Positions 1 through 64,000 of a stretch of DNA of 64,000 nt are shown here, piece by piece. Positions within the stretch are counted from its first letter, which is position 1. Each line of letters opens with the position of its first letter. The notes beneath the pieces are model-generated. The model saw nothing but the letters and a program-made list of their open reading frames with translations. It was not told where the DNA came from and searched no databases. The DNA is from Candidatus Iainarchaeum sp. (GTDB taxonomy: Archaea; Iainarchaeota; Iainarchaeia; Iainarchaeales; UBA10191), in the NCBI GenBank assembly GCA_030649735.1, contig JAUSFL010000035.1:5044-69043 (forward strand). The letters are read 5' to 3'. A program made the position numbers and the translations under genes.

Positions 1-542
1 TAATCTGCGGTTTCTTTCATGATTGTTTCAAAATCGCTGTTGCGCCTTTCTCCCCTGAAAGCAAGGATTGCGTCAGAGAGCTCGCCAAATTCTTCAGCCA
101 AGTGAATGCCTGCAATTTCAAGGCTTCTTGAAGCCGGGGGGTAAATTCTTTTGAACATTTCCTGGAATTCATGCATTGTTTTAGGCCTTTTGCTTTCAAT
201 CACGTCAACTTTTCTCCTTCCGGGAATTGATTCTGCCTTGCAAGTGCATGAAATGTTTCCGCAGTAAGAGCACAAGTAAGGAAACCTTTGCCAAAGCGCG
301 TCTTCAATGTCAATGTGAAGCCTTGTCGCCATTGAAGTGTACCAGCTTAAAGAGCGCAAAAAATTAAGCTTGGCTTTCTCAGGATTTCCCTGGCGTATTC
401 CCTTAATCCCTAAAGTGACAAACCTGTGGACATTCGCGAGCATTTCAGCCAATTCAAACCCGCGGTCGTTCGGGAGGTCGTAGACTTCGTTGATGAATTG
501 CTGGAATTCTTTAATGCTTCCGTTTTCTGGAAAATTAGCCAT
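1..542 (-). CDS. Tandem MazG-like NTP pyrophosphohydrolase with Cys-rich motif (partial, runs off window start)
   Basis: Not in ORF track. Manual translation from ATG at 542: MANFPENGSIKEFQQFINEVY...FPYLCSYCGNISCTCK...TMHEFQEMFKRIY...HLAEEFGELSDAIL...IMKETAD. EExGEL...ExAD is the MazG acidic motif. Confidence 0.75.
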   Translation of the reverse strand, partial: MANFPENGSIKEFQQFINEVYDLPNDRGFELAEMLANVHRFVTLGIKGIRQGNPEKAKLNFLRSLSWYTSMATRLHIDIEDALWQRFPYLCSYCGNISCTCKAESIPGRRKVDVIESKRPKTMHEFQEMFKRIYPPASRSLEIAGIHLAEEFGELSDAILAFRGERRNSDFETIMKETAD

Positions 543-626
543 TACAATTGCCTATTTAATTGTTTTTAAAAAGCCAAATATTAGTTTAAAAGGAATTTTT
601 GGAAAGAAGAATGAAAGGCAGAATTT

Positions 627-773
627 TCATTCTACCTTGTATGTTTTCCTGTCGCAGAATTCTTCTTTTTTTCCCGCATTCCAGTTCTGGATTGGCCTAT
701 AGTATCCGACAACTCGGGAATACACTTCTGTCTTTTCTCCGCATTCTATATTTCCTTCTTGTTCTTGTGTCAT
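627..773 (-). CDS. Stand-alone glycyl-radical domain of class III ribonucleotide reductase (48 aa)
   Basis: MTQEQEGNIECGEKTEVYSRVVGYYRPIQNWNAGKKEEFCDRKTYKVE contains the NrdD glycyl-radical motif YSRVVGYYRP. A GGAGGT Shine-Dalgarno lies upstream. Starts 1 nt after the nrdD stop. Confidence 0.9.
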   Translation of the reverse strand: MTQEQEGNIECGEKTEVYSRVVGYYRPIQNWNAGKKEEFCDRKTYKVE

Positions 774-774
774 A

Positions 775-2817
775 TTATATTACCTCCAAGGCTCTCTCTT
801 TAATCATATTGGTTTTGACGACTACAGGGCATGTTTCATGATTTCCCGCAACATAACCGTGCGTTTTGCAAATGCTGAATGTAGGCGTTATTGTAAAGTA
901 CGGCAAGTGATAGTTTTCCGCAATTTTTCTGACGAGTTTTTTGCAGGCTGTCGGACTTGAAATTTTTTCCCCAATAAAGCCGTGCAGCACTGTTCCGCCA
1001 GTGTACTTGCATTGCAGTTCGTCCTGGTGGTCTAATGCTTCAAAAATGTCGTCAGTGTAATCAACAGGCAAGTGCGAGGAATTCGTGTAGTATGGCGCGT
1101 TTTTTCCGGCCTGCAAAATGCCTGAAAGGTTTTTTTGGTCATGCCTTGCAAACCTGTATGACGTTCCTTCTCCAGGAGTTGCTTCCAAATTGTACATGTG
1201 GCCTGTTTCTGCCTGGAATTCCTGCAGTCTTTCGCGCATGAAGTCCAAAACCCTGAGTGCAAAGGCCTTTCCTTCAGGAGTCTGGATTCCGCTGTCAGGC
1301 CCTAAAAAATTCAGGCAAGCCTCATGCATTCCATTCAATCCAATTGTTGCAAAGTGATTGTTCAAAGTACCCAAGTATCTTCGCGTGTAAGGCAATAATC
1401 CTTGGTCCATGTTTTTTTGAACTTCTTTCCTTTTGATTTCAAGGCTTTCTTTTGCCAGAATCATCAGCCTTTCAAGCCTTGCAAAGAATTCTTTCTCGCT
1501 TTTTCCCTTGCTCAAGAAAGCCAAGCGAGGCATGTTTATTGTAACGACTCCAACGCTTCCAGTTGACTCTCCGGCCCCAAACAATCCGCCAGTCTTGCTT
1601 TTGAGCTTTCTCAGTTCATTCAAGTCAAGCTGCAGCCTGCAGCACATTGAGCGCACGTCATGCGGTTTTAATGAACTGTTGATGAAGTTTTGAAAGTATG
1701 GAATTCCGTACTTTGCGGTCATTTCAAAAAGCAATTCCGCATTTTCTGAATCCCAATTAAAGTCTTTGGTTAAGTTGTAGGTTGGGATTGGGAATGAAAA
1801 AGTCCTTCCGTCAGCGTCTCCCTTAATCATCATGTCCAGGAAAGCCCTATTTATCAAGTCCATTTCATCCTGGAAGTCGCTGTAAGTCTGGTCTTGCAAT
1901 TTTCCTTTAATGATTACTGGCATGTCTTTCATGTCTTCTGGAACAGTCCAGTCCAATGTAATGTTTGTGAAAGGCGGCTGATTGCCCCAGCGGGAAGTCT
2001 GGTTGACGCTGTAAACAAACTCTTGCAGGCCTTGCTTTACTTCCTCGTAAGACAATCCTTCCTTCCAAATGAACGGGGCAAGATAAGTGTCAAAGCTTGA
2101 GATTGCCTGCGCTCCAGCCCATTCATTCTGCAAAGTTCCAAAAAAATTCACTAGCTGTCCTACTACTGCATGCATGTGTCCTGCCGGGCCTGCAGCAATT
2201 CTTCCAGAAACTCCCCTGAATCCTTCAGTGAGCAATTGCCTGAAAGACCATCCTGCACAATAGGCCGCGAAAACCCCGTGGCTTAAGTCATGAATGTGCA
2301 AGTCCGCGCTCCTGTGCGCGTCAGAAATTTCTTTTGGGTAAATGTTATTCAAAGTGTATTCTGCGACAATGTTTCCTGAAATGTGCGCCTGCAGGCCGGT
2401 CATTGAGTAAGTTTCGTTCGCGTTTTCTTTCACGCGCCAGTCAGTTCCAATCAAGTAGCCGTCAATTATTCCCTCGGCTTTTCTCAAAAAGCTTTTCGTG
2501 TCCCTTAACTGCCTTCTTTGCTCCCTGTAAAGAATGAAAGTCTTTGCAGTGTCTGCGTATCCTTCCTTGATTAGGATTCTTTCAACAATGTCCTGGATTT
2601 CTTCAACAGTCGGGTTGGTGTTTCCAAATCTTTCCTTCAACTGCTGGACTATTTTGTCAGTCAATTCTTCAGCAATCCAACGGTCTTTTCCACCGACTGC
2701 CTGTGCTGCGGCAAAAATTGCATTGGTGACTTTTTCACGGTCAAACCTTGTTGTACGGCCGTCTCTTTTAATCACGCAGTCAAAATACTTTTTTGCCTCT
2801 TGCATCTCTCTCAACAC
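775..2817 (-). CDS. nrdD: Anaerobic (class III) ribonucleoside-triphosphate reductase, catalytic barrel with N-terminal ATP cone, lacking the C-terminal glycyl-radical segment
   Basis: ATP cone VIKRDG, HIHDL, YCAGWS, FSFPIPT, RSMCCRL finger loop, YNLEATPGE, YTGGT, FSICKTHGY...TCP. No RVxGY motif in this ORF. Confidence 0.95.
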   Translation of the reverse strand: MLREMQEAKKYFDCVIKRDGRTTRFDREKVTNAIFAAAQAVGGKDRWIAEELTDKIVQQLKERFGNTNPTVEEIQDIVERILIKEGYADTAKTFILYREQRRQLRDTKSFLRKAEGIIDGYLIGTDWRVKENANETYSMTGLQAHISGNIVAEYTLNNIYPKEISDAHRSADLHIHDLSHGVFAAYCAGWSFRQLLTEGFRGVSGRIAAGPAGHMHAVVGQLVNFFGTLQNEWAGAQAISSFDTYLAPFIWKEGLSYEEVKQGLQEFVYSVNQTSRWGNQPPFTNITLDWTVPEDMKDMPVIIKGKLQDQTYSDFQDEMDLINRAFLDMMIKGDADGRTFSFPIPTYNLTKDFNWDSENAELLFEMTAKYGIPYFQNFINSSLKPHDVRSMCCRLQLDLNELRKLKSKTGGLFGAGESTGSVGVVTINMPRLAFLSKGKSEKEFFARLERLMILAKESLEIKRKEVQKNMDQGLLPYTRRYLGTLNNHFATIGLNGMHEACLNFLGPDSGIQTPEGKAFALRVLDFMRERLQEFQAETGHMYNLEATPGEGTSYRFARHDQKNLSGILQAGKNAPYYTNSSHLPVDYTDDIFEALDHQDELQCKYTGGTVLHGFIGEKISSPTACKKLVRKIAENYHLPYFTITPTFSICKTHGYVAGNHETCPVVVKTNMIKERALEVI

Positions 2818-3022
2818 CTTTTTTCAATGACTAAAACTCCCATTCAAAAAGAGAACAATTTTTTTCTTTCGAAAATTGTAAAGTATTACTAAGCGAAACT
2901 TCTTTAAAAAACTTTCCAAAAAAAACAAAAACCGAAAAAATACCCCGCAAATCAGTTTGCAAACCAGAGTCTAATCTTCGTTTTGTTCACTTTCCAAATT
3001 TAAGTTGGTTTCGTCAAAAGCC

Positions 3023-3307
3023 TTAAAATTTTATTGAAAATTCTTCCATCTGGTTTTTCTTTGAAGAAAACTTTTTTTCAATCCTTTCCACTCTCGCAAA
3101 CCCGGCATCCTGCTCTAAAATTTCCAGCAGTGAAAGCAATTCTTTCTTTTCTCCAAAAGCCTCTAATTCCACAGTCCCGTCCCCGCAATTCTTGACCCAT
3201 CCGGCAAGTCCCAGTCTTCGTGCGTTTTGCCTTACAAACGCCCTGAATCCAACGCCTTGCACTCTTCCAAAAGCCTTTGCGAAAACGCAGTTTTCATTAT
3301 TGCTCAA
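3023..3307 (-). CDS. acyP: Acylphosphatase
   Basis: GRVQGVGFR and GWVKNxxDGTVE signatures. Confidence 0.95.
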   Translation of the reverse strand: MSNNENCVFAKAFGRVQGVGFRAFVRQNARRLGLAGWVKNCGDGTVELEAFGEKKELLSLLEILEQDAGFARVERIEKKFSSKKNQMEEFSIKF

Positions 3308-3753
3308 GCTTTCGCCTTCAATTCCTTCAATTTTTCCTCAAGCTCTTCAAGCGAGCTTACTATTTCAACGCAAGAGTTTGAAATCATCAGGTTCAATTGC
3401 TTTTTTTGGTCAAAAATCCTGCTGTCATTCAAAAACCCTATTATTGGAATTCCTTTAGAATACAAATAACCAATCTCAAAGGCAGTTCCTGAATCAACAT
3501 CCAGCCCATCAAGCAATGCAACGCAAGCACTGCAGGAATCCATTGCCTTCAAGTCTTTTTCAAAAAAAGGCCTTGGGGGACAGTCTCTTTTGAAGACTCC
3601 GGCGTTCTTGTGCGGCAAATAAGCAATAAAGCCCCCTCCTTCTTCTTCTCCTCCTCTTCCGGCCTTTTCGCAAACAGCGCCGATTTCTTCAATGTGCTTT
3701 CTATGGTATTCAGTGAACAATGGCCCGGCTACATAAACGATTGGCTTTTCCAT
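3304..3753 (-). CDS. Nucleoside 2-deoxyribosyltransferase family protein
   Basis: VYVAGPLF, YLPH, DLKAM, DSGTAFEIGY, NLMI. Start set at MEKPIVY (3753) to avoid overlapping the divergent gene. Confidence 0.85.
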   Translation of the reverse strand: MEKPIVYVAGPLFTEYHRKHIEEIGAVCEKAGRGGEEEGGGFIAYLPHKNAGVFKRDCPPRPFFEKDLKAMDSCSACVALLDGLDVDSGTAFEIGYLYSKGIPIIGFLNDSRIFDQKKQLNLMISNSCVEIVSSLEELEEKLKELKAKA

Positions 3754-3802
3754 AACTTGTCTTGTACCTGTTTGTTTTTTTAATTCTTTCCAGCCTTCAA
3801 TA

Positions 3803-4396
3803 ATGCACATGCTTAAAGAGATCAGGATTCACGGCCGGGGAGGCCAAGGCGTTGTCACAAGCAGCGAGCTTTTGGCAATTGCGGCCTTTAATGACGGAAA
3901 GCAATCCCAGGCTTTTCCTAATTTTGGGGTTGAAAGAAGCGGCGCGCCGATTTCAGCATTCACCAGAATAAGCAATGAAAAAATTAATTTGCGCCAGCAA
4001 ATTTACGAGCCTGATTATGTGATTGTTTTAGACTCAAGCCTGCTTTCAACTGTCGAAGTCACCAAAGGGCTGAAAAACAACGGCCTTTTGATAATAAATT
4101 CTGACAAAAAGCCAGAAGAGCTCGGCTTGAAAACAAATGCCAGAATGGTTTCTTTTGATGTTTCAAAAAAAGCAATTGAAATTTTGGGAAAGCCATTGGT
4201 TAATGTTGCAGTGCTTGGGGCTTTTGCAGCGCTGACAAAAGAAATAACGCTTCCTTCATTGCTTAATGCAATAGACCAAGAGTTTGAAAGCAAGAAAGAA
4301 ATTGCTGAAAAGAACAAAAAGCTTGCGGAAATACTTTACAAAGAAAACATTGCGGTCGAGAAAGAAAAATCAAGGGCTGGCAAAAATGGCAAATGA
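3803..4396 (+). CDS. porG: Pyruvate/2-oxoacid:ferredoxin oxidoreductase gamma subunit
   Basis: EIRIHGRGGQGVVT, FPNFGVERSGAP. Start may be 3809. Confidence 0.93.
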   Translation: MHMLKEIRIHGRGGQGVVTSSELLAIAAFNDGKQSQAFPNFGVERSGAPISAFTRISNEKINLRQQIYEPDYVIVLDSSLLSTVEVTKGLKNNGLLIINSDKKPEELGLKTNARMVSFDVSKKAIEILGKPLVNVAVLGAFAALTKEITLPSLLNAIDQEFESKKEIAEKNKKLAEILYKENIAVEKEKSRAGKNGK

Positions 4397-4664
4397 AAAA
4401 AAGAAACTGCCGGTCGGCGCTGTCATTTCAGCAGCTGGAAGCTCTGTTAAGAACAAGACTGGCGGCTGGCGCTCTTTCAAGCCAGTGATTGACCAGAAAA
4501 AATGTAACAAGTGCAAGCTGTGCTGGATTTACTGCCCTGACAATGCAGTCAAGGTTTTGAAGGACGGAAGCGTGGAAATTGATTACAATTATTGCAAAGG
4601 CTGCAGCATTTGCGCCAACGAGTGCAAAGCCAAGGCCATTACAATGGAACTCGAGAAAAAGTAA
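4386..4664 (+). CDS. porD: Pyruvate/2-oxoacid:ferredoxin oxidoreductase delta subunit (2x[4Fe-4S])
   Basis: KTGGWRSFKP, CxxCxxCxxxCP and YCKGCSICANEC. Start set at ATG 4386. Confidence 0.93.
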   Translation: MANEKKKLPVGAVISAAGSSVKNKTGGWRSFKPVIDQKKCNKCKLCWIYCPDNAVKVLKDGSVEIDYNYCKGCSICANECKAKAITMELEKK

Positions 4665-4682
4665 AACGCGGGGTGGTTTTGA

Positions 4683-4913
4683 ATGGTTATTAAAAGCTCT
4701 CAGGAAGTCTTTAACGAAAACCTTGTGAAAGGCGAAGAACTGGCAAAAAAACAGGCTGAAAAGTCAAAAAAAATCAGGGAATTGCGCGAGCAATTAAACC
4801 TGGCAATAACTAAAGCAGGCTTTTCGCAGTCAGAGTCTGAAAAATCAAGGTATTCTTCCCAAGCGCAAGGCCTAAAGCGCCAGATTGACATGCTTCAAAG
4901 CATGAGCAAGTGA
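4683..4913 (+). CDS. Small hypothetical coiled-coil protein
   Basis: GGGGTGG SD upstream; helical charged composition; in operon order. Confidence 0.6.
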   Translation: MVIKSSQEVFNENLVKGEELAKKQAEKSKKIRELREQLNLAITKAGFSQSESEKSRYSSQAQGLKRQIDMLQSMSK

Positions 4914-5323
4914 TTCAAATGAAAAAAGAAACCATGATTCTTGCAATTTTGATTGGAAGCATGGTTGCATTAAGCGGATGCATTGAAGCGCTTTTTTCTT
5001 CAGGCATATATAATACTCCAGCGAACTGCACTCAATTTGGCGGCAGATTATTGCTTAAAGATTATTCTATGGCTCAAAATTCAATAAAATTGACAGTGCA
5101 GAATGGAAGCTCTGGAGAAATCAGTTCAATAAAAGCTAAGGCTTCAGGATTTGCCGCGAGAATAAATGGAGTTGAAGACTTGGATTCGCTGCCAAGGTCT
5201 GACAATGCTGAAATTGTTTTTTCGGGAAACACTGAAAAGGGAAAGTCTTACTCATTAATTGTCAGCTACTCCAGCAATGGGATAAATCATGAAGAAACCA
5301 CGACTTGCACTGTTGCAAAGTAA
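4910..5323 (+). CDS. Putative lipoprotein with pilin-like/beta-rich extracellular domain
   Basis: MKKE, hydrophobic stretch, LSGC lipobox; paired Cys. Confidence 0.65.
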   Translation: MIQMKKETMILAILIGSMVALSGCIEALFSSGIYNTPANCTQFGGRLLLKDYSMAQNSIKLTVQNGSSGEISSIKAKASGFAARINGVEDLDSLPRSDNAEIVFSGNTEKGKSYSLIVSYSSNGINHEETTTCTVAK

Positions 5324-5326
5324 GGC

Positions 5327-5638
5327 TTGATTATGGAATTCATTTACATAACCTGCAAAAATCCAAAAGAGGCAGAAAAAATAGCAACAGCCCTGCTTTC
5401 AAAAAAACTCATTGGCTGCGCAAACATCCTTCCGTCAGTTTCACTTTACCATTGGAAGAAAAAGCTCAAAAAGAGAAAAGAAAGCATTTTGATTTGCAAA
5501 ACTTTTGGGGAAAAATTCTCTGAAATCGAGCGCGTTGTGAAAAAGCTTCACTCTTACGAAATTCCATTGATTGCTTCACTCGATGTCGAAGATGTCAATC
5601 CAGAATTCAACAAATGGCTTGAGAAAGAAATCCGCTAA
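5327..5638 (+). CDS. cutA: Divalent-cation tolerance protein CutA
   Basis: IYITC...EAEKIA...LIGCANI...SLYHW...HSYEIP. Confidence 0.92.
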   Translation: MIMEFIYITCKNPKEAEKIATALLSKKLIGCANILPSVSLYHWKKKLKKRKESILICKTFGEKFSEIERVVKKLHSYEIPLIASLDVEDVNPEFNKWLEKEIR

Positions 5639-6375
5639 TTTTCCTTCAATATTATTATATTTCCCCTGCCTTTCTTGATTTTCTTCACTTTTCCCTCGCT
5701 TTCCAATTCTGCAATCACAAGGCTCAAGTAAGCCTCTCCAAAATGCACTTTCTCCAAAAGCTCTTTTTGAGTCGCCCTGTTTCCCCTCTCGCGCAATGCC
5801 TGCAAGACTTCTTCAGCATTCTTATCCAAGACTTTCGGCTTTGCCTTTGGCGCGCTTTCTCCAACAGTGCCTGAAACAGTTCCTGCCTTTTGGCCGCTGT
5901 TTTTCCAAAAGACCCAAATCATTACAATAATCAACAAAGCCAGTATTCCAGCAAGCAAAAACCATGAATTGTCCTTTTCGGCAGGCGGCAGTTCTGACTG
6001 GTTGACGTCAAAGTTTTCCAATTGATTTCCCAAAAGCTCTTGCTCCAAGTTTTCATCATTGGCTGCCGGAAGCATTATCAAATCCAGCCGGTAATTTCCT
6101 TCCTTATTTATCCTGATTTTTTCTGAAGATTCCAGGACAAGCATTGAGTTCTCAAAATACTTTGCCCTGATTTCAAAATCTCCAAAAGGAAGCTCAAAAG
6201 AGTAATTCGCGTCTTTTGAAACAATCTGCTGGCCCGGGGTTGAATTTACTGAAACAATCGCGTCTTTTAACAGCTCAAAAGTTTCAGCATTGTAAATGCT
6301 TCCAGAAATTGTCGCGCTGCTCGCAAAGCCGGCCGCAAGCATTAAGGCAAAAAGCAATAATTTCAGTTCCATCAA
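5635..6375 (-). CDS. Membrane-anchored protein: signal peptide, extracellular beta domain, one TM helix, C-terminal winged HTH
   Basis: N-terminal signal; ATISGSIY carboxypeptidase-regulatory-like domain; TM WFLLAGILALLIIVMIW; TQKEL...SLVIAELESEGKVKKIKKGRGNII. Confidence 0.75.
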   Translation of the reverse strand: MMELKLLLFALMLAAGFASSATISGSIYNAETFELLKDAIVSVNSTPGQQIVSKDANYSFELPFGDFEIRAKYFENSMLVLESSEKIRINKEGNYRLDLIMLPAANDENLEQELLGNQLENFDVNQSELPPAEKDNSWFLLAGILALLIIVMIWVFWKNSGQKAGTVSGTVGESAPKAKPKVLDKNAEEVLQALRERGNRATQKELLEKVHFGEAYLSLVIAELESEGKVKKIKKGRGNIIILKEN

Positions 6376-6568
6376 TTAAAACATTGCGGAAAAATGGTTT
6401 TAAAACTTTACTAAAGCTTTTCTTTCAAGGAAAGCTACTGGCTTTCCCCCCAATTCGCCAAAAACCCATTATTTGGGCTTGCTTTTTTTTAGTGAAGAAT
6501 TGTTTTAAACAACCTGCAATGTTTCTTATTCAACGAACACGCGATTCTGAAAGGAGGATTGGTTTCTT

Positions 6569-7480
6569 ATGAAAGCAAACAAAGCAATTATAGTGCTTGC
6601 AGCACTCTTGATTTTGCTTTCCTTTAGCGCTTTTGCAATTGCAGAGCCGCAAAAGGAAAACTTGAGGGAAAAAATCCAGCAAAAAATAGAGAATGCCAAG
6701 CAAAATTTTGAAAAGGCGCAAGAGCGCTTTGAAAAGCAAAAAGACAAGTTTGAGGACGCCAAAACAAAATGGGTGTCTTTTAAGACTGACTGGCAGTCAG
6801 GAAAAAACAAGGACAAGAACAGGCTTTATAATGGCGCAAAAAACTACATTGTGAATGCCACTGAACGCATGGAAAATTATTTGGAAGTCACAAAAAGAAG
6901 GGCGCAAAACATTCAAGACCTGCCTGAAGCAGACTTGAATAGCATTGTGGCGCAAATTGACGCTGAAGCCGCAAAATTGGCCTTGTTGAAATCAAAAGTC
7001 AATGACGCAAATTCTAATGAGGCAATCAAGGCATTGGTTCCTGAAGTGAATGCGGAGTGGGATTTAGTAAAGGCTTTTTCCAAGAAAATCACTGGATTGA
7101 TTTTGTCGGCAAACACGCAAAAAGCAATTGACGCCGCAGAAAAAATCAGCCAAAAAGCGCAGGACAAAATCAATGAATTGGACGCAAACTCAACAGCAGA
7201 CTTGAACGCCGCAAAAGCAAGGCTTGCACAATACCAAGCTGACATTAACCTTGCAATCCAAAAAAAGCAGGCAGCTGTGGCAAAGTTTCTGCAAATAACA
7301 GACTCAAACAACGCGCAGCCGTTGTTCAAGGAAGGCCAAGACTTGCTAAAAGAAGCGCACAAGGAATTGAGGAATGCGGCGCAAGACTTGAAGGACATAA
7401 TAAGGGACATTGTGAAGGCTAACAGGCCTGAAAGGCCAAAAGACAGCAATTCAGTCCGCGACCAGAACGAGCAGGATTAA
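6569..7480 (+). CDS. Secreted alpha-helical coiled-coil hypothetical protein
   Basis: AGGAGG SD; signal peptide ending AFA; long A/K/E/Q-rich heptads. Confidence 0.75.
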   Translation: MKANKAIIVLAALLILLSFSAFAIAEPQKENLREKIQQKIENAKQNFEKAQERFEKQKDKFEDAKTKWVSFKTDWQSGKNKDKNRLYNGAKNYIVNATERMENYLEVTKRRAQNIQDLPEADLNSIVAQIDAEAAKLALLKSKVNDANSNEAIKALVPEVNAEWDLVKAFSKKITGLILSANTQKAIDAAEKISQKAQDKINELDANSTADLNAAKARLAQYQADINLAIQKKQAAVAKFLQITDSNNAQPLFKEGQDLLKEAHKELRNAAQDLKDIIRDIVKANRPERPKDSNSVRDQNEQD

Positions 7481-7492
7481 GGAGTTGATTGA

Positions 7493-7843
7493 ATGAAAAA
7501 ACCAATTCTCTTGATTTTTGGAATCCTGGCTTTTGCAGTATTGCTTTCAGGCTGTTCTCAAGACCAGCCAAAGCAGCAAAGCGGCTTGGAATCTGACAGC
7601 ACTGCATTGGACAGCACTTTAAACAGCGCTGACCAGCAGCTTAATGATCCCGGCACTGACTTGACCGGCATTGTTCCAGTCGATTTGCCTGCTGATGCCG
7701 GCATTGCTTCAACCACTGCGCTTGAAGCAGATGCCGCTTCGCTTTCAGCAGACGCATCAAGCCTTGACTCATTAAGCACAGAGCTTTCAGACTTTTTAAC
7801 CCTTGATTCAGTCCAGGCAATTAATCCGGCAGATTTGCAATAA
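7493..7843 (+). CDS. Acidic lipoprotein, hypothetical
   Basis: AGGAG SD; LLSGC lipobox; D/S/L-rich. Confidence 0.7.
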   Translation: MKKPILLIFGILAFAVLLSGCSQDQPKQQSGLESDSTALDSTLNSADQQLNDPGTDLTGIVPVDLPADAGIASTTALEADAASLSADASSLDSLSTELSDFLTLDSVQAINPADLQ

Positions 7844-7950
7844 TGCCAAAGTACGGCAATGCTTTGATATTCATCAAAAGGCAACTTTTGATGAAAAATC
7901 TGCTTTTTTTCCTTCTTTTTTAAAAACTCCAATTGCGTTAGAATAATCAT

Positions 7951-8742
7951 ATGTTCAAGGCATTGGAAAAGTATTCCGGAGTTTTCAAGATAGAATTAAT
8001 TGACTTTTTCCAAAGCAAATGGGACGTGATTTTCGGCTTTCTTTTCCTTGGAATAGTGATTTTTGTATTCTACCAGCTTTGGGCATTGGGTTTTGCGCAA
8101 AAGGCAATTCCAGGATACTCGCTTGCAAAACTGGTTTTTTACGTTGCAATTGCAGAAAGCGTCACGATTTCAACAATCAGGATTTACAAAATCATTGATG
8201 ACGACTTGAAAAAAGGCCTTTTGACAAATTACCTTTCAAAGCCGGTCAATTATGTCTTCTTTCAGTTCTCGCGCGCCTTGGGAAAAAGCGCAATCACTTT
8301 ATTCATCAATCTTGCATTGACTCTTGCATTCTGTTTTTTGCTTTTCGGCTTTTTTCCATTCTCTCTCTTGGAATTTGCGGCAGTTATTTTTGCGAGCATT
8401 TTTTGCCTTTGCCTTTTGGTTCTTGTCGGGGTTTTTTTCGGGCTTTTGGGATTTTACACTGAAGACAGCTCCGCATTCTATTTTGTTTACAGCAAGGCAA
8501 TCTACATTTTCGGCGGCCTTGTTTTCCCATTAGACCTTTACCCGCAGTGGCTTAAGTCAATCTCGGACTTTTTGCCATTCAAGTGGGCTGTTTTTGCCGC
8601 TGGAAAGCTTGCAATTTCCTTTTCCACTGACTTTTTTATCGAGGTTTTGCTGATGCAATTGTTCTGGATTGCAGTGTTTGCCGGGCTTTGCCTTTTTGTT
8701 TTTTCAAGGATTTCAAGGAAGGTTTTCATCAATGGCGGTTGA
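7951..8742 (+). CDS. ABC-2 type transporter permease
   Basis: About 6 TM helices; YLSKPVNY, GGLVFPLDLYPQWL, C-terminal NGG. Confidence 0.85.
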   Translation: MFKALEKYSGVFKIELIDFFQSKWDVIFGFLFLGIVIFVFYQLWALGFAQKAIPGYSLAKLVFYVAIAESVTISTIRIYKIIDDDLKKGLLTNYLSKPVNYVFFQFSRALGKSAITLFINLALTLAFCFLLFGFFPFSLLEFAAVIFASIFCLCLLVLVGVFFGLLGFYTEDSSAFYFVYSKAIYIFGGLVFPLDLYPQWLKSISDFLPFKWAVFAAGKLAISFSTDFFIEVLLMQLFWIAVFAGLCLFVFSRISRKVFINGG

Positions 8743-8754
8743 GGTTGGATTAAG

Positions 8755-9540
8755 ATGCTGAAAACTTTGGATTTTGTGCTTTGTGCCTGGAAGCTCCAGT
8801 TCAAGACTTTGTTTGAGTACAAGAAAAGCTTCGCAATTTCAGCAATCACAATGGTAGTGAATGACTTTTTCATGGTTTTCTTCTGGTATGTTTTCTTCAA
8901 TGTAATGCCAAAGATTGCTGGCTGGGGCTTGAATGAAACAATCCTTTTGGTTGGGTTTACAGCAACTGCCTTTGGAGTTTATGCATTGCTTTTTGCGGGA
9001 GCGAGAAACTTCAACGAGTTTGTCGCAAACGGAGAACTGGATTTTTTCCTTTTGAAGCCAAAAAACATCCTGCTGCACGTCTGTGTCTCAAAAACAGACA
9101 TTTCCGCCGCCGGAGAGTTTGTTTTTGGCTGGATTTGCCTTTTGATTTCCGGCTATTTCAGCCTTGGAAACTTCATTTTGTTCAATGCATTTGCTTTTTT
9201 GAGCGGAATAATTTTTGTCTTCACTTTCATCCTGATAAGCCTGCCCGCGTTCTTCATTCCAAAAACTGACGTTTTATACCACAACTTGTGGAATTCCACA
9301 ATTCATTTTGCGACATACCCGACAGACTTCTTTTCAGGCTTTGTAAAGTTCATTCTGGTCTTTATTATTCCGGCATTTTTCATTACCACTCTTCCAGTCC
9401 AGACACTGACTCATTTTTCCTGGATGAGCGTCTTAATTTTGTTTGCTTTCGCAATTGTTTTTGGATTTACAGTAAGCTTTTTGTTCAAGTTGTGCCTTAA
9501 AAGATACGAGTCCGGCAATTCAATTGCATTGAGAACTTGA
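8755..9540 (+). CDS. ABC-2 type transporter permease
   Basis: GW..NE, GELDFFLLKP, YP, KRYESGN motifs typical of the partner permease. Confidence 0.85.
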   Translation: MLKTLDFVLCAWKLQFKTLFEYKKSFAISAITMVVNDFFMVFFWYVFFNVMPKIAGWGLNETILLVGFTATAFGVYALLFAGARNFNEFVANGELDFFLLKPKNILLHVCVSKTDISAAGEFVFGWICLLISGYFSLGNFILFNAFAFLSGIIFVFTFILISLPAFFIPKTDVLYHNLWNSTIHFATYPTDFFSGFVKFILVFIIPAFFITTLPVQTLTHFSWMSVLILFAFAIVFGFTVSFLFKLCLKRYESGNSIALRT

Positions 9541-9549
9541 GGTGGGAGA

Positions 9550-9864
9550 ATGGGTTTTAAGAAAGCGCAAAAAGACGTTGAAGAATGGGTTTCGCAATAC
9601 ACTGAAGGCTATTGGCCGCCCTTGGCAATAATTTCAAGGCTTACTGAAGAGACAGGCGAGCTTGCTCGCGAAGTGAACCATCGCTTTGGTCCCAAAAAGA
9701 AAAAATCCACTGAAGAAAATGCCGAAGTCGCTGACGAAATCGCTGATGTGATTTTCACCTTGTGCTGCCTTGCAAACTCTCAAGGAATTGACCTTGATGA
9801 GGCTTGGGAAAAAATGATGCAAAAATTAAGGACCCGCGACGACAAAAGGTTTGAAAAAAAGTGA
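9550..9864 (+). CDS. MazG-like nucleotide pyrophosphohydrolase (YpjD-like)
   Basis: RLTEETGELAREVNH...EIADVIF...ANSQGIDL...RDDKRF. Confidence 0.9.
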   Translation: MGFKKAQKDVEEWVSQYTEGYWPPLAIISRLTEETGELAREVNHRFGPKKKKSTEENAEVADEIADVIFTLCCLANSQGIDLDEAWEKMMQKLRTRDDKRFEKK

Positions 9865-10854
9865 TTACTTTCTTTTGTAAATTTCTTCAATGATTTCCTC
9901 AACTGGCGGATCAGAGATTGTGATGTCTTCGATTCCCTCAAGCTTTGCGACTTCTTTCAAGAATTCCTTGATTGGCTTTTTCTTGCAGTCAACCTCTAGC
10001 TTGAATCCCAAGTCGTCCTTGGATTTTCTCAAGACCTTGCAGTTCTTGATTTTAAAATCCTGCACTTTGTCCTCAAAAAGCACGCTCACGACTTTCTTGT
10101 TCAAGTAATTCCTTTTCAGCTCAGTGACTGAATTGTCATAAATTGTCTTTCCATGGTTGATTATCATTATTCTCTTGCAAAGGCTTTCAATGTCTGAAAC
10201 ATCATGCGATGTCAAAAAAATTGTTGTTCCTTCCTCTCGGTTCAATCTTTTGATTTCTTCGCGAAACTTGCGTTTGGCAATCAAGTCAAGGCCAATTGTC
10301 GGCTCGTCCAAGAACAATATTTCCGGATTGTGCAATAGCGATGCAATCAATTCGCATTTCATTCTTTGCCCCAAGCTCAATTTTCTCACTGGCTGGTTGA
10401 CGAATTCTTTCGCTTCCATTCTTTCAATCAATTCATCCCGACGCTTTTCAAATTGGGCTTTTGGGAGCTCGTAAATTTTTCCCATGAGCTCGAAAGAGTC
10501 CATTGCGGGCAAGTGCATCCATAACTGGCTTTTCTGTCCGAACACTGTCCCAATCTTGAAAGCGAGCTTTTGTCTTTGCTTCCACGGGTCAAAGCCAGCC
10601 ACGCTTGCGCTTCCGCCGGATGGAGTTAAAATTCCAGTGAGCATTTTAATCGTTGTTGACTTTCCAGCGCCATTAGGCCCGATGAACGCGAGCATTTCCC
10701 CGCCTTCAACTTCAAAGCTTACTTTGTTGACTGCGTGAATTTTTTTCTTTTCAGAACTCACAAGCGCTTTTAACGCGCCCGCAAGGCCCGGCTTTCTTTC
10801 ACTAAACTCAAAGTCTTTGGAAAGTCCGCTGACTGTGATGATTGGCTCGCTCAT
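9865..10854 (-). CDS. ABC transporter ATP-binding protein
   Basis: GPNGAGKST, LSLGQ, LFLDEPT, TSH. Confidence 0.95.
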   Translation of the reverse strand: MSEPIITVSGLSKDFEFSERKPGLAGALKALVSSEKKKIHAVNKVSFEVEGGEMLAFIGPNGAGKSTTIKMLTGILTPSGGSASVAGFDPWKQRQKLAFKIGTVFGQKSQLWMHLPAMDSFELMGKIYELPKAQFEKRRDELIERMEAKEFVNQPVRKLSLGQRMKCELIASLLHNPEILFLDEPTIGLDLIAKRKFREEIKRLNREEGTTIFLTSHDVSDIESLCKRIMIINHGKTIYDNSVTELKRNYLNKKVVSVLFEDKVQDFKIKNCKVLRKSKDDLGFKLEVDCKKKPIKEFLKEVAKLEGIEDITISDPPVEEIIEEIYKRK

Positions 10855-10922
10855 GCTAGAATCACGCGCTGGCAGAATTTAAAATTGCTGTTTTAAAAGA
10901 ACTGAAAAGCCCAAAACCTGAT

Positions 10923-11483
10923 TTAATTCTTGACTTCTTTGATTTTTTCAAAAAGCCTTTCGAATTTTATGTAGCCTGATTTTTTGTTGAAGTGGCCAGC
11001 GCCTTTAACTATGATAAATTCCGCGCCGAGCTTTTCAGCCAATTCCTTGCCTTTTGCCAGTGGGACAAAAGGGTCGTTGTCTGAATGGAACACTACAAAT
11101 TTTCTGCAGTTCTCTCGGATTTTCTTCCAATCGAACTCCCGCTCTGCAAAGCTGGCATTCAATTTATCCAATTCAGAGTCTCCCAATTTTCCAATAAATC
11201 CAGAAATCAGGAATGCTGCCTGGATTTGCTTCGGGCTTTGCTCTAAAAGAGAAAGTATGAAAGCGCAGCCAATGCTGTGCCCGATGATTATTGAGTTTTC
11301 ATTCAATTCTCTTTCAAAGTCTTCAAAGCGTTTCATCCAGTTTTCCAGGCTTTGGCCTTCAGGCGTTGGAAATTCAGGCACAAAAACCTTGTTGTGCTCT
11401 TTAGTCAGCTGTGCCTTAAGCCAGGGAAACCAGTTTTCTTGAGGGTTTCCGAAAGCCCCGTGAATTATGAAAAAATTAGTCAT
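10923..11483 (-). CDS. RBBP9/YdeN family alpha/beta serine hydrolase
   Basis: IIHG, NWFPWL, GHSIG, SDNDPFV, GAGHF. Confidence 0.9.
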   Translation of the reverse strand: MTNFFIIHGAFGNPQENWFPWLKAQLTKEHNKVFVPEFPTPEGQSLENWMKRFEDFERELNENSIIIGHSIGCAFILSLLEQSPKQIQAAFLISGFIGKLGDSELDKLNASFAEREFDWKKIRENCRKFVVFHSDNDPFVPLAKGKELAEKLGAEFIIVKGAGHFNKKSGYIKFERLFEKIKEVKN

Positions 11484-11496
11484 AAGCTAAATTAGG

Positions 11497-11820
11497 TTAG
11501 TAAAGTATCTTATCCACTTCTTTTTCGATTAAAGAATCAAGGATTGCCGTGGTTTCAAAATCAAGGCTGCTTTTCCTGCGCACGAATTCTTTTTCTTCCC
11601 CGCGCACTACTCCATCAATGTATCTTCCGATAGAATTCCAGGGAACTCCGGGAAAACTCATTTTCTCGGCTTTTTTGCGCGAATTGAAAACCACTGTTGC
11701 CCTGCCTTGGCCTGAAAGGCTTTTCAATTGCTTTTCAAGCGGCATTTTGACTGTTTCCGCGGGCTTTTCCAAATCCTGCCTTGGAGCATCAGTCCTTTTC
11801 AAAAAATCAAGCATTCCCAT
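11497..11820 (-). CDS. Hypothetical protein
   Basis: Clean ATG ORF with TATA-like element upstream; co-oriented with neighbours. Confidence 0.55.
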   Translation of the reverse strand: MGMLDFLKRTDAPRQDLEKPAETVKMPLEKQLKSLSGQGRATVVFNSRKKAEKMSFPGVPWNSIGRYIDGVVRGEEKEFVRRKSSLDFETTAILDSLIEKEVDKILY

Positions 11821-11915
11821 TTCATTTCACACAGAGTATTATAGCAAAAACTAATATTTAAACATTATTTGAGAGCTTTAAAAACTGTCTTTTCATTCTT
11901 CATCCATTAACCGCA

Positions 11916-12968
11916 TTAATTCCCAAGTGCTTGCGAAATCCTGTCGCGTATGCCCTGCAAATAATCATTATAGTTGACTTGCTTTACTGTCCTTGATTCT
12001 GCAAGCGGTTTTTCGCCCTTGCTGTTCGCTGCGTTAAGAATCATTTGCTCATAACCGGCAGGCTCAATAAAACACATTTCTGTTTGAGTACGAACGCGCA
12101 ATATTGAGGCTTCCGCGGGAGAGTAATCATCATACTTGCCGAACTGGGAAGCAGGATAGTATTTTCCGTCATTTAGGTTCGCCAAATAAGTTGTTTTCTT
12201 TGACTTCAATTCTTCAACGCTTTTGAAACCGTCCACAAATTGGTCATTGTATTCTATGATGCTAATGCAATTTTCCCTTGACGTTCTAGTGCTTTCGCAT
12301 TCTGAAACTCCAGAGCACACTGGCTTTTCTACTATTCCAGTTCCTGCAATTGCCTGTCCTTTGCTGCAAAGGCTGCAGTATGGCGGGTTTATTGCGCCGT
12401 TAGTGCAGGAATTGTCAGGGCTTGAAATGCAAGTGCCATAATATTCTCTTTTAACTTCAGTGTTGACGCTGTTGTAAGGGAATAACGCCCACCTTTCAAA
12501 CTCCAGGCCTTCTTCATTCACTTCTGGGGCAGAACTTGAAGACGGGATTTTTGCCTTGCTTAAATAAGAATAAGTGAACCAAGTTCCTGAACTGCAGGAA
12601 TCGCATTGCGGCGGGTTTGAAGCGCCATTAGCGCATGCTTTTGGAACGCATTGATTGCCTTTAAGTTCGTCAGTGCGCCAGCATTCATTGCACATTGGCG
12701 GATTGGCTGCCTTGTTGTCGCATATTTTGCAATCAACCATTACTTTTGTTCCAGCTCCAGTTCCTCCGCCAGTTCCGCTGCCAGAACCGCCACTACCTCC
12801 AGAGCCAGTATTGCCTCCGCTTCCTCCAGAGCCATTGCCCAAACCGCCGTTTCCTCCACCGGCAATTGCGTTAAAGTCATTTCTGTCTGCTCCATTAATT
12901 GGGCCTTGAGAGCAGCCGGCAAGCATTATTGCGGCCAAAACAATCAGGATTATTATTGCCTTTTTCAT
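11916..12968 (-). CDS. Lipoprotein with Gly-rich linker and three Cys-rich CxNxAxNPPxCxxC repeats
   Basis: LAGC lipobox; GGSGG linker; CDNKAANPPMCNEC, CANGASNPPQCDSC, CTNGAINPPYCSLC. Confidence 0.8.
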   Translation of the reverse strand: MKKAIIILIVLAAIMLAGCSQGPINGADRNDFNAIAGGGNGGLGNGSGGSGGNTGSGGSGGSGSGTGGGTGAGTKVMVDCKICDNKAANPPMCNECWRTDELKGNQCVPKACANGASNPPQCDSCSSGTWFTYSYLSKAKIPSSSSAPEVNEEGLEFERWALFPYNSVNTEVKREYYGTCISSPDNSCTNGAINPPYCSLCSKGQAIAGTGIVEKPVCSGVSECESTRTSRENCISIIEYNDQFVDGFKSVEELKSKKTTYLANLNDGKYYPASQFGKYDDYSPAEASILRVRTQTEMCFIEPAGYEQMILNAANSKGEKPLAESRTVKQVNYNDYLQGIRDRISQALGN

Positions 12969-13057
12969 GATCTAAAGTTTTTAGCGCTCTTTTATTTAAA
13001 AGCCTTTCTTGGCTTGTTTTTAATCGGCCTTGTAACTTAGAGTTTTTTAAACAATGC

Positions 13058-14230
13058 TTGAGATTATTATTTGAAGGTTTTTTCTTGGGTGCGGTTTTTG
13101 AGACTTCAATGAGTGTTGCGCAAGCCGTAAAGCTCGCCAAAGTCAATGTCTTTCCAATGTATCCAATCACTCCAGCCACGCACATTGCTGAAGAAATTTC
13201 CAAAATGGTTGCAAATGGGGAAATTAATACTGAAGTGATTACTGTGGAAAGCGAGCATTCCGCGCTTTCAGCGGCAATGGGGTCTATTGCTTCAGGCGCC
13301 CGCACTTTTACGACAACCAGTTCTCAAGGCCTGGCTTTAATGTTTGAAATTTTGCCGATAATTTCCGGCAATAGATTGCCAATGGTAATGGCGGTTGCAA
13401 ACAGGGCTCTTTCGGCGCCAATCAATATTTGGAACGACCATTCTGACGCTGTTTCCTGCAGGGACCAAGGCTGGATTCAATTATGGGTTGAAAGCTCTCA
13501 AGAGGCATTGGACGCTACAATTCAGGCCTTTAAAATTTCTGAAGACCTTTCAGTGCAGTTGCCTGTAATGGTAAACCTTGACGGTTTTACACTATCGCAT
13601 GTTTTTGAGCCGGTTGACGTGCCAGAGCAAAAGAAAGTTGATTCTTTCCTGCCGGAATTTGCGCCAGTGAATATTTTAGACCCGAAAAACCCAAAAACTT
13701 TTGGCCCGATTGCTTTCCCGAACGTTTACATGGAATTCCGCAAGGATTTGGATGATGCAATGCTTGCTTCAGAGGCAGTTATTGAAAAAGCCAATAAGGA
13801 TTTTGCAAAAATTTTCAATCGCTCTTACGGAGACGGCCTTTTAGACTTGTATAAAATGGAAGACGCGGAGTTTGCAATCATTGGAATGGGCTCTCTTTGC
13901 GGCACAGCGCGTTCTGTAATTGACAAATTGCGCAAAGAAAAGAAAAAAGTTGGCTTGATAAGGCTTCGCACTTTACGCCCTTTCCCTAAAGCCCGCTTGC
14001 TTAAGGCCTGCAAAAATTTGAAGGCATTGGCTGTTATTGACAGGCATGTTTCTTACGGTTTTGAAGGCCCATTGCTCACTGATGTTCGTTCTGCATTTTT
14101 TGAAGAAAAGAAACGGCCTTTCATTAATGGCTTTATTGCAGGGCTTGGCGGGAGAGACATTACTGAACAGCATTTGCAAAAGGCATTAGAGCTTGCAATG
14201 CAGGAAAAGCAAGGCGAGTGGTTGTTTTGA
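13058..14230 (+). CDS. porA: Pyruvate/2-oxoacid:ferredoxin oxidoreductase alpha subunit
   Basis: YPITP, VESEHSA, TSSQGLALM, NRALSAPINIWNDHSD, GLGGRD. True start may be TTG at 13085. Confidence 0.95.
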   Translation: MRLLFEGFFLGAVFETSMSVAQAVKLAKVNVFPMYPITPATHIAEEISKMVANGEINTEVITVESEHSALSAAMGSIASGARTFTTTSSQGLALMFEILPIISGNRLPMVMAVANRALSAPINIWNDHSDAVSCRDQGWIQLWVESSQEALDATIQAFKISEDLSVQLPVMVNLDGFTLSHVFEPVDVPEQKKVDSFLPEFAPVNILDPKNPKTFGPIAFPNVYMEFRKDLDDAMLASEAVIEKANKDFAKIFNRSYGDGLLDLYKMEDAEFAIIGMGSLCGTARSVIDKLRKEKKKVGLIRLRTLRPFPKARLLKACKNLKALAVIDRHVSYGFEGPLLTDVRSAFFEEKKRPFINGFIAGLGGRDITEQHLQKALELAMQEKQGEWLF

Positions 14231-15144
14231 CTATTAACGGATTGGAAGAGTTTGAAGGCTTTGCATCAGGCCATAATGCCTGTTCAGGCTGCCTTGAGGC
14301 TTTAGTGCTCAGGCACGTGATTAAGGCGAGTGGACCGAACACCATTGCTGTTTCAGCGACTGGCTGCATGGAAGTAATTAGCACTGGCTTTCCGCAAACT
14401 TCCTGGCAAATTCCATGGATTCACTCTGCCTTTGAGAACGCTTCTGCAGTTGCTTCAGGAATTGATGCCGCATTAAAGGCTTTGGGAAAGCGGGAAAACG
14501 TGAACATCATAGTTTTTGGCGGCGATGGAGCGACTTTTGACATTGGCTTTCAATCGCTTTCTGGCGCAATGGAGCGCGGCCACAAGTTCTTGTACATTGT
14601 TACAGACAATGAAGCCTACGCCAACACTGGGGTTCAAAGAAGCAGTGCGACTTTTCCATTCGCCAACACTACAACAACTCCGGCCGGCAAGAAAAGCTCT
14701 GGAAAGCTCGAGCCAAAAAAGCCATTGGATTTAATTATGGCGGCTCACGGAATTCCTTACATTGCCACTGCAACTCCGGCAAATGCCTTGGACATTTCCC
14801 GCAAAGTGAAAAAGGCGCTTTCAATCAATGCGCCGACTTTACTTCACGTGCTTTCCCCATGCGTTAAAAGCTGGGGTTATGCAGGCCCTAATGGCGTTGA
14901 CTTGGCAAGGCTTGCAATCCAAACCCGCGTGTTTCCTTTAATGGAAATTGAAAAAGGCGTTCTAACTTTCACGCAAAAAGTCGAAAAGCAAAACGCAAGG
15001 CCTGTTGAAGAATACTTGATGCCTCAAAATCGCTTCAAGCATTTGACTCCGGACTTGACAAGAAAAATCCAAGAGTACGTGAACGCGCGCTACGAGTTCT
15101 TGGAAAGCATTGAAGGAAAGAAAGCGTTTGACGTGCTTTACTGA
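14218..15144 (+). CDS. porB: Pyruvate/2-oxoacid:ferredoxin oxidoreductase beta subunit (TPP-binding)
   Basis: GHNACSGC, ATGCMEV, GGDG...DIG, DNEAYANTG.QRS, SPC. Confidence 0.95.
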   Translation: MVVLTINGLEEFEGFASGHNACSGCLEALVLRHVIKASGPNTIAVSATGCMEVISTGFPQTSWQIPWIHSAFENASAVASGIDAALKALGKRENVNIIVFGGDGATFDIGFQSLSGAMERGHKFLYIVTDNEAYANTGVQRSSATFPFANTTTTPAGKKSSGKLEPKKPLDLIMAAHGIPYIATATPANALDISRKVKKALSINAPTLLHVLSPCVKSWGYAGPNGVDLARLAIQTRVFPLMEIEKGVLTFTQKVEKQNARPVEEYLMPQNRFKHLTPDLTRKIQEYVNARYEFLESIEGKKAFDVLY

Positions 15145-15663
15145 TTAAGCATTTCTTAAAATCAGCACGCAATAAGTTTCGCTTTTGTCAGGAAAGCTTG
15201 TTCCGCCATCGCCGCATTGCATTTCGCCAGTGGCAATGCTTTGGTTCTGCAAGTCTGCTGCAAGTCTTTTTGCAGCATCGCAGATTATTCCAAGTCTTGC
15301 TCTTTGGGAATTGCCGGAATATCTTAAAATTACATTATTTTCCGTTTGGATGAATTGAAAAGTATTGTTTGCTGAAAAATCGCCTTTCCCAATGCAAAGC
15401 TGCGTGGGCGAAATGTTCTTTGACTGCTGTGCGATTGATTTCCCGTTTAGGGTTGGGTTCATTTTATTGAATGTTGTTAGCGGGCTTTCAAGGTATCTTG
15501 TGTTGTTTAATAAGCCATACTTAACACGGTCCGCCGCTACTTTGTCTACTGGAATGCCCCCCTCTCCAATTGGGCCAAATCCGGGAGATAAAACAAGAAA
15601 TATTATTGCGGCCAGTAAGATTATTATTAAAATTGCGATTCCAATCTTTTGAATTCTATTCAT
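15145..15663 (-). CDS. N-terminally anchored/secreted hypothetical protein (pilin-like)
   Basis: Hydrophobic N-terminal helix; four Cys in the extracellular part. Confidence 0.6.
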   Translation of the reverse strand: MNRIQKIGIAILIIILLAAIIFLVLSPGFGPIGEGGIPVDKVAADRVKYGLLNNTRYLESPLTTFNKMNPTLNGKSIAQQSKNISPTQLCIGKGDFSANNTFQFIQTENNVILRYSGNSQRARLGIICDAAKRLAADLQNQSIATGEMQCGDGGTSFPDKSETYCVLILRNA

Positions 15664-15688
15664 GATTTAGAACAAGTGTTTTGTGTAT

Positions 15689-17233
15689 TTATTCTTTTGG
15701 CTTTTCCTTGCGCTTTCTTTTGACTATCTTGTCTGCTGTCTGGACAACGCCTTCGATTGCGTGCTCTACTCTGTTATCTATTTCGTGCATTTCGTCCTTG
15801 ATTATTTTCGGAAGTTTTGCAATGTTGTGGGCTGTTTTTTCAGTGCGCGTGGCGAGCGTTGTGATTAATTCGACTGTAAATCCCTTGAATGGGTTTCCGA
15901 CTATGGCGTTGTAGAACATTTGCCTGTCCTTGATTTCTTCAACCAGCCTTACTTCCTTGATCCTGTTTTGGAAAACATACCACACGCCAATTCTTGCAAA
16001 AAAGCAAATCAGGAATATTGCCAAAAGATTTATCTTGAATATTAAAAAGTCATTCGGGATTATTGTCGCGAGAATTCCTCCAATCATTGCCCCGATGAAA
16101 ACTCCGGTTCCGTTGAAAATGTTGTAGTATGCCGCGCAGCGCGTTCTTTTTTCAGGGGTTGTGGTGTCGAAGATGAAGTTTCCAGCCGCGAGGTTGAATC
16201 CAGCCCAGAAAAAGCCGGAAATGAAGAATTCGCAAAGGAAAATCAGCACCGGGTCCTTGAACAAGAACCAGTATAATGGAATTAATGAAACCATTAGTCC
16301 GCAAACCCGCAGGATTTTTTGGTTTCCAAAGCGGTCTGCTATTGGCCCCCAATATTGCATCATGAAAAGCGTTGAAATCATTGGCGCTATTGCGATTAGG
16401 GTAAAAGTCAAATAGTCAAAATGCAAGTATCTTAATTGGTAGACTGCAAAGAATGGCGCCGCAATGTTGACTGCCAATGAAAGGCAGCTTACGTAAAGCA
16501 CGAAGTTTCCAAAATTATTGCTGCGCATTTTGCTGATGAATTGCGGAAATGTGAATTGGGCGGCCCTATTTGGGATGAACTGCGGGTCGTGCATTTTCAT
16601 CAGGAAGTGGCGTGAAATCATTCTTGCAAGAAAGCTTATGAAAAACAATGCGGCAAAGCCGTACAGTATTTTGCTTTGCGGGAAAATGTTCAGGTAAAAT
16701 CCCGCAAAAAGAGTTATTAGAAGAGTTATTGTTCCTGCTGCCGCGTTTCGCATTCCAAAATAAGTTCCCCGGTTTTCAATGGGCACTAAATCCCCCATCA
16801 GGCTTTGCCAAATTGGGCCGACAATTGCGCCGAAAACCGTGAACATTGTGTAAAATATTATCACAAACCATACAATCCAGGAAGAATTCAATCCAGTGAA
16901 AATGAAAGGCGCGAGCAGTATTGGAATCCAGGTTATTGCCTGCAGGAACACGAAAATTCCAATGAGTTTTTTCCTGTCTTTCACGATTTCCAAAAGCTCT
17001 GAAGAAAGCAGTTGAATCCATGCTGAAAGCAATTGCGGTATTGAAACAAGCATTGAGATTTGAAAATTAGTGGCTTTTAATGCGACAGCAAAGGCGTTCA
17101 TGAAGTTGATTCCAGCGCCTTGCATTACATTGAATGCCATTGCGTCCTTGACTGAAGCGTCAAGGCTTTTTTTGACTTTTTCCCCTTTTTCTTTTTGAAT
17201 TCCAGCTATCTTTTGCTTTTCTAAAGAATCCAT
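15689..17233 (-). CDS. MFS transporter
   Basis: About 12 TM helices; WQSLMGDLVP..RG.YFG.RN, GPIADRFGNQK. Confidence 0.88.
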   Translation of the reverse strand: MDSLEKQKIAGIQKEKGEKVKKSLDASVKDAMAFNVMQGAGINFMNAFAVALKATNFQISMLVSIPQLLSAWIQLLSSELLEIVKDRKKLIGIFVFLQAITWIPILLAPFIFTGLNSSWIVWFVIIFYTMFTVFGAIVGPIWQSLMGDLVPIENRGTYFGMRNAAAGTITLLITLFAGFYLNIFPQSKILYGFAALFFISFLARMISRHFLMKMHDPQFIPNRAAQFTFPQFISKMRSNNFGNFVLYVSCLSLAVNIAAPFFAVYQLRYLHFDYLTFTLIAIAPMISTLFMMQYWGPIADRFGNQKILRVCGLMVSLIPLYWFLFKDPVLIFLCEFFISGFFWAGFNLAAGNFIFDTTTPEKRTRCAAYYNIFNGTGVFIGAMIGGILATIIPNDFLIFKINLLAIFLICFFARIGVWYVFQNRIKEVRLVEEIKDRQMFYNAIVGNPFKGFTVELITTLATRTEKTAHNIAKLPKIIKDEMHEIDNRVEHAIEGVVQTADKIVKRKRKEKPKE

Positions 17234-17360
17234 TTTCCAAACCCTTTGTTTTAAAGATTGAAGGCTGGAAGGTTTTTAACAAATTGCATTATAATTAATT
17301 AGCAATTGTTTTCTTGGATTTCTTTAGAGAAAAAGAGAAACAGAATAGAAAATAGCCCAA

Positions 17361-17432
17361 CTACATAATAGAAAGATAATACATAATTACTTAGAAAAGC
17401 TACATAATACACAGGATTAAGCTACATAATAG
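17361..17432. repeat. Four direct repeats of TACATAAT upstream of ftsZ
   Basis: TACATAAT at 17362, 17380, 17401, 17423; three extend to CTACATAATA. Confidence 0.85.
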
Positions 17433-17568
17433 TATATTTTTCAAACTATTTGACTACTATTTTATTCATTGTCTTAACTGTTTTCGTTAATCGTAGAGTA
17501 AAGTATTTAAATAGAAAAAGCAGAAGTCTATAAATTTCATTTTTATACTACATTGGGGTGATTTTTGA

Positions 17569-18660
17569 ATGAAATCTATTTTAGAAAGCGCAGTCACTAA
17601 AGGTGGTTCAAAAGCACGCGAAGACGATTCCAGAATTGAAGAGTTTGGAGCTCCAAAAATTATGGTTATCGGATGCGGTGGTGCAGGATGCAACACAGTT
17701 AACAGACTCGCAAACATGGGAATAAGCGGCGCTCAATTGATCGGAATTAACACAGACAAGCAGCACTTGGCCTTGATTAACGATGAAATCACAAAGATTT
17801 TAATCGGAAAATCAGTTACAAGAGGACTCGGAGCTGGAGGATATCCAGAAATCGGAGCCAAAGCAGCAGAAGTTTCAAAGCAAGCTTTGGAAGAAGCATT
17901 AAGCGGCGTTGACATGCTCTTTATTAGCGCTGGAATGGGTGGAGGAACTGGAACAGGATCTGCGCCAGTCGTTGCAGGAATTGCAAAAGAACAAGGGGCA
18001 ATTGTTATCGGAATAGTCACATACCCTTTTGCTCTGGAAAAAGCAAGATTGATTAAAGCAGAAGAAGGACTAGACAAGCTTTTGGGATGCACTGACACTG
18101 TAATTGTCATTGACAACAACAGATTGGTCGAATTAGTGCCAAACTTGCCAATTTCTGACGCATTCAAAGTTGCAGACGAAGTAATCGCAAGAACTGTCAG
18201 AGGAATTACTGAAACCATTACCCAGCCTTCATTAATCAACTTGGATTTTGCAGATGTCAGAAGCATCATGGGAAACCAAGGATTAAGCATGATTGCTGTT
18301 GGAGAATCAAAATCAGTAAACAAAGTCGAAGAAGTTGTCGAAGACACCTTGAAGAACGCATTGTTGGACGTTGACATTGCAGGAGCTTCAGGAGCATTAA
18401 TCCACATTACTGGCGGTCCAGAATTGACTTTGGGAGAAGCAAACGCTGTCGGCGAAATGCTTACAGAAAACATCGACCCTAAAGCAACAGTCATTTGGGG
18501 AGCCAGAGTAGACCCGACTTTCGAAAACAAGATTGAAGTAATCGCAATCTTCACTGGAGTCCACAGCCCGTTCATCAAGAGCGGTTCAGCAAGGCAGCCA
18601 CAGCAAAAGTACGGCTATACGAGCAGAGACAAAGACTTCGGAATAGACTACATCAAGTAA
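17569..18660 (+). CDS. ftsZ: Cell division protein FtsZ (FtsZ2-like N-terminus)
   Basis: GCGGAGCN, GAGG.PE.G, GMGGGTGTG, INLDFADV; GGGGTGA SD. Confidence 0.97.
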   Translation: MKSILESAVTKGGSKAREDDSRIEEFGAPKIMVIGCGGAGCNTVNRLANMGISGAQLIGINTDKQHLALINDEITKILIGKSVTRGLGAGGYPEIGAKAAEVSKQALEEALSGVDMLFISAGMGGGTGTGSAPVVAGIAKEQGAIVIGIVTYPFALEKARLIKAEEGLDKLLGCTDTVIVIDNNRLVELVPNLPISDAFKVADEVIARTVRGITETITQPSLINLDFADVRSIMGNQGLSMIAVGESKSVNKVEEVVEDTLKNALLDVDIAGASGALIHITGGPELTLGEANAVGEMLTENIDPKATVIWGARVDPTFENKIEVIAIFTGVHSPFIKSGSARQPQQKYGYTSRDKDFGIDYIK

Positions 18661-18675
18661 TTAAGTAAAATTTCA

Positions 18676-18720
18676 AAAGGGAAAGGGAATGATTTCCCTT
18701 CCTTTTTCTCTTTCTTTTTC
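18676..18720 (+). terminator. Hairpin plus T-rich tract after ftsZ
   Basis: AAGGGAA-TGAT-TTCCCTT stem followed by CCTTTTTCTCTTTCTTTTTC. Confidence 0.6.
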
Positions 18721-18784
18721 TAATCATTTTTAAATTTAGGAAAGATTAAATACTGCTTCGGCTTTCTTTCTAACTGAAACAACC

Positions 18785-19738
18785 ATGCCGCAAAAGCCAA
18801 TTAGAATAAGATACTCTGAAGACTTGACCCGCAAGCGAAAGCTTGCAGTTGCAAAAAAGGTTGGAAATGCATTTGCCGTGGTTGGAGACCCTAAATTTGG
18901 ATTCAGCCCTAATGAGAAGCAGCAAATCAATGAGCGGCTTGGAAGATTTCAAAGAATAAGCCTTGATAGGATGAACAAAAGGCAATTAAGCGATCATTTA
19001 CGGCGTTTTGTCCAAAACCAGTCAAGGTTAACAAGCACTGCAATTCCGGAACGCGGACTGGCCAAATTAAGCAGGCATACTATCGCAGTTGATAAGACAT
19101 TGAACTTGAGAACTCTCGAAAATTTGGCAGAAAACATACTGAAAGAATCTAATTTTGGTTCTGAAATGCACAATTTTGGCGGCATTGACCCTTACGCCAA
19201 GCTTTCTGCATTGATTTGCTCAGCCGATGTAATGTACGGCCAGAAAGCCGGAGACAGAATTTTGGAAAGAATGATTTCTTCAAAAAAATTTTCCGAATTT
19301 GGCGACCTTCACTCTTATTTAGAGGCAACAACCAATGCTTTCAGGGGAAGATTGAATGAAGGAAAAATTAAGGAATTGCTTAACAAGAGAGATGGGGGAC
19401 CGCTTGAGGAAAATACCAAGGCAATTGCAATCAATGCCGCAATAATTGGGGGCTTTGATGTTCACAAATTGTATTCTGGCAGAATACAGCCTTACCAGGA
19501 ATTCTTGAACAGCATAATGCAGGGCAGGATTAGAGAAGCCTCAAAAAACCCGATTTTGGAAGCCAATAGCCCGGAAGCCCACGCCAGTTCTGTATTATTG
19601 AAGCAATCAATTCTGATGGAAGAACAGCTAAAAGGAATGGGCCTTGAAGGAGTTTCAATGATGCAGCGTTCTATTAGGGGCCTGATGGTAATGTCTATTT
19701 TGGAAGGCGGCAGCGAAAGCAAGCGCAAAATAATTTGA
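18785..19738 (+). CDS. Hypothetical basic protein
   Basis: 317-aa ORF; no recognisable motif. Confidence 0.65.
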   Translation: MPQKPIRIRYSEDLTRKRKLAVAKKVGNAFAVVGDPKFGFSPNEKQQINERLGRFQRISLDRMNKRQLSDHLRRFVQNQSRLTSTAIPERGLAKLSRHTIAVDKTLNLRTLENLAENILKESNFGSEMHNFGGIDPYAKLSALICSADVMYGQKAGDRILERMISSKKFSEFGDLHSYLEATTNAFRGRLNEGKIKELLNKRDGGPLEENTKAIAINAAIIGGFDVHKLYSGRIQPYQEFLNSIMQGRIREASKNPILEANSPEAHASSVLLKQSILMEEQLKGMGLEGVSMMQRSIRGLMVMSILEGGSESKRKII

Positions 19739-19804
19739 ATATTCTATTTCTCGCAAACCAATTTCTTCATCACTTTAATATACCTTTTACTGCTTCAATA
19801 ATTC

Positions 19805-20386
19805 ATGTTCGGCCTTGAATTGACAATTCCACTCCTTGGATTGATTGTTTTCTTAGTGAATGTAATTCCTGCATTCATGCCCCCAACCTGGATTGTGCTT
19901 GCTTATTTTTACATCACTAAAGGCGGTGATCCGTTAATGCTTGCCGTTTTTGGCGCTTTGTTCTCCACATTAGGGCGTTTGGTGCTTGCAAAATGGTCTG
20001 GGCCATTAGTTTCAAGGCTTTTGACAAAGCCGATGAAAAAGAACGCGGAGTTCGCGCATGAAAAGTTTTCAAAGAATCCTTTCGCGAGCTTTTTTTTCAC
20101 TTTCCTTTATGCCTTGAGCCCTTTCCCAAGCAATGCAATTTTCATGATTGCGGGAACAGCAAAAATCCGCCTTGTTCCAATAGTTTTCGGATTTTTCATT
20201 GGCAGAATAATCTCTTATTTTGCGCTATTGCACCTTTCATTGTTTGCTGTCGGCTTTGTAAATTCCGGCCTTTCTTTTGAGGATCCCTTGGTTTGGGCAA
20301 TTGACATTCTTGGAATTATCCTTACAATCGCGTTTTTCATGATTGACTGGACAAAGTTTCTGGGGAAAGAGGACAGCAAGAAATGA
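19805..20386 (+). CDS. DedA/VTT-like membrane protein
   Basis: NVIPAFMPPTW, ALSPFPSN, FFIGRIISY. Confidence 0.7.
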   Translation: MFGLELTIPLLGLIVFLVNVIPAFMPPTWIVLAYFYITKGGDPLMLAVFGALFSTLGRLVLAKWSGPLVSRLLTKPMKKNAEFAHEKFSKNPFASFFFTFLYALSPFPSNAIFMIAGTAKIRLVPIVFGFFIGRIISYFALLHLSLFAVGFVNSGLSFEDPLVWAIDILGIILTIAFFMIDWTKFLGKEDSKK

Positions 20387-20419
20387 AAAGCAATATTAAT
20401 CCTAAATTGCATTAATTCT

Positions 20420-21133
20420 TTGATGAGCAATTTTGGAAAGCCAGTAATCATAATTCCCGCATTTGACGAGGCAGAATTCATTGGCAGGACTTTAGGCTTG
20501 GTTCATGGTTCTGGCGTTGACGCCAATGTTTTGGTAGTTGATGACGGCTCCAAAGACAAAACTGCAGAAATTGCGGCAGCCAAGGGCGTTAAAGTTTTGA
20601 GAATTCCTGAAAACTTCGGAAAGGCTTTCGCTTTTATTTCTGGCGTGAAAAAGGCAGTTCAGTCAAGGCCGATTGCAATAGTCTCGCTTGACGCAGACAT
20701 GCTTAAGGCCACTGCGGCAGGCCTTAATGAATTAATCCAGCACGCGTCCAATGCAACTTTGAAGAAAACCAGCGCAATGTTTGTGACTAGCGTGCGTGAA
20801 GGAGGCCCTGACGGCTATTGCTTTAGCCAGTCTTCTGGAATGCGAAGCTTTTCCCTGCCAGCGGTTGAAAAGCTTTCAAAATTAAGAATTGGCAGGTTTA
20901 AGACAAAATATGTTGGTTATGGCCTGGAAAAATTCTTGAACTTCTATTTTGGCAATGAATCCAAAGAGCTTTTCCTGTCTCGCGAGTTTCACGCGGCTGG
21001 CGCGCACAGAAAAGGCGCTTTAAGGCAGGATGTCGAAAGAGGCAATACTTCAAGGAGAATTGAAAAGCTTTCAGCGTTTCTGAACTTGCGAGAGCGAAAG
21101 AAAATCATCCGCAGGCAAAACTTTCCAAAATAG
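20420..21133 (+). CDS. Glycosyltransferase family 2 protein (divergent C-terminus)
   Basis: IIPAFDE, VVDDGSKD.T, N.GK, LDAD. Confidence 0.8.
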   Translation: MMSNFGKPVIIIPAFDEAEFIGRTLGLVHGSGVDANVLVVDDGSKDKTAEIAAAKGVKVLRIPENFGKAFAFISGVKKAVQSRPIAIVSLDADMLKATAAGLNELIQHASNATLKKTSAMFVTSVREGGPDGYCFSQSSGMRSFSLPAVEKLSKLRIGRFKTKYVGYGLEKFLNFYFGNESKELFLSREFHAAGAHRKGALRQDVERGNTSRRIEKLSAFLNLRERKKIIRRQNFPK

Positions 21134-21150
21134 CTGCCGGGTGTTTTGTA

Positions 21151-22131
21151 ATGAAAACCAAAATTCTGAAGCCTTCAGCAAAAAGCATTTCTCAAGCCGC
21201 AAAAATCCTTTGCGCTGGGGGATTGGTTGCTTTTCCTACTGAAACAGTTTATGGCCTTGGCGCCAATGCCTTGAATGCAAAAGCAGTCAGCAAAATTTTC
21301 AAGGCAAAAGGCCGCCCTTCAGACAACCCGCTAATAGTCCATGTTTCTTCAATCGAGCAAGTGCCTTCGTTAGTCAAGAAAATTCCAAACAACGCGAAAG
21401 TTTTAATGAACAAGTTTTGGCCGGGGCCTTTGACTTTAGTGCTTTCAAAGTCTCCCGAAATTCCAAAAATAGTTACTGCTGGCCTTGACAGCGTTGCAAT
21501 TCGAATGCCAGCCCATAAAGTGGCTCTTGAATTAATTCGCGCGGTTGGATTTCCATTGGCTGCGCCAAGCGCCAATCTTTCCACCACTCCGTCGCCAACA
21601 AATGCCTTGCATGTTTTTGAAGACTTGCACGATAGAATTTCATTAATCCTTGATGGTGGTAGCGTTAGAATTGGCGTTGAATCAACTGTTTTAGACCTTA
21701 CTGGAAGAACTCCGACAATTTTAAGGCCTGGAGCAGTTACTTTAGAGCAATTGCGCAAAGTTTTAGGAAAAGTCAAAGTTCACAAGGCGGTTCACGGCGT
21801 GAAAAGCAAAGTCGCAAAAGTAAAATCTCCAGGCTTGAAGCACAAGCACTATTCTCCAAAAGCAAAAGTCTTGCTTTTCACTGGCGCGCGCGCAAAAGCC
21901 TTGGCAAAAATACGTAAGGAAAAATCAGCTTTGGAAAAGCAAGGCTTTAAGGCTGGAATTATTTCAATTTCAAGCCCAAAGGCTTTGGCAAAGAGCGTTT
22001 TCAAAAAATTCCGCGAGTTTGATACTCAAGGCGTCCACTTCATTCTTGTTGCCGGGGTTGAAGAAAAAGGAATTGGCTTTGCTGTAATGAATAGGCTGAA
22101 AAGGGCTGCATCTAAAGAAATCAAGGCTTAA
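21151..22131 (+). CDS. sua5: Threonylcarbamoyl-AMP synthase Sua5
   Basis: AFPTETVYGLGA, KGRPSDNPLIVH, FWPGPLT, APSAN, SPG.KHKHYSP. Confidence 0.96.
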   Translation: MKTKILKPSAKSISQAAKILCAGGLVAFPTETVYGLGANALNAKAVSKIFKAKGRPSDNPLIVHVSSIEQVPSLVKKIPNNAKVLMNKFWPGPLTLVLSKSPEIPKIVTAGLDSVAIRMPAHKVALELIRAVGFPLAAPSANLSTTPSPTNALHVFEDLHDRISLILDGGSVRIGVESTVLDLTGRTPTILRPGAVTLEQLRKVLGKVKVHKAVHGVKSKVAKVKSPGLKHKHYSPKAKVLLFTGARAKALAKIRKEKSALEKQGFKAGIISISSPKALAKSVFKKFREFDTQGVHFILVAGVEEKGIGFAVMNRLKRAASKEIKA

Positions 22132-22132
22132 T

Positions 22133-22540
22133 TTAATGGAATCTTTTGTCTTTAATTGCTTTGGCATTGATTAGTTTTTGCAATAATATTTCCACTGACT
22201 GGTCAATGACTGCCTTTTGGTTCACGTCAGTGAATTGCTCGAATTCTTCGTCTGAAGACTCGCCAAGCTCAGCGTACAATTGGCTTAATGATTTCTTGTA
22301 CTTTTTCGTGAAATCCTTCAGTTCTTTGAATTCCGGGACTTTTTTAATGTAAGTAAGCAGGTATTGCGTGATTTCTTCCTTGTCTCCAGGGTCTATTTTG
22401 CCGTCTGCAAGGCTTTTGAGCATTTTGTCCCATTCTTGAGGGTTTGACTGCAGTTCTGAAATTTTCATCCACAAATTGAATGAAATCCTTGCCTGCTCTT
22501 TCACTATTTTCCTGAAGGCTTCAAATTCCATGCTATCCAA
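22133..22540 (-). CDS. Hypothetical protein
   Basis: 135-aa helical ORF filling the gap between neighbours. Confidence 0.6.
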   Translation of the reverse strand: MDSMEFEAFRKIVKEQARISFNLWMKISELQSNPQEWDKMLKSLADGKIDPGDKEEITQYLLTYIKKVPEFKELKDFTKKYKKSLSQLYAELGESSDEEFEQFTDVNQKAVIDQSVEILLQKLINAKAIKDKRFH

Positions 22541-22560
22541 AGAATTAGAATTTACTGGTA

Positions 22561-23652
22561 TTAATACTTTTTCTTTCTGGCTGCGGCATATTTTCTTTCA
22601 AGGATTTCCAGCACGTTTTGCCTGAATTTTTGCAAGTCTTGCGCGCGGATTTTCCCGCCAGCTGCAGGAGCATGGCCCCCGGCTGTTCCGCCATTCAAGT
22701 TTTTCACTGCTTCTTCCAAAAGGTCATTGACTGCGACTTTCCTGTCCTGCCTTCTTGAAGAAAAGCTTATTCCATTGTCTGCGTTTTGAGCAATTATCAA
22801 AGTCGTGTTTTTTGCCTTGTCCGAAATCCGGTTTATCAAGGCAGAGGCTGAAGTGTGGTTTTCTTCCGAAAAGTAAAAGCAGTACTCTAGCCCTGGAAAG
22901 CATTCGGCGTTTTTCCAGAACGCCTTTTCGCCCTTGTCCAGTATTTTCTCATACTTTTTGTTGTACTTAAAAAACGCGTTCAAGGCTGTTTTTGGCTCTG
23001 TTGAAAGCAGGTTGTTGAAGCAGTCAGGAATTCTTGGAAAATCCAGTATTCTAACAGCAGTCAGTGTCTCGTTCAATTGCTCAAGTTTTGCCTTTGAAGG
23101 ATTATGATTCAAGTGCGCTTCCAGAAAGTCAGGCCAATCTTTCTCTGCCTTGTCTCCAAACAAGCCCACGATTGCAATCCATTCGCTTCCTTTCAAACTC
23201 GCATGCCTTGAAAACAAGTCAAAGCACAATTTTGCAGAACAGTAAGAGCTTGATTCTTTTTTTGAAAAAAACTGCGGCTTTACCAAAACACTGCCTTTTG
23301 GAAGCTTTCCGTAAACCTTGTGGTGGTCAATGTTCAGTATTTTCGCGAATTTTGCAATCTTTTTCGCAAAAAGCAGGCGGCTTTCCTGGTCTAAAGAAAT
23401 GTCAGTGCAAATGAACTTGTTGATTTTCTTTTTCTTTAATTCTTTTACTGTCTCTTCGCTTATTGGAGCGCTTCTTTTCGGGGCAAAAAGCACTAGTTCG
23501 GGAAATTTTCCAGTAATTTGGTACAATGCCTTGAAGACAAGCACGCCGGCAGTAATTCCGTCAGTGTCATTGTCTGTCAAAATTCCCACGCGGTCTTTTG
23601 ATGAAAGGCTTTTTACGTAATTGTCGAATTCTTGAAGAATTTTTGCGGGCAT
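22561..23652 (-). CDS. DHH/DHHA1 family phosphoesterase (RecJ-like)
   Basis: DNDTDG, TD, IDHH, S.RR, GGHAPAAG. Confidence 0.88.
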   Translation of the reverse strand: MPAKILQEFDNYVKSLSSKDRVGILTDNDTDGITAGVLVFKALYQITGKFPELVLFAPKRSAPISEETVKELKKKKINKFICTDISLDQESRLLFAKKIAKFAKILNIDHHKVYGKLPKGSVLVKPQFFSKKESSSYCSAKLCFDLFSRHASLKGSEWIAIVGLFGDKAEKDWPDFLEAHLNHNPSKAKLEQLNETLTAVRILDFPRIPDCFNNLLSTEPKTALNAFFKYNKKYEKILDKGEKAFWKNAECFPGLEYCFYFSEENHTSASALINRISDKAKNTTLIIAQNADNGISFSSRRQDRKVAVNDLLEEAVKNLNGGTAGGHAPAAGGKIRAQDLQKFRQNVLEILERKYAAARKKKY

Positions 23653-23716
23653 TGCTTGTTTGAAAGACCAAAAAGATTAAAATAACAAAACACTTAATCT
23701 TAGAAGGTGTTTTGGA

Positions 23717-24676
23717 ATGAAGTTGAAGGAAATCCATGAATTCTTTGTCAGTGAAGGAAAAAAGGCAGACCCGCGCGGCCTTGAAGCCATTGAAAAGCTT
23801 TTGAAAAAGCGCGCTGACGCTTTCAAGGAATTAAAGGAAGACGAGAAGGAAGAATTTGACAAAGAAGCATTGTGGAATCCTTACGCCGACTGCCGCATTT
23901 ACCACGGGGCTGGAACTGAAGAAATCTCTTCAATAATGGTCGGCATTGACATGGAAGGCCAGGAACTCTTGCTTGCAAACGAGCTCAAAAAAAACGGCAA
24001 AAAAATAGACCTTGTCTTGGCGCATCATCCTGAAGGAAAAGCCCTTGCAGGATTGTATGCAGTAATGGACTTGCAGGAAGACATTTTGCACAATTATGGA
24101 GTTCCAATAAACGTTGCCGAAGGCCTAATGGGTGAAAGAATCCGTGAAGTGGAAAGAGGCCTTTCGCCAATAAACCACAATCGTTCTGTGGATTTTGCGC
24201 GCTTGCTTAACATTCCATTCATGAACACTCACACGACTGCCGACAATCATGTTCAAAAATTCCTTTTGGAACTGGTTGAGGAAAAAAAGCCGGAAACCTT
24301 GCGCGACTTGCTGAAGCTTTTGAAAACGCTTCCAGAATACAAGAGCGCGATAAAAATTGACGCCGGCCCAAAGATTTTTGCTGGCACTCCTGACAACCGC
24401 TGCGGAAAAATAGTCGTTGACATGACTGGCGGAACAGAAGGCCATGAAAAAAACTATGAGGCCTTGGGAAAAGCCGGCGTTGGCACAATTCTTGCAATGC
24501 ATGTCGGAAAGGAAATGCGCAAAAGCGCCGAGGAAAACAAGGTAAACCTTGTTGTTGCAGGCCACATTGCCTCTGACAATTTGGGAGTGAACTTGCTTTT
24601 GGACAAGCTTGAAAAAAAGCAAAAGCTAGATGTCACTGAATGCTCCGGATTTTTGAGAGTGAAAAGGAACAAATGA
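23717..24676 (+). CDS. NIF3-like (NGG1-interacting factor) protein
   Basis: NPYAD, GIDM, AHHPEG, HTTADN, DMTGGTEG, AGHIASD. Confidence 0.85.
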   Translation: MKLKEIHEFFVSEGKKADPRGLEAIEKLLKKRADAFKELKEDEKEEFDKEALWNPYADCRIYHGAGTEEISSIMVGIDMEGQELLLANELKKNGKKIDLVLAHHPEGKALAGLYAVMDLQEDILHNYGVPINVAEGLMGERIREVERGLSPINHNRSVDFARLLNIPFMNTHTTADNHVQKFLLELVEEKKPETLRDLLKLLKTLPEYKSAIKIDAGPKIFAGTPDNRCGKIVVDMTGGTEGHEKNYEALGKAGVGTILAMHVGKEMRKSAEENKVNLVVAGHIASDNLGVNLLLDKLEKKQKLDVTECSGFLRVKRNK

Positions 24677-25749
24677 CTTCTTTAGAGTTTAAAGCGCGCA
24701 TTGACAGTTTTTTCAAGGAATCCAAGGCCGACAGCCTATTGCTTAGGAGCTTTCCCCGCTTTAGCGACCCAAACTTTCAATATTTTGCGGGAATGCAAAA
24801 AAGCGATTGCTTCTTTTGCGCTAAGAAAGGCAAAAAGCCTGTTTTGCTTGCAAACAATCTGGAGTTTGGAAACATTTCCCAGCTTGCCGAATTTGACGTG
24901 CGTTCTTTCAATTCAGAAAAAGAATTGGTTGCACAGCTCAAGAAAAGCCTTGGAAAGAAAATTGCGCTGAATTTTGCGAATTATCCAGTAAAAAACTACC
25001 AAAGCCTGCAAAAAATCCTTAAGGGAAGAAAGTTTTCTGACGCTTTCGAAAGCCTTGCAAGAATCCGCTCTAAAAAATCTTCGCTTGAACTTTCAAAAAT
25101 AAGGGAAGCATGCAAGGTTTCTGAAATGGCCGCTGATTATTTGGAAAACTTTTTCAGGCAAGGCATGACTGAATTGGAAGTTTCTGAAAAGCTCAAGGAA
25201 TTCTTTAAAAGAATGAGCTGCCAAAGCGCTTTTGAGCCAATTGTAGCATTTGGGGAAAACTCGCGCGTTCCGCACCACGAGTGCTCGCGCAAGAGAATTG
25301 AAGGAAACAGTTTTTTGCTTTTGGATTTTGGGGCAAAATTTGAAGGTTATTGCTCTGACATTTCAAGGACTTTTTTTGTAGGCAAGCCATCGCTTGACCA
25401 GCGCGACAAATACTACAGTGTTTTTGAAGCCAAAAAAATTGCTGAAAAGCACTTGATTGTCGGAGAAAGCGCCGCAAAAATTGCAGTCGAAGTCGACGGT
25501 TTTTTGAAAAAGCGCTTGGGGCAGGAATTGCCGCACGCTTTAGGCCATGGAATTGGGCTTGAAGAGCATGATTCTCCTTCAGGATTCTCAAAATTCGCGA
25601 AATGGAAGATTGAGGAAGGCCAATGCTTGGCAATCGAGCCTGCGTTTTACGGCAAAGAATTCGGAATCCGCATAGAAGACAATTGCTACATTGGAGCGCA
25701 AGGCGCAAAAATGCTTACCGCAGCCCCAAAAGAGCTTTTAATTCTTTGA
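24673..25749 (+). CDS. Xaa-Pro peptidase / aminopeptidase P (M24)
   Basis: PHH, DFGA...Y.SDISRT, HALGHGIG, EP, RIED; ATGA overlap with the upstream gene. Confidence 0.92.
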   Translation: MTSLEFKARIDSFFKESKADSLLLRSFPRFSDPNFQYFAGMQKSDCFFCAKKGKKPVLLANNLEFGNISQLAEFDVRSFNSEKELVAQLKKSLGKKIALNFANYPVKNYQSLQKILKGRKFSDAFESLARIRSKKSSLELSKIREACKVSEMAADYLENFFRQGMTELEVSEKLKEFFKRMSCQSAFEPIVAFGENSRVPHHECSRKRIEGNSFLLLDFGAKFEGYCSDISRTFFVGKPSLDQRDKYYSVFEAKKIAEKHLIVGESAAKIAVEVDGFLKKRLGQELPHALGHGIGLEEHDSPSGFSKFAKWKIEEGQCLAIEPAFYGKEFGIRIEDNCYIGAQGAKMLTAAPKELLIL

Positions 25750-25989
25750 AGATTTCTTCTTTTCAGCCAGGCTCCAGACCAGGTAAACAATTATTGCGCC
25801 AGCAAGCCCCGCAGCCAATGGCACTGGGTCAGCCATGTGTGCATAGAATACTGGGTAATATCCGCAAATGGAGTCAGTGTTTGGACTACAATTTAGTTTG
25901 GTGATAACTCTTGATGAAAGAAAAGTGTCTACTATAAAGAAAGCAATTACTGAAAACAGCACTTTTAACTTTGAAGGTTTGAAATTCAC
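25738..25989 (-). CDS. Small two-TM membrane protein
   Basis: MNFKPSKLK, two hydrophobic segments flanking a Cys-paired loop. Confidence 0.55.
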   Translation of the reverse strand: MNFKPSKLKVLFSVIAFFIVDTFLSSRVITKLNCSPNTDSICGYYPVFYAHMADPVPLAAGLAGAIIVYLVWSLAEKKKSSKN

Positions 25990-26030
25990 AAAATAATCAA
26001 GAGTTTTTCATTAATAAAGATTTGCATCTG

Positions 26031-26855
26031 CTAAATGCTGGCCAGTTGCTGCCTTACTTTCTCCTCGTCTTCAGGATTCGTGATTCCAAACCATTGGTCT
26101 TCAGTGTTCAAAAGCTTTAATTCCAATTCTCCATTCTTGATTAAGTTTCCCAATTCCACTGGCAAAAGGCATTCAATCTTCCTGTCTCCGGCATTCTTTT
26201 GCCTGAATCCCAAAAGCCGTTTTTCCAAAAGCCCTAAAGTTTGCGGAGTCAAGCCAAACAAGTTCATGCTGCAAGGCGAATTCCCGTTCAAGCTTAGTTG
26301 ATGAATGTTTTCTTTTCCAACCCCAATCATTTCTTGGATTTCAGTGATTTCGCTATTCTTTCCAAGCTTGAAAATTCCCCTATTGGCTAGGCCGGTTTCA
26401 GGCAGCACTTTTCCCAACTTGTAGCCTATTGCAATTCCTTCATTTGCCTTCAAATCCTGCAATGCCTTTGCTACTGTTTTGAAAGCATTTTTGCCGTAAA
26501 TGTCGTCTCCATTGCAGACCGCAAAATTCTCCTTCACAATTTCTTTAACGCTAACTAATGCATCAACAGTTCCCCAAGGCTTGTCTCTTTCTTCAGGATC
26601 AAAGCTTTGCAATGCATATTCTATTGGAATTCCCTTGAAAGAATTTCCGAACTTTTTCTTGAATGGCTGTTCTGTCATTCTTCCAACAATGAAAACAATT
26701 TTTCCAAAGCCGGCCTTTAACGCCTGATTTATTGAAAACTCAATTAGAGTTTCCCCTTCAGGGCCCACGCGCGCGAATTGCTTGATTTTTCCGCCAAAAC
26801 GGCTTGACAAGCCGGCAACCATGAAAACTACCGCGATTTCTTTCTTTTTTTGCAT
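26031..26855 (-). CDS. Sugar-phosphate nucleotidyltransferase family protein
   Basis: AGLSSRFGG.IKQ, KPWGT, NGDD.YG, RG, SMN, WFGIT. Confidence 0.88.
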   Translation of the reverse strand: MQKKKEIAVVFMVAGLSSRFGGKIKQFARVGPEGETLIEFSINQALKAGFGKIVFIVGRMTEQPFKKKFGNSFKGIPIEYALQSFDPEERDKPWGTVDALVSVKEIVKENFAVCNGDDIYGKNAFKTVAKALQDLKANEGIAIGYKLGKVLPETGLANRGIFKLGKNSEITEIQEMIGVGKENIHQLSLNGNSPCSMNLFGLTPQTLGLLEKRLLGFRQKNAGDRKIECLLPVELGNLIKNGELELKLLNTEDQWFGITNPEDEEKVRQQLASI

Positions 26856-26976
26856 CCTATATCCAATTTAGCGAGTTTTAAAAAGCGCTTTTTGATTCAA
26901 AATTGAGAATTTGAAAAGAATCCAGCGGAATAATGCCCTGGTTTGTGTTTTAATTCATTCTTTCAATAAAGCAATA

Positions 26977-28905
26977 ATGACCGTGGATTATTCTGGCTTT
27001 TTTCCTTATTCTGAATTCAAGCCTTACCAGCGCGAAGTCTTGGACTTTACTGGTCACGTGGTTTCAAACAGCCAGATTGGATTGATTGAAGCTTACTGCG
27101 GCTTTGGAAAGACAATTTCAACTTTTGCGCCAGCGCTCGCGCTTGGAAAAAAGATTTTGCTTTTGACTCCGACTTATTCTGCAAGGAATGCGGCAGTTGC
27201 TGAAGTATTGCGCATGAACAAGGTTAATGGAAAAGAATTGGTTGTTGCAGACTTGCGGGGCAAGGCAGTCATGTGCGCGCGCTTTCAAAAAGACTCTTTC
27301 TCCCACGAGGCCTGCGAACGTTCAAAAAACGACCAGACCTGCTCTTACTTCAGGAAAACTTTCTCAAAGCCTAAAGAGCTTTCAAAAAACGCGTTTTCCT
27401 TCAATCAAGAGCTTGTTGAAAGAATGCTTTCAAAGCCAGAGATTTTCTTTAATGGAAAATCAACTGATTCAGAGCCCTTGCTTTTTGAAAAAGTGCAAAA
27501 AGTCGCCGGCAAGAGAATGCTTTGCTCTTACGAGTTGGTGAAAAACCTTGTGAGCGAGGCAGACGTTGTGATTTTGGATTATTTTTGGGTTTTTACGGGA
27601 ATTTTTTCGATACTGGCAAAACTAATCGGAACTGAAGACTTTGTGCTTTTGATTGATGAGGCAGATTTGCTGGTTGACAGGATTTACAACAACTATCACA
27701 CGCAGTTAAGCCTTCAGGCATTGAAAATCCTTCACTCGCAGGCAAAGCACGGCTTGAAAGCCGGAATTCTGATGGAAACCGACATTTTGTTTTTGGAAGA
27801 ATTCATTCGCTATTCAGAACAGTACATTACAAACTCGCGAAGCGAGCTAGAGCTTTCACCCAATGAAATAATCTCTTTTTTTGAAACGCGCTTTAAGGAA
27901 ACCGCAAAAAGGCAGGGCTTGAAGGGAGAAATTTCCCTCGCGCAAATTACTAAAAACCTTGAAACAATAATTGAATCATTGAAGGGATTGGCAGAGTCTG
28001 AAAAAGCCACTGCCCGGCCTGATTTGTTCCTAAAACAGCTTGAAGCAATAAAGGATTCTGGCGAGTTTTTGGCTTTCATTCCTTCAGCAAAAGACAAGAT
28101 TGTGATAAAGCCTTTTGAAATCAACGCAATCACTTTAACGAATGGAAAAACATTGAAGGACACTTTGCTTGAATTCCAAAGCGTTATCTTGTTTTCTGCA
28201 ACAATTGGCGATCCAGACCTTTTCCTTAAAGAATTCGGCCTGAAAAGAACTGAAGTGAATATCTTACGCATTAAGGAAATGCCGCACAAAAAACTCTTGT
28301 TTGTAGTAGACACTGAATTGAACACTTTGTACACTTCACGCGAGCAAAGCTTTCCAGCATACTTGGAAAAAATCAGGATGCTGATGAAAATTGACAATTC
28401 ATTGCTTGTCAGCTTTTGCAACCAAACAGAGCTTGAAAAAGCCCTTGCTGAAATTCCAGAACTGCAGGACGCCTCAAAACTTTCAGTCCTCGATCCTGAA
28501 AAATCCTATGCATTGAACATTCGCACAAGAAGCGCCCGTTCCACAAACAAAGCCCGCCATTTGAGGAATTGCCTGATTGTTGGGCTTCCGCTTCCAGACT
28601 ATTCTGACTTTTACCTCCAAAAGCGCAAGGATTACCTTGAAAAAAAGTACAGTAAACTCGAGGCTGGAAAAATAATCAATGGAAAAGCAGTTGACAATGC
28701 AGTGCAATTCATTGGAAGAATCACAAGGGACTTGAAAAGCCCGCGGGCGATAATCCTTGCAGACTCGCGCTATTACTCAGACTATTTCCTAAAGCATTAT
28801 TACTTTCAGTCCTTGCCTGCGTACTTTAAGCCTTTCCTGCGAATTGCAGCATACAATTCAGACTTGAAGCAAATGCTTGAAGAATTCTGGGAAAAGCCTG
28901 CTTGA
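26977..28905 (+). CDS. XPD/Rad3/DinG-like Fe-S helicase, divergent
   Basis: Q motif PYQ, GFGKT, four Cys, IDEAD, SAT, GLP.P, QFIGRITR...LADSRY. Start set at ATG 26977. Confidence 0.8.
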   Translation: MTVDYSGFFPYSEFKPYQREVLDFTGHVVSNSQIGLIEAYCGFGKTISTFAPALALGKKILLLTPTYSARNAAVAEVLRMNKVNGKELVVADLRGKAVMCARFQKDSFSHEACERSKNDQTCSYFRKTFSKPKELSKNAFSFNQELVERMLSKPEIFFNGKSTDSEPLLFEKVQKVAGKRMLCSYELVKNLVSEADVVILDYFWVFTGIFSILAKLIGTEDFVLLIDEADLLVDRIYNNYHTQLSLQALKILHSQAKHGLKAGILMETDILFLEEFIRYSEQYITNSRSELELSPNEIISFFETRFKETAKRQGLKGEISLAQITKNLETIIESLKGLAESEKATARPDLFLKQLEAIKDSGEFLAFIPSAKDKIVIKPFEINAITLTNGKTLKDTLLEFQSVILFSATIGDPDLFLKEFGLKRTEVNILRIKEMPHKKLLFVVDTELNTLYTSREQSFPAYLEKIRMLMKIDNSLLVSFCNQTELEKALAEIPELQDASKLSVLDPEKSYALNIRTRSARSTNKARHLRNCLIVGLPLPDYSDFYLQKRKDYLEKKYSKLEAGKIINGKAVDNAVQFIGRITRDLKSPRAIILADSRYYSDYFLKHYYFQSLPAYFKPFLRIAAYNSDLKQMLEEFWEKPA

Positions 28906-28946
28906 AGGATTTTTATACTGTTTTTTTCCCAAACTCTAGGTTGGGT

Positions 28947-29687
28947 ATGGACTTAACTATTGCAAAGCAGGTTTTGGACAATGCTTTCAGGCAAAAGCAA
29001 TTGTGCATGGTTATTGGAAACTGCAAGGCAGAATACTGGGGTAGAGCGGCTTCAAAGCTTTCTGAAGGCGACAGGATGCTTTTGATTAAAGGAGACGGTT
29101 CTTTTGCAATTCACCAGAACAAGCTCTTGCGGCCAGTGAATTATATGATGAGCGCTTCAATGAAGACTTCGCAAGAAAATGGCCAGCTTGTTGTGCTTGC
29201 TGAAAAGCTTAAGCCGAAAGAAAGCCTGAAGGTTTTTTTCAGCAGCATTGACTTTTGCCAGTGCTTTGAAATGCACGACATTCACGACGTGCGATTGTTT
29301 GGAAGCGAAAAGCAATTGCAAGAGCTTTTGGGAGATGACCTTTCATTCATTGAGCCCGGCCTTACGCCACTCAAAAGAGAAGCGCATTTTGAGCAGGGCT
29401 TTGCAGACATTATTGCAGAAGACAGCAAAGGCAGGATTTGCCTGATTGAAGTGAAACGCCGCAAGGCATCGCTTGATGCTGTCTCACAATTGCACCGTTA
29501 CCAGCAAAAAATGAAAAATTTGAAGAACAAGGAAGTGCGTGCCTTGTTGCTTGCGCCTGAAATTACTGAGAACGCAAAGCTTTTGGCGGACAATTATGGG
29601 ATTGAATTCTTCAAACTGGATTTTGAAATCTCCAATCCTTCCGCAAAAATAAAAGGCATTGAAAAAAAGCAAACAACGCTTGTTTGA
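28947..29687 (+). CDS. nucS: Endonuclease NucS (EndoMS)
   Basis: Y.GRA.S.L, K.DGS..IH, P.NY, SEKQL, D...EVKR, QL.RY. Confidence 0.93.
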   Translation: MDLTIAKQVLDNAFRQKQLCMVIGNCKAEYWGRAASKLSEGDRMLLIKGDGSFAIHQNKLLRPVNYMMSASMKTSQENGQLVVLAEKLKPKESLKVFFSSIDFCQCFEMHDIHDVRLFGSEKQLQELLGDDLSFIEPGLTPLKREAHFEQGFADIIAEDSKGRICLIEVKRRKASLDAVSQLHRYQQKMKNLKNKEVRALLLAPEITENAKLLADNYGIEFFKLDFEISNPSAKIKGIEKKQTTLV

Positions 29688-29694
29688 GTCAGAA

Positions 29695-30072
29695 TCAGCT
29701 TGCTGTCAATTGCCTTACTTTTTTCAGAATTTCTTTTGCAGTGAATGGCTTTGCAATGTAATGGCCGTCCAGTTCCTTGCAGTATGCCTTGTCTTTTTCC
29801 TTGCAATGACTTTCCTTGTTTGTGAAAAGCACTGCCTTTATTTTCTCGAGCTTTGGGTCCTTGTGCATTTCGTAAAGAGTTCTCCAGCCAGACATTACTG
29901 GCATTGCGGCATCCAGAATAATCAGTTTCGGCTTCAATCCGTCATGCAATTTTTGCAGGCATTCAAGCCCATTGCTTGCTTCAACAACTTTAAAATCTCC
30001 TTTTTCCAAGGCTGCCTTCACTGCCTGCTTTACTTTGGAATCGTCGTCAACAATCAGGATTGTCTTTTTCAT
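29695..30072 (-). CDS. Single-domain response regulator receiver
   Basis: ILIVDDD, ILD..MP.MSG, T, KPF. Confidence 0.9.
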   Translation of the reverse strand: MKKTILIVDDDSKVKQAVKAALEKGDFKVVEASNGLECLQKLHDGLKPKLIILDAAMPVMSGWRTLYEMHKDPKLEKIKAVLFTNKESHCKEKDKAYCKELDGHYIAKPFTAKEILKKVRQLTAS

Positions 30073-30171
30073 AAAACTCTAAAGAATTAGAATTTTTAAA
30101 GTTTAAAAAGTTGCTGGTTTATTCGCCAGCAAATATTTCAAAAAATGTTCTTTTTTGAAAATCTTCAAATT

Positions 30172-31455
30172 TTAATTCGAAAACTTTTCCAAAAGCTTTT
30201 TTCCAGCGTAAACCGCTTTCTTGCCAAGTTCTTCCTCAATGCGCAAGAGCTGGTTGTATTTTGAGGTTCTTTCAGAACGGCAAGGAGCCCCGCTTTTTAA
30301 CTGCCCGCTGCTTGTTCCAACCGCAAAGTCTGCAATGAAAGCGTCTTCAGAGTCTCCAGACCTATGGCTCACTATCGCGTTGAATCCTGCTTCTTGCGTT
30401 ATTTTGATTGCTTTTAAAGTCTCGCTCACTGTTCCAATCTGGTTTAATTTTATGAGCGTTGCATTGCATGCTGAAAGCTTTATTGCCCTTAAAATTCTTT
30501 CAGGGCTTGTCACAAGCAAGTCGTCGCCGATTATTTGCGTTGTTTTTCCCTTGCCTTTGGTCAAGGCGCAAAACCCTTGCCAGTCGTCTTCAGCCAAGCC
30601 GTCTTCAACGCTGATTAGCTTAAAGCGGTCTATAAAGTCTTCAATAACTTCGACAAATTGGATGTTTGAGTATTCTTTTCCTTCAAAAGAGTATTTTTCG
30701 TTCTTGAAAAAGCTTGAAGCCGCGCAGTCCAGCGCAAGCCGTACTTGTTTTTCATAGCCTGTTTCCTTCAACGCAAGCTGAATGAGCTTTAAAGCATCTT
30801 CAGTACGGGAAATGTTTGGCGTAAAGCCGCCTTCATCACCGACATTGATTGCTGTTTTGCCGAATTTGTCCTTTATGATTTGCTTTAATGTCTGGTAGAC
30901 TTCAACATTCATTTGCAATGCTTCAGTAAAGCTTGCAGCTCCGACTGGAGCAATCATGAATTCTTGGACTGCCAATCCATTGCCTGCGTGCTGTCCGCCA
31001 TTGATTACATTCATTAAAGGGACCGGCAAAAGCAATTCCTTGTTTTCTGAAAGCTTTCCCACATACTCGAATGCCGGAAGCCCTGCATTCAATGCCGCTG
31101 CCTTGCAGGCCGCAATGCTCACGGATAATATTGCGTTTGCTCCCAAGCGCGACTTGTTGGTTGTGTTGTCAAGTTCAATCATTATTTTGTCAATCAATTC
31201 CTGCTTTGAGCAGTCCTGGCCTTTAAGCTTTGGCGCAATTATTTCATTAACGTTATTCACTGCGTCCTTGACGCCTTTTCCCAAGAATGCCTTTCCGCCA
31301 TCCCGCAATTCCATTGCCTCATGGACTCCAGTTGAAGCGCCTGAAGGCACTATTGCAATTCCAGTTCCGGCCTGTGTTTCAACTTCGGCTTCAACTGTCG
31401 GGTTGCCTCTAGAGTCTAAAACCATTCTAGCCTTAACATTCAATATTTTTGCCAT
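30172..31455 (-). CDS. eno: Enolase
   Basis: DSRGNPTVE, VPSGASTG, GDEGGF, K.NQIGT, SHRSG, RSER. Confidence 0.98.
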   Translation of the reverse strand: MAKILNVKARMVLDSRGNPTVEAEVETQAGTGIAIVPSGASTGVHEAMELRDGGKAFLGKGVKDAVNNVNEIIAPKLKGQDCSKQELIDKIMIELDNTTNKSRLGANAILSVSIAACKAAALNAGLPAFEYVGKLSENKELLLPVPLMNVINGGQHAGNGLAVQEFMIAPVGAASFTEALQMNVEVYQTLKQIIKDKFGKTAINVGDEGGFTPNISRTEDALKLIQLALKETGYEKQVRLALDCAASSFFKNEKYSFEGKEYSNIQFVEVIEDFIDRFKLISVEDGLAEDDWQGFCALTKGKGKTTQIIGDDLLVTSPERILRAIKLSACNATLIKLNQIGTVSETLKAIKITQEAGFNAIVSHRSGDSEDAFIADFAVGTSSGQLKSGAPCRSERTSKYNQLLRIEEELGKKAVYAGKKLLEKFSN

Positions 31456-31521
31456 TTTTCACCACTTTTAGTGTAATTATAGAGAAACCAACACTCATTT
31501 AAACTTAAACTTTTCAAGCCC

Positions 31522-32223
31522 TTAAGAGCCCGCAATCCTGCTTAAAGCCCCCAGTTTAGTGCCTTCAAACAGTTTTTCCTTCATTTTGCTGAAAACAAAC
31601 TTTTCAAGCAAGGCATAATCCTGCTTTGGAAACTCGCCTTTAATGAGCTTTTCAATGTCTCCCCAAGTCCGGTCAATGTAAGTCAAATTCTTGATTTCTT
31701 CATCCTTGCACTCTCCAAGGCATGAATGAGAACTCCTTATTAACGCAAAGTCTATTTTTGAAAACCTGAAAGTGTAATAGCCTTCAGTCCACAAGTCATG
31801 GCCTACAAAAACCATTTCTTCAGGCGTGTAGCCAAATTTTTCTTGAATTGCTTGAATTGTCACTTGCTTGAAGTATTCGTCCTTGAATTCCTTGTTTTCA
31901 GTTATTTTTTGCTCATACAATTTCCTGTCAATTTCTTCCCTTCCGGCCAGGTATTCCCTGTTCACGAAAGAAATCCTGTCTTCTGGAAAAAACTCCCGCA
32001 ATTTGTATTGTTCAATTCTTTTCAATGCCTCGTCTGCTGAATATCCAGTGGCTGCAAAAAACCTGAAGCGCGGGAATATTTCCTCGACTTTCTTCAAATT
32101 TTTCAGAATTCCCGAAACATTCTTCATTTTCACGTCCTTGTCAATGTTTCCCGGGATCAGCACGTCTTCAAACCCAAAAATAAGGCATTTTTTTGCCAAA
32201 TCAGAATCTTTCTTAATTTTCAT
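31522..32223 (-). CDS. Hypothetical protein with degenerate HAD-like fold
   Basis: LIFGFEDVL, ATG, K, MVFVGHDLWTE resemble HAD motifs I-IV without the first catalytic Asp. Confidence 0.55.
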   Translation of the reverse strand: MKIKKDSDLAKKCLIFGFEDVLIPGNIDKDVKMKNVSGILKNLKKVEEIFPRFRFFAATGYSADEALKRIEQYKLREFFPEDRISFVNREYLAGREEIDRKLYEQKITENKEFKDEYFKQVTIQAIQEKFGYTPEEMVFVGHDLWTEGYYTFRFSKIDFALIRSSHSCLGECKDEEIKNLTYIDRTWGDIEKLIKGEFPKQDYALLEKFVFSKMKEKLFEGTKLGALSRIAGS

Positions 32224-32250
32224 AATTAACAGTTAAAAATTGTCGTTAAA

Positions 32251-32351
32251 TCAATAAAAACCTTTGTTCGCCAACTGTCCAGCCAGTTGGCATCTGGGAA
32301 TGTGCGCTATCTTGCGATAGCGCGGTAATGCTTAATTCAATAAAAACCTTT
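32251..32351. repeat. Structured element copy 1 (32266-32336) flanked by 15-bp direct repeats TCAATAAAAACCTTT
   Basis: Direct repeats at 32251-32265 and 32337-32351; hairpins GCCAACTG/CAGTTGGC and GCGCTATC/GATAGCGC inside. Confidence 0.8.
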
Positions 32352-32392
32352 CCGCACTCTACTTGTAAATAAGTTCTAGAATGAGATCTTTT

Positions 32393-32466
32393 GGGGCTGT
32401 AGTCTAGCTTGGTTAGGACCTATGCTTTGGGAGCATAAAACCACGGTTCAAATCCGTGCAGCCCCA
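32393..32466 (+). tRNA. tRNA-Pro (UGG)
   Basis: Acceptor GGGGCTG/CAGCCCC, D-loop with GG, anticodon arm TATGC-TTTGGGA-GCATA, T arm CACGG-TTCAAAT-CCGTG; no encoded CCA. Confidence 0.95.
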
Positions 32467-32579
32467 AACCGCCCAGCCGGTTTATGTCTGGGCATGTGCG
32501 CTATCTAAAGACAGCGCGGTAATGCTTTCGATCGCGCGTGCCAAAGTATGTGCGCTATTTTTGATAGTGCGGTAATACT
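32466..32579. repeat. Structured element copies 2 and 3 (ATGTGCGCTAT...GAYAGYGCGGTAATRCT)
   Basis: Copy 2 at 32466-32527 is full length; copy 3 at 32548-32579 has only the second hairpin. Confidence 0.8.
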
Positions 32580-32597
32580 ATTCTAATTTTTTGACTG

Positions 32598-34169
32598 TTA
32601 GTTTTCGGCAAGCTTGCCGAATTTCCAAAAGTCAAATTCTGAAGGAAAGCAGGAATTTTTTCCGGAAAATCCTTCACTGCGCTGTTTTTTCTCCAAAACA
32701 AGGCTTTTCATGATTTCCTCTTTTTCACTGGCGCTTTTTCCATTAAGGTCTTTTCCAAATTCCTTGAAAATAATGCAATTGCTTGCCTGGCCTGTGGGAT
32801 TGACCCTGATTTTCCTGCATTTTTTCGGGTCGCATTCAAAGTCTATCGAGTATTGCGGCAAAATTCCAAAAACCACTTTGTTTTCCATTATTTCAAAATA
32901 CTCGCTTTTTGGGTTGTCGCCCTTGAAAAAAACAGGCCTGATTTGCCCGAATTCTTTCCTGACTGCCTCGACTGCCTTTCTGACTGGCACGTATTCTTTC
33001 TTGACGAATTGCGCGTCTTTTTCAAAACCGCCTGGAATTAGCTCCAAAAACCGTACGGCAATCTTGCAGTTTCTATTGCGTTCAGACAATTCCTTTATGA
33101 AATTAATTATTTTTGGAATTTCCTGCAAGTTTTGCTTTGAGAGCACAAAATGAATTTTGACTGTCTCAAAGAATTCTGCGGCCTTTTCTATTGACTGCAA
33201 AACTTGCGGCAGGAAATCAAAGCCGGTGATTTGCGCAAATTTTTCCCTGTCTAAAGTGTCCAGGCTTATGTTGGCGCGGCTGATTCCGCAGTTTTGCAAT
33301 GCTTCAGCATTTCTAAAAAGCGTTGTCCCGTTTGTTGAAATGCACTGTTCTGAAAACCCGAGCTCTTTTGCTTTTTTTGTGAGCTGTAAAAAACCTTGAT
33401 TTATTGTGGGCTCGCCGCCAGTCCATCTGACTCGCTTGATTCCGGAATTTTTTGCAGCCTGCAGTATTTCAATGATTTCTTCATTGCTTATTTTTGGCAT
33501 TCTTTCCTGGTTGTTTTCCCTCTTGCAGTAGTTGCAGTTCAAATTGCATTCCCTTAAGGAAATTTCAAGCATGAAATCATTGATTTTTCCGATTTCTTCA
33601 ACGACTTTCTTGAATTCTTCATTCTTTGTCCCATCAAGCTCAAAGCCCGCTTTTTGCTTTAATGGCTCAATGTGCAAGTCGTGCATTGGACGCACGTGCT
33701 CTTCAAGCCGTTTGCGCACTTTCTCTTGCGAAATATTCCTTTCAATGCAGTCTCTTTTAATGCGCCTTGCAAATCTTTCAGCCTCGGGCGCGTTGACAAA
33801 AAACTTCAAGTCCATTTCCTTGTTCAATTCATTGTCGTGCAGTGCGAGAATTCCCTCAAAAATTATTATCTCGGCGGAATGGATCTTTTCAAAGCCAGTC
33901 CTTCCGTTCTCGTACTCGTAAATTGGGGCCCTAAAATCCCTGCTGTTTTTCAGGCTGGCAATGCAGTTTTTGATTAATTCCCAGTCAAAGGATTCCGGGC
34001 AGTCAAAATTCTTTTCGCCATTGAATTCTGGAATTTCAGAATGGCTTTTGTAAAACCTGTCCTGGCTTAAAATCAGCGCGTTCTTTCCAAGATTCTCGGC
34101 GGCCTTTCTCGCAATTGTTGTTTTTCCAGAAGCAGAACCCCCGGCAATCCCAACAACCAGCACCATCAA
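32598..34169 (-). CDS. Fusion of uridine kinase (N-terminal) and MoaA-like radical SAM/Twitch domain (C-terminal)
   Basis: GIAGGSASGKTT, QD.FY, NFD.P, EGIL, RR..RD..ER; then CNLNCNYC, TGGEP, STNG, NISLDTL, RFLEL, CDPKKC-x13-C. Confidence 0.9.
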   Translation of the reverse strand: MMVLVVGIAGGSASGKTTIARKAAENLGKNALILSQDRFYKSHSEIPEFNGEKNFDCPESFDWELIKNCIASLKNSRDFRAPIYEYENGRTGFEKIHSAEIIIFEGILALHDNELNKEMDLKFFVNAPEAERFARRIKRDCIERNISQEKVRKRLEEHVRPMHDLHIEPLKQKAGFELDGTKNEEFKKVVEEIGKINDFMLEISLRECNLNCNYCKRENNQERMPKISNEEIIEILQAAKNSGIKRVRWTGGEPTINQGFLQLTKKAKELGFSEQCISTNGTTLFRNAEALQNCGISRANISLDTLDREKFAQITGFDFLPQVLQSIEKAAEFFETVKIHFVLSKQNLQEIPKIINFIKELSERNRNCKIAVRFLELIPGGFEKDAQFVKKEYVPVRKAVEAVRKEFGQIRPVFFKGDNPKSEYFEIMENKVVFGILPQYSIDFECDPKKCRKIRVNPTGQASNCIIFKEFGKDLNGKSASEKEEIMKSLVLEKKQRSEGFSGKNSCFPSEFDFWKFGKLAEN

Positions 34170-34187
34170 ACCACCTTGGCAGTTTTC

Positions 34188-34268
34188 CTATTTTTTCCAG
34201 TTTTTCAGCAGAAAATCCCAAATTTTGTCGTCTGCCGCGTGAACCAAATTATTGAGCAGTTTTTTCAA
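34188..34268 (-). CDS. Small 26-aa peptide MKKLLNNLVHAADDKIWDFLLKNWKK
   Basis: TTG start 5 nt after AAGGTGA SD; stop 18 nt before the fusion gene; not in ORF track. Confidence 0.5.
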   Translation of the reverse strand: MKKLLNNLVHAADDKIWDFLLKNWKK

Positions 34269-34288
34269 GCCGCTCACCTTTGGAATTG

Positions 34289-34343
34289 ATAGTGTTTTAT
34301 TTTTGTTAAGCAATCCTGCAAAAAAACACCCTATAGTGTTTTA
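34289..34343. promoter_or_regulatory. Putative operator: AAAACAC-N6-GTGTTTT inverted repeat plus a second ATAGTGTTTTA copy
   Basis: Inverted repeat 34323-34342; ATAGTGTTTTA at 34289 and 34333; lies between divergent genes. Confidence 0.55.
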
Positions 34344-34367
34344 ATTTCTTGCGTTCACATTGGGATT

Positions 34368-35210
34368 GTGCTTTCAAAGGAATTGCAGGAAAAGATACTC
34401 AAGCTTGTGAAAAAAGAGCCTTGCCTGGTGCAGGACATTTCTCGGCACATTGGAAAAAGCTGGGTTGCGACTGAAGGCTATGTTGAAAGAATCTCGAAAG
34501 ACACTGGCTTGATTAGGACAAAGGCATTCCGCAAGGGAACCAAAGGCGCTGTCAAGGTTGTTTACTGGAATTATTCTGAAAGCGTCCAGGATGACGAGGT
34601 CAAGGAAAGGCTTTTTCAGAGAATAAAGCTGTTTTCAAGCAAGAAAGAATTTGATCCCTTGGAAATCTTCCAGTTTGCCAAGGACAAACGCTCTAATGCG
34701 ACTGTGGAGTTCAAGAGCAAAAGGCTTTCAAGCAAGCACCATAAAAACTTCCTTTCATTCCTGAAAAAGGCGGATTCTGAATTATTGTGCTTTTCAGGAA
34801 ACATTTCCTGGATTAGCATCAAGGAAGGAAACGAAAGCGCCTTAAGAATAATTGAGGAATTCCTGAAAAAGCGCGGAGTCTTGAAAATACTCTGCAGGAT
34901 TGACATTGCCTCAATGAAAAACATCCGCTTGCTCGAGCCCTTGATGAAAAAATTTCCAGGCCAGGTTGAAGTAAGGCATTCAAGCCAGCCAGTGCGCGGC
35001 TTCATAATGGATTCCAAAATTGCGCGCTTCAAGGACGAGAAAAAAATTTCAGACTTCAAGGAAGGCGAATTGTCAGAAGACCTGTACTTGTTTTATGAAT
35101 TGTTTGACATTGACTGGGTCGAGTGGTGCAAGAATGTTTTCTGGTACTTGTTCCGGAATTCAATAGGGCTTCAGGAACGGGTCAAAGTGCTTGACAGGCT
35201 GGTTTTCTAG
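34368..35210 (+). CDS. Putative transcriptional regulator (N-terminal winged HTH, C-terminal TrmB/PLD-like effector domain)
   Basis: LVQDISRHIGKSWVATEGYVERI HTH plus wing; C-terminal alpha/beta domain ending VRGFIMD...W...FW. Confidence 0.6.
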   Translation: MLSKELQEKILKLVKKEPCLVQDISRHIGKSWVATEGYVERISKDTGLIRTKAFRKGTKGAVKVVYWNYSESVQDDEVKERLFQRIKLFSSKKEFDPLEIFQFAKDKRSNATVEFKSKRLSSKHHKNFLSFLKKADSELLCFSGNISWISIKEGNESALRIIEEFLKKRGVLKILCRIDIASMKNIRLLEPLMKKFPGQVEVRHSSQPVRGFIMDSKIARFKDEKKISDFKEGELSEDLYLFYELFDIDWVEWCKNVFWYLFRNSIGLQERVKVLDRLVF

Positions 35211-35296
35211 AATTCTCTGCAATTGTCAAACTTGTACTAATTATTCCCCGCCAGTGAATACTAAAGCTTTTATATGCGCAATCCTAAAATATATTC

Positions 35297-35443
35297 GAGA
35301 GGTGGTTGGACAATAGTGGATGCTAAAAAGGGGCAGTAGAGCAGGCTCACTCTGCTTAGAGAAAAAACTTTCGGACGCCGAGAATTTGGCTGTTCACTTG
35401 AAAGGTTTTATAATGGCTCTCGCCCCTTTTCCACTATATCTCT
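35297..35443 (+). ncRNA. Candidate structured ncRNA (~145 nt)
   Basis: Nested stems AGAGGT/ATCTCT, ATAGTGG/CCACTAT, AAAAGGGGC/GCCCCTTTT, AGAGC/GCTCT; AAAGCTTTTATAT promoter-like site upstream; T-rich tract downstream. Confidence 0.5.
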
Positions 35444-35687
35444 GACTTTCTTCAATTTCTCTTTCTTTTTTCACGATTTTTTGCGGTTTTTTGCAAGAAC
35501 TTTTTAAAAACTTCTGCAGCACAAGTCTTTCAAGGGCTTGCGGAAGCAAATTTAAATATTAGTTTGCAATTAGGTTTATTAGAAAAGTTTTTTGAAGGCT
35601 TCAGGCAAAAATTGGAAAATTGCGCGTTAAAATCTAGTTCTTTAATTTTTCATGAAAAAATCACTGAAAACAAGGGGTAATTGAAAA

Positions 35688-36293
35688 ATGGTTCCGGCAA
35701 AGATTTTTTTTGTAAAAGGCGTGGGAGTCCACAAGGAAAGGCTTGCTTCTTTCGAGGCAGCCTTAAGGGATGCCGGAATTGAAAAATGCAATTTGGTTTA
35801 TGTTTCAAGCATTTTTCCGCCAAACTGCAAAGTAGTCTCTAAAGAGCAGGGCTTGGCTGAATTAAGGCCTGGGCAAATCACTTTTTGCGTAATGGCGCGC
35901 AATGAAGCCAATGAGCCAAACAGGCTGATGGCTGCCGCAATCGGCCTTGCATTGCCTACAGACAACAACCATTACGGCTACTTGTCAGAGCATCATTCTT
36001 TTGGGGAAAAAGCAGTGATTGCGGGCGAGTATGCTGAAGACTTGGCAGCCTCAATGCTTGCAACCACTTTAGGAGTGCCTTTTGACACTAACGAAGCATG
36101 GAGCGAGAGGGAAAAGACCTACAAGTCAAGCGGCCACATTTTCAAGACTTGCAACACCTGCCAGTCTGCAGAAGGCAACAAGGACGGCTTGTGGACTACA
36201 GTCATTGCCGCCGCAGTGTTTATTATTGATGCTGAAAGCATCAAAAAGTACGAGCCTTCACAGCAGAGCCAAGGCCCTGTTTGCCCGCTGTAA
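35688..36293 (+). CDS. pdaD: Pyruvoyl-dependent arginine decarboxylase
   Basis: [23 protein letters not shown] cleavage site, [16 protein letters not shown]. Confidence 0.93.
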
Positions 36294-36369
36294 ATAGCTG
36301 GCTTTTTTAATTTTTTTCTACAGAAAGCTTTTTTAACCTCAAATCCTTAATTTTTCAAGTGGTTTTTTT

Positions 36370-36519
36370 ATGGCAGAGAGTAATGGATCTATTGGGTTCT
36401 TCCTGATTGGAATGGCTTTAGGGCTTTACTTGCCCAGCTTTCAAGCGCCAGTCGAATTCCTGAACGTTTACTTGGGATTATTGCTCATAGTGATTGCGGT
36501 AATAATTTTCGTGAAATAA
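36370..36519 (+). CDS. Small two-TM membrane protein (49 aa)
   Basis: MAESNGSIGFFLIGMALGLYLPSFQAPVEFLNVYLGLLLIVIAVIIFVK; TATA-like site and GTGG upstream; not in ORF track. Confidence 0.55.
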   Translation: MAESNGSIGFFLIGMALGLYLPSFQAPVEFLNVYLGLLLIVIAVIIFVK

Positions 36520-36544
36520 TGTTGCTTTTTAGCAATACATTCAT

Positions 36545-37819
36545 TTAGTTTTTATTATTTGTAGCCGCAAGGATTTCTCTGGAAATTATCTCATCCTCGT
36601 GGCTTCGAGTTTTTTTTGCGACAAAAATACTGATTGAGCTCAAAATTATCGAGAAAGTGATCACTGCGTAAGTGATGCTGGCGATTTGATCTGAGTGAGG
36701 AACGCCCTCAATTACAAGGATTTGCGCAATTGCAGCGGCAGCCAAACCGCGTGCAAATACTGAGCCAACAATTTTCTGCTCAAAGGAAGTGAAGTCTTTT
36801 GCAAAAATCATGGACAAACGCCTTGCAAACATCAGAATAATTGCAATAATGAGGCCTAATGCCAAAATGAAATAGTCTGAAAGATTAATCAAGATTCCAA
36901 TGTAAACAAAAAAGAAAGTCTTCAGGAAGAATGAAATCTGCGCGTAAAAGAACTCTTCATTTTGCGAGACTGCAGCAACTCCGTAATCTCCATTCACTGC
37001 CTTTTGCCTGTCTATTTTCGGGTTTACAATCTCTGAAAATAAGGAAGTCAGCTGTTTTGAATTGCGCAAAACCAGCCCCAAGCACAAGCCAGCAATGACG
37101 CCATTGCCGTTCAATGATTCAGCAATCACAAAGACTAAAATAAGGTATGCAATTGTAATGAGGTAATGCTTTGATTCCTTGAAAACCTTTTGAACCAAGA
37201 AAATCCAGAAAATTCCTGCAACAATTCCAATTGCTGCAGCGACTGAAAATAAAATCAAAAGATTGCTTGCCAAGACCTGAAAGTTGAAAGCGTTGATTTT
37301 GACTGCTTCAACAACAGCCAATGCCATAACTATGCACAATACATCAGTGAAAGCAGATTCTAAAGCCAAAACAGAGTATGCTTTTCCTTGAATGTTCAAC
37401 TGCTTGAGCAATGGAATCACAAACGCAGAGGAAATTTCGCCCAAAATCACTCCAGCAAGCAATGCGGTGAAAAAATCAAAGCCCGCGAGGACCAAAACTA
37501 TTGTGATTAAAGCCATGGAAAGTAAAAAATTGAACAAGGTGATTTGCAGGCTTTTCAAGACGCCTTTTGCGAGTGAAGATAGGTCAATGCTGAATGCGCC
37601 GTCAAAAAGCAGGAAGAGCAATGCAAATGTCGTGAACAATGGCGCAATTCCTGCAAAAGAGGCAGGATTTGCGTAACCCAATACAAAAGGTCCTAGAATA
37701 AATCCCAAAATTATCAGGAACAAAATGTCTGGAATTCCGGTTTTTTTGAAAAGGAATTCTGAAAAAGCCCCAAAGAATAAAATTAGGCTTATTCCAAACA
37801 ATATCATTAGAACTTCCAT
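36545..37819 (-). CDS. Cation:proton antiporter (CPA1/NhaP-like)
   Basis: IPD.L.LI..G.ILGP, LFDG, LESAFTD, FFVYIG, RGLAAA. Start set at ATG 37819. Confidence 0.9.
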   Translation of the reverse strand: MEVLMILFGISLILFFGAFSEFLFKKTGIPDILFLIILGFILGPFVLGYANPASFAGIAPLFTTFALLFLLFDGAFSIDLSSLAKGVLKSLQITLFNFLLSMALITIVLVLAGFDFFTALLAGVILGEISSAFVIPLLKQLNIQGKAYSVLALESAFTDVLCIVMALAVVEAVKINAFNFQVLASNLLILFSVAAAIGIVAGIFWIFLVQKVFKESKHYLITIAYLILVFVIAESLNGNGVIAGLCLGLVLRNSKQLTSLFSEIVNPKIDRQKAVNGDYGVAAVSQNEEFFYAQISFFLKTFFFVYIGILINLSDYFILALGLIIAIILMFARRLSMIFAKDFTSFEQKIVGSVFARGLAAAAIAQILVIEGVPHSDQIASITYAVITFSIILSSISIFVAKKTRSHEDEIISREILAATNNKN

Positions 37820-37915
37820 GAAAACCCGTTTTATTGACGGATTTAAAGTTTTTAAGGCTAACATTGCCTTGAAACCAAATAGAGTTTTATAAAAGTAAAG
37901 CTTTTCTTTAGTACA

Positions 37916-40555
37916 ATGATTGAAAGCAGGTTTTTTTCCCAAGGCTTGAGCCATTCGGAGGCAAAAAAGCGTCTTGGAACTTTTGGGCTTAACGAAGTGC
38001 AAGAGGTTTCCCAAGTAAGCCCCCTGCGGATTCTTGCAAGGCAAATAAAAGGAAACTTTCTCATTTACTTGCTTTTTGCCGCAATGATTGTCTCAGCATT
38101 AATTGGGGAAGTAATAACATCAATAGTGATTTTGGCAGTCATTTTTGCTTCTTCAATAATTGGCTTTGTGCAGGAATTCAAGGCAGAAACCGCAATCAAG
38201 GCCTTAAAGAAAATGCTAGTCCCAATCTCACTGGTTGTCAGGGACGGAAAGATTTGTGAAGTTGAAACAAAGGAAATTGTTCCCGGAGACATTATTGTAT
38301 TGAGAACTGGGGAAAAAATCCCCGCAGATTGTGAAATACTTGAAGAAAAAGACCTTTTAATAAATGAATCAATATTGACTGGCGAGTCAAAAGAAATCAA
38401 GAAAACACCTGTTTTGGAAGGCATTAAATCCAGCGAGCAAAATAAGCTTTTTGCAGGAAGCCTGATTACCAGCGGAAAGTGCATTGCAAGGGCACTGCAT
38501 ACTGGAATGAACACTGAATTTGGAAAAATCGCAAGAATGATTTCAACCGCAGAAAAAGCGCATCCTTTGCAGGAAAAATTGAACCTGATTTCGAAACAGG
38601 CTTCAATAATCGCGCTGGTGATGGCTGCGTTGACTTTTGCATTGCTTTTGGCGCAAAACTCGGGCGAAACTGACAAGCAATTCTTGATTCACGCAATGAT
38701 TGTTGCAATAGCAATCGCTGTTTCAGCATTTCCTGAAGGCCTGCCGATTGTTTTGATTACTACCTTGGCTTTAGGCGCTTTCAAGATGGCAAAAAAGAAC
38801 GCGATAGTGAACAGGATTTCAATCATTGAAACATTGGGGGAAACTACTGTCATTTGCAGCGATAAGACTGGGACAATAACCAAGGGAGAAATGACAGTCA
38901 GAGAAGTTTTTTCAGACAATGAACTAATTAAGGTAAGCGGAATTGGCTTCGAGGCTGAAGGAAAATTCACAATAAATGGAAAGAATGCGGATTTGGAGGG
39001 AATTGTTTTTGAGCAATTCTTCAAAACTGCTTTGTTCTGCAATGACGCAAGAATTGAAAGAAAAGGGACAGACAATGAGTATAAAATAATTGGGAGCGCT
39101 ACTGAAGGCGCACTGCTCATAATGGCTGCAAAGGCGCAAAAGTTTATTGAAGACTTGAAGGCTAAGCGAATTGAGGAATTGCCTTTTAATTCTGAAAGGA
39201 AAATAATGAGCGTCTTATGTGCTGAAGGCAATGAAAGTTTTGTTTACGCCAAAGGCGCTCCAGAAATCATTTTAGGAAATTGCGGGTTTTACTCTTCAAA
39301 AGACGGTATTTTAAAGTTTGGTGAAGAAGAAAGAGAAAAAGTCCTTGCTGCAATGCATGAATTTTCTGCAAAAAAGTATCGCGTTTTGGCATTGGCTTTC
39401 AAAGAACAAAAAAGAGGCGTGCTGGAAATTTCCGAAAAAAACATGGTTTTTGCTGGCTTAGTTGCAATGGAAGACCCGCCAAGGGAAGAGGTAAAAGCTG
39501 CTTTGGAAACCTGCAAAATTGCAGGCATTAATGTAAAAATGATCACTGGAGACAATAAAGAAACTGCCTTGGAGATTGGAAAAGAAATAGGCCTTTTTGG
39601 AGATGTATTATCTGGAGAAGAAATGGACAATCTAACTGATGAAGAACTCTCAAAAATTGTCGGCGGGGTTTCATTTTTTGTGAGAGTGAGGCCAGAACAT
39701 AAGCTCAAAATCATCAAGGCATTGAAAACTAATGGGGAAGTTGTTGCAATGACTGGTGACGGAGTAAATGATGCTCCGGCCTTGAAAGAAGCGCATATAG
39801 GAATTGCAATGGGAAAGAATGGGACTGATGTTTCAAGGGAGGCCGCGGACATTGTTTTAAAGGACGACAATTTTGCAACAATTGTAAAGGCAATTTCTGA
39901 AGGTCGGACAATCTTTCTCAACATTAGAAAGTTTGTTTCATACCAGCTTTCATGCAATTTTGCAGAATTATTGATAATATTTTTGGGAATTCTTTTAGGT
40001 CTGCCTCTGCCCTTGCTTGCTTTACAGATTTTATTCATGAATTTAGTTACTGATGACCTGCCTGCTCTGACATTGGGGTTTAATCCTGCTTCAAGGGACA
40101 CAATGCGCTCAAAGCCAAGGAAGAACTCATCAATTTTAACTCCCCAATTAATTGCATTTTTCCTGATTACTGGCGTAATAATGGTCATTGGCTCATTAGG
40201 TGTCTTTTATTATGCATTGAATGTATTAAAACTTGATTTAACAACAGCAAGGACAATGACCTTGGCAACATTGATTCTTTTGGAAATAGCAAATGCATTC
40301 AACTTCAGGTCTTTCAGAAGGTTGTTTTCCAAAACAAATATTCTTTCAAACAAGTCATTGGTTTACGCGTCAATAATCTCGATTATCGCTACACTCTTAG
40401 TTTTTTACACGCCATTAAATCAGGTTTTTGGGACAATTGGCCTAAGCATTGGGCAGTGGATTTTGCCAATATTTGTTTCGGTTGGCATTGTTTTGATTGT
40501 TGACTTAATAAAGGCATTGAACAGGAAGAAAAAGTTCTTCCCAGAATTGCTTTAG
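37916..40555 (+). CDS. P-type cation (Ca2+-like, type IIA) transporting ATPase
   Basis: TGES, PEGL, DKTGT, KGAPE, MITGD, GDGVNDAP, NLVTD. Confidence 0.95.
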   Translation: MIESRFFSQGLSHSEAKKRLGTFGLNEVQEVSQVSPLRILARQIKGNFLIYLLFAAMIVSALIGEVITSIVILAVIFASSIIGFVQEFKAETAIKALKKMLVPISLVVRDGKICEVETKEIVPGDIIVLRTGEKIPADCEILEEKDLLINESILTGESKEIKKTPVLEGIKSSEQNKLFAGSLITSGKCIARALHTGMNTEFGKIARMISTAEKAHPLQEKLNLISKQASIIALVMAALTFALLLAQNSGETDKQFLIHAMIVAIAIAVSAFPEGLPIVLITTLALGAFKMAKKNAIVNRISIIETLGETTVICSDKTGTITKGEMTVREVFSDNELIKVSGIGFEAEGKFTINGKNADLEGIVFEQFFKTALFCNDARIERKGTDNEYKIIGSATEGALLIMAAKAQKFIEDLKAKRIEELPFNSERKIMSVLCAEGNESFVYAKGAPEIILGNCGFYSSKDGILKFGEEEREKVLAAMHEFSAKKYRVLALAFKEQKRGVLEISEKNMVFAGLVAMEDPPREEVKAALETCKIAGINVKMITGDNKETALEIGKEIGLFGDVLSGEEMDNLTDEELSKIVGGVSFFVRVRPEHKLKIIKALKTNGEVVAMTGDGVNDAPALKEAHIGIAMGKNGTDVSREAADIVLKDDNFATIVKAISEGRTIFLNIRKFVSYQLSCNFAELLIIFLGILLGLPLPLLALQILFMNLVTDDLPALTLGFNPASRDTMRSKPRKNSSILTPQLIAFFLITGVIMVIGSLGVFYYALNVLKLDLTTARTMTLATLILLEIANAFNFRSFRRLFSKTNILSNKSLVYASIISIIATLLVFYTPLNQVFGTIGLSIGQWILPIFVSVGIVLIVDLIKALNRKKKFFPELL

Positions 40556-40609
40556 TCATTCATATAACTAGTGGGTTTCTTTTTTATAAATTTCTCACAT
40601 TATTGAAGT

Positions 40610-41161
40610 ATGGTCAAGACAATCTTGAAAAAAACCTTGAAAAAATCAAAGGCTTCCAGTTTTTTGCCAAAGTTTGCTAACGCTGATAAGGCAATTGAGG
40701 AAATTAGCGAGCATTTTGGGACTGTCAAGTGGAGTCTGAAGAGAATTATTCTGCCATTGGCTGTTTTTTATATCCTTGTTGGGGTCTTTTTCCAAGAGCA
40801 CATTTTAGGGGCATTATTCGCTGCACTAATGGTCTTTCTTTACACTAATTTTCTTCCAGACCTTGACGCTTTTTTTCAGCACGGGAAAGGCGGAAAGAAA
40901 GCAAATTGGTTTGAGAAAAGGATTGCCTTGTTTTTCACTCCACTAATGATTTATTACATTCTTTCAGAAAAGGCAAGGCCTTTGGATTTGGGGGAAAACA
41001 AGCCGTTTCATAATCGCAGGGCGTTGGTAGAGTTCACGATTTTCTTGTTTGCTTTTGGCTTGATAATTTATTTTTCTCCAATCAAGGCGGCCTTTCTTGC
41101 ATTGTTTGGGTTTCTGGGATTTTTTACGCACTTGGTTGTAGACAAGCAAATGGCGCTTTAA
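40610..41161 (+). CDS. Membrane protein, putative metal-dependent hydrolase
   Basis: TM helices with LPDLD, FHN and THLVVD motifs. Confidence 0.6.
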   Translation: MVKTILKKTLKKSKASSFLPKFANADKAIEEISEHFGTVKWSLKRIILPLAVFYILVGVFFQEHILGALFAALMVFLYTNFLPDLDAFFQHGKGGKKANWFEKRIALFFTPLMIYYILSEKARPLDLGENKPFHNRRALVEFTIFLFAFGLIIYFSPIKAAFLALFGFLGFFTHLVVDKQMAL

Positions 41162-41163
41162 AT

Positions 41164-41838
41164 TTATTTTTCTTTTCCACCAATCCTTGCCTTTGCTGAA
41201 ATTATTGCCTGATTAAATGCGCTTGTTGTTTCACTGCCGAAAACCTTGCATTTTCTTTTTAGGATTGCCTTGCGAAGTTCTTCCTTGTTTTTTGCATTGC
41301 ATTCAACTCCAGCAAGCCCAATTTCTCCCAAAGAATGCGCATCGCTTCCTGCAGTGAAAGGAAACTTGTGCTTTTCAATAAAACTTGCGGCTTTTTCATT
41401 TACTTCCTTATCGCATGCCCGGCCATTGAAGACTTCAATTGCGTCAACTTTCCTGAATTCTTTCCCCAAGTCTTTTGCAAATCCCGCCCTTCGAATGTCG
41501 AAAGGATGTGCAATGCTGGTTAAAGCATCTTGTTCTTTTGCAGAATCAAGAATTTCTCCAAAGCTTGCCGGCTTTATTTCTTCCTGCAGGAAATAGCACA
41601 GTAATTCTCCGGCGCATTTCTCATTTTCAATGATTTTTACTTCTTCCCCGAGCACAATCAGCAATTTTCTGTTTTGCTTTTGCAGTTTTTTGAATTCTGC
41701 AAAAGCTGCTGTGGAATTGTGGTCTGTTATTGCAAAGCCGGCAAGCCCTTGCTTTAAAGCCTGCTTTGCAATGCTTTCTGGCTTTGGAAGCGCGTCTGCA
41801 GAATGCAATGAATGCAAATGAAGGTCAAATTTTCCCAT
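41164..41838 (-). CDS. PHP domain phosphoesterase
   Basis: DLHLHS, ITDHN, GEE, AHPF, E.FN, GSDAH. Confidence 0.9.
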   Translation of the reverse strand: MGKFDLHLHSLHSADALPKPESIAKQALKQGLAGFAITDHNSTAAFAEFKKLQKQNRKLLIVLGEEVKIIENEKCAGELLCYFLQEEIKPASFGEILDSAKEQDALTSIAHPFDIRRAGFAKDLGKEFRKVDAIEVFNGRACDKEVNEKAASFIEKHKFPFTAGSDAHSLGEIGLAGVECNAKNKEELRKAILKRKCKVFGSETTSAFNQAIISAKARIGGKEK

Positions 41839-41876
41839 ACTAAAGAATTAAAAACTTGGATTTTATAAATTATCCC

Positions 41877-42533
41877 ATGCTTGGCGGAAAATTCAGGAAT
41901 TCCTTGAAAAAATTATTCCTTGCAGTGACAAGGCCATTGGCTGCATTGCCAATCACTCCAAACCAGTTCACTGCATTGTCAATTCCAATCGCTGCAATTG
42001 CCGCGTACTTTTTGTATTTGCAAAATCTTCCGCTTGCATTATTGTTCATTATTTTGGCAATTTTGGTTGATGTCTTGGATGGAAGCTTTGCAGCCAACAA
42101 GAAAATGAAGTCTAATTTCGGGAATTATTTTGACGCGATAGTTGACAAGGTTGTAGAATGCATTTTTTACATCGGCTTTGCTTTCATTTCGCCAATTTTT
42201 GCAATCCTCGCGCTTGCAGGCACAATGCTCGAAAGCTATGCAAAGCCGCGCGTAGGGCTTGTGATAATCACTGACAATCACGACTGGCCCGCAATTGGAG
42301 AAAGGTCTGACAGGCTTTTGGTTTTAGTGATTGGAATTCTGGCGGCAATAATTGTCTCAAAGCTTTTGCTTTTCAAGTACGCTGTTTCAATAATTGACGC
42401 CACTTTACTCTTGATTTTCCTCCTGACTGTCTGGGGATTTGCGCAAAGAGTCTCTTACGCAAAAAGCTTGATTCAAAAGGCCGAGAAGAAAAAACTGCTT
42501 TTGCCTTACTTGAAAGCCAAAGGAAAACATTAG
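41877..42533 (+). CDS. CDP-alcohol phosphatidyltransferase (archaetidylinositol phosphate synthase-like)
   Basis: ITPN..T, DVLDG..A...S.FG.YFD.IVDK, SY.K.R, ER.DR. Confidence 0.88.
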   Translation: MLGGKFRNSLKKLFLAVTRPLAALPITPNQFTALSIPIAAIAAYFLYLQNLPLALLFIILAILVDVLDGSFAANKKMKSNFGNYFDAIVDKVVECIFYIGFAFISPIFAILALAGTMLESYAKPRVGLVIITDNHDWPAIGERSDRLLVLVIGILAAIIVSKLLLFKYAVSIIDATLLLIFLLTVWGFAQRVSYAKSLIQKAEKKKLLLPYLKAKGKH

Positions 42534-43060
42534 CCAAACCCAAAGAGCCTTGCAATAAGCCCGATTCCCCAAACCACGAGCGCCATCACCAAGTAATATC
42601 TCGCGATCTTTGCAATCAGTGCCGTGAGAAAAAACTTCAAGGGATTCATTTTCATGATTCCACACATTATTCCCACAAAGTCTATTGGCAATGGAATTAC
42701 AAAGAGAATAAATTCTGCAATTGGGCCTTTGGCGTTAATCTCTCTCCTGACTTTTTGCAAAAGCTTGCTCTTGCTTTTTTCAACTTTTCCAGAAAGCCAC
42801 TTGCTTTTCCACCCAGCGTAAAAAATAATCATTTCCCCAATTGCCGCCCCGCTTCCAGCGGCAAGGGCAATTATCAAAGGGTCTATTCTTGTCGAATAAT
42901 AGAATGCAATCAGCAGGATTTCCATTGGAATTCCAAAAAACACTGTCGCGTTCAGCGCTATTGCCGTGGCGAAAATTCCCAAAAGCCCGAATTGCGCGAT
43001 TGTTGAAGCGCCTGTTGTTGAAAACCAGCTCAAAAAACCGCTTAGAATGTCTGATGCCAT
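42530..43060 (-). CDS. VTT/SNARE-associated (DedA-like) membrane protein
   Basis: G.GAAIGE...FYAG, PLPIDFVGIMCG, AKIARY. Confidence 0.8.
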   Translation of the reverse strand: MASDILSGFLSWFSTTGASTIAQFGLLGIFATAIALNATVFFGIPMEILLIAFYYSTRIDPLIIALAAGSGAAIGEMIIFYAGWKSKWLSGKVEKSKSKLLQKVRREINAKGPIAEFILFVIPLPIDFVGIMCGIMKMNPLKFFLTALIAKIARYYLVMALVVWGIGLIARLFGFG

Positions 43061-43117
43061 GCTTATATTGAAAAAGGCTTGAATTGTTTTTAAACTAATC
43101 CTTCATTCTAATAATTT

Positions 43118-43390
43118 ATGGCATGCAATTATGCATTCTTGAACAAGGCCTATTTTACCTTGCTGTTGGCCGGCATTCTGGTTTTTGCTGTCTCTGCAGC
43201 GGCTTTTTTTGCAATGCAAAATCTTTTTTTCCCATTTCTTGCGTTGGCGTTTGTTTTGGTTCTTGCAGGCATAATTTGCAAAATCCTTGTGTGGTATAAT
43301 GTTTACTCTGAAGTCGTGACAAAGGAAGAGTTCAAGAGAGTCACTGCGTCAGGTAATATTTTCAGGAAGCATTCCAAAAGGGGGCAGTAG
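43118..43390 (+). CDS. Small two-TM hypothetical protein
   Basis: Two hydrophobic segments; abuts sod. Confidence 0.5.
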   Translation: MACNYAFLNKAYFTLLLAGILVFAVSAAAFFAMQNLFFPFLALAFVLVLAGIICKILVWYNVYSEVVTKEEFKRVTASGNIFRKHSKRGQ

Positions 43391-43391
43391 C

Positions 43392-43958
43392 ATGGCTTTT
43401 GAAGCGAAGAATTTTGAAAATCTTTTAGGACTGAAAGGATTCAGCGATACTTTGTTGAAAAACCATTTTACCCTATACCAAGGCTATGTGGCGAATGTAA
43501 ACAAGTTGTTGGATTTATTGGATACTAAAGAACCTGGAACTTTGGAATATTCTGAATTGCAGAGGCGTTTTGCTTGGGAATGGAATGGAATGAGGCTGCA
43601 CGAGTTATATTTTGAGAATTTGACAAAAAAGCAGAATCAACTTAATGACGGCAAGTTAATGAAAGAGATTGAGCGAATTTACGGCAGTTTTGAAGCTTGG
43701 GAGAAAAACTTTGCGGCTGTGGGATCCATGCGCGGAATTGGATGGGTTGTTTTGTATTATGATGAGGAATCTAAAGAATTATTCAACATTTGGGTCAATG
43801 AGCACGACACAGGGCATTTGGCTGGCTGCAATCCATTGCTTGTAATGGATGTTTTCGAGCACGCTTTCATGATTGATTACGGATTGAAGCGCGCTGATTA
43901 CATTGCGGCTTTCTTTAATGCCATTGATTGGCTTGCTGTCGAAAAAAGAATGGTTTAA
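43392..43958 (+). CDS. sod: Fe/Mn superoxide dismutase
   Basis: H..LY.GYV, HELYF, G.GW, DVFEHAF..DY. Confidence 0.92.
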   Translation: MAFEAKNFENLLGLKGFSDTLLKNHFTLYQGYVANVNKLLDLLDTKEPGTLEYSELQRRFAWEWNGMRLHELYFENLTKKQNQLNDGKLMKEIERIYGSFEAWEKNFAAVGSMRGIGWVVLYYDEESKELFNIWVNEHDTGHLAGCNPLLVMDVFEHAFMIDYGLKRADYIAAFFNAIDWLAVEKRMV

Positions 43959-43982
43959 AAACAGGGAATTCTTTCTTTAACC

Positions 43983-44861
43983 ATGCCAAAGCATTCAAGC
44001 CAGGAATTCAAGGGAATGGTTTTGGATTTCCAAAAGCACGAGCTTACTGCGCATTTTGTTTATGCGAATTTGGCAAGGCGCGCTGCTGGAAAAAACCGGT
44101 CGGTTTTGAAAAGAATTTCAAAGACAGAATTGGAGCACCATAATTTTTGGAAGTCTCTTTCAAAAGCCAGTGTTCGGCCTGACTCTTTCGCGATTTTCAG
44201 GCATAATTTGCTTTCAAGAATTTTTGGATTGACTTTTGCGTTAAAGCTTCTGGAAAAAATGGAGCTTGCAGGAGAGCGAAAATATTCCAAGCTGATTAAT
44301 TCTCTCCCGAAGCTAAAGAAAGGCCTTGAACTTGAAGAGGCTGAAGAATTGAAGCTTTTGCGCACTCTTTCTGAAGAGCGCTTGGAGTACGTTGGATCCA
44401 TAATGCTTGGAATTGGCGATGCTGTTGTAGAATTCACTGGGACTCTCTCTGGACTGGCGTTTGCATTGAACAACACGAAATTGATTGGCCTTGCTGGAAT
44501 GATTGGCGGAATTGCCGCTTCACTGTCAATGGCTTCTTCAGAATACTTGTCAAAAAAGTCTGAAGGCTCTTTGAAAAAAAACCCTTTAAAAGCGGGAATT
44601 TACACTGGCGTTGCATACTTTGTGGTTGTTTCACTGCTGGTTTTGCCTAACTTTCTTTTTGAAAACGCAGTGATTGCGCTTGCAGGCACGATAATAAACG
44701 CGATTTTGGTGATTGTGGTTTTCACTTACTTTGTTTCAGTGACTCGGGAAGATTCTTTCAAAAAACGCCTGGCTGAAACCTTGCTTGTGAGCTTTGGGAT
44801 TGCAGTCATTTCTTTCCTGATTGGAATTGCGCTAAAGGCTTTCTTGAATGTCAGAGTCTGA
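43983..44861 (+). CDS. VIT1/CCC1 iron exporter with N-terminal ferritin/rubrerythrin-like domain
   Basis: ExxH motifs; LG..D..VE..G, SMASSEYLS. Confidence 0.88.
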   Translation: MPKHSSQEFKGMVLDFQKHELTAHFVYANLARRAAGKNRSVLKRISKTELEHHNFWKSLSKASVRPDSFAIFRHNLLSRIFGLTFALKLLEKMELAGERKYSKLINSLPKLKKGLELEEAEELKLLRTLSEERLEYVGSIMLGIGDAVVEFTGTLSGLAFALNNTKLIGLAGMIGGIAASLSMASSEYLSKKSEGSLKKNPLKAGIYTGVAYFVVVSLLVLPNFLFENAVIALAGTIINAILVIVVFTYFVSVTREDSFKKRLAETLLVSFGIAVISFLIGIALKAFLNVRV

Positions 44862-44917
44862 AATCAAGGCTTCAAAAACCCAAGAAAGTATAAATAGTAC
44901 TTGCGCTCATAATTTAG

Positions 44918-46335
<1,418 letters not shown>

Positions 46336-46391
46336 CCCGCAAATTTAAATATCGGCTTTGCGTTATTAGTTTACAAAATTAAGGGTGATTT

Positions 46392-46838
46392 TTGAAAATG
46401 CCTGGTTTAAGACAAAGAAGCATGTTGCAGCGCGGATCTCACAAGAATTTAGCGCCTCAAAGAAAGCGCATTATAATGCAAAATTTGGGTTTGACTCCAA
46501 GCCAGTACAGAAAGCAAAGTTTGGCCCACAAGCTGTCTGTTTTGGGAAAAGTAAACGGCGGTACTGGGATGGGAGTCAGGGCAAGGGCTTTACTTAATGC
46601 CGGAAAATCAGCAAGCAATGCTGGCGCTTTCAAGTGGAAGGCAAACTTAAGCATGGATAGCTCTACTTTTCAGTTTAAACGGCCTGGGCATTCAAGTCAT
46701 GGAAAAATAGCGCATCACGGCGAAGGCCCTGTAAGGTATGGGACTGCAAAGGCAGTGAAGGGCAAGTCAAGGGCTGCAAAGGCCGGAACTCAAGGCGCGT
46801 TTCCTGGAAGAGAAGCCAGAAAACAAAAAAAGAAATGA
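46392..46838 (+). CDS. Highly basic hypothetical protein
   Basis: GGGTGA SD, TTTAAATA upstream; K/R/G-rich, almost no acidic residues. Confidence 0.55.
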   Translation: MKMPGLRQRSMLQRGSHKNLAPQRKRIIMQNLGLTPSQYRKQSLAHKLSVLGKVNGGTGMGVRARALLNAGKSASNAGAFKWKANLSMDSSTFQFKRPGHSSHGKIAHHGEGPVRYGTAKAVKGKSRAAKAGTQGAFPGREARKQKKK

Positions 46839-46847
46839 TTAATGCCA

Positions 46848-47138
46848 TCAAATGGGTTTCCAGAATTTCAGTTTTTCCGCTTTTTTAAAAAGCAATAGCA
46901 GCAAGTCCTTGTCGTAATCATCGGCAATGTGCCGCAAATATTCAGCGACTCCGTCTTTTCCAAACTTTTTTTCAATGACTGGCAAAAATTTTTGAATATT
47001 GGTTATTTTGTGCCTTTCAATTCTTTCGGCAATGCTTAATTGCCTGCCGTCAAGCCATTCGTGGACTTTTTGGAATTCTTTTCCTGTTCTTCTCTTGCTT
47101 AGCTCAATGTGCTTTTCAAGGCTTGGCATTTTATTCAA
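46848..47138 (-). CDS. Small hypothetical protein with His/Asp putative metal ligands
   Basis: H...VHEWLD...RH...HIADD. Confidence 0.55.
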   Translation of the reverse strand: MNKMPSLEKHIELSKRRTGKEFQKVHEWLDGRQLSIAERIERHKITNIQKFLPVIEKKFGKDGVAEYLRHIADDYDKDLLLLLFKKAEKLKFWKPI

Positions 47139-47322
47139 CTTTTATTGCGTTCACTGGGCAGGAGTTTTCGGCAGCCTTGTTTTTTGCAAGCTCTTTTTCT
47201 GAAATTATCATTTTTTTTGCTTTTGCCTTGTCTCCGTCCATTATGAAATTGTCGCATAGTGCAGTGCATGCCGCGCAGCCAATGCATGCTTCCTTGTCAA
47301 TGGTTACCTTGTATTTTCTCAT
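47131..47322 (-). CDS. Ferredoxin (single cluster)
   Basis: CIGCAAC...C and CPVNAI; GAGG SD before ATG 47322. Confidence 0.9.
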   Translation of the reverse strand: MRKYKVTIDKEACIGCAACTALCDNFIMDGDKAKAKKMIISEKELAKNKAAENSCPVNAIKVE

Positions 47323-47333
47323 TAAATCTCGCC

Positions 47334-48308
47334 TCAAAATGAAGGAGTGAAGCAGCAATAGCCGATTTTATCGCAGGCGTTTTTCATCCTTGCCCAGTTC
47401 TTTGCCTGAATTGCCTGCATTGCCATTGGGTAAAGAATATTGTCTTCCTTGTAAATGTGGTCTGGCAGCTCTTTTGCAATGTAGTCCGCGTTTTTTTTCA
47501 CTTTTTTGACGAATTCCTTAAACTTGATTTTTTTGCCGTTAATTGCAAGATTGAAAAGCGCTTTTTTCCGTGCCTTTAATTCCTCGTGCTCTTCGCGCAT
47601 TATTTCCGGCGGTTCGTTGATTCCTGCTTTTTCCATTTCCGGGAACAGGACTTCTTCTTCCCTTTGGTGGTGCTTGTCTGCTTCAACCAAGTGCTCTGAA
47701 ACGTGCTTTAAGATCTCGATTTCTTTTCCGGCTTGCTCAAAGCCTTTTGCTTTTTCCAATTTTTTAACTGCCTTTTTCATTTTTTCAACAAAGTCCAGGA
47801 TCATTTTGTGCTCTTCCATTAAAGTGTGCAGCAAGTGCCCTGGCTTTAGATTTAGCGCCTTGCCTTCAAGGCTTTCTTTCATTATTTCCAAATGCACGTC
47901 GCAAAGCTTTCTCATGTCTTTTCTTGAGACTCCTTCCTGGATTATTTCTTGTTCTATTAGCCCAAGCTCTGCTGGCGAAAGGCCTTTTAGGAGCTTTTTT
48001 CCCTTTTCTTTTATTTTTTTGGCGTTCTTTCCGGAATGCAGTTCTTTAAGCAGTTCTTTCACCTGCTGTCTTTTGCTGTCTTGTGTTTTTTTTATTTTCA
48101 CAATCCAGTCTTTAGGGCCTTGCTTTTCATAATTCCATTCAAAGCTTCCTTTCATTTCAGCGTCAAACTGGTAATACAGCGGTTTTGGGTCGTGGTCGTT
48201 GATTATGCGCAGGATCTGCCCGCTCTTGAGGCTGTTCCAGTCCTCAAATATTTTTGAATGCCTTTCAAAATGGGGCATTTTCCTCAAGTCCAATTTAATT
48301 CCATTCAT
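47334..48308 (-). CDS. DUF2249 plus DUF438/hemerythrin domain protein
   Basis: INDHDP.PL, LCDVH, EEH, HHQREE, EH, HIYKEDNILYP. Start set at ATG 48308. Confidence 0.85.
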   Translation of the reverse strand: MNGIKLDLRKMPHFERHSKIFEDWNSLKSGQILRIINDHDPKPLYYQFDAEMKGSFEWNYEKQGPKDWIVKIKKTQDSKRQQVKELLKELHSGKNAKKIKEKGKKLLKGLSPAELGLIEQEIIQEGVSRKDMRKLCDVHLEIMKESLEGKALNLKPGHLLHTLMEEHKMILDFVEKMKKAVKKLEKAKGFEQAGKEIEILKHVSEHLVEADKHHQREEEVLFPEMEKAGINEPPEIMREEHEELKARKKALFNLAINGKKIKFKEFVKKVKKNADYIAKELPDHIYKEDNILYPMAMQAIQAKNWARMKNACDKIGYCCFTPSF

Positions 48309-48316
48309 GAGTTCAC

Positions 48317-48616
48317 CTATCCTGAGTGTTTTTTGCATATTCTGCAATTTTTTTGAGTGTGTTTTTCTATCAAGCGCAGCAAAGGCCGCATTGTTTGCTT
48401 GTTGAGGAAGTATATCCTGCTTTTGCCTTTTTTTTCCGCCTTTACAAACCCGCATTCTTCAAGCGATAGAAGCGCGTGCGAAACCTTGCTTCTCTCCTGC
48501 CTTAGCTTTCCCGCAAGCTCGCTGACGCTTAATGGGCTTTCATCAAGAGTTTCAATAATGTCGCTTTTCAGCCGCGTGGCGAGGGTTTCGAAAAACAGGT
48601 AACAGCCGGAGTTCAC
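48317..48616 (-). CDS. ArsR/SmtB family transcriptional regulator
   Basis: FETLA...I...SVSELA...SKVSHAL..L..CGFV...Y.LN; C-terminal HxxxxCxxC. Confidence 0.9.
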   Translation of the reverse strand: MNSGCYLFFETLATRLKSDIIETLDESPLSVSELAGKLRQERSKVSHALLSLEECGFVKAEKKGKSRIYFLNKQTMRPLLRLIEKHTQKNCRICKKHSG

Positions 48617-48633
48617 GTGAATTATAATTCACG
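48616..48633. promoter_or_regulatory. Perfect 18-bp palindrome CGTGAATTATAATTCACG, putative ArsR operator
   Basis: Self-complementary; touches the GTG start of the ArsR gene in the divergent intergenic region. Confidence 0.7.
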
Positions 48634-48662
48634 CATAAGAATTTAAACCTTGCGCTGGTTAA

Positions 48663-49226
48663 GTGTTTGCAAGAGGCGGTTTATTGGAAAAACCAACGGC
48701 AATTCTTTCAAACGAGCATAAAAACATCATGAAAGTGATTCAGGCCTTAAATAACGAGTGCGAAAGCATTGAAGGCGGCGGCAAAATAGACCGGGCTTTT
48801 TTTGAAAAGGCGATTGATTTCATAAGAAACTATGCCGACAGGTTCCATCACGCCAAAGAAGAGGACATTCTATTCAAAGAAGTTTGCAAGGACAGCGTTG
48901 AAATGCACTGCAATCCAACAGAGCAAATGCTTTTCGAGCATGATGCCGGAAGGAATTTCGTCAAAGGAATGGAAGAAGGCCTGCAAAAAAACGATAAAGG
49001 AAAAGTTCTGGAGAATGCTCGCGGTTATGCGCAGCTTTTGCAGGAGCACATTTACAAAGAGGACAACATATTCTATCCAATGGCTGACCAGGCATTAAGC
49101 GGCAAAGTGCAAAAAGCAATGATTGAAAGATTCAAGCTGGCGGAAAAGAAAAGATTCGCCAAAGGCGTTAAAGAAAAGTATTTGGGCATTGCCAAAGAGT
49201 TTGAAAAGCGTTCCGGGGGAAGCTAA
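48663..49226 (+). CDS. Hemerythrin-like domain protein
   Basis: EH, HHAKEE, EH, HIYKED. Confidence 0.9.
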   Translation: MFARGGLLEKPTAILSNEHKNIMKVIQALNNECESIEGGGKIDRAFFEKAIDFIRNYADRFHHAKEEDILFKEVCKDSVEMHCNPTEQMLFEHDAGRNFVKGMEEGLQKNDKGKVLENARGYAQLLQEHIYKEDNIFYPMADQALSGKVQKAMIERFKLAEKKRFAKGVKEKYLGIAKEFEKRSGGS

Positions 49227-50063
49227 TTGATTCCAGAATTCATAATTGGGTTCAGGGAGTCTCTGGAAGCCGCATTGATTGCTGGAATAATACTCAGTTA
49301 TCTTGCGAAAACAGGCCAGGAAAAATACAACCGCATCATTTATTTAGGAATTATCGCTGGAGTAGTTGCCAGCCTTGCCGGCGCTTTTTTGTTTGCGGCT
49401 TTGGCCGGCGGCTTTCAAGGAACAGCAGAGCAGCTTTTTGAAGGCATAACAATGCTGATTGGGGCCGCGCTTCTGACAACAATGATTTTGTGGATGATGA
49501 AGCAAAAGCATGTTGCTTTGGAATTGCAGCACAAGGTTTCTGAAAGAATATCGCAAGCGCAAAAGTTCGGGCTATTTTTCCTGGCTTTCATTGCAATATT
49601 GCGCGAAGGCATTGAAACCGTGATTTTTTTGGGGGCGGCTGGCTTTGTATCCCAAGACAATGGCTTTATTGGGGCGCTTGCCGGAATTGCCCTTGCAGTA
49701 GTTTTAGGATACTTGCTGTTTGTTAACTCTAAAAAAATTAACATTAAAAAATTCTTTAAAATTACAAGCATTTTGCTGGTTCTCTTTGCCGCTGGCCTGG
49801 TAGCGCACGCAATTCATGAATTTGAAGAAGCCGGAGTCTTAAATCCAATCATTGAGCATGTTTGGGACATTAATCCCGCGCAAAATTCAGATGGGAGCTA
49901 TCCTTTGCTGCATGAGAACGGCGCTGTCGGAAGCATTTTCAAAGGATTATTAGGTTATAATGGAAATCCATCCTTACTGGAAGTCTTGAGCTATTTTGCA
50001 TACTTGATTCTTGTTTTTGCGCTTTGGAAAAACATTGAGCGCATTCACAAGAAAGTAATATAA
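49227..50063 (+). CDS. FTR1 family high-affinity iron permease
   Basis: Two RExxE motifs (RESLE, REGIE); about 7 TM helices. Confidence 0.92.
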   Translation: MIPEFIIGFRESLEAALIAGIILSYLAKTGQEKYNRIIYLGIIAGVVASLAGAFLFAALAGGFQGTAEQLFEGITMLIGAALLTTMILWMMKQKHVALELQHKVSERISQAQKFGLFFLAFIAILREGIETVIFLGAAGFVSQDNGFIGALAGIALAVVLGYLLFVNSKKINIKKFFKITSILLVLFAAGLVAHAIHEFEEAGVLNPIIEHVWDINPAQNSDGSYPLLHENGAVGSIFKGLLGYNGNPSLLEVLSYFAYLILVFALWKNIERIHKKVI

Positions 50064-50091
50064 TAAATTAATTCTCTTTCATAAAGCCATT

Positions 50092-52695
50092 ATGCCTATT
50101 TCTTTCCAGACTGAAAAATACTCTGACGGCGAGATTTACAAAACCTTGAATCCTTTATTGGGCGCTTGGTTCAAGCACTGCTTTGGCTCTTTCACAGAGC
50201 CCCAGCGTTATGCAATGCTTAACGTGCACAATAAAATCAATACTTTAATTTCAGCACCGACCGGGACTGGAAAGACGCTTTCGGCATTCGGCGCTGTTTT
50301 AGGGGAATTAATGAATCTTTCAGAAGCCGGAAGATTGGAAGACCGGGTCTATTGCGTTTACATTTCCCCATTGCGCGCCCTCTCGAATGACATTCAAAGA
50401 AACTTGCTTGATCCTTTGGGGCAAATTCAAAAGGCCGGCGCAAAAATCAACAAAAATATTGACATTCGCGTTGGACTTCGGACTGGAGACACCACAACTT
50501 CAGAACGCGCGAAAATGCTCAGGAAAGCCCCGCACATTCTAATTACAACCCCGGAATCTCTTGCAATACTCATTAACTCGCCGAAATTCAAAGAGCTTTT
50601 GAAAGAAGTGCAATGGTGCATTGTTGATGAAGTGCACGCGCTGGCGGAAAACAAGCGCGGAGTTCACCTTTCGCTCACGCTGGAGCGCTTGCAGGAAATT
50701 TCTCCACAAATGTGCCGCATTGGGCTTTCTGCAACAATCGCCCCTTTGGAAAAAATCGCGAACTTTCTTGTCGGAATGGAAAAACCCAACAAGCCGAGGG
50801 ATTGCCTGATTGTTGACGTGCAGTTTTTGAAAAAGCTGGATTTGAAAGTTTTAAGCCCACTACCAGACTTCATCAACATAACTTCTAAGGAAATTCAGGA
50901 AAAACTCTACGAGCAATTGCACTCCTTGATCCAAGAGCACAAGACCACTTTGGTTTTCACTAACACTCGCTCTGCAACAGAACGAGTAGTGCATAATCTC
51001 AAAGAAAAGTTTCCTTCAAAATACTCAAAGGCAAACTTGGAAGCCCATCATAGTTCGCTTTCCAAAGAGCATCGTTTGAATGTAGAGCAGCGCTTGAAGG
51101 AAGGAAAACTAAAATGCGTTGTCTGCTCCACAAGCCTTGAACTGGGAATTGACATTGGATTCATTGACCTTGTAATCGCGCTTGGAAGCCCAAAGTCAGT
51201 GGCAAGGGCTTTGCAGAGAGTAGGCCGCTCTGGCCACAAACTGCATGACAAAGTAAAAGGCAGGATTGTTGTTCTAGACCGCGATGACCTAGTGGAATGC
51301 AGTGTTCTTTTGAAGAATGCGCTAGAGCACAAGATAGACTGCATTGAAGTGCCTGAAAACTGCCTTGATGTAATGGCACAGCACATTTTTGGCATTGCAA
51401 TTGACAGAAAACGCGACATTGATGAAGTGTTTGATTTAATACGCAAAAGCTATTGCTACCGCGCTTTGCAAAGGACAGACTTTGATGAAATCATTTCTTA
51501 TCTTTCCGGAGAGTTCGCAAGCTTGGAAAGCAGGCACGTGTACGCGAAAATTTGGTTTGATCCAAAAACCCGCGAAATTGGAAAGCGGGGAAAACTCGCA
51601 CGCGTCTTATACCTGACTAATATTGGGACAATTCCTGACGAGGCAAGGGTTTCAGTGAAAATTCAAGGATTCACTGTTGGAACAATTGATGAAGGATTTC
51701 TGGAACGCTTGAAAAAAGGCGACGTGTTCGTTTTAGGCGGGCAAAGCTATGTTTTCACTCACTCTTTGGGAATGACTGCTTTTGTGCGCTCTGCAGAACG
51801 CAGGCCTCCAACTGTTCCAAGCTGGTTTTCTGAAATGCTGCCTTTAAGCTTTGACTTGGCTTTGGAAATCCAAAGATTCAGGAGATTGATGGAAGACCAG
51901 TTCAGGATGAAAAAAAGCAAGGCAGAAATTGTGGAATTCATCAACAAGTACGTTTACGTTGACAAGAATGCCGCGAACGCAATTTTCCAGTACTTTCAAG
52001 AGCAATTCCTTTACTTGCAGATTCCGCACGACAAGAGATTAATTGTTGAAAACTTCCGCGAAGGCGACTTGAGGCATTCAATATTTCACGCGTGCTTTGG
52101 CCGCCGCGTCAATGATGCTTTAAGCCGCGCAATTGCTTATGCGTTAGGAAAGCTAATCCACAAGGACATTGAAATAATAATCAACGATAATGGATTCATT
52201 CTTTCAGCGAATGAAAAGCTTCCAGTGCAGCAGGCAATTTCTCTATTGAAAAGCCACGAGATGCGCAAGGTTTTGGAATTGGCAGTTGATGATTCTGAAG
52301 TCTTGCGCAGGCGCTTCAGGCATTGCGCCTGCCGTTCTTTGATGATTTTGCGCAATTACAAGGGAAGGGAAAAAAGCGCCGGAAGGCAGCAAATGAGCTC
52401 TAGGCTCTTGCTTTCTGCAGTGCTTAAGATTTCCCGCAATTTTCCAATCCTAAAGGAAGCGCGCAGGGAAGTCTTGGAAGACATGATGGACATTAAAAGC
52501 GCCTTGAAGGTTTTGGAAATGCTTGAAAAGAAAAGCATTGAATTGAAAATCCTGGATTCCGAAAGCCCAAGCCCTTTCGCGCTAGGCCTTTACAGTGAAG
52601 GCTATTCTGACATTTTGAAAATGGAAGGAAGATTGGAGTTTGTGAAAAGAATGCATGAGAAAATAATGGAAAAAATAAAATCCAAAGCCAATTAA
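50092..52695 (+). CDS. lhr: Lhr-family ATP-dependent helicase
   Basis: APTGTGKT, TTPESL, DEVH, SAT, HHSSL, SLELGID, QRVGRSGH, PSWFSE. Confidence 0.93.
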   Translation: MPISFQTEKYSDGEIYKTLNPLLGAWFKHCFGSFTEPQRYAMLNVHNKINTLISAPTGTGKTLSAFGAVLGELMNLSEAGRLEDRVYCVYISPLRALSNDIQRNLLDPLGQIQKAGAKINKNIDIRVGLRTGDTTTSERAKMLRKAPHILITTPESLAILINSPKFKELLKEVQWCIVDEVHALAENKRGVHLSLTLERLQEISPQMCRIGLSATIAPLEKIANFLVGMEKPNKPRDCLIVDVQFLKKLDLKVLSPLPDFINITSKEIQEKLYEQLHSLIQEHKTTLVFTNTRSATERVVHNLKEKFPSKYSKANLEAHHSSLSKEHRLNVEQRLKEGKLKCVVCSTSLELGIDIGFIDLVIALGSPKSVARALQRVGRSGHKLHDKVKGRIVVLDRDDLVECSVLLKNALEHKIDCIEVPENCLDVMAQHIFGIAIDRKRDIDEVFDLIRKSYCYRALQRTDFDEIISYLSGEFASLESRHVYAKIWFDPKTREIGKRGKLARVLYLTNIGTIPDEARVSVKIQGFTVGTIDEGFLERLKKGDVFVLGGQSYVFTHSLGMTAFVRSAERRPPTVPSWFSEMLPLSFDLALEIQRFRRLMEDQFRMKKSKAEIVEFINKYVYVDKNAANAIFQYFQEQFLYLQIPHDKRLIVENFREGDLRHSIFHACFGRRVNDALSRAIAYALGKLIHKDIEIIINDNGFILSANEKLPVQQAISLLKSHEMRKVLELAVDDSEVLRRRFRHCACRSLMILRNYKGREKSAGRQQMSSRLLLSAVLKISRNFPILKEARREVLEDMMDIKSALKVLEMLEKKSIELKILDSESPSPFALGLYSEGYSDILKMEGRLEFVKRMHEKIMEKIKSKAN

Positions 52696-53357
52696 TGCCC
52701 GGCCTTTCTTGCAAGCTCTTCCCTTATCCTGTCCTGCTCTCCTGCTTTCTGCTTTTCCAAACCCATATACTCGCGCAGCCTTGCATCGGCATTATGCTGG
52801 TCTATCGTGAATACAATGTCTCTTCTCAAAAGTTCTTTGATTGAGACCAAAACCAGGTCAATTCCTTTTTCTTTTTGCGCCAGAATAAAGTTTCCGTTGA
52901 CTTTCGGGCGCGGAAGTGCCGCATGGTTCATTTTCACAAAAGCTCGCAAGTCGCTTGCCTTTCCCATGAAAAGCCCGCCTTTAGTCACAAAAATCACGTA
53001 ATGCGTTTTGTTGTTTACCCATTCTCTGCCGCGGGTTTTCAGCAAAATGTGGTTCCTTAAAGCCCCGCCCTTGCTTTTCCACTCGCCAAAGCTTGTTTTA
53101 ACTTCAAAAAACAAGACTTTCCCATCAGGCCTTTTGAATGCAAAGTCTGCGCCTGGCTCTCCAATATGCTTTAAGCTTTTGAAAACTTCCGCAACTTTTT
53201 TTTCCCCGACATACCCTGTATGGTTTGCAACGCCTAGCGCGCCATTGCGTTTCTTGAATTTTTGAAGCATTTCCGGCCTTTCAGGCCTTGCTGGCTTTGA
53301 AAACTTAATGTTCAATTTTGCTCTTCTGCCCATTAAAACCGCTTTTTTTGTTTTCAT
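52692..53357 (-). CDS. Hypothetical basic protein with PD-(D/E)XK-like motif
   Basis: G..GE...ADF...FFEVKT. Confidence 0.55.
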   Translation of the reverse strand: MKTKKAVLMGRRAKLNIKFSKPARPERPEMLQKFKKRNGALGVANHTGYVGEKKVAEVFKSLKHIGEPGADFAFKRPDGKVLFFEVKTSFGEWKSKGGALRNHILLKTRGREWVNNKTHYVIFVTKGGLFMGKASDLRAFVKMNHAALPRPKVNGNFILAQKEKGIDLVLVSIKELLRRDIVFTIDQHNADARLREYMGLEKQKAGEQDRIREELARKAGH

Positions 53358-53363
53358 AATTGA

Positions 53364-54329
53364 ATGCTTTGGCGTTTATTATTCCTTTCGCCAGATTTTC
53401 AAGCCAGAATTCCGGAAAAGTTAATAAACCAGTTTAAACTTTCAGGTTTGCAGAGAGTTGCATTAGTGCCGGAAAAAAGCCTTTTGTCAGACAATAATGG
53501 GAATTTATTCGCCGAATATTTTGATGAGTCTTCACCCTGCAGGATTTTGGAAGACAAGTCCGGAATGAATTTCAAGATTTCATTCAACAAGCGCAGGGTT
53601 TCAAGGCCTGTTTTTTCAGGCAATAATTCCGCTTGCCCTTTTGACAATCGCGAAAGCAGGGCGCATCTTGACCTTGAAAGGCATTATCTAACGCCAAACT
53701 GGTATCCTTTCTCAAAAAACCATTCAATGCTCATTCCATTCAGGCATTACTCTCTCCCAACCCTTGAAGACTTGAGGCTTGCGTTAAGCCTTTCAGCAAA
53801 ACTTAATCAGACAGTCACTTTAAACATTGCCGGCTCTGGCGCAAGCGTAAAGCAGCATTTGCACTTCCATTGCTTTGATGAACGACTGCCAATTGTTTCC
53901 TGCCTTGGAAAAGAAGTGCTTTCAAATTATCCTAAAAGCCTAAAGATTGAAAGCCTTTATTACCCGGCATATTGCCTGAAAATTTCAGGCAGTCAAACCG
54001 CGGAATTTGTTCACGGGCTTTTGGAAAAATTCAGCCAGCCGTACAACCTGGTTTTCTTCAACGGATTTGCAATCTTCATTCCAAGAAAAATTGAAGCCCC
54101 CCTTGAGGGAGTTGCATGGAATTTTGGCGCTGCTGAAATTGGCGGGTTTTTGGTTGCTGGAAGCAAGGAATTCTTTGATTCTGCAGATAATAAGCTAGTC
54201 TGCGGATTGATTGCCAAAGCAGGCTTTTCTGAAAAGAAAGAAATCGAAATTTTGGAGAGCGGGTTATTGAAAGCATTGAACTGTGAGGAATTGGTTTTAA
54301 GCAAAAAGCCAAAGAATTTAAACCAGTAA
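53364..54329 (+). CDS. HIT-like nucleotidyl hydrolase/phosphorylase (DUF4922/GDP-sugar phosphorylase-like)
   Basis: N..R...CPF, N.YP...H, N..GSGAS..HLHFH, PR, G..E.GG. Confidence 0.7.
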   Translation: MLWRLLFLSPDFQARIPEKLINQFKLSGLQRVALVPEKSLLSDNNGNLFAEYFDESSPCRILEDKSGMNFKISFNKRRVSRPVFSGNNSACPFDNRESRAHLDLERHYLTPNWYPFSKNHSMLIPFRHYSLPTLEDLRLALSLSAKLNQTVTLNIAGSGASVKQHLHFHCFDERLPIVSCLGKEVLSNYPKSLKIESLYYPAYCLKISGSQTAEFVHGLLEKFSQPYNLVFFNGFAIFIPRKIEAPLEGVAWNFGAAEIGGFLVAGSKEFFDSADNKLVCGLIAKAGFSEKKEIEILESGLLKALNCEELVLSKKPKNLNQ

Positions 54330-54359
54330 AACTCTTGTAATATCAAAAGTTGTTGAAAC

Positions 54360-55334
54360 ATGCCTGCTAGAATGCCATTCTTTAAAAAAAAGCCAAAAAC
54401 TCCGGCTGCCTTGAGAAATCAAGAAATCAAGGCATTAAAAGGAAAGCTCGCGTCCGAAAGCTCCAGGCTGGCGAAAGAAACCGCTGGAAAAAAAAATGGA
54501 TTGGCCCAAAGGCTTGCTGAACTCGAAGCCAAAAAAGCAAGCGCGAAATCCAAAATGTCACAAGTAAGAATGAACAAGTCTGGCTATAAGATTGGGCGTT
54601 ATTTTCAATTCTTAAAGATGAAATCATTAAGGAATTCTTTCCGTTTTGCAAGAAGACAGCAGGCAATTTCAGGGCTTGCCGGAAAAAACATTGAAAGCGA
54701 ACGCAATGCGCGCGAAGCATTGCTGAAAGCAAAGTACGGCAAAAGGCTTGCAGGGCTTGAAGCGCAAAAAAAGCCGAGAACTGCAATGCCTTCATTTTTT
54801 GGAACTCCTTGGGGAAAAGCAGTGAATGGAAAAAAGCCTTCAAGGAAAGCGCCAAGCGCGGGAATTACTGGAAGAAGCAATCAAAGAAATAATGGAAGAT
54901 TGCCCTCGGTTTTGAATTCAGCGCGCGCAGGAATTGACGGAAATGGGCGAGTTTCAGTGAAAAAAGCCGCTGCAAAAGCCGGCAAGAATGTCAGAAGAAT
55001 TTTCAATGCAGACCTTCTAGGGCCTTTGAAACGGCGTGAAGATTTCATTATTGCAAAGGATGTTCTTTTGGACAGGATTGCCAACATGAAAAAGCAATAT
55101 GCAGGATATGCTTTCAGGAATAATGGCGCTTCAATGGAAATCAGCGAGGAAAACTTCAATATTTTAAGAGAGCATTTGCAGGGGATAAAAGACCCGGTTG
55201 AATTGGCGGAATTTAATTCCGCAATGCAGGAAATTTACATCGACTTGTCAAGAATTGGCGTTGAAGAAGCAAGAGGCAAGCAAGTTTACCCATTGCTTTT
55301 GACTTTTGTCGAGCAATTAAGGCAAATGAAATAA
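54360..55334 (+). CDS. Hypothetical protein with very basic N-terminal two-thirds
   Basis: 324-aa ORF; coiled-coil and K/R-rich region followed by a helical domain. Confidence 0.6.
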   Translation: MPARMPFFKKKPKTPAALRNQEIKALKGKLASESSRLAKETAGKKNGLAQRLAELEAKKASAKSKMSQVRMNKSGYKIGRYFQFLKMKSLRNSFRFARRQQAISGLAGKNIESERNAREALLKAKYGKRLAGLEAQKKPRTAMPSFFGTPWGKAVNGKKPSRKAPSAGITGRSNQRNNGRLPSVLNSARAGIDGNGRVSVKKAAAKAGKNVRRIFNADLLGPLKRREDFIIAKDVLLDRIANMKKQYAGYAFRNNGASMEISEENFNILREHLQGIKDPVELAEFNSAMQEIYIDLSRIGVEEARGKQVYPLLLTFVEQLRQMK

Positions 55335-55338
55335 TCAT

Positions 55339-57612
55339 TCATTGATTTTCTTTCTCTGTCCACTTTTTTTCCAAGACTTTGCGAATTTCAGCGGCTTTTT
55401 TTTCTCCAACGCCTTCAGCGGCTTGCAAGTCTTTCTCTGAAGCTGAAAAAAGCTTTTCAGGGCTTCCGAAATGCTCCAAAAGCGTTTTTGCAAGCGTTGG
55501 CCCGATATTTGGCAGGCCTTCAATCAAGAACTGCTGCTGTTCATGAAATTCCAATCCTTTAGACGCGCCAGGCCTTAGCCTGATGTCTTTTTCCTTTCCC
55601 AACTGCTCGCGCTTTGCAATAACATGCAAAAACTCCGCGGTTTCCTGAAAATTCCTTGAAAACAATACTGGAATTTTATAATCCAACGCAATTTTTGTCA
55701 AGGCCCCAATGATTGCGTTCTTGTGAATGTTCCGCAAAGAGTACAATTCTTCCAAGTTTCCTTCAACCAAAAGCAATGGCTTTTCGTAATTCACGCTCAG
55801 CCTGCTTAATTGCTCGAAAAGCCTTCCGTCAGTCATGCTTTGCAAAAAATCTTCAACGCTTTTCCTTTCAACCGCAATTTCATCAGTCAAAATGAAATCC
55901 CCGACTTCCAATTGCTTTAATTTCACAAGCGCCTGCATTTCAGAAAGCTTTTCCGGAATTCCAGAGTTTTGCTCGCGAAAGTCAGCGTAAATCAAAACCT
56001 TGTCTTTAACGTCTTCCATGTACTTTACAAGCGTGCTTTGCTTTGGAAGAACCGGGCTTTCATTTCCTGCATCGCGCATTTTCTTTAATGTGGAGTGCAT
56101 TTTCTTTTCCTTGGAGTTCGCCGCCCAATAGAATGCCTCATCACGCGTTCCGCGCGCCATTAAAATAATGCATTTTCCCTCAGTCAATCTTCCGGTCCTG
56201 CCGCGCCTTTGAATCAGGCGGATTTCTGAAGGCACTGGCTCGTAAAAAATCACGAGGTCAACTTGCGGAATGTCAATCCCTTCCTCAGCCACTGAAGTGC
56301 AAACCAAGACATTATGCTCTCCTGCCTTGAATTCCTTGATTAATTGGGCCTGCTCTTTTTGAGTCAATCCCTTGTCTTTTCCTTTGGTTGCCTGGCCAAT
56401 GAATTTTTTTGCCCTAATTTCCGGGAATTTTTCAAACTCTTGCAAAAGGCTTTTCACTGAATCGCGGTAGTGGTTGAAGACCAAAACCTTGCTTTCTGGA
56501 ACTGTTGAAAACTGGTTCTGCAAAATTTCAATAAGTTTTGTGATTTTTGGGTGATTGATTCCTTTCTCCTTCAACTCGCCGGTTAAAGCAATTGCCTTTT
56601 GAATGCCTGGAGTCTTCATAATCATTGCAAGGCTTTTTGCAGCGTCTGCCTTGGAGTTTTTTTCCCTCATTTTTTCAAAATAATCGCTTAATGCTGTAAT
56701 TCCTTGGGTTTCCAAAAGAGTTATTGCGTGAACGACTTTCAAAAGCGCAGCGGCCTTGATTGCCGCCTGGTAAATCAAAGGGTTTTTGCGCGCTGAACTC
56801 ATGTCCCGCCTTATTCTGTACTGCAATTCAATGAGGTCTTTTTGCCTTTGGAAGTGAGGCAGAATTCCCTGCCCATAGCCAGTCCTTTTCAAGGCAAGCA
56901 CTTGGTCGCGGTTGAATTCAAAAAGCAGTTTTTTTATTTCCAAAAACTCTGCTGGAAGCTCAACGCTTTCCCACTCAACATTGATCAAGTTCACGAAAGA
57001 CTTTACATCATCATCCTGCAAGGTCTTGATTTCAATGTTTTTAATGAACAGGTTCTTGCAAACATCTTGGATGCGCTCTTCTTCCCCGCCAGGCGAAGCG
57101 GTCAATCCCAAAATCAATGGTTTGGGATTTTGCTTGATGTACTGCTGCGCAATGAACACGTAACTGTAGTCTTTCACTGCCTTGTGGGCTTCGTCAAAGA
57201 CCAAAAGATCCACTTCGCCCAAGTAAATGTTTCCATTCATTAAATCATTTTCAATTGTCTGCGGAGTTGCAGTAATTATTGTCGCTTCCTCGAATTCTTT
57301 TTTTCTCTCTTCGGGTTTTATTGTTCCAGTCAGGCACTTTATTTTCTCTTCCGCAATTTTCAATACTTTCTTGAAAGAATTCGCGTGCTGTTCTGCAAGC
57401 GGCTTTGTAGGCGCCAAAAGCAGGATTTTTCCTTCAGGGTTTTTCCGCAGTATTTCAGCGGCAACTCTTGCCGCAATTATTGTCTTTCCTAACGCTGTCG
57501 GGGCCACAATCAATGAATTTCCCTTGTCCAAAACCCTTGCGGTCAAAAATTCCTGGTACTCGCGGTTTTCAACCAAGTCTTTCTTGATTAACGGATGCTC
57601 TACAAAACTCAT
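55339..57612 (-). CDS. hef: Hef helicase/ERCC4 nuclease
   Basis: PTALGKT, DEAH, TASP, QRRGRTGR, then GDF...VERKS and HhH2. Confidence 0.95.
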   Translation of the reverse strand: MSFVEHPLIKKDLVENREYQEFLTARVLDKGNSLIVAPTALGKTIIAARVAAEILRKNPEGKILLLAPTKPLAEQHANSFKKVLKIAEEKIKCLTGTIKPEERKKEFEEATIITATPQTIENDLMNGNIYLGEVDLLVFDEAHKAVKDYSYVFIAQQYIKQNPKPLILGLTASPGGEEERIQDVCKNLFIKNIEIKTLQDDDVKSFVNLINVEWESVELPAEFLEIKKLLFEFNRDQVLALKRTGYGQGILPHFQRQKDLIELQYRIRRDMSSARKNPLIYQAAIKAAALLKVVHAITLLETQGITALSDYFEKMREKNSKADAAKSLAMIMKTPGIQKAIALTGELKEKGINHPKITKLIEILQNQFSTVPESKVLVFNHYRDSVKSLLQEFEKFPEIRAKKFIGQATKGKDKGLTQKEQAQLIKEFKAGEHNVLVCTSVAEEGIDIPQVDLVIFYEPVPSEIRLIQRRGRTGRLTEGKCIILMARGTRDEAFYWAANSKEKKMHSTLKKMRDAGNESPVLPKQSTLVKYMEDVKDKVLIYADFREQNSGIPEKLSEMQALVKLKQLEVGDFILTDEIAVERKSVEDFLQSMTDGRLFEQLSRLSVNYEKPLLLVEGNLEELYSLRNIHKNAIIGALTKIALDYKIPVLFSRNFQETAEFLHVIAKREQLGKEKDIRLRPGASKGLEFHEQQQFLIEGLPNIGPTLAKTLLEHFGSPEKLFSASEKDLQAAEGVGEKKAAEIRKVLEKKWTEKENQ

Positions 57613-57817
57613 TTCAAATTCCTTCAGTTTCTTTCAGAAGTAATCAGCGCAAGTGCTTTTTAAACGCTTTTTAGGCCAGTATTCCGCTCGAAAAAAACTG
57701 CAGAATCAGCAGAAAACAGCTTTTTTCCCAATGTTAATCGCTTTCAAACCAGTAATTGCGGTAAAAAGCACGTTTTTTATTCTTTTGCTTCAAAAAAGTC
57801 TTTAGGAGCGTTTTTTT

Positions 57818-58027
57818 ATGAGTGAATTGCCAATTGCGGCTGTTGACCGCTTAATCAGGAAGGCTGACTCTTCAATGCGAGTGAGCGATGACGCAAGCAT
57901 TGCATTGATTGAAATCTTGGAAGAGCACGGCTTGAAAATCGCAAAGCAGGCTTCAGAATTCGCCAAGCACGCCAACAGGAAAACAATAACAGACTCAGAC
58001 ATCAAGCTTGCTGCAAAGAACGTTTAA
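57818..58027 (+). CDS. Archaeal histone (HMf family)
   Basis: [11 protein letters not shown]...RVS.DA...[14 protein letters not shown]; AGGAG SD. Confidence 0.95.
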
Positions 58028-58053
58028 GTCTAAACTTGTCATAGAGTGGAATC

Positions 58054-58635
58054 ATGGCCGTAAGAAAAACAAATAAGTCCAGAGTTAATTATTATTCTCG
58101 CAGCAATGCTTTTTTCATTTATTTGTTTATTGTGTTTGCGGTTGCAATTTTAGCCCTGATTCTGAAATCCGCATTAGATGGAAAATATTCTTATGTTATT
58201 TCTTTTGCATTTTTATTTGGTTTTTTGATGGTGATTTTTGCAATTGTGATTCTGCTAAATAGATACTCGGCAGCAGTATCTATTGACAATGGCGTAATTA
58301 ATATTCCGGCAACCACCAATTATAGAGATGAAATACCGCCAGGATACTGGTCTTTGCTTGGCAATTCAGATGGCAGTACAATGGTTTATAGTTTTAGGAA
58401 AGAACAAATTAGAAAAGCAGAGATTTCATTTAGCAAATTTTTAAGAATAAAGATGGTCAAAATTGAGTTCAAGAAACCTTTGGAATATTGGGTTGGTCAA
58501 ACAGATCTTCTTAGGCCATCAATTTTTAAGCCATTCAAACCAGCGTCTGAGAAGAATCCTTTTGAAGTGGCAATTGCCCTTAAAGAACCGGATAAATTCA
58601 TCAATGATTTAGGGCTTTCGGCAAAGAATGTTTAA
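58054..58635 (+). CDS. Two-TM membrane protein with C-terminal soluble domain
   Basis: Two TM helices then a beta-rich domain ending PDKFI. Confidence 0.6.
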   Translation: MAVRKTNKSRVNYYSRSNAFFIYLFIVFAVAILALILKSALDGKYSYVISFAFLFGFLMVIFAIVILLNRYSAAVSIDNGVINIPATTNYRDEIPPGYWSLLGNSDGSTMVYSFRKEQIRKAEISFSKFLRIKMVKIEFKKPLEYWVGQTDLLRPSIFKPFKPASEKNPFEVAIALKEPDKFINDLGLSAKNV

Positions 58636-58660
58636 ATTTGTGTTTGCATAAATTGCTTTT

Positions 58661-59008
58661 ATGCCTAAAACTTTGAGAGAGTACCAGGATTTCTGCAAGC
58701 TGACCGCCAAAAAGTTTGATGACCGCCAGACTGAAATTTTGACTTGGGGCCTCGGAATCACTGGAGAGGCCGGTGATGTCGCTTCCTGCATCAAGAAAAC
58801 CTTCATTCACGAGAATGACCAGACTCAAGGAATCAAGGAAAACTTGGGCGACACTTTATGGTATGCCGCAATGATTTGCAATTATTTTGGCTGGAGCCTG
58901 CAAGAAATTTTGGAAAGCAATGCCAAAAAGCTTGAAGACCGCTATCCTTCAGGATTTGACTTGAAAAAAGCGAAAAGAAACGGCAAGAGAATAGACTGGA
59001 GCAAATGA
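58661..59008 (+). CDS. MazG-like nucleoside triphosphate pyrophosphohydrolase
   Basis: EYQ, LG.TGEAGDV...KK, LGDTLWY, N..KL..RYP.GF. Confidence 0.88.
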   Translation: MPKTLREYQDFCKLTAKKFDDRQTEILTWGLGITGEAGDVASCIKKTFIHENDQTQGIKENLGDTLWYAAMICNYFGWSLQEILESNAKKLEDRYPSGFDLKKAKRNGKRIDWSK

Positions 59009-59019
59009 TTTTTTCAAGA

Positions 59020-59637
59020 TTACAATTTTTCAGCGTCTATTGCCTCGTCAAAGAATGGCGAAATGTCGTCAATCAATTCCTTCATGTTTTTTGTGTTGTT
59101 GCACAGGAAAATCCCGTTGATTTTTTTCGCATAGCATTTTTCAACAACCGACTTGACGAATTTTTTCAGCACTCTTTCATCATTATAGATTGCGAGAGTG
59201 CTTATTGAATCCATTATGAAAAACCCGCCCGCAGGAATCACGTCAAAGGCCTGGTTTATTGAAATGTTCAAGTCAATGAGGTTTTGCGGGTTGCAAATCA
59301 TCACATTATCCATTTCTTTGGCTAATTCCTTGCTGGCGCAATCCAGAAAATAGATTTTTTTTTGGTCAAAATTCTTGGATTCTTTGAAAAACAATTGCTC
59401 CAGCTGGCTGCTTTGCTTGTTTGCAGTCAAGAAAACTCCCTTTGTTTTGTCTGTTGAAACAAACTTTTTCACAAGCCCAAGGATAATGTCGTTGTATTCG
59501 TTGGCGTCAACAAGCAGCATTATGGCATAGTTTTCAGGCAGTTCGCTGATTTTCTTTTCCAAATGCTCTAAAAAAGAATAATTAATCTCTTCAATTTTTA
59601 TTCCAGCTTCAAAGTCCGGGGTTTTTTTTCCAGGCAT
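59020..59637 (-). CDS. Degenerate RecA/KaiC-like domain protein
   Basis: FLDC, MDSISTL.IYN, FFD; no Walker A. Confidence 0.65.
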   Translation of the reverse strand: MPGKKTPDFEAGIKIEEINYSFLEHLEKKISELPENYAIMLLVDANEYNDIILGLVKKFVSTDKTKGVFLTANKQSSQLEQLFFKESKNFDQKKIYFLDCASKELAKEMDNVMICNPQNLIDLNISINQAFDVIPAGGFFIMDSISTLAIYNDERVLKKFVKSVVEKCYAKKINGIFLCNNTKNMKELIDDISPFFDEAIDAEKL

Positions 59638-59643
59638 AAAAAA

Positions 59644-60351
59644 TCATTTAATTGATTCCCACATTACTTCATCCTTGCTTTTGACTTCAACGCCGTTTGC
59701 ATTCAGTTCCATTGGGTGGACTTTTTTGCTGTGGTCTGTCCCGCGCATTTTTCTTACAAAAATGCTCCTGTTTGGCGGGGAAAAATACATTGCGACAACG
59801 CCGTCAACAACAAATTCTTCAACACCGAATGCTGAAAAGTCTGTTTTGCCGCCCTTGGTTTCTGCAGTGAGTATTGTAGTGCAGCCCAATTCTTTCAAGT
59901 CGTTGGTGAATTTGTAAAGCAAGTACCTTAATTCTCCAGGCTCTTTGATCCAGACTCCAAATGCTGTCGTGCTGTCAATCACAAGCCTTTTTGCGCCGAT
60001 TTTCTTTATCAAGTCGCCAATTGTCTTCAATTCTTCATCAACCTGGGTTTTAATGTCTCTTTCAGGATTGAGCTTTAAGCGGTAGAGCTTTATTAAATTT
60101 TTTTCTTCAAGGCCTTTAATGTCCCAGTTGAAGCTTTCAATGTTCCAGCCAATGTTTTTCACGCTTTCTTCAACTGTAACAAAAATTCCCGGCTCTTTGT
60201 AAAGCTTTGCGCCATTGTAAAGGAATTGCGTTGCAGCGATTGTTTTCAAAGTTCCCGCACCGCCTGAAAGAAGGACTATTGCGCCTTTTGGAAATCCGCC
60301 TTGGAGCAGCTTGTCCAATCCTTCAATGCCAGTCTGTATTTTTTCAACCAT
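59644..60351 (-). CDS. KaiC/RAD55 family single-domain ATPase
   Basis: TGI.GLD.LL.GG, GGAGTLKT, EES, IDS, EEFVVDGV, KMRGT.H. Confidence 0.92.
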   Translation of the reverse strand: MVEKIQTGIEGLDKLLQGGFPKGAIVLLSGGAGTLKTIAATQFLYNGAKLYKEPGIFVTVEESVKNIGWNIESFNWDIKGLEEKNLIKLYRLKLNPERDIKTQVDEELKTIGDLIKKIGAKRLVIDSTTAFGVWIKEPGELRYLLYKFTNDLKELGCTTILTAETKGGKTDFSAFGVEEFVVDGVVAMYFSPPNRSIFVRKMRGTDHSKKVHPMELNANGVEVKSKDEVMWESIK

Positions 60352-60446
60352 TAAAGCACCTCTAAAAGAAAACCATGGCCTGAAAGATAATATGCACTTG
60401 CTGGTTTTTAAGGTTTTACAGGCTCAAAGCCGTTTTTTGATGTTTT

Positions 60447-61712
60447 TCAAGCCGCTTTTTTGATCTCGCGTACAGTAACCTTGAATTTCAAGGTTTGGCC
60501 CGCAAGCTTGTGGTTCAAGTCCAGGGTTATTGAATTCTGGTCAACTTTAGTCACTATTGCAGTGACATTTTGTGGAGTTCCAGTGGTATTGATAGTCAAT
60601 GGAACTAGAGTGCCAATTGGCGGCTCTTCCGCAAACGCGTCCTTGTAATCTTGGCTGTTCTTGTCCAGGACCAAAACAAGCTTTTCATTCCTTGGCCCGT
60701 AAGCTTCTTCTGGAGGAATCACTATTGTTTTTGTCTCGCCAAGATTCATTCCAACAACGCCGTTATCAAATCCTTGAATCATTTGGCCGGCGCCTACAAC
60801 AAACTCTAAGGGCTTTTTGCCGATTGAAGTGTCAAAGACATTTCCGTCAAGCAGTTCTCCAGTATAATCCACTTTTACCGAGTCTCCTTTTTCAACAACA
60901 TTTTTGTACATTTGAATCGCTCCATTATTTATGTCAACTAGTTTAAACCAGAAAATTGCGGGCTTTCCCGCGTATTCCGGATTTAAGTCAAAGTAAAGGT
61001 AATTCTTGTCAAAGCCTTTCACTACTGCGTGAGTGTTGAAAAAAAAGCTCACGTCAGTTCCAATGTCGGGGTCTACGTTTGCTGGAAGCGGCCATTTGCT
61101 TCTTTCAATCTTGACTATTTTTGAATCATCATATTCTCCAAAGCCCTCGCTTGCCGAAAGCTCTATCGTTTTTTCCTCGTCTTTCCGCATTCCAATGACT
61201 GCGCTGGCGACTTTCCCGAACATTTTTCCCGGCCGCCCGTCATAATAAGTGCCTGTTCCTGCCTTGAAAACCAATGGAGTAAAAATATTCTCGTCAAGCC
61301 TTAAGCCATTCTTTTCTGCAATATCCCGCAATGAAGTTGAAATCACGTTTCCGTCCTTTAATTTCAGCGTGAAATTCACTGAAACTGCAGCGCCGAATTC
61401 CACAGTGTTTAATCGCTTGATTATTTTTTGGGTTTCTGGAGTGATTTTACTGCATTGCTCGCTTTTAATCAGGCTTCCAGTAATGTCAATTTGGTCGCCG
61501 GTCAATAATTGCTTTGCGAACTCAGAATTCAAGTCAAGGAAGTACTTCAAGTTTGCTTGTGTTGTAATGCTGTACTGGCCGCAGGCATTGTTTTTCTCCG
61601 CTGCAAAAATTCCAGTGACATTGACTTTTTCTGCAGGCGGCTGCTGTGAACAGCCTGAAAGCACTAGAATTAAAGCCAAGGATAGCATTGCCGCGATTAA
61701 CTTTTTGTTCAT
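60447..61712 (-). CDS. Lipoprotein with two tandem SlyD-type FKBP peptidyl-prolyl isomerase domains
   Basis: LSGC lipobox; V.YTG.L.DG.VFDTS, G.GQMI.GF, PEEAYG, D.NH.LAG; upstream copy is degenerate. Confidence 0.88.
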   Translation of the reverse strand: MNKKLIAAMLSLALILVLSGCSQQPPAEKVNVTGIFAAEKNNACGQYSITTQANLKYFLDLNSEFAKQLLTGDQIDITGSLIKSEQCSKITPETQKIIKRLNTVEFGAAVSVNFTLKLKDGNVISTSLRDIAEKNGLRLDENIFTPLVFKAGTGTYYDGRPGKMFGKVASAVIGMRKDEEKTIELSASEGFGEYDDSKIVKIERSKWPLPANVDPDIGTDVSFFFNTHAVVKGFDKNYLYFDLNPEYAGKPAIFWFKLVDINNGAIQMYKNVVEKGDSVKVDYTGELLDGNVFDTSIGKKPLEFVVGAGQMIQGFDNGVVGMNLGETKTIVIPPEEAYGPRNEKLVLVLDKNSQDYKDAFAEEPPIGTLVPLTINTTGTPQNVTAIVTKVDQNSITLDLNHKLAGQTLKFKVTVREIKKAA

Positions 61713-61732
61713 TGATTCACCTAAAATTCAAA

Positions 61733-62296
61733 CTATTTTTTCAAGACTGCCTGTACAAAGGCCGAAAGGATTGCAAAAACCTTTTTTTCTGAAAGATTGT
61801 CAGTGTTCAATACAATGCTGAAAGGTTTCAAGTCTTCGCCGAATTTTATTCCGTAAGCCTGGTAATAGATTCTTTTGGAAAGCTCTTCCTTTTCCTTTAT
61901 TGCTTTCAGTACTTCTTCTTGAGTTTGCTTGTTTCTTTTCGCAACGCGCTTGGCGCGGGTTTCTGGAGAAGCCTCAAGCCATACAGCAACCATGCTGTCC
62001 TTGTCCATTAGCCAAGGCATTGTCCAAGAATCCATTACAAAATTCCCTTTTGCGCTTATTTCCAAAAGCTTTTTGTCAAATGCCTTGTCAGCCGAGAGAT
62101 TGTTCAAGCGCTGCTGCAAAAACTTGGTTCCGCCCTGCTTTTCCCAAAAGCCGTTTGTTTGAAGGTCTTGCTTTTGCAATTCCCTGAACAATTTGCTGGT
62201 GAAAATCGGCTTCATCTTGAATTTTTGCGCCAAAAGCTTCACTTGAGTGCTTTTGCCGCTTCCGGACATTCCGCCAATAATCAAATTTTTTGCCAT
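61733..62296 (-). CDS. cmk: Cytidylate kinase (archaeal type)
   Basis: GMSGSGKST, LFRE, D...D, WL.AS.E.RA.R, Y...YGI. Confidence 0.85.
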   Translation of the reverse strand: MAKNLIIGGMSGSGKSTQVKLLAQKFKMKPIFTSKLFRELQKQDLQTNGFWEKQGGTKFLQQRLNNLSADKAFDKKLLEISAKGNFVMDSWTMPWLMDKDSMVAVWLEASPETRAKRVAKRNKQTQEEVLKAIKEKEELSKRIYYQAYGIKFGEDLKPFSIVLNTDNLSEKKVFAILSAFVQAVLKK

Positions 62297-62365
62297 TCAA
62301 AAAACCATTATCTACTAGTTTGCAATTAGTTTTAAAAACCAGTATTTTTAAGAAAGCCTGCAGGC

Positions 62366-64000
62366 TTAGCCTTGCAGAATTGTTATTTTAGTATGAAAGT
62401 TCACTGTACTTCCGGTCTTTTCTGCAAAAACCGTGGTTACAGGACTTGAAGGACTTATTCCGCCTGCAGAATCCCCAGAATCTACTGTTGTAGAGAGCGT
62501 AGTTCCTGAAAGTCCTTCAATTTTTAGGACATAATTGGTGTTCGGAATTCCTGCGGTCAAAACATTGCCTGAAAGCGCAATGCTAGTCAATTTTGGGGAG
62601 AGCTTGTAATTCAATCTTCCAGTAAAACTGCTTGAGTCTTTCAAAATGTCTGAAACATCAAAAAAGCTTTCAGTCTTGTTCAAAGTTATTTGCCTGGTGT
62701 GGGTTGTGCCGCTGAAATTATAGCTTGCCGTGGCTGTTGCTGAATCTGAAGAGTTGCTAAAATTGCTTATTGTTGGGTTATTGCTTGAAGTCCAAATGTC
62801 AAGTTCTAGTGAATAGTCGTTGTTTTTGTTGTAGATTGTGCTGTGCCTTTGAATGCTTCTTCTTTCAGGCGGGTCCTCATTATAGCCAAGGTCAAGAATG
62901 ACTGGCTCGCCATTAACGTAAATCATTAAACTCAATGAATCCAAATGAGTATGGGTTCTGGCCCTTCCAAAGCTTGCCTTGGGCATTGCATTGAATATTG
63001 CAAAAACTTGCTTTTGCGGCTCTTTGAAAATCACAAGGTTTGAAGGGCTTATTTTGAAAGAATCATTGCTTTCAGAAACTTGCGAGAACCTTTGATAATT
63101 GTCTATTCCCATTTTTCCTGAAAAGTAGAAAAACCCTGAAGGGTAATTTGCAGCAGAACTTGTTGAAGGAATTTCGCAAACAGTGCTTCTGGAAGTCCAT
63201 TCTGTGCGATTAAGCGTTGGCAGCGAGCAAATTGTAGTCAATACAGAATCTCCATTGGAAGTGTCTCCAATTGAAGGCCTGTTGTTTGTTTGGGGAATGC
63301 GGGTTTTTGTAACCCAATTGCCAATCAATAATTCCTGCTTTTCAAAAGTATTGCTTGCAAAGTCGCAGTTGCTGCAAGAAATTCCCCGACTTCTCAAAAG
63401 TTCTCTTGTAGCCATTACTTCAAAAGTCCTTCTTGCAACTATAGAATCATAATTCAATGCTCTCTCAACCCACGCTCCATCGCTTCCAACCCAGTCTGAA
63501 AATTTTGAGTCAATCTCATCAATGCCTGCTGAAACCCATTGTGAAGAATTTTTTAAGCCAGGATACCAAAAGCCCGCAAGTGCAAGCCCTGTCGCCTCAA
63601 ATATGTACTTGTTTGGGGTTTTGCTTCCTTGTCCGGCATTGGCTAGAATTAAGTTTGAAAGATTGTCAATAACTTTCAAGTATTTTATTGTCCTTTGGGA
63701 ATCAATGCTTTCATCGCTTCCCATTATCAAAACAGGTCTTCCAAGCCCTTGCTGCAATGCTCCCCCTTCGCTAAAAACCACGCCGTCGGCTCCAGCTTCG
63801 CTAATCAGCCGCTCGTGCTTTGAATACAAGTCATCCATTACAAATTTGAAAACTCGTACATAATCGGGCTTTTTTGAAACGTCATTTTCTCTAGCAAAAT
63901 AATATCCTTTGGATAAGGAATCCAAATAACCCCCATAGCTTGCAAAATCATTCAAGCCGCTGGCTTCGGCTGAAGCTTTTGCATCATCCCAATTGCCGCC
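62366..64000 (-). CDS. Heparinase II/III-like polysaccharide lyase (partial; frame stays open past window end)
   Basis: DG.W.E.A.NY, P.IGD, H.H.D.LS......G..VI.D.GY, R....HSTI; no stop between 63955 and 64000. Confidence 0.75.
   Translation of the reverse strand, partial: GGNWDDAKASAEASGLNDFASYGGYLDSLSKGYYFARENDVSKKPDYVRVFKFVMDDLYSKHERLISEAGADGVVFSEGGALQQGLGRPVLIMGSDESIDSQRTIKYLKVIDNLSNLILANAGQGSKTPNKYIFEATGLALAGFWYPGLKNSSQWVSAGIDEIDSKFSDWVGSDGAWVERALNYDSIVARRTFEVMATRELLRSRGISCSNCDFASNTFEKQELLIGNWVTKTRIPQTNNRPSIGDTSNGDSVLTTICSLPTLNRTEWTSRSTVCEIPSTSSAANYPSGFFYFSGKMGIDNYQRFSQVSESNDSFKISPSNLVIFKEPQKQVFAIFNAMPKASFGRARTHTHLDSLSLMIYVNGEPVILDLGYNEDPPERRSIQRHSTIYNKNNDYSLELDIWTSSNNPTISNFSNSSDSATATASYNFSGTTHTRQITLNKTESFFDVSDILKDSSSFTGRLNYKLSPKLTSIALSGNVLTAGIPNTNYVLKIEGLSGTTLSTTVDSGDSAGGISPSSPVTTVFAEKTGSTVNFHTKITILQG

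Follow-up and report, generated by a model that had tools for sequence, protein, structure and literature searches.

Class III ribonucleotide reductase (RNR) is the textbook one-chain glycyl-radical enzyme. What is to be made of the class III RNR of Candidatus Iainarchaeum sp., which is laid out as two adjacent minus-strand genes, nrdD-L and then nrdD-S, with the radical glycine on the second? Working from the window (the whole stretch of 64,000 nt that was analysed) and from related genomes, we consider it very probable that the locus encodes a class III (anaerobic, glycyl-radical) RNR made of two polypeptides. The question then becomes whether the break could be an artefact, how general it is, and whether the small chain is an exchangeable part or simply the product of a harmless fission.

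Layout of the locus and its two chains

The nrdD-L open reading frame, listed as 775..2817, gives 680 aa from GTG 2817 and 676 aa from ATG 2805; the latter is the more likely start, with AAGGTG 9 nt upstream of it. The C-terminal end of nrdD-L reads FSICKTHGYVAGNHETCPVVVKTNMIKERALEVI, followed by TAA 777-775, and a single base, 774, separates this stop from the ATG of nrdD-S at 773-771, whose 48 codons read MTQEQEGNIECGEKTEVYSRVVGYYRPIQNWNAGKKEEFCDRKTYKVE (Table 1). The initial annotation had described an nrdD that ends without a radical motif and, one base on, a new 48-aa frame with a GGAGGT Shine-Dalgarno (SD) sequence, and the coordinates bear this out.

Table 1. Features of the nrdD-L/nrdD-S locus, in window coordinates
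Feature	Position	Strand	Remarks
nrdD-L, class III RNR large chain	778..2805	-	stop TAA at 775-777
ATP-cone, residues 15-102 of the 680-aa ORF	2512..2775	-	PF03477, 86.3 bits, E 2.1e-24
Finger-loop Cys-Cys (SMCCRLQ)	1639..1644	-	presumed thiyl-radical site by homology
First three C-terminal Zn-site ligands, C-x2-H-x9-C-P	829..870	-	Cys 870-868, His 861-859, Cys 831-829
16-residue nrdD-L tail beyond Cys-Pro, VVVKTNMIKERALEVI	778..825	-	last codons are the SD of nrdD-S
Shine-Dalgarno GGAGGT of nrdD-S	782..787	-	8 nt before the ATG, within the last nrdD-L codons
nrdD-S, 48-aa radical subunit	627..773	-	stop 627-629; PF13597 match
Terminator-like hairpin and T-rich run over the nrdD-S stop	615..638	-	10-pair stem; weak
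Gene downstream of nrdD-S, 227-aa protein	3..542	-	weak MazG-like match, E 0.0048, below cut-off; 3' end outside the window

Against the Pfam NRDD profile (PF13597, 562 positions), nrdD-L covers positions 1-526 with 577 bits and nrdD-S positions 525-562 with 44.3 bits (E 1.3e-11, cut-off 26.2), the two together spanning the profile end to end. The large chain also scores 1036 bits against NF006126 (cut-off 548) and 487 bits against TIGR02487 (cut-off 326); ending at profile position 526, it carries no RVxGY glycyl-radical motif at its own C terminus. Its SMCCRLQ motif spans 1650-1630; in an alignment of 12 large chains the finger-loop residues C388 and C389 never vary, and neither do C646, H649, C659 and P660. 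Zinc-ligand roles in nrdD-L were assigned by alignment to fused relatives and after the zinc site published for NrdD. The fourth ligand position falls on Cys11 of nrdD-S (743-741) and the radical glycine position on Gly23 in RVVGY (707-705); the initial annotation had placed both on the small gene, and there they are. Hence the four ligands would not reside on one chain, Cys, His and Cys being assigned to nrdD-L and Cys11 to nrdD-S, and the break sits between the third and fourth ligands of the C-terminal site. That it falls inside CPxC had been claimed before, and the alignment to fused relatives agrees. Where those relatives have the single x of C-P-x-C-G there stand 16 tail and 10 leader residues; by our recount the excess comes to about 25, nearly the 26 or so first counted.

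In the small chain, sixteen residues are invariant across 40 aligned small proteins, themselves selected for having the Cys, and on its substitution pattern nrdD-S is under purifying selection, with a pooled pN/pS of 0.20 (31 codons, 9 pairs) and, between the window and a same-genus relative, a pS of 0.79 and a pN of 0.093. Among the PHROGs it has a weak match only, to a full-length NrdD family (E 0.005).

In the enzyme proposed here, nrdD-L would contribute the ATP-cone and the barrel in which catalysis takes place, Cys-Cys finger loop included, along with the first three zinc-ribbon ligands, and nrdD-S, made from its own SD and ATG, would contribute the fourth ligand, the RVVGY loop with Gly23 and a short C-terminal tail. 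The small chain would dock in the barrel as the glycyl-radical domain of a one-chain NrdD does, tethered by a zinc site common to both chains; the NrdG encoded downstream would set the radical on Gly23, from where it would move to the finger-loop cysteine and so bring about nucleotide reduction. The interchain contact and the joint zinc site are predicted by homology alone. For P. copri NrdD, the published order of the glycyl-radical domain is zinc site, buried glycine loop and surface tail, and the domain is described, with dATP bound, as too mobile to be seen.

The initial annotation recognized no nrdG in the window, which is literally correct, but the activase is not absent from the genome, since two NrdG-type genes lie just outside. 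The first, on the same strand and downstream, about 1.25 kb past the left edge of the window (G000:C22:3231-3797), scores 220 bits against TIGR02495 (cut-off 131), and the second, 39% identical to the first, scores 147 bits. Beyond the 227-aa gene, outside the window, come its paralogue (64% identity), an ORF of 131 codons, NrdG and the second NrdG-like gene. As for other enzymes, a search of the genome, a metagenome bin that is 92.7% complete, with PF02867 gave no match, and therefore no class I or class II large subunit was found in it; it holds a single NRDD body, a single radical loop and one copy of the small gene, and PF01228 (the PFL-type Gly_radical family) matched nowhere across it. 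Since nrdD-L lacks a radical glycine and no other RNR or radical domain is seen in the genome, nrdD-S is, on gene content, an obligate subunit in the present genome.

A different partnership can be imagined, in which the small protein serves some other partner, as a free carrier of the radical or as a regulator, and the truncated large chain is non-catalytic, and it is true that orphan small genes are found far from nrdD, both in relatives and in phage-like regions. Here, however, nrdD-S is tied to nrdD-L, a search of the genome turned up no further glycyl-radical enzyme body, and the invariant barrel and finger-loop residues of nrdD-L are all kept; we regard this alternative as highly improbable. 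For the two-polypeptide RNR, the hairpin at the end of nrdD-S can do no more than hint at nrdD-L and nrdD-S being one unit, because terminator-like sites in the region are no more numerous than chance (2 observed versus an expected 3.0 +/- 1.6). A sigma-70 promoter scan of the region gave counts at chance level, from a model that is bacterial and not meaningful for an archaeon.

Artefact, decay and recoding

With a gene that comes from a metagenome bin, the first concern is that the break is an assembly or sequencing indel, or else that nrdD is a pseudogene in a host-dependent salvager of deoxynucleosides, and the latter suspicion is fed by a nucleoside 2-deoxyribosyltransferase gene two genes upstream of nrdD. 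Against both stands a contig of 2,041 nt, obtained in another study, that covers 400-1281 and has the identical junction, with 23 substitutions and one indel, the latter at 600, outside both nrdD genes. The coding substitutions listed for that run, from another population, are synonymous in 21 of 22 cases (2 of 2 in nrdD-S). Independent support for the junction comes from this run (X2) alone; the X3 and X4 contigs do not carry 31 letters on both sides of it, and X1 may be the source. Moreover, each ORF matches its part of the family over the full length and is under purifying selection, and 92 related genomes share the architecture. The probability that we leave to artefact or decay is negligible, and the earlier argument against a one-base sequencing error is upheld by the different-study contig and by the split relatives.

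The relatives also bear on recoding. Thirty same-order loci were inspected, of which 27 were classified by script, 21 as split and 6 as fused, with one further split assigned by hand. Both the split and the SD, which the initial annotation had proposed to look for in relatives, recur (in 21 of the 27 classified loci), so the relatives are not all fused. A +1 frameshift or a read-through at ATA-TAA-T-ATG might in principle yield one fused NrdD, with the small ORF untranslated alone; the stop and the start are merely one base apart, and in 3 relatives both ORFs lie in one frame with TAA alone between them. However, a TAA in the nrdD-S frame three codons before the ATG leaves a slip window of two codons, the RNA fold of the junction is no better than that of shuffled sequences (z +1.03; 170 of 200 shuffles fold equally well), and a search of Rfam with 400-3100, at E up to 1, gave no match. 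In 21 of 21 split relatives, the small gene has its own ATG and, 5-10 nt before it, its own SD (GGAGG, GAGGTG, AGGTG or GGGGTG), and the two genes are spaced by anything from -41 to +58 nt, with each of the three frame offsets represented; a recoding signal common to them all is thereby ruled out. Likewise, 112 of the 116 short representatives that have the radical motif start with Met. Taken together, these points make recoding very improbable. A frameshift stimulator, a BHB or other intron and a riboswitch had been entertained as candidates and were dropped because of the junction fold and the empty Rfam search. No RNA runs containing 400-1400 of the window were listed.

Relatives, known systems and the place of the break

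The two-polypeptide arrangement extends well beyond this genome. In the set compared, probably the order Iainarchaeales, 107 of 196 genomes have the radical loop, and in 92 of these 107 it lies solely in an open frame of at most 102 aa, against 12 in which it lies solely in a long frame and 3 with both; by this measure the two-gene NrdD is widespread. The break is not always at the same point. Split NrdDs, which also occur in bacteria, are broken at three positions of the zinc ribbon: in 3 relatives all four ligands are on the large chain, with none on the small chain at the fourth-ligand position, and in one relative both Cys of the second pair are on the small chain. Since these relatives split outside the gap between third and fourth ligands, split NrdD does not in general require a shared zinc site. 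The tails of the large chains vary in length and sequence and mostly end in ..EV(K/I), which is the translated GGAGGT.

In a 93-row tree, the set from which the wider-locus counts are taken (the initial script classification mislabelled a few loci), split forms turn up in at least 7 well-supported places, with forms that have a fused loop nested among them, which points to an easily flipped state; several independent fissions or re-fusions are needed by the trees. Three fused relatives have an expanded loop, C-P-x(7-12)-C, exactly at the split site, and for one of the three an AlphaFold model gives this loop block a mean pLDDT of 71, as against 92 and 90 for its flanks, and no secondary structure. 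Individual loci show further variety: in L062, the small gene follows a phage Mu F-like ORF in the same frame; in L066, it lies within a long open frame; and a Lentisphaeria chromosome (L043, a long-read assembly) has three tandem small genes, each with an SD, and a large gene broken into several frames.

The family is that of the solved one-chain NrdDs (T. maritima 4COI/4U3E, P. copri 8P23, S. thermophilus 9D3X and phage T4 1H78; phmmer E 2e-39 to 3e-17), with which the locus shares the ATP-cone, the barrel, a zinc ribbon with the RVxGY loop after it, and an NrdG close by; the Cys-Cys finger loop is as published for the T. maritima lineage. The model of a fused relative matches solved one-chain NrdD structures (Foldseek E 8e-34 to 4e-22). 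What differs is that in the solved NrdDs the chain that forms the barrel also bears the radical glycine and the zinc ribbon, whereas here that chain stops after the third ligand. No description of a class III RNR radical domain on a separate gene was found in the literature searched, and in the solved structures and the review passages available to us the domain is the C terminus of the catalytic chain. Other RNRs are split as well: passages in two papers describe the class II RNR NrdJa/NrdJb of Pseudomonas aeruginosa as two adjacent genes for two working polypeptides (PMC9669993, PMC4860495), and a third reports interruptions in six nrdD genes of phages (PMC3653736). In these and the other split cases (NrdJa/NrdJb; phage nrd genes interrupted by introns, inteins or endonucleases), however, the breaks lie elsewhere, the chemistry is that of B12 or di-iron, or mobile elements are involved; none parts the glycyl-radical domain from the barrel, and at this junction there is no intervening element.

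Exchangeable part or neutral fission

O2 cleaves the backbone of a glycyl-radical chain at the radical glycine. It is likely, but unproven, that in the two-polypeptide enzyme O2 would destroy just the 48-residue part, replaceable without remaking the 676-residue body. A bolder version, which we hold tentatively and which on balance is doubtful, is a radical cartridge: nrdD-S, activated by NrdG, would dock reversibly, its fragments would leave after cleavage at Gly23, and a fresh copy would restore activity. On this reading, relatives would add peroxide-stress-regulated spare copies and phages would carry their own. To our knowledge, replacement of a damaged part has been proven for pyruvate formate-lyase (PFL) only. 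GrcA/YfiD of E. coli is, like nrdD-S with its 48 aa, SD and ATG, a small free-standing radical-loop protein, activated by a radical-SAM enzyme, and Y06I of phage T4 is another autonomous glycyl-radical cofactor that serves as a spare part for PFL. YfiD is described as repairing PFL cleaved by oxygen (PMC8683613). The differences are equally plain: GrcA/YfiD belongs to PF01228 whereas nrdD-S matches PF13597 only, and GrcA/YfiD backs up a complete PFL whereas nrdD-S, the sole radical domain in its genome, would be a constitutive RNR subunit. Coexistence with a complete enzyme, as for GrcA, is not found here, where nrdD-L has no radical domain, but it is found in the relative G094, where a fused NrdD (723-aa frame) is accompanied by an orphan small gene beside a peroxiredoxin, near a Fur-family gene.

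Because the genome has one small gene, its own gene content cannot reveal a spare-part role. Three further relatives (G098, G046 and G099) have an extra small gene in a cluster of Fur-family regulator, rubrerythrin, small gene and CDGSH, an arrangement that resembles GrcA/YfiD logic. With G094, these extra copies in the oxidative-stress clusters of four relatives give circumstantial backing to a replaceable radical part.

The rival with somewhat less than an even chance is neutral fission, in which the two chains assemble once, co-translationally, and act like a one-chain NrdD, with no exchange after O2 damage. Split genes are a known trait of DPANN archaea. The present break falls in a loop already expanded, and modelled with lower confidence, in fused relatives; the nesting of fused-loop among split forms speaks for a state that is easily switched; the small gene is single-copy in the genome; and a stop, one base and an ATG suit stoichiometric coupling. 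The recurrence might owe nothing to selection, if a loose loop is easily broken by mutation and the break is tolerated. Against this must be set the dominance of the split form in the order (92 of the 107 loop-bearing genomes), its at least 7 well-supported places in the 93-row tree, the relatives' extra copies in oxidative-stress clusters, one of them in a genome with a fused NrdD, and the three tandem copies, each with an SD, of the Lentisphaeria chromosome, none of which would be anticipated if the break were purely neutral.

Whichever of these holds, the two-polypeptide reading has consequences for the family. A radical glycine and part of a zinc site on a protein of about 50 residues would make the radical domain a separable module. 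Small genes of this kind are easily overlooked or called fragments, so that a truncated nrdD may be recorded for such genomes. Split NrdD would also offer a simple system for how the activase gains access to a buried glycine, as the substrate peptide can be made, labelled and titrated, and it makes the replacement of a damaged part testable for the DNA-precursor enzyme of anaerobes. Should the cartridge prove true, splitting of the radical domain would be a recurrent adaptation of class III RNR to fluctuating oxygen, and the RNR counterpart of PFL/YfiD repair would be built into the basic architecture of the enzyme.

Two cistrons and their junction

The class III ribonucleotide reductase (RNR) of the window is encoded by two cistrons with coupled starts, nrdD-L for a large chain and nrdD-S for a 48-residue small chain bearing the radical glycine; the two chains carry complementary halves of the NrdD C-terminus, and an activase is encoded nearby. 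Against the 562 positions of Pfam NRDD, the long ORF covers 1-526 (577 bits) and the short ORF 525-562 (44.3 bits, E 1.3e-11). The large chain also scores 1036 bits with NCBIfam NF006126 (cut-off 548), and a profile search places an ATP-cone N-terminal to its body; its more probable start is ATG 2805, with AAGGTG 9 nt upstream, rather than GTG 2817. Base 774 is the sole spacer base between the nrdD-L stop and the small-gene ATG, and a TAA lies in the small ORF's own frame three codons upstream of that ATG. The initial annotation, which had described an nrdD lacking its radical motif, with a GGAGGT embedded in its last codons, and an adjoining 48-aa ORF, was right in every detail that could be checked, and the split is confirmed.

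Features of the split nrdD locus and its surroundings (window positions, or positions in locus L001 where named)
Feature	Position	Strand	Remarks
nrdD-L ORF	GTG 2817 to TAA 777-775	minus	protein C-terminus ...FSICKTHGYVAGNHETCPVVVKTNMIKERALEVI
nrdD-S	ATG 773-771, stop 629-627	minus	48-codon ORF, sequence MTQEQEGNIECGEKTEVYSRVVGYYRPIQNWNAGKKEEFCDRKTYKVE
SD GGAGGT	787-782	minus	8 nt upstream of small-gene ATG, within final nrdD codons
Spacer			84 nt, downstream of small gene
Terminator-like hairpin	638-615	minus	within 84-nt spacer region; weak evidence
227-aa protein	3-542, continuing outside	minus	MazG match sub-threshold (E 0.0048)
Paralogue of 227-aa protein	L001:2428-3129	minus	64% identical
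131-codon ORF	between MazG-like paralogue and NrdG	same	no family assigned
NrdG, 233 aa	L001:1372-2073	minus	TIGR02495 220 bits, cut-off 131
Second NrdG-like radical-SAM protein, 269 aa	L001:536-1345	minus	TIGR02495 147 bits; 39% identical to first
Acylphosphatase gene	3023-3307	minus	immediately upstream of nrdD
Nucleoside 2-deoxyribosyltransferase gene	3304-3810	minus	one gene further upstream

That the split is no one-base sequencing error, as had been argued, is borne out by comparison of window 400-1400 with four public sequencing runs (X1-X4). Run X1, which may be the source, is identical throughout, and X3 and X4 contigs leave the junction unbridged. The informative run is X2, from an independent study, in which a 2,041-nt contig spans 400-1281 with 23 substitutions; its only indel, an extra G after position 600, falls in the spacer beyond the end of the small gene, and the nrdD-L/nrdD-S junction has none. 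The X2 change at 778 is synonymous, as are 21 of 22 listed coding substitutions (the other is R630K; small gene, 2 of 2 synonymous), these counts covering the tabulated rows across X2 contigs, with 14 further differences omitted.

The comparison with relatives bears on recoding. A PF13597 search of the window's genome and 60 others of the order gave matches in 31 of the 61; 30 loci were examined, of which a script classified 27, as 21 split and 6 fused, while L031 and L039 are truncated and L033, read by hand, is also split. Every one of the 21 split loci has its own ATG with an SD-like motif (GGAGG, GAGGTG, AGGTG, once GGGGTG) 5-10 nt upstream, so that the conserved SD the initial annotation had proposed to seek in relatives is there; of the conserved split point, the part that stands is that 15 of the 21 share the window's position, and the part that does not is uniqueness, since three positions occur across the order. 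The distance from large-gene stop to small ATG ranges from -41 to +58 nt with all three frame offsets present, which no single frameshift or read-through mechanism fits and two cistrons do. Frameshifting or read-through at the junction is thus very unlikely, given the variable gaps and offsets together with the SD and ATG in every split locus; RNA across the junction shows no excess of folding over its shuffled versions (z +1.03), and Rfam has no match in window 400-3100. Moreover, the small gene is under purifying selection, with a pooled pN/pS of 0.20 (31-codon core, nine pairs of relatives) that is if anything an overestimate, since several pairs come close to saturation at synonymous sites; the window and a same-genus relative differ in this gene by pS 0.79 and pN 0.093. 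The comparative evidence for the two-chain structural reading is strong.

The initial annotation recognised no nrdG in the window, which holds for the window itself (G000:C22:5044-69043); NrdG is encoded just outside, downstream on the same strand, and hence the activase is present. In this genome (92.7% complete, 2.3% contamination) there is one NRDD body and one radical loop, even by profile search at E up to 1, and neither a class I/II large subunit (PF02867) nor a PFL-type Gly_radical domain was found. The two-gene enzyme is therefore the sole de novo source of deoxyribonucleotides, and the 48-aa protein the only candidate substrate of both activases, unless the missing 7% of the genome hides another RNR. 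There are two tandem NrdG-type genes, though only one candidate glycyl-radical substrate. The MazG-like paralogues of about 230 aa between nrdD-S and nrdG have conserved CxxC...CxC motifs and may be nucleotide-pool "house-cleaning" enzymes of the nrd operon. The deoxyribosyltransferase encoded upstream is an enzyme of deoxynucleoside salvage, which brings a salvage gene close to the genes of de novo synthesis.

Split positions, origins and distribution

Canonical fused relatives (L011, L029, L035) read ...C-x2-H-G-Y-x7-C-x2-C-x3-x-E-V-Y-S-R-V-V-G-Y. The window's large chain retains the Cys at 870-868, the His at 861-859 and the Cys at 831-829, then Pro and a 16-residue tail, and the small chain has a 10-residue leader, Cys11-Gly and the loop with Gly23. 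With ligands 1-3 on the large chain and Cys11 on the small, the break falls between the third and fourth ligand positions, where about 25 residues are extra relative to the canonical fused chains. We call this position type A. In type B (L015, L017, L018) the large chain retains C-P-x-C and the small chain begins ..TKCEVYSR; in three further loci each of the two chains offers a candidate for the fourth Cys. In type C (L033) the large chain stops directly behind the first pair, C-V-H-C-G being on the small chain; the two genes overlap at TGATG and are followed by a thioredoxin-like ORF and NrdG. The ..EV(K/I) that recurs at split large-chain C-termini is the translated GGAGGT SD and not a protein-level motif.

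In three fused chains (L012, L013, L016) the loop exactly at the type-A position is expanded to C-P-x(7-12)-C, and L016 is sister to the split L022, with the prefix CPVEVS common to both. L012 was modelled with AlphaFold from a 20-sequence alignment (mean pLDDT 85.5, pTM 0.83); in the model this loop block has no secondary structure and a mean pLDDT of 71, against 92 and 90 in its flanks. Among solved structures the model comes closest to one-chain NrdDs, those of P. copri, S. thermophilus, T. maritima and T4.

A 26-row tree of large chains, built without the C-terminal region and without L020 (large frame interrupted), has one clade of canonical fused and type B chains and another of type A with the three fused-loop forms nested in it, and requires at least 5 fused/split changes. 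Forcing the 20 split rows together, a group defined by the trait after the tree was seen, costs 394.9 log-likelihood units (p-AU 4.5e-7). A 93-row FastTree including GTDB loci requires at least 11 changes, 7 of them forced by well-supported branches, and has separate all-split clades in PVC bacteria (8 rows) and in Desulfuromonadia plus unclassified bacteria (7 rows). Either there were many fissions, at three positions, or split genes frequently re-fused; the unrooted trees are compatible with both.

The split architecture is widespread and recurrent. A six-frame search of 196 genomes of the order found the small protein in 107, at 117 places, 102 of them in open frames of at most 102 aa (a few cut by contig ends) and 15 in frames of at least 202 aa. 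By genome, 92 have short frames only, 12 long only (one, of 202 aa, ambiguous) and 3 both (G094, G024 and G104, the long-frame match in G104 being weak). Beyond the order, one genome per GTDB species was scanned with the small-protein alignment and the best 80 loci were taken, a sample enriched for small-protein look-alikes and so no estimate of prevalence; 66 have a large chain long enough to classify, 48 fused and 18 split (Lentisphaerota 6, unclassified bacteria 3, Desulfuromonadia 2, "delta-proteobacterial" bins 2, and 1 each from Verrucomicrobiota, Planctomycetota, Margulisiibacteriota, Elusimicrobiota and an Iainarchaeum record). A collection of 5.8 billion proteins contains 102 matches of 26-84 aa (E up to 0.001), and a few of these bear the source label "anaerobic ribonucleoside-triphosphate reductase". 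A set of 1.84 billion cluster representatives gives 3,144 matches at E up to 0.001, with 95 at 1e-10; the best 150 of the 3,144 comprise 117 of at most 110 aa, 31 of 111-599 aa and 2 of at least 600 aa. Of the short representatives in these best 150, 116 bear the motif, 112 of which begin with Met and 106 have, as in the window, Cys at the fourth-ligand position only.

Other architectures were seen in passing. Five small NrdD-type radical proteins of 142-190 aa (P0150, P0129, P0139, P0209, P0135) have a C-terminal glutaredoxin/thioredoxin domain and thus join a radical subunit to a likely reductant. Many NrdDs of the order lie in open frames of 987-1512 aa (e.g., G053:C25, G040:C9, G028:C52, G044:C16, G016:C6, G042:C59), with profile matches broken near positions 50/53, 154/160 and 263, a pattern suggestive of inteins at no fewer than three sites. 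The chains at L024:994-3093, L070:832-3195 and L059:934-3126 (all plus) have a C-x2-C zinc-ribbon-like segment N-terminal to the ATP-cone, which may resemble the N-terminal region of the repressor NrdR.

Extra copies and the role of the small chain

More than one small-protein match occurs in nine genomes of the order; eleven places were retrieved and their neighbours scanned for domains. In G098, G046 and G099 a second small gene is clustered with genes for a Fur-family regulator (PF01475) and for a rubrerythrin (PF02915, PF21349) that includes a rubredoxin-like domain; the small gene and the rubrerythrin gene overlap at ATGA. The cluster of G098, the one in which the further neighbour was scanned, also encodes a CDGSH/Fer4_19 protein. 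G094 combines a fused NrdD with an orphan small gene directly beside the gene for an AhpC/TSA peroxiredoxin; a Fur-family gene is some 0.5 kb from this orphan. The orphan copy of G119 is flanked by genes for an ArsR-type regulator and an FTR1 iron permease. The G119 orphan is on two near-duplicate contigs (L122, L124), with a DUF1858 protein also adjoining, and the L124 copy is interrupted by TAA. These orphan copies read RVCGY, and nrdD-linked copies of the same genomes RVVGY. G114 has two complete split systems, L129 and L130 (697+49 aa, 672+51 aa), and is possibly a mixed bin (contamination estimate 3%).

Outside the order, the Lentisphaeria chromosome CP091727.1 (L043:2998-3535, plus) has a tandem array of three 41-codon small genes that are nearly identical, repeat every 206 nt and each have AAGGAG ahead of the ATG; NrdG follows the array, and the large gene is fragmented in that long-read assembly. 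At L097 (uncultured bacterium, CAIMLT010000013.1) a stand-alone radical domain with two C-x2-C pairs of its own lies 139 nt downstream of a fused NrdD, a spare-part-like arrangement beside a complete enzyme. Two small genes look phage-borne: one that continues the frame of a preceding ORF for a phage Mu F-like head protein (L062:3-848, plus) and an orphan near a T7 gp14-like gene (L084:3001-3117, Victivallaceae bin).

According to PMC11226230, the radical domain of P. copri NrdD has a Zn site, then a Gly loop that is buried, then a tail on the surface, and it turns mobile with dATP. By homology with solved NrdDs and that description, the small-chain loop would dock in the barrel facing Cys388/389, Cys11 would complete the Zn site begun by Cys646, His649 and Cys659, and NrdG would abstract a hydrogen from Gly23. 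One-chain NrdD is cleaved by oxygen. Speculatively, in the two-chain enzyme such cleavage would destroy no more than the 48-mer, and activity could return once a new copy takes its place, a tentative reading to which we give distinctly less than even probability. Its best support is circumstantial and comes from relatives rather than from the window's genome, namely the oxidative-stress neighbours, which are consistent with small chains acting as in-trans replacements. Neutral fission, in which the split has no functional consequence, has a probability not far short of even. The remaining probability goes to mixed cases, for example that a free peptide is easier to activate.

By sequence the window enzyme is a member of the described NrdD family, but those carry the radical motif and a complete Zn site on the same chain, and its large chain has neither. 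Like GrcA/YfiD, the small protein would be a free radical-bearing mini-protein; unlike them, it falls outside their family (PF01228 absent) and is constitutive, not a spare. Split class II RNRs (NrdJa/NrdJb; PMC9669993, PMC4860495) and phage nrd genes interrupted by mobile elements (PMC3653736) are known, but in neither is a glycyl-radical domain separated, in contrast to the window's split. The portions of freely accessible full texts consulted, which included these three as well as PMC4390871, PMC11528403, PMC11226230 and a 2026 review of glycyl radical enzymes (PMC13450708), do not describe any class III RNR whose radical domain has a gene of its own, though such a description may exist. 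The two-gene class III RNR is a readily testable system.

What the first reader, a model, noticed from the sequence alone, without database searches (positions are those of the whole stretch)
32598..34169. Uridine kinase fused to a re-purposed MoaA-like radical SAM enzyme: candidate novel nucleotide-modifying system
Seen: a complete Udk domain joined in frame to a radical SAM domain (CxxxCxxC, TGGEP, STNG, NISLD) with a three-Cys auxiliary cluster motif (CDPKKC-x13-C). Compared with GTP 3',8-cyclase MoaA, the LRIS arginine is Glu (LEIS), KVN is KIH, CxxC is CxxxxC, and the essential C-terminal GG is absent. No moaC or other molybdopterin genes are in the window. Established: viperins are MoaA relatives that turn NTPs into ddh chain terminators and are often linked or fused to nucleotide kinases, but they lack the auxiliary cluster. 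Inference: a third type of nucleotide-acting radical SAM enzyme working on a pyrimidine nucleotide, for antiviral analogue synthesis, salvage or an unknown cofactor. It lies next to a tRNA, with a divergent regulator and a small upstream ORF.
Basis: partly seen in the sequence, partly recalled or inferred. Interest (0 to 1): 0.78.

Follow-up and report, generated by a model that had tools for sequence, protein, structure and literature searches.

The report
Uridine kinase fused to MoaA-like enzyme
A small groundwater archaeon that cannot make molybdenum cofactor carries one real gene joining a uridine/cytidine-type kinase to a MoaA-like radical SAM enzyme from an uncharacterised family, which probably modifies a nucleotide in a way not yet known.

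Summary
Window 32598-34169(-) encodes a 523-aa protein (522 aa from the ATG at 34166). A complete Udk-type kinase (aa 1-195) is joined in frame to a complete MoaA-fold radical SAM domain (aa 196-523) with both cluster motifs.

The fusion is real. A contig from a second study bridges the junction without gaps at about 94% identity, and most of its listed differences are synonymous.

It is not MoaA. The catalytic Arg17 equivalent is Glu, scores fall far below the curated cutoffs, it lies outside the MoaA clade, and the genome shows no MoaC, MoaE, MogA-type domain or molybdoenzyme.

The domain belongs to an unnamed clade (Cx4C auxiliary motif, C-terminal FW[RK]FG), found mainly in DPANN and CPR genomes that lack MoaC. 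Elsewhere this clade sits beside, or is fused to, NDK, HD, NUDIX, PHP and other phosphatases, SAM synthetase and carbamoyltransferase.

The best reading is a kinase-coupled nucleotide-modifying enzyme. The chemistry, the base (pyrimidine or purine) and the biological role are unknown.

The Udk fusion itself was found only in this lineage. An antiviral role has no specific support. This is a new variant of a known kind; interest 0.66.

The parts
32598..34169 (-). Whole fused gene, 523 aa from TTG. The likely true start is the ATG at 34166 (522 aa). The stop codon is at 32598-32600.
33585..34169 (-). Udk-type nucleoside kinase domain, aa 1-195, including its C-terminal helix. The P-loop GGSASGKTT is at aa 9-17 (34119-34145).
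   Evidence: Pfam PRK 99.6 bits. NCBIfam udk NF004018 scores 162.1 against a cutoff of 180. Catalytic residues are conserved. Fold TM 0.80-0.87 to UCK2/ttUdk.
33075..33584 (-). Radical SAM core, aa 196-365. It holds C208-x3-C212-x2-C215 (33525-33548), the TGGEP, STNG and NISLD motifs, and E202 (33564-33566) in place of MoaA R17.
32670..33074 (-). Twitch / Mob_synth_C-like domain, aa 366-500. The auxiliary-cluster cysteines C446, C451 and C465 are at 32775-32834. K453 and R455 stand in place of MoaA R266 and R268.
   Evidence: Mob_synth_C 31.6 bits, below its cutoff; alignments
32616..32657 (-). Clade-specific C-terminal motif, aa 505-518, NSCFPSEFDFWKFG. The clade consensus is H-x-Q-[SK]-x-Y-x-F-W-R-F-G.
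32392..32467 (+). tRNA-Pro(TGG), convergent with the 3' end of the fused gene.
31522..32223 (-). 233-aa HAD-fold protein of a DPANN-restricted family. Coupling to the fusion is not shown.
   Evidence: 25 homologs; AF2 pLDDT 93.1; Foldseek top hits are all HAD phosphatases, E about 4e-4, TM 0.4-0.6; no Pfam hit
34368..35210 (+). Divergently oriented 280-aa protein of unknown family, with a possible N-terminal HTH.
   Evidence: Only HTH_5 at E = 0.14, 12.5 bits; no homolog beside other clade genes

Best explanation
The gene encodes one bifunctional protein.

Kinase half. The N-terminal half is an intact P-loop nucleoside kinase of the uridine/cytidine kinase family. It is the only strong Udk-family gene in the genome. 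It phosphorylates a nucleoside, most likely uridine or cytidine or a close analogue, to the 5'-monophosphate.

Radical SAM half. The C-terminal half is a two-cluster (Twitch-type) radical SAM enzyme with the MoaA fold. It belongs to a separate, unnamed, Moco-independent clade.

Proposed course of the reaction. The enzyme binds the nucleotide made by the kinase, either directly or after the cell's own Cmk and NDK raise it to the di- or triphosphate. The base sits at the open iron of the auxiliary [4Fe-4S] cluster. SAM is cleaved at the first cluster, and a ribose hydrogen is abstracted to give a modified nucleotide.

What is shown: both domains are whole, the fusion is real and under purifying selection, it is not a GTP 3',8-cyclase, and the clade is repeatedly linked or fused to nucleotide kinases, phosphohydrolases and SAM synthetase.

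What is inferred: that the kinase product feeds the radical SAM domain, that the base is a pyrimidine, which hydrogen is abstracted, and what the product is and what it is for.
For: Fusion real:
- The X2 contig (2,530 b, another study) covers 32524-33954 with 0 gaps and 92 differences, across the junction at about 33585.
- Of X2's 33 listed differences inside the ORF, 25 are at codon position 3 and 24 are synonymous.

Domains whole.

Not Moco:
- 0 matches for MoaC, MoCF_biosynth, MoaE and Molybdopterin in the own genome.
- MoaC is in 0 of 9 other clade-bearing genomes.

Distinct clade:
- The clade HMM scores 270-540 bits for members and at most 196 for true MoaA, with Cx4C plus FW[RK]FG against Cx2C plus terminal GG.
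- Canonical MoaA forms one 99*-supported clade that excludes the window's domain.

Nucleotide link:
- Neighbours are HD, NDK-like, NUDIX, PHP, His_Phos_1, a PNP fragment, nucleoside 'Gate' proteins, carbamoyltransferase and SAM synthetase.
- Fusions: P0125 SAM synthetase+rSAM, P0127 NUDIX+rSAM, P0151 DSPc+rSAM, P0144 rSAM+NDK+HD.
- A second MoaA-like lineage is fused to a P-loop kinase-type domain beside a CYTH gene in G021.

Supporting enzymes in the genome: NDK and a cytidylate kinase are present, and the fused Udk is the only strong PRK/Udk hit (102.5 bits against 37.6).

Residues aligned to MoaA K69, R71, N124, K163 and R192 are kept as R246, R248, N300, K338 and R373. That these bind the triphosphate in MoaA is recalled, not read here.
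Against: - No biochemical data exist for any clade member that I could find.
- The Udk fusion occurs only in this lineage, so it could be a neutral fusion of a housekeeping salvage kinase with an unrelated neighbour.
- Most clade members keep the R17-type Arg and the K/R pair that contact guanine in MoaA, so the ancestral substrate may be a purine.
- The window's copy has 7 unique changes at columns otherwise invariant in the 11-row clade alignment. These are partly shared with P0121.
- The window's flanking genes have no homologs next to other clade genes, and no phosphatase or tailoring gene is demonstrably coupled here.
- The Udk domain scores just under both curated udk cutoffs and has Gly at the base-specificity His/Tyr position, so its nucleoside preference is open.
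Confidence: 0.55

Rival explanations
1. Opportunistic fusion. The Udk half is simply the cell's uridine/cytidine salvage kinase. The radical SAM half acts on something the kinase does not make, for example GTP or ITP as in MoaA, or another metabolite. The two were joined by loss of a stop codon, without any substrate hand-over.
For: - The fusion was found in no other protein: among the 120 best of 330 hits and the 150 best of 22,463 hits, only the window's own protein covers both domains.
- None of 40 relatives has it.
- It is the only strong Udk hit in the genome.
- Most clade members keep MoaA's guanine-contacting R17 and R268.
- The closest stand-alone relative, P0121, has no kinase.
Against: - The clade is fused or linked to nucleotide kinases and phosphohydrolases many times independently.
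- The window/P0121 subclade has specifically lost the R17-type Arg, as expected if the guanine-type chemistry has changed.
- The fused gene is under purifying selection.
Confidence: 0.2
2. Viperin-like antiviral enzyme. The kinase boosts the supply of a pyrimidine NTP, and the radical SAM domain turns it into a chain-terminating analogue that blocks viral polymerases.
For: - The architecture parallels kinase-viperin fusions (PADLOC model 'pVip-kinase').
- The preprint 10.1101/2023.09.13.557418 (passages read) reports kinases near 12% of bacterial and 5% of archaeal viperins, and fusions to kinases and to a triphosphatase/cyclase domain.
- One clade locus (L013) lies beside an Imm5-like gene and an Eco57I-type methylase.
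Against: - pVip models match only the shared core (aa 206-362, profile positions 11-166 of 262). The score on NCBIfam viperin is 48.7 against a cutoff of 180.
- The auxiliary cluster and MoaA-type C-terminal domain are present.
- The window neighbours tested show no recognised defence system, only weak partial PADLOC matches for NucS and the response regulator.
- The context is housekeeping.
- None of 79 viral-contig loci holds a clade-level match.
- HD, NUDIX and PHP partners would destroy an NTP product.
Confidence: 0.1
3. The radical SAM half is a decaying relic and only the kinase works.
For: - There are 7 unique substitutions at otherwise invariant clade columns, including R->E at the R17 position and N->H in KIN.
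- No ortholog is present in close relatives.
Against: - All six cluster cysteines and the SAM-binding motifs are intact.
- Several of the 'odd' residues are shared with the stand-alone P0121.
- 31 of the 33 listed X2 differences lie in this half and most are synonymous.
- The model is confident through the domain.
Confidence: 0.06
4. True MoaA (GTP 3',8-cyclase) for molybdenum or tungsten cofactor synthesis, fused to Udk.
For: - MoaA is the best NCBIfam, PDB and fold match.
- Archaeal MoaA also lacks the GG tail (PMC9026282).
Against: - E202 stands at the R17 position. R17 is essential according to PMC9026282.
- Scores are 166.9 against 284.05, 155.1 against 325.25 and 148.1 against 231.
- It lies outside the MoaA clade.
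- No MoaC, MoaE, MogA-type domain or molybdoenzyme is found in a 92.7%-complete genome.
Confidence: 0.03
5. Assembly or frameshift artefact joining two adjacent genes.
For: The fused form is known only from this species-level lineage.
Against: - An independent contig from another study spans the junction with no indel.
- X1's 19,653-b contig spans the junction and the ORF from 32439 to its start, with 10 differences.
- The kinase's last helix runs straight into the radical SAM N-terminus, with no leftover intergenic sequence.
Confidence: 0.02
6. A function tied to translation: RNA/tRNA nucleoside modification, or making or handling an aminoacyl-adenylate-like compound aimed at class II aminoacyl-tRNA synthetases.
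For: - Class II aaRS genes lie within a few genes of the clade gene in 6 of 17 distinct loci: SerRS in L014, L018 and L027; ProRS in G147; ThrRS in L013; a class II aaRS in L022.
- tRNA-Pro adjoins the window gene.
- G044 has two SerRS genes, one of them beside the cluster.
- The albomycin pathway shows that radical SAM enzymes, a carbamoyltransferase, a methyltransferase and a SerRS-like gene can together build a SerRS inhibitor (PMC9092360, passages read).
Against: - In 2 of the 3 genomes tested, the adjacent aaRS is the only copy.
- Free-nucleoside and nucleotide enzymes (Udk, NDK, NUDIX, PNP) point to small molecules rather than RNA.
- These tiny genomes are dense in housekeeping genes, and no background rate was computed.
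Confidence: 0.04

Closest known systems
MoaA, GTP 3',8-cyclase (S. aureus MoaA, PDB 1TV7/1TV8/2FB3)
   Same: - Same fold over the whole domain (Foldseek TM 0.76 on target).
- Best sequence match in the PDB (125.9 bits with the clade profile).
- CxxxCxxC cluster plus a three-Cys auxiliary cluster.
- Residues aligned to K69, R71, N124, K163, R192 and R268 are kept.
   Different: - R17 is Glu and R266 is Lys.
- Cx4C instead of Cx2C.
- C-terminal H-x-Q..FW[RK]FG motif instead of a GG tail.
- Scores are far below the curated cutoffs.
- It lies outside the MoaA clade.
- There is no MoaC or Moco pathway in this genome or in 9 other clade-bearing genomes.
- It is fused to a kinase.
Prokaryotic and eukaryotic viperins with linked or fused nucleotide kinases (pVip, CMPK2-viperin)
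   Same: - The logic of a kinase coupled to a nucleotide-acting radical SAM enzyme.
- N-terminal kinase with C-terminal radical SAM order, as in PADLOC's pVip-kinase model.
- MoaA is a distant homolog of viperin (10.1101/2023.09.13.557418, passages read).
   Different: - Only the radical SAM core matches, and the score is 48.7 against 180 on the viperin model.
- It has an auxiliary cluster and a MoaA-type C-terminal domain.
- The kinase is a nucleoside kinase (Udk family), not an NMP kinase of the CMPK2 type.
- There is no defence context.
Nucleoside-antibiotic modules pairing a radical SAM enzyme with a nucleoside kinase and a nucleotide phosphohydrolase: thmABC (4'-thiothymidine), AbmM/AbmG (albomycin), OxsB/OxsA (oxetanocin)
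   Same: - The gene-set logic seen across the clade: radical SAM, kinase and HD/NUDIX/PHP phosphohydrolase, sometimes with a carbamoyltransferase or methyltransferase.
- thmABC is a radical SAM enzyme, a nucleoside kinase and an NTPase. AbmM uses its Fe-S cluster as the sulfur donor (PMC12691670, passages read).
   Different: - Homology to ThmA, AbmM or OxsB could not be tested, because no sequence was at hand and the AbmM papers are not held.
- OxsB is cobalamin-dependent (listing).
- In the window itself no phosphatase or tailoring gene is demonstrably linked.
- The hosts here are DPANN/CPR organisms, not known antibiotic producers.
Uridine-cytidine kinase (Udk; T. thermophilus 3ASY/3ASZ, human UCK2)
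   Same: - 35-36% identity by Foldseek alignment and TM 0.82-0.87 to ttUdk.
- P-loop, the catalytic Asp of 'QDxFY', NFD and the LID arginines are conserved.
   Different: - It scores just below the curated udk cutoffs (162.1 against 180; 148 against 220.3).
- Gly stands at the position of the base-selecting Tyr93/His.
- It is fused to a radical SAM domain.

Membership tests
MoaA (GTP 3',8-cyclase) | N-terminal CxxxCxxC radical SAM cluster and three-Cys auxiliary cluster | tested here: met
   C208/C212/C215 and C446/C451/C465. The spacing of the first two auxiliary Cys is Cx4C, not MoaA's Cx2C.
MoaA (GTP 3',8-cyclase) | Strictly conserved Arg17, Arg266 and Arg268 at the guanine site; R17 tolerates only Lys (PMC9026282, passages read) | tested here: not met
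   E202, K453 and R455 by alignment to 1TV7/2FB2
MoaA (GTP 3',8-cyclase) | C-terminal GG tail | tested here: not met
   The protein ends ...FWKFGKLAEN. [quoted passage not shown]
MoaA (GTP 3',8-cyclase) | Score at or above the curated NCBIfam cutoffs | tested here: not met
   TIGR02666 166.9 against 284.05; TIGR02668 155.1 against 325.25; NF001199 148.1 against 231. Pfam Mob_synth_C 31.6 against 37.4.
MoaA (GTP 3',8-cyclase) | Placement inside the MoaA clade | tested here: not met
   FastTree of 112 rows rooted with SPASM outgroups. MoaA forms one clade (99*, 34 rows); the window is sister to P0121 in a separate 96* group. 71 of the 93 GG-type rows were dropped at random for speed.
MoaA (GTP 3',8-cyclase) | Partner MoaC and the downstream Moco pathway in the genome | tested here: not met
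   PF01967, PF00994, PF02391 and PF00384 each gave 0 matches in G000 (92.7% complete)
MoaA (GTP 3',8-cyclase) | Catalytic formation of 3',8-cH2GTP; complementation of a moaA mutant | not testable with these tools
   Needs biochemistry or genetics
Viperin (pVip) | Score at or above the curated cutoff, and a match through the viperin C-terminal region | tested here: not met
   NF038283 48.7 against 180. PADLOC pVip matches only profile positions 11-166 of 262.
Viperin (pVip) | Single-cluster enzyme without an auxiliary Fe-S cluster (recalled) | tested here: not met
   The three auxiliary Cys are conserved here
Uridine/cytidine kinase (Udk, PF00485) | P-loop, catalytic Asp and LID arginines; Udk fold | tested here: met
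   Invariant G10, S12, G15, K16, D37, Y40, N54, D56, R132, R139, D140 and R144 in a 14-row alignment. TM 0.80-0.87. Pfam 99.6 against 22.
Uridine/cytidine kinase (Udk, PF00485) | Equivalog-level score | tested here: not met
   NF004018 162.1 against 180; TIGR00235 148 against 220.3
Uridine/cytidine kinase (Udk, PF00485) | Base-selecting His (Tyr93 in ttCK; the role of this residue is partly recalled) | tested here: not met
   Gly88 aligns with Y93/H93 of 3ASY/3W8R. The Gly is shared with P0124. His is present in 7 of 14 aligned sequences.
Unnamed MoaA-like 'FW[RK]FG' clade (defined here) | High score on the clade HMM, Cx4C auxiliary motif, C-terminal FW[RK]FG | tested here: met
   P0001 scores 497.9 bits, with Cx4C at 445 and FWKFG at 513. 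True MoaA scores at most 196 bits.

The most novel reading that the evidence does not exclude
The FW[RK]FG clade is a third kind of nucleotide-acting radical SAM enzyme, beside MoaA and viperin. It uses the open iron of its auxiliary cluster to hold the lactam face of a base. In the window's subclade that base would be a pyrimidine's N3/O4 rather than guanine's N1/O6. It then carries out a ribose-radical reaction not yet described, such as a cyclonucleotide, a ring-atom swap or a dehydration.

The kinase, NDK, HD, NUDIX, PHP and carbamoyltransferase partners would build and release a nucleoside analogue. Genome-reduced DPANN and CPR symbionts would use it against hosts, competitors or viruses, possibly aimed at class II aminoacyl-tRNA synthetases.
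Probability: 0.25. Interest if true: 0.88.

Novelty: new variant of a known kind. Interest (0 to 1): 0.66.

Why it matters
MoaA-like genes in organisms with no molybdenum cofactor are routinely labelled 'cyclic pyranopterin phosphate synthase' or 'radical SAM protein' (source names). This locus shows that at least one large branch of them does something else.

The repeated fusions to a nucleoside kinase, NDK+HD, NUDIX, a phosphatase and SAM synthetase amount to a Rosetta stone pointing at nucleotide chemistry.

The fused protein is a convenient single-polypeptide entry point for finding the substrate and the product. The result could be a new nucleotide modification, a natural nucleoside analogue, or a salvage step peculiar to the DPANN and CPR symbionts that make up much of groundwater microbial diversity.

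Tried and rejected
- Homology to AbmM or ThmA (thionucleoside radical SAM enzymes) could not be tested. The AbmM/AbmG papers PMC12372959, PMC12401566 and PMC12857199 are not held, and no sequence was available. PDB ids 8WM2 and 9DFN gave no relevant paper.
- The idea that the adjacent aaRS genes are self-resistance copies fails in 2 of 3 genomes tested, where they are the only copies.
- Viral contigs: 79 loci, all with only partial radical SAM core matches and no clade member.
- The window's flanking genes, compared by BLASTP and phmmer with all ORFs of 19 clade loci, gave no hit.
- PADLOC found no recognised defence system among the window neighbours tested. NucS (PDC-S11, 33.7 bits) and the response regulator (PD-T4-6, 24.3 bits) give weak partial matches only.
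- The Atlas gave only generic 'radical SAM' cluster names for the domain.
- HD and NDK-like partners, searched against the PDB, matched only structural-genomics HD hydrolases and ordinary NDKs at weak E-values.
- Composition: GC is 0.39-0.44 throughout 26-41 kb, with no sign of recent transfer.
- Literature searches for a prior description gave 0 papers for 'MoaA-like' + radical SAM + nucleotide and 0 for MoaA + radical SAM + nucleoside + HD domain + carbamoyltransferase. Searches returned only MoaA and viperin papers.
- The search of earlier findings returned nothing.
- The first tree, with 183 rows, did not finish and was repeated with 112 rows.
- Run X3 gave only short pieces of at most 280 bases and X5 only fragments. 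Neither is used as evidence.
Full report
**What is there.**

Window 32598-34169 on the minus strand is a single open frame of 523 codons from TTG. The second codon is ATG at 34166, and the public copy of the protein, P0001, is 522 aa.

Pfam finds a PRK/uridine-kinase domain at aa 5-175 (99.6 bits), a Radical_SAM domain at 206-358 (93.9 bits) and a sub-threshold Mob_synth_C domain at 371-490 (31.6 bits against a cutoff of 37.4). NCBIfam's best models are moaA (166.9 bits, cutoff 284.05) and udk (162.1 bits, cutoff 180).

- C208-x3-C212-x2-C215
- TGGEP, STNG and NISLD
- C446-DPKK-C451-x13-C465
- LEIS and KIH
- no terminal GG

An AlphaFold2 model built on a 38-row alignment is confident (mean pLDDT 87.3, pTM 0.68). 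Its C-terminal half superposes on S. aureus MoaA over the whole chain (TM 0.76 on the target). Its N-terminal half superposes on T. thermophilus and human uridine-cytidine kinases (TM 0.80-0.87). The kinase's last helix (aa 183-195) runs directly into the first strand of the radical SAM domain. This is an end-to-start fusion of two complete proteins.

**The fusion is real.**

Logan contigs of four groundwater runs were laid on 32300-34500.
- Run X1 probably comes from the sample behind the assembly. It has a 19,653-base contig covering 32439-34500 with 10 differences.
- Run X2 comes from a different study. It has a 2,530-base contig covering 32524-33954 with no gap and 92 differences (about 94% identity). 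It has more than 300 bases on each side of the domain junction at about 33585.
- Of the 33 X2 differences that the tool listed inside the ORF (126 further differences of all runs were not shown), 25 fall at third codon positions. Taken singly, 24 are synonymous.

So a related strain carries the same fused frame, and the frame is under purifying selection. Runs X3 and X5 gave only short fragments and are not used.

**How rare it is.**

A word-indexed search of 5.8 billion proteins returned 330 hits. Among the 120 best listed, only the window's own protein carries both PF00485 and PF04055.

An exhaustive phmmer scan of 1.84 billion cluster representatives gave 22,463 hits. Among the 150 best, only P0001 aligns across both domains. 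That library merges proteins above 50% identity, so closer fused relatives would be hidden there, but would have shown them.

None of 40 related genomes has the fusion or even a close ortholog of the radical SAM half. A clade-level match (E <= 1e-40) occurs in 2 of the 215 genomes held for the phylum: the window's own genome and G147. GC content is flat across the locus.

**It is not MoaA.**

The review PMC9026282 (passages read) makes three relevant statements:
- R17, R266 and R268 of S. aureus MoaA are strictly conserved and contact the guanine base.
- R17 can be replaced only by Lys without loss of 3',8-cyclase activity.
- The GG tail is conserved in bacteria and eukaryotes but not in archaeal MoaA.

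Alignment to 1TV7, and to 2FB2 (the R17/266/268A mutant), puts E202, K453 and R455 at those three positions. The missing GG therefore proves nothing here, but the Glu at R17 does.

The genome is 1.28 Mb, 92.7% complete and 2.3% contaminated. It has no match to MoaC, MoCF_biosynth (MogA/MoaB/MoeA), MoaE or the molybdopterin oxidoreductase family, while the control genomes gave the expected hits.

**An unnamed clade.**

The radical SAM half has stand-alone relatives of 325-355 aa at 34-47% identity, P0002-P0011 (213-333 bits). True MoaA proteins score about 140 bits.

An HMM built from the window's domain plus those ten relatives (A2) separates two populations among the loci and proteins collected:
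- Clade members score 270-540 bits. They have a Cx4C-x13-C auxiliary motif and a C-terminal H-x-Q-[SK]-x-Y-x-F-W-R-F-G motif.
- Canonical MoaA scores at most 196 bits, with Cx2C and a terminal GG.
- A graded set of intermediate proteins (200-260 bits) lies between them.

I built a FastTree of 112 domain sequences, rooted with three SPASM radical SAM proteins. Of the 93 GG-type rows, 71 were dropped at random for speed, and support is SH-like only. Canonical MoaA forms one clade (99*, 34 rows). The FW[RK]FG-type proteins form several deeper branches. The window's domain is sister to P0121 (support 89) inside a 96* group of ten.

No NCBIfam or Pfam model and no Atlas cluster name is specific for the clade.

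Named records place members in Micrarchaeia/Micrarchaeota, Aenigmatarchaeota, Pacearchaeota, Saccharibacteria and Berkelbacteria, and in MAGs labelled Alphaproteobacteria UBA7488, Bacteroidales and Endomicrobium. MoaC was found in 0 of 9 genomes that hold these members (completeness was not given for them).

**What the clade keeps company with.**

I annotated 17 distinct loci: the window, 8 from genomes, 7 from metagenomes after removing duplicates (2 of these are borderline by score), and G147.

Nine of the 17 have a nucleoside or nucleotide kinase, phosphorylase or phosphohydrolase fused to or beside the gene:
- Udk, fused (the window)
- PHP (L017, L018, G147)
- HD plus NDK-like (L019, L021)
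- an NDK-HD fusion plus NUDIX (L030)
- a PNP_UDP_1 fragment (L023)
- His_Phos_1 (L029)

Other recurrent neighbours are a GNAT-NUDIX protein and two nucleoside 'Gate' proteins (L019), carbamoyltransferase (L021), archaeal-type SAM synthetase (L018, L027), nucleotidyltransferases (L014, L033), methyltransferases (L022, L033) and further radical SAM genes (L013, L017, L022, L033, G147).

Four loci (L013, L015, L016, L025) show nothing of this kind.

The exhaustive search also found the domain fused to SAM synthetase (P0125), NUDIX (P0127), a dual-specificity-phosphatase-like domain (P0151) and NDK+HD (P0144). These score 249-321 bits on the clade HMM.

In G021, a genome of the window's order, a different MoaA-like lineage carries a C-terminal P-loop (AAA_18) domain and is followed by a CYTH/CyaB-family gene. 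That lineage scores 191 bits on the archaeal MoaA model, below its cutoff, and 117 bits on the clade HMM. G021 also lacks MoaC.

The common thread is the making and breaking of nucleotide phosphate esters, together with supply of SAM.

**Features special to the window's copy.**

Compared with the ten closest relatives, it has 7 unique substitutions at otherwise invariant columns: R->E at the R17 position, I->F, N->H in KIN, H->C, Q->P, Y->F and R->K in the tail.

Several are shared with P0121, which has LVVS, Cys for His, D-F and FWKFG. They therefore mark a subclade rather than decay.

A further small group (P0123, P0128, L015) lacks both the Arg and the auxiliary cysteines.

Residues aligned to MoaA K69, R71, N124, K163 and R192 are kept as R246, R248, N300, K338 and R373. 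I recall these as triphosphate ligands in the MoaA-GTP structure but did not read that here.

The kinase half keeps the P-loop, the Asp of SQDRFY, NFD and the LID arginines. At the base-selecting position (Tyr93 in 3ASY, His in the 3W8R mutant) it has Gly, as does its nearest stand-alone relative P0124 (49% identity).

It is the only strong PRK/Udk match in the genome (102.5 bits, against 37.6 for a divergent kinase on contig 44). NDK, a cytidylate kinase (in this window at about 61772-62077) and OMP decarboxylase are present.

**Most likely mechanism.**

Shown:
- two intact catalytic domains in one conserved polypeptide
- a MoaA fold with both clusters but without the residue that MoaA needs for cyclisation
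- a clade that works outside Moco synthesis and is tied to nucleotide enzymes

Inferred:
- The kinase makes UMP or CMP, or the monophosphate of a related nucleoside.
- This product, or its di- or triphosphate made by Cmk and NDK, binds with its base at the free iron of the auxiliary cluster.
- The 5'-deoxyadenosyl radical abstracts a ribose hydrogen, and a modified nucleotide results.

The 2025 PNAS paper PMC12625886 (passages read) reports that O6 of guanine or hypoxanthine is essential and sufficient for N1 coordination to MoaA's auxiliary cluster. It also reports that the C-terminal tail senses substrate binding and triggers SAM cleavage. By analogy, and this is my inference, the N3-H/O4 face of uracil could bind in the same way, and the conserved FW[RK]FG tail could play the sensor role. 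The loss of the R17-type Arg in the window/P0121 subclade fits a change of substrate or chemistry.

I put 0.55 on the kinase-coupled nucleotide-modifying reading as a whole. Within it, I put about even odds on a pyrimidine.

**Rivals.**

- A neutral fusion of the salvage kinase with an enzyme that uses another substrate (0.20) is the serious alternative, because the fusion is confined to one lineage and most of the clade keeps guanine-type contacts.
- A viperin-like antiviral role (0.10) has the architectural parallel only.
- A dead radical SAM half (0.06), a true MoaA (0.03) and an artefact (0.02) are each contradicted by several results above.
- A link to translation (0.04) rests on an unexplained pattern. 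A class II aaRS gene lies within a few genes in 6 of the 17 loci, and tRNA-Pro adjoins the window gene. However, the adjacent aaRS is the only copy in 2 of 3 genomes tested, and I computed no background rate.

**Known analogues.**

The closest by homology is MoaA. The closest by logic are two kinds of system:
- kinase-linked viperins (10.1101/2023.09.13.557418, passages read)
- small nucleoside-antibiotic modules, such as thmABC for 4'-thiothymidine (a radical SAM enzyme, a nucleoside kinase and an NTPase) and albomycin's AbmM/AbmG (PMC12691670 and PMC9092360, passages read)

Whether the clade is homologous to ThmA or AbmM could not be tested. The primary AbmM papers are not held, and supplements were not consulted.

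Four literature searches found no description of this clade or of a Udk-radical SAM fusion. The library lacks most subscription journals, so this is not proof that none exists.

**Limits.**

- All functional statements about the clade are inferences from context.
- The tree is a quick one with subsampled MoaA.
- Genome completeness is unknown for most clade-bearing genomes.
- Contigs cannot show expression.
- The HAD-fold neighbour is conserved in relatives that lack the fusion, so it is not evidence for a local pathway.

Noticed in passing
L003 (G021:C11:861-4739), ORF 1480-2982(+) and 2969-3514(+): A genome of the same order encodes a 500-aa protein with an N-terminal MoaA-like radical SAM domain (191 bits on moaA_archaeal, cutoff 325) and a C-terminal P-loop AAA_18 kinase-type domain. 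It is followed by a CYTH/CyaB-family gene (101 bits, above its 57.95 cutoff). This is an independent radical SAM-kinase fusion in the reverse order, and MoaC is absent from that genome too.
   Followed up: partly
L014, L018/L026, L027, L013, L022, L190 (G147:C30); window 32392-32467: Class II aminoacyl-tRNA synthetase genes lie within a few genes of the clade gene in 6 of 17 distinct loci (SerRS three times, ProRS, ThrRS, and one unassigned), and tRNA-Pro adjoins the window's gene. The adjacent aaRS is the sole copy in G042 and G147, but G044 (Saccharibacteria) has two SerRS genes. No background rate was computed.
   Followed up: partly
L181 (G000:C44:49000-61000), ORFs 4726-5409(-), 5444-6787(+), 6809-8161(+), 8184-9398(+), 9346-10335(+), 10277-10912(-), 10905-11660(-): The same genome has a second kinase/radical SAM cluster elsewhere: a divergent PRK-family kinase, two 447/450-aa SPASM radical SAM proteins, a class III aminotransferase, an inositol-monophosphatase-like protein, a CDP-alcohol phosphatidyltransferase and a PEMT-like methyltransferase. 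It may be a head-group or cyclitol pathway.
   Followed up: partly
window 31522-32223 (-): A 233-aa protein with no Pfam hit belongs to a family of 25 proteins from DPANN archaea and has a confident HAD-like fold (pLDDT 93.1). Its first motif is atypical (F-E-D-V-L rather than DxDxT). The 94%-identical copy P0266 sits on a 2,530-base contig, the same length as the X2 contig that bridges the fusion.
   Followed up: yes
P0123, P0128; L015:181-1173(+): A small branch of the clade (99* support) keeps the FWRFG tail but lacks both the R17-type Arg and the auxiliary-cluster cysteines, so it may be a single-cluster derivative.
   Followed up: no
L014:6980-8105(+): The Aenigmatarchaeota clade gene appears split into 273-aa and 106-aa frames. 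The first frame ends in a run of X, which means unknown or masked bases in the record, so the split may not be real.
   Followed up: no
L017:3013-5230 and L190:2298-4321: In two archaeal genomes the clade gene is followed in tandem by a second, more MoaA-like radical SAM gene (Cx2C in L017b; tail motif ..RWG there), with a PHP phosphatase nearby. This may be a two-radical-SAM pathway.
   Followed up: no
window 28902-31455 and 35688-40555: The surroundings are ordinary archaeal housekeeping: NucS endonuclease, a lone response-regulator receiver, enolase, pyruvoyl-dependent arginine decarboxylase, a probable cation antiporter-like membrane protein and a P-type ATPase. A cytidylate-kinase-like gene lies at about 61772-62077(-).
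   Followed up: partly
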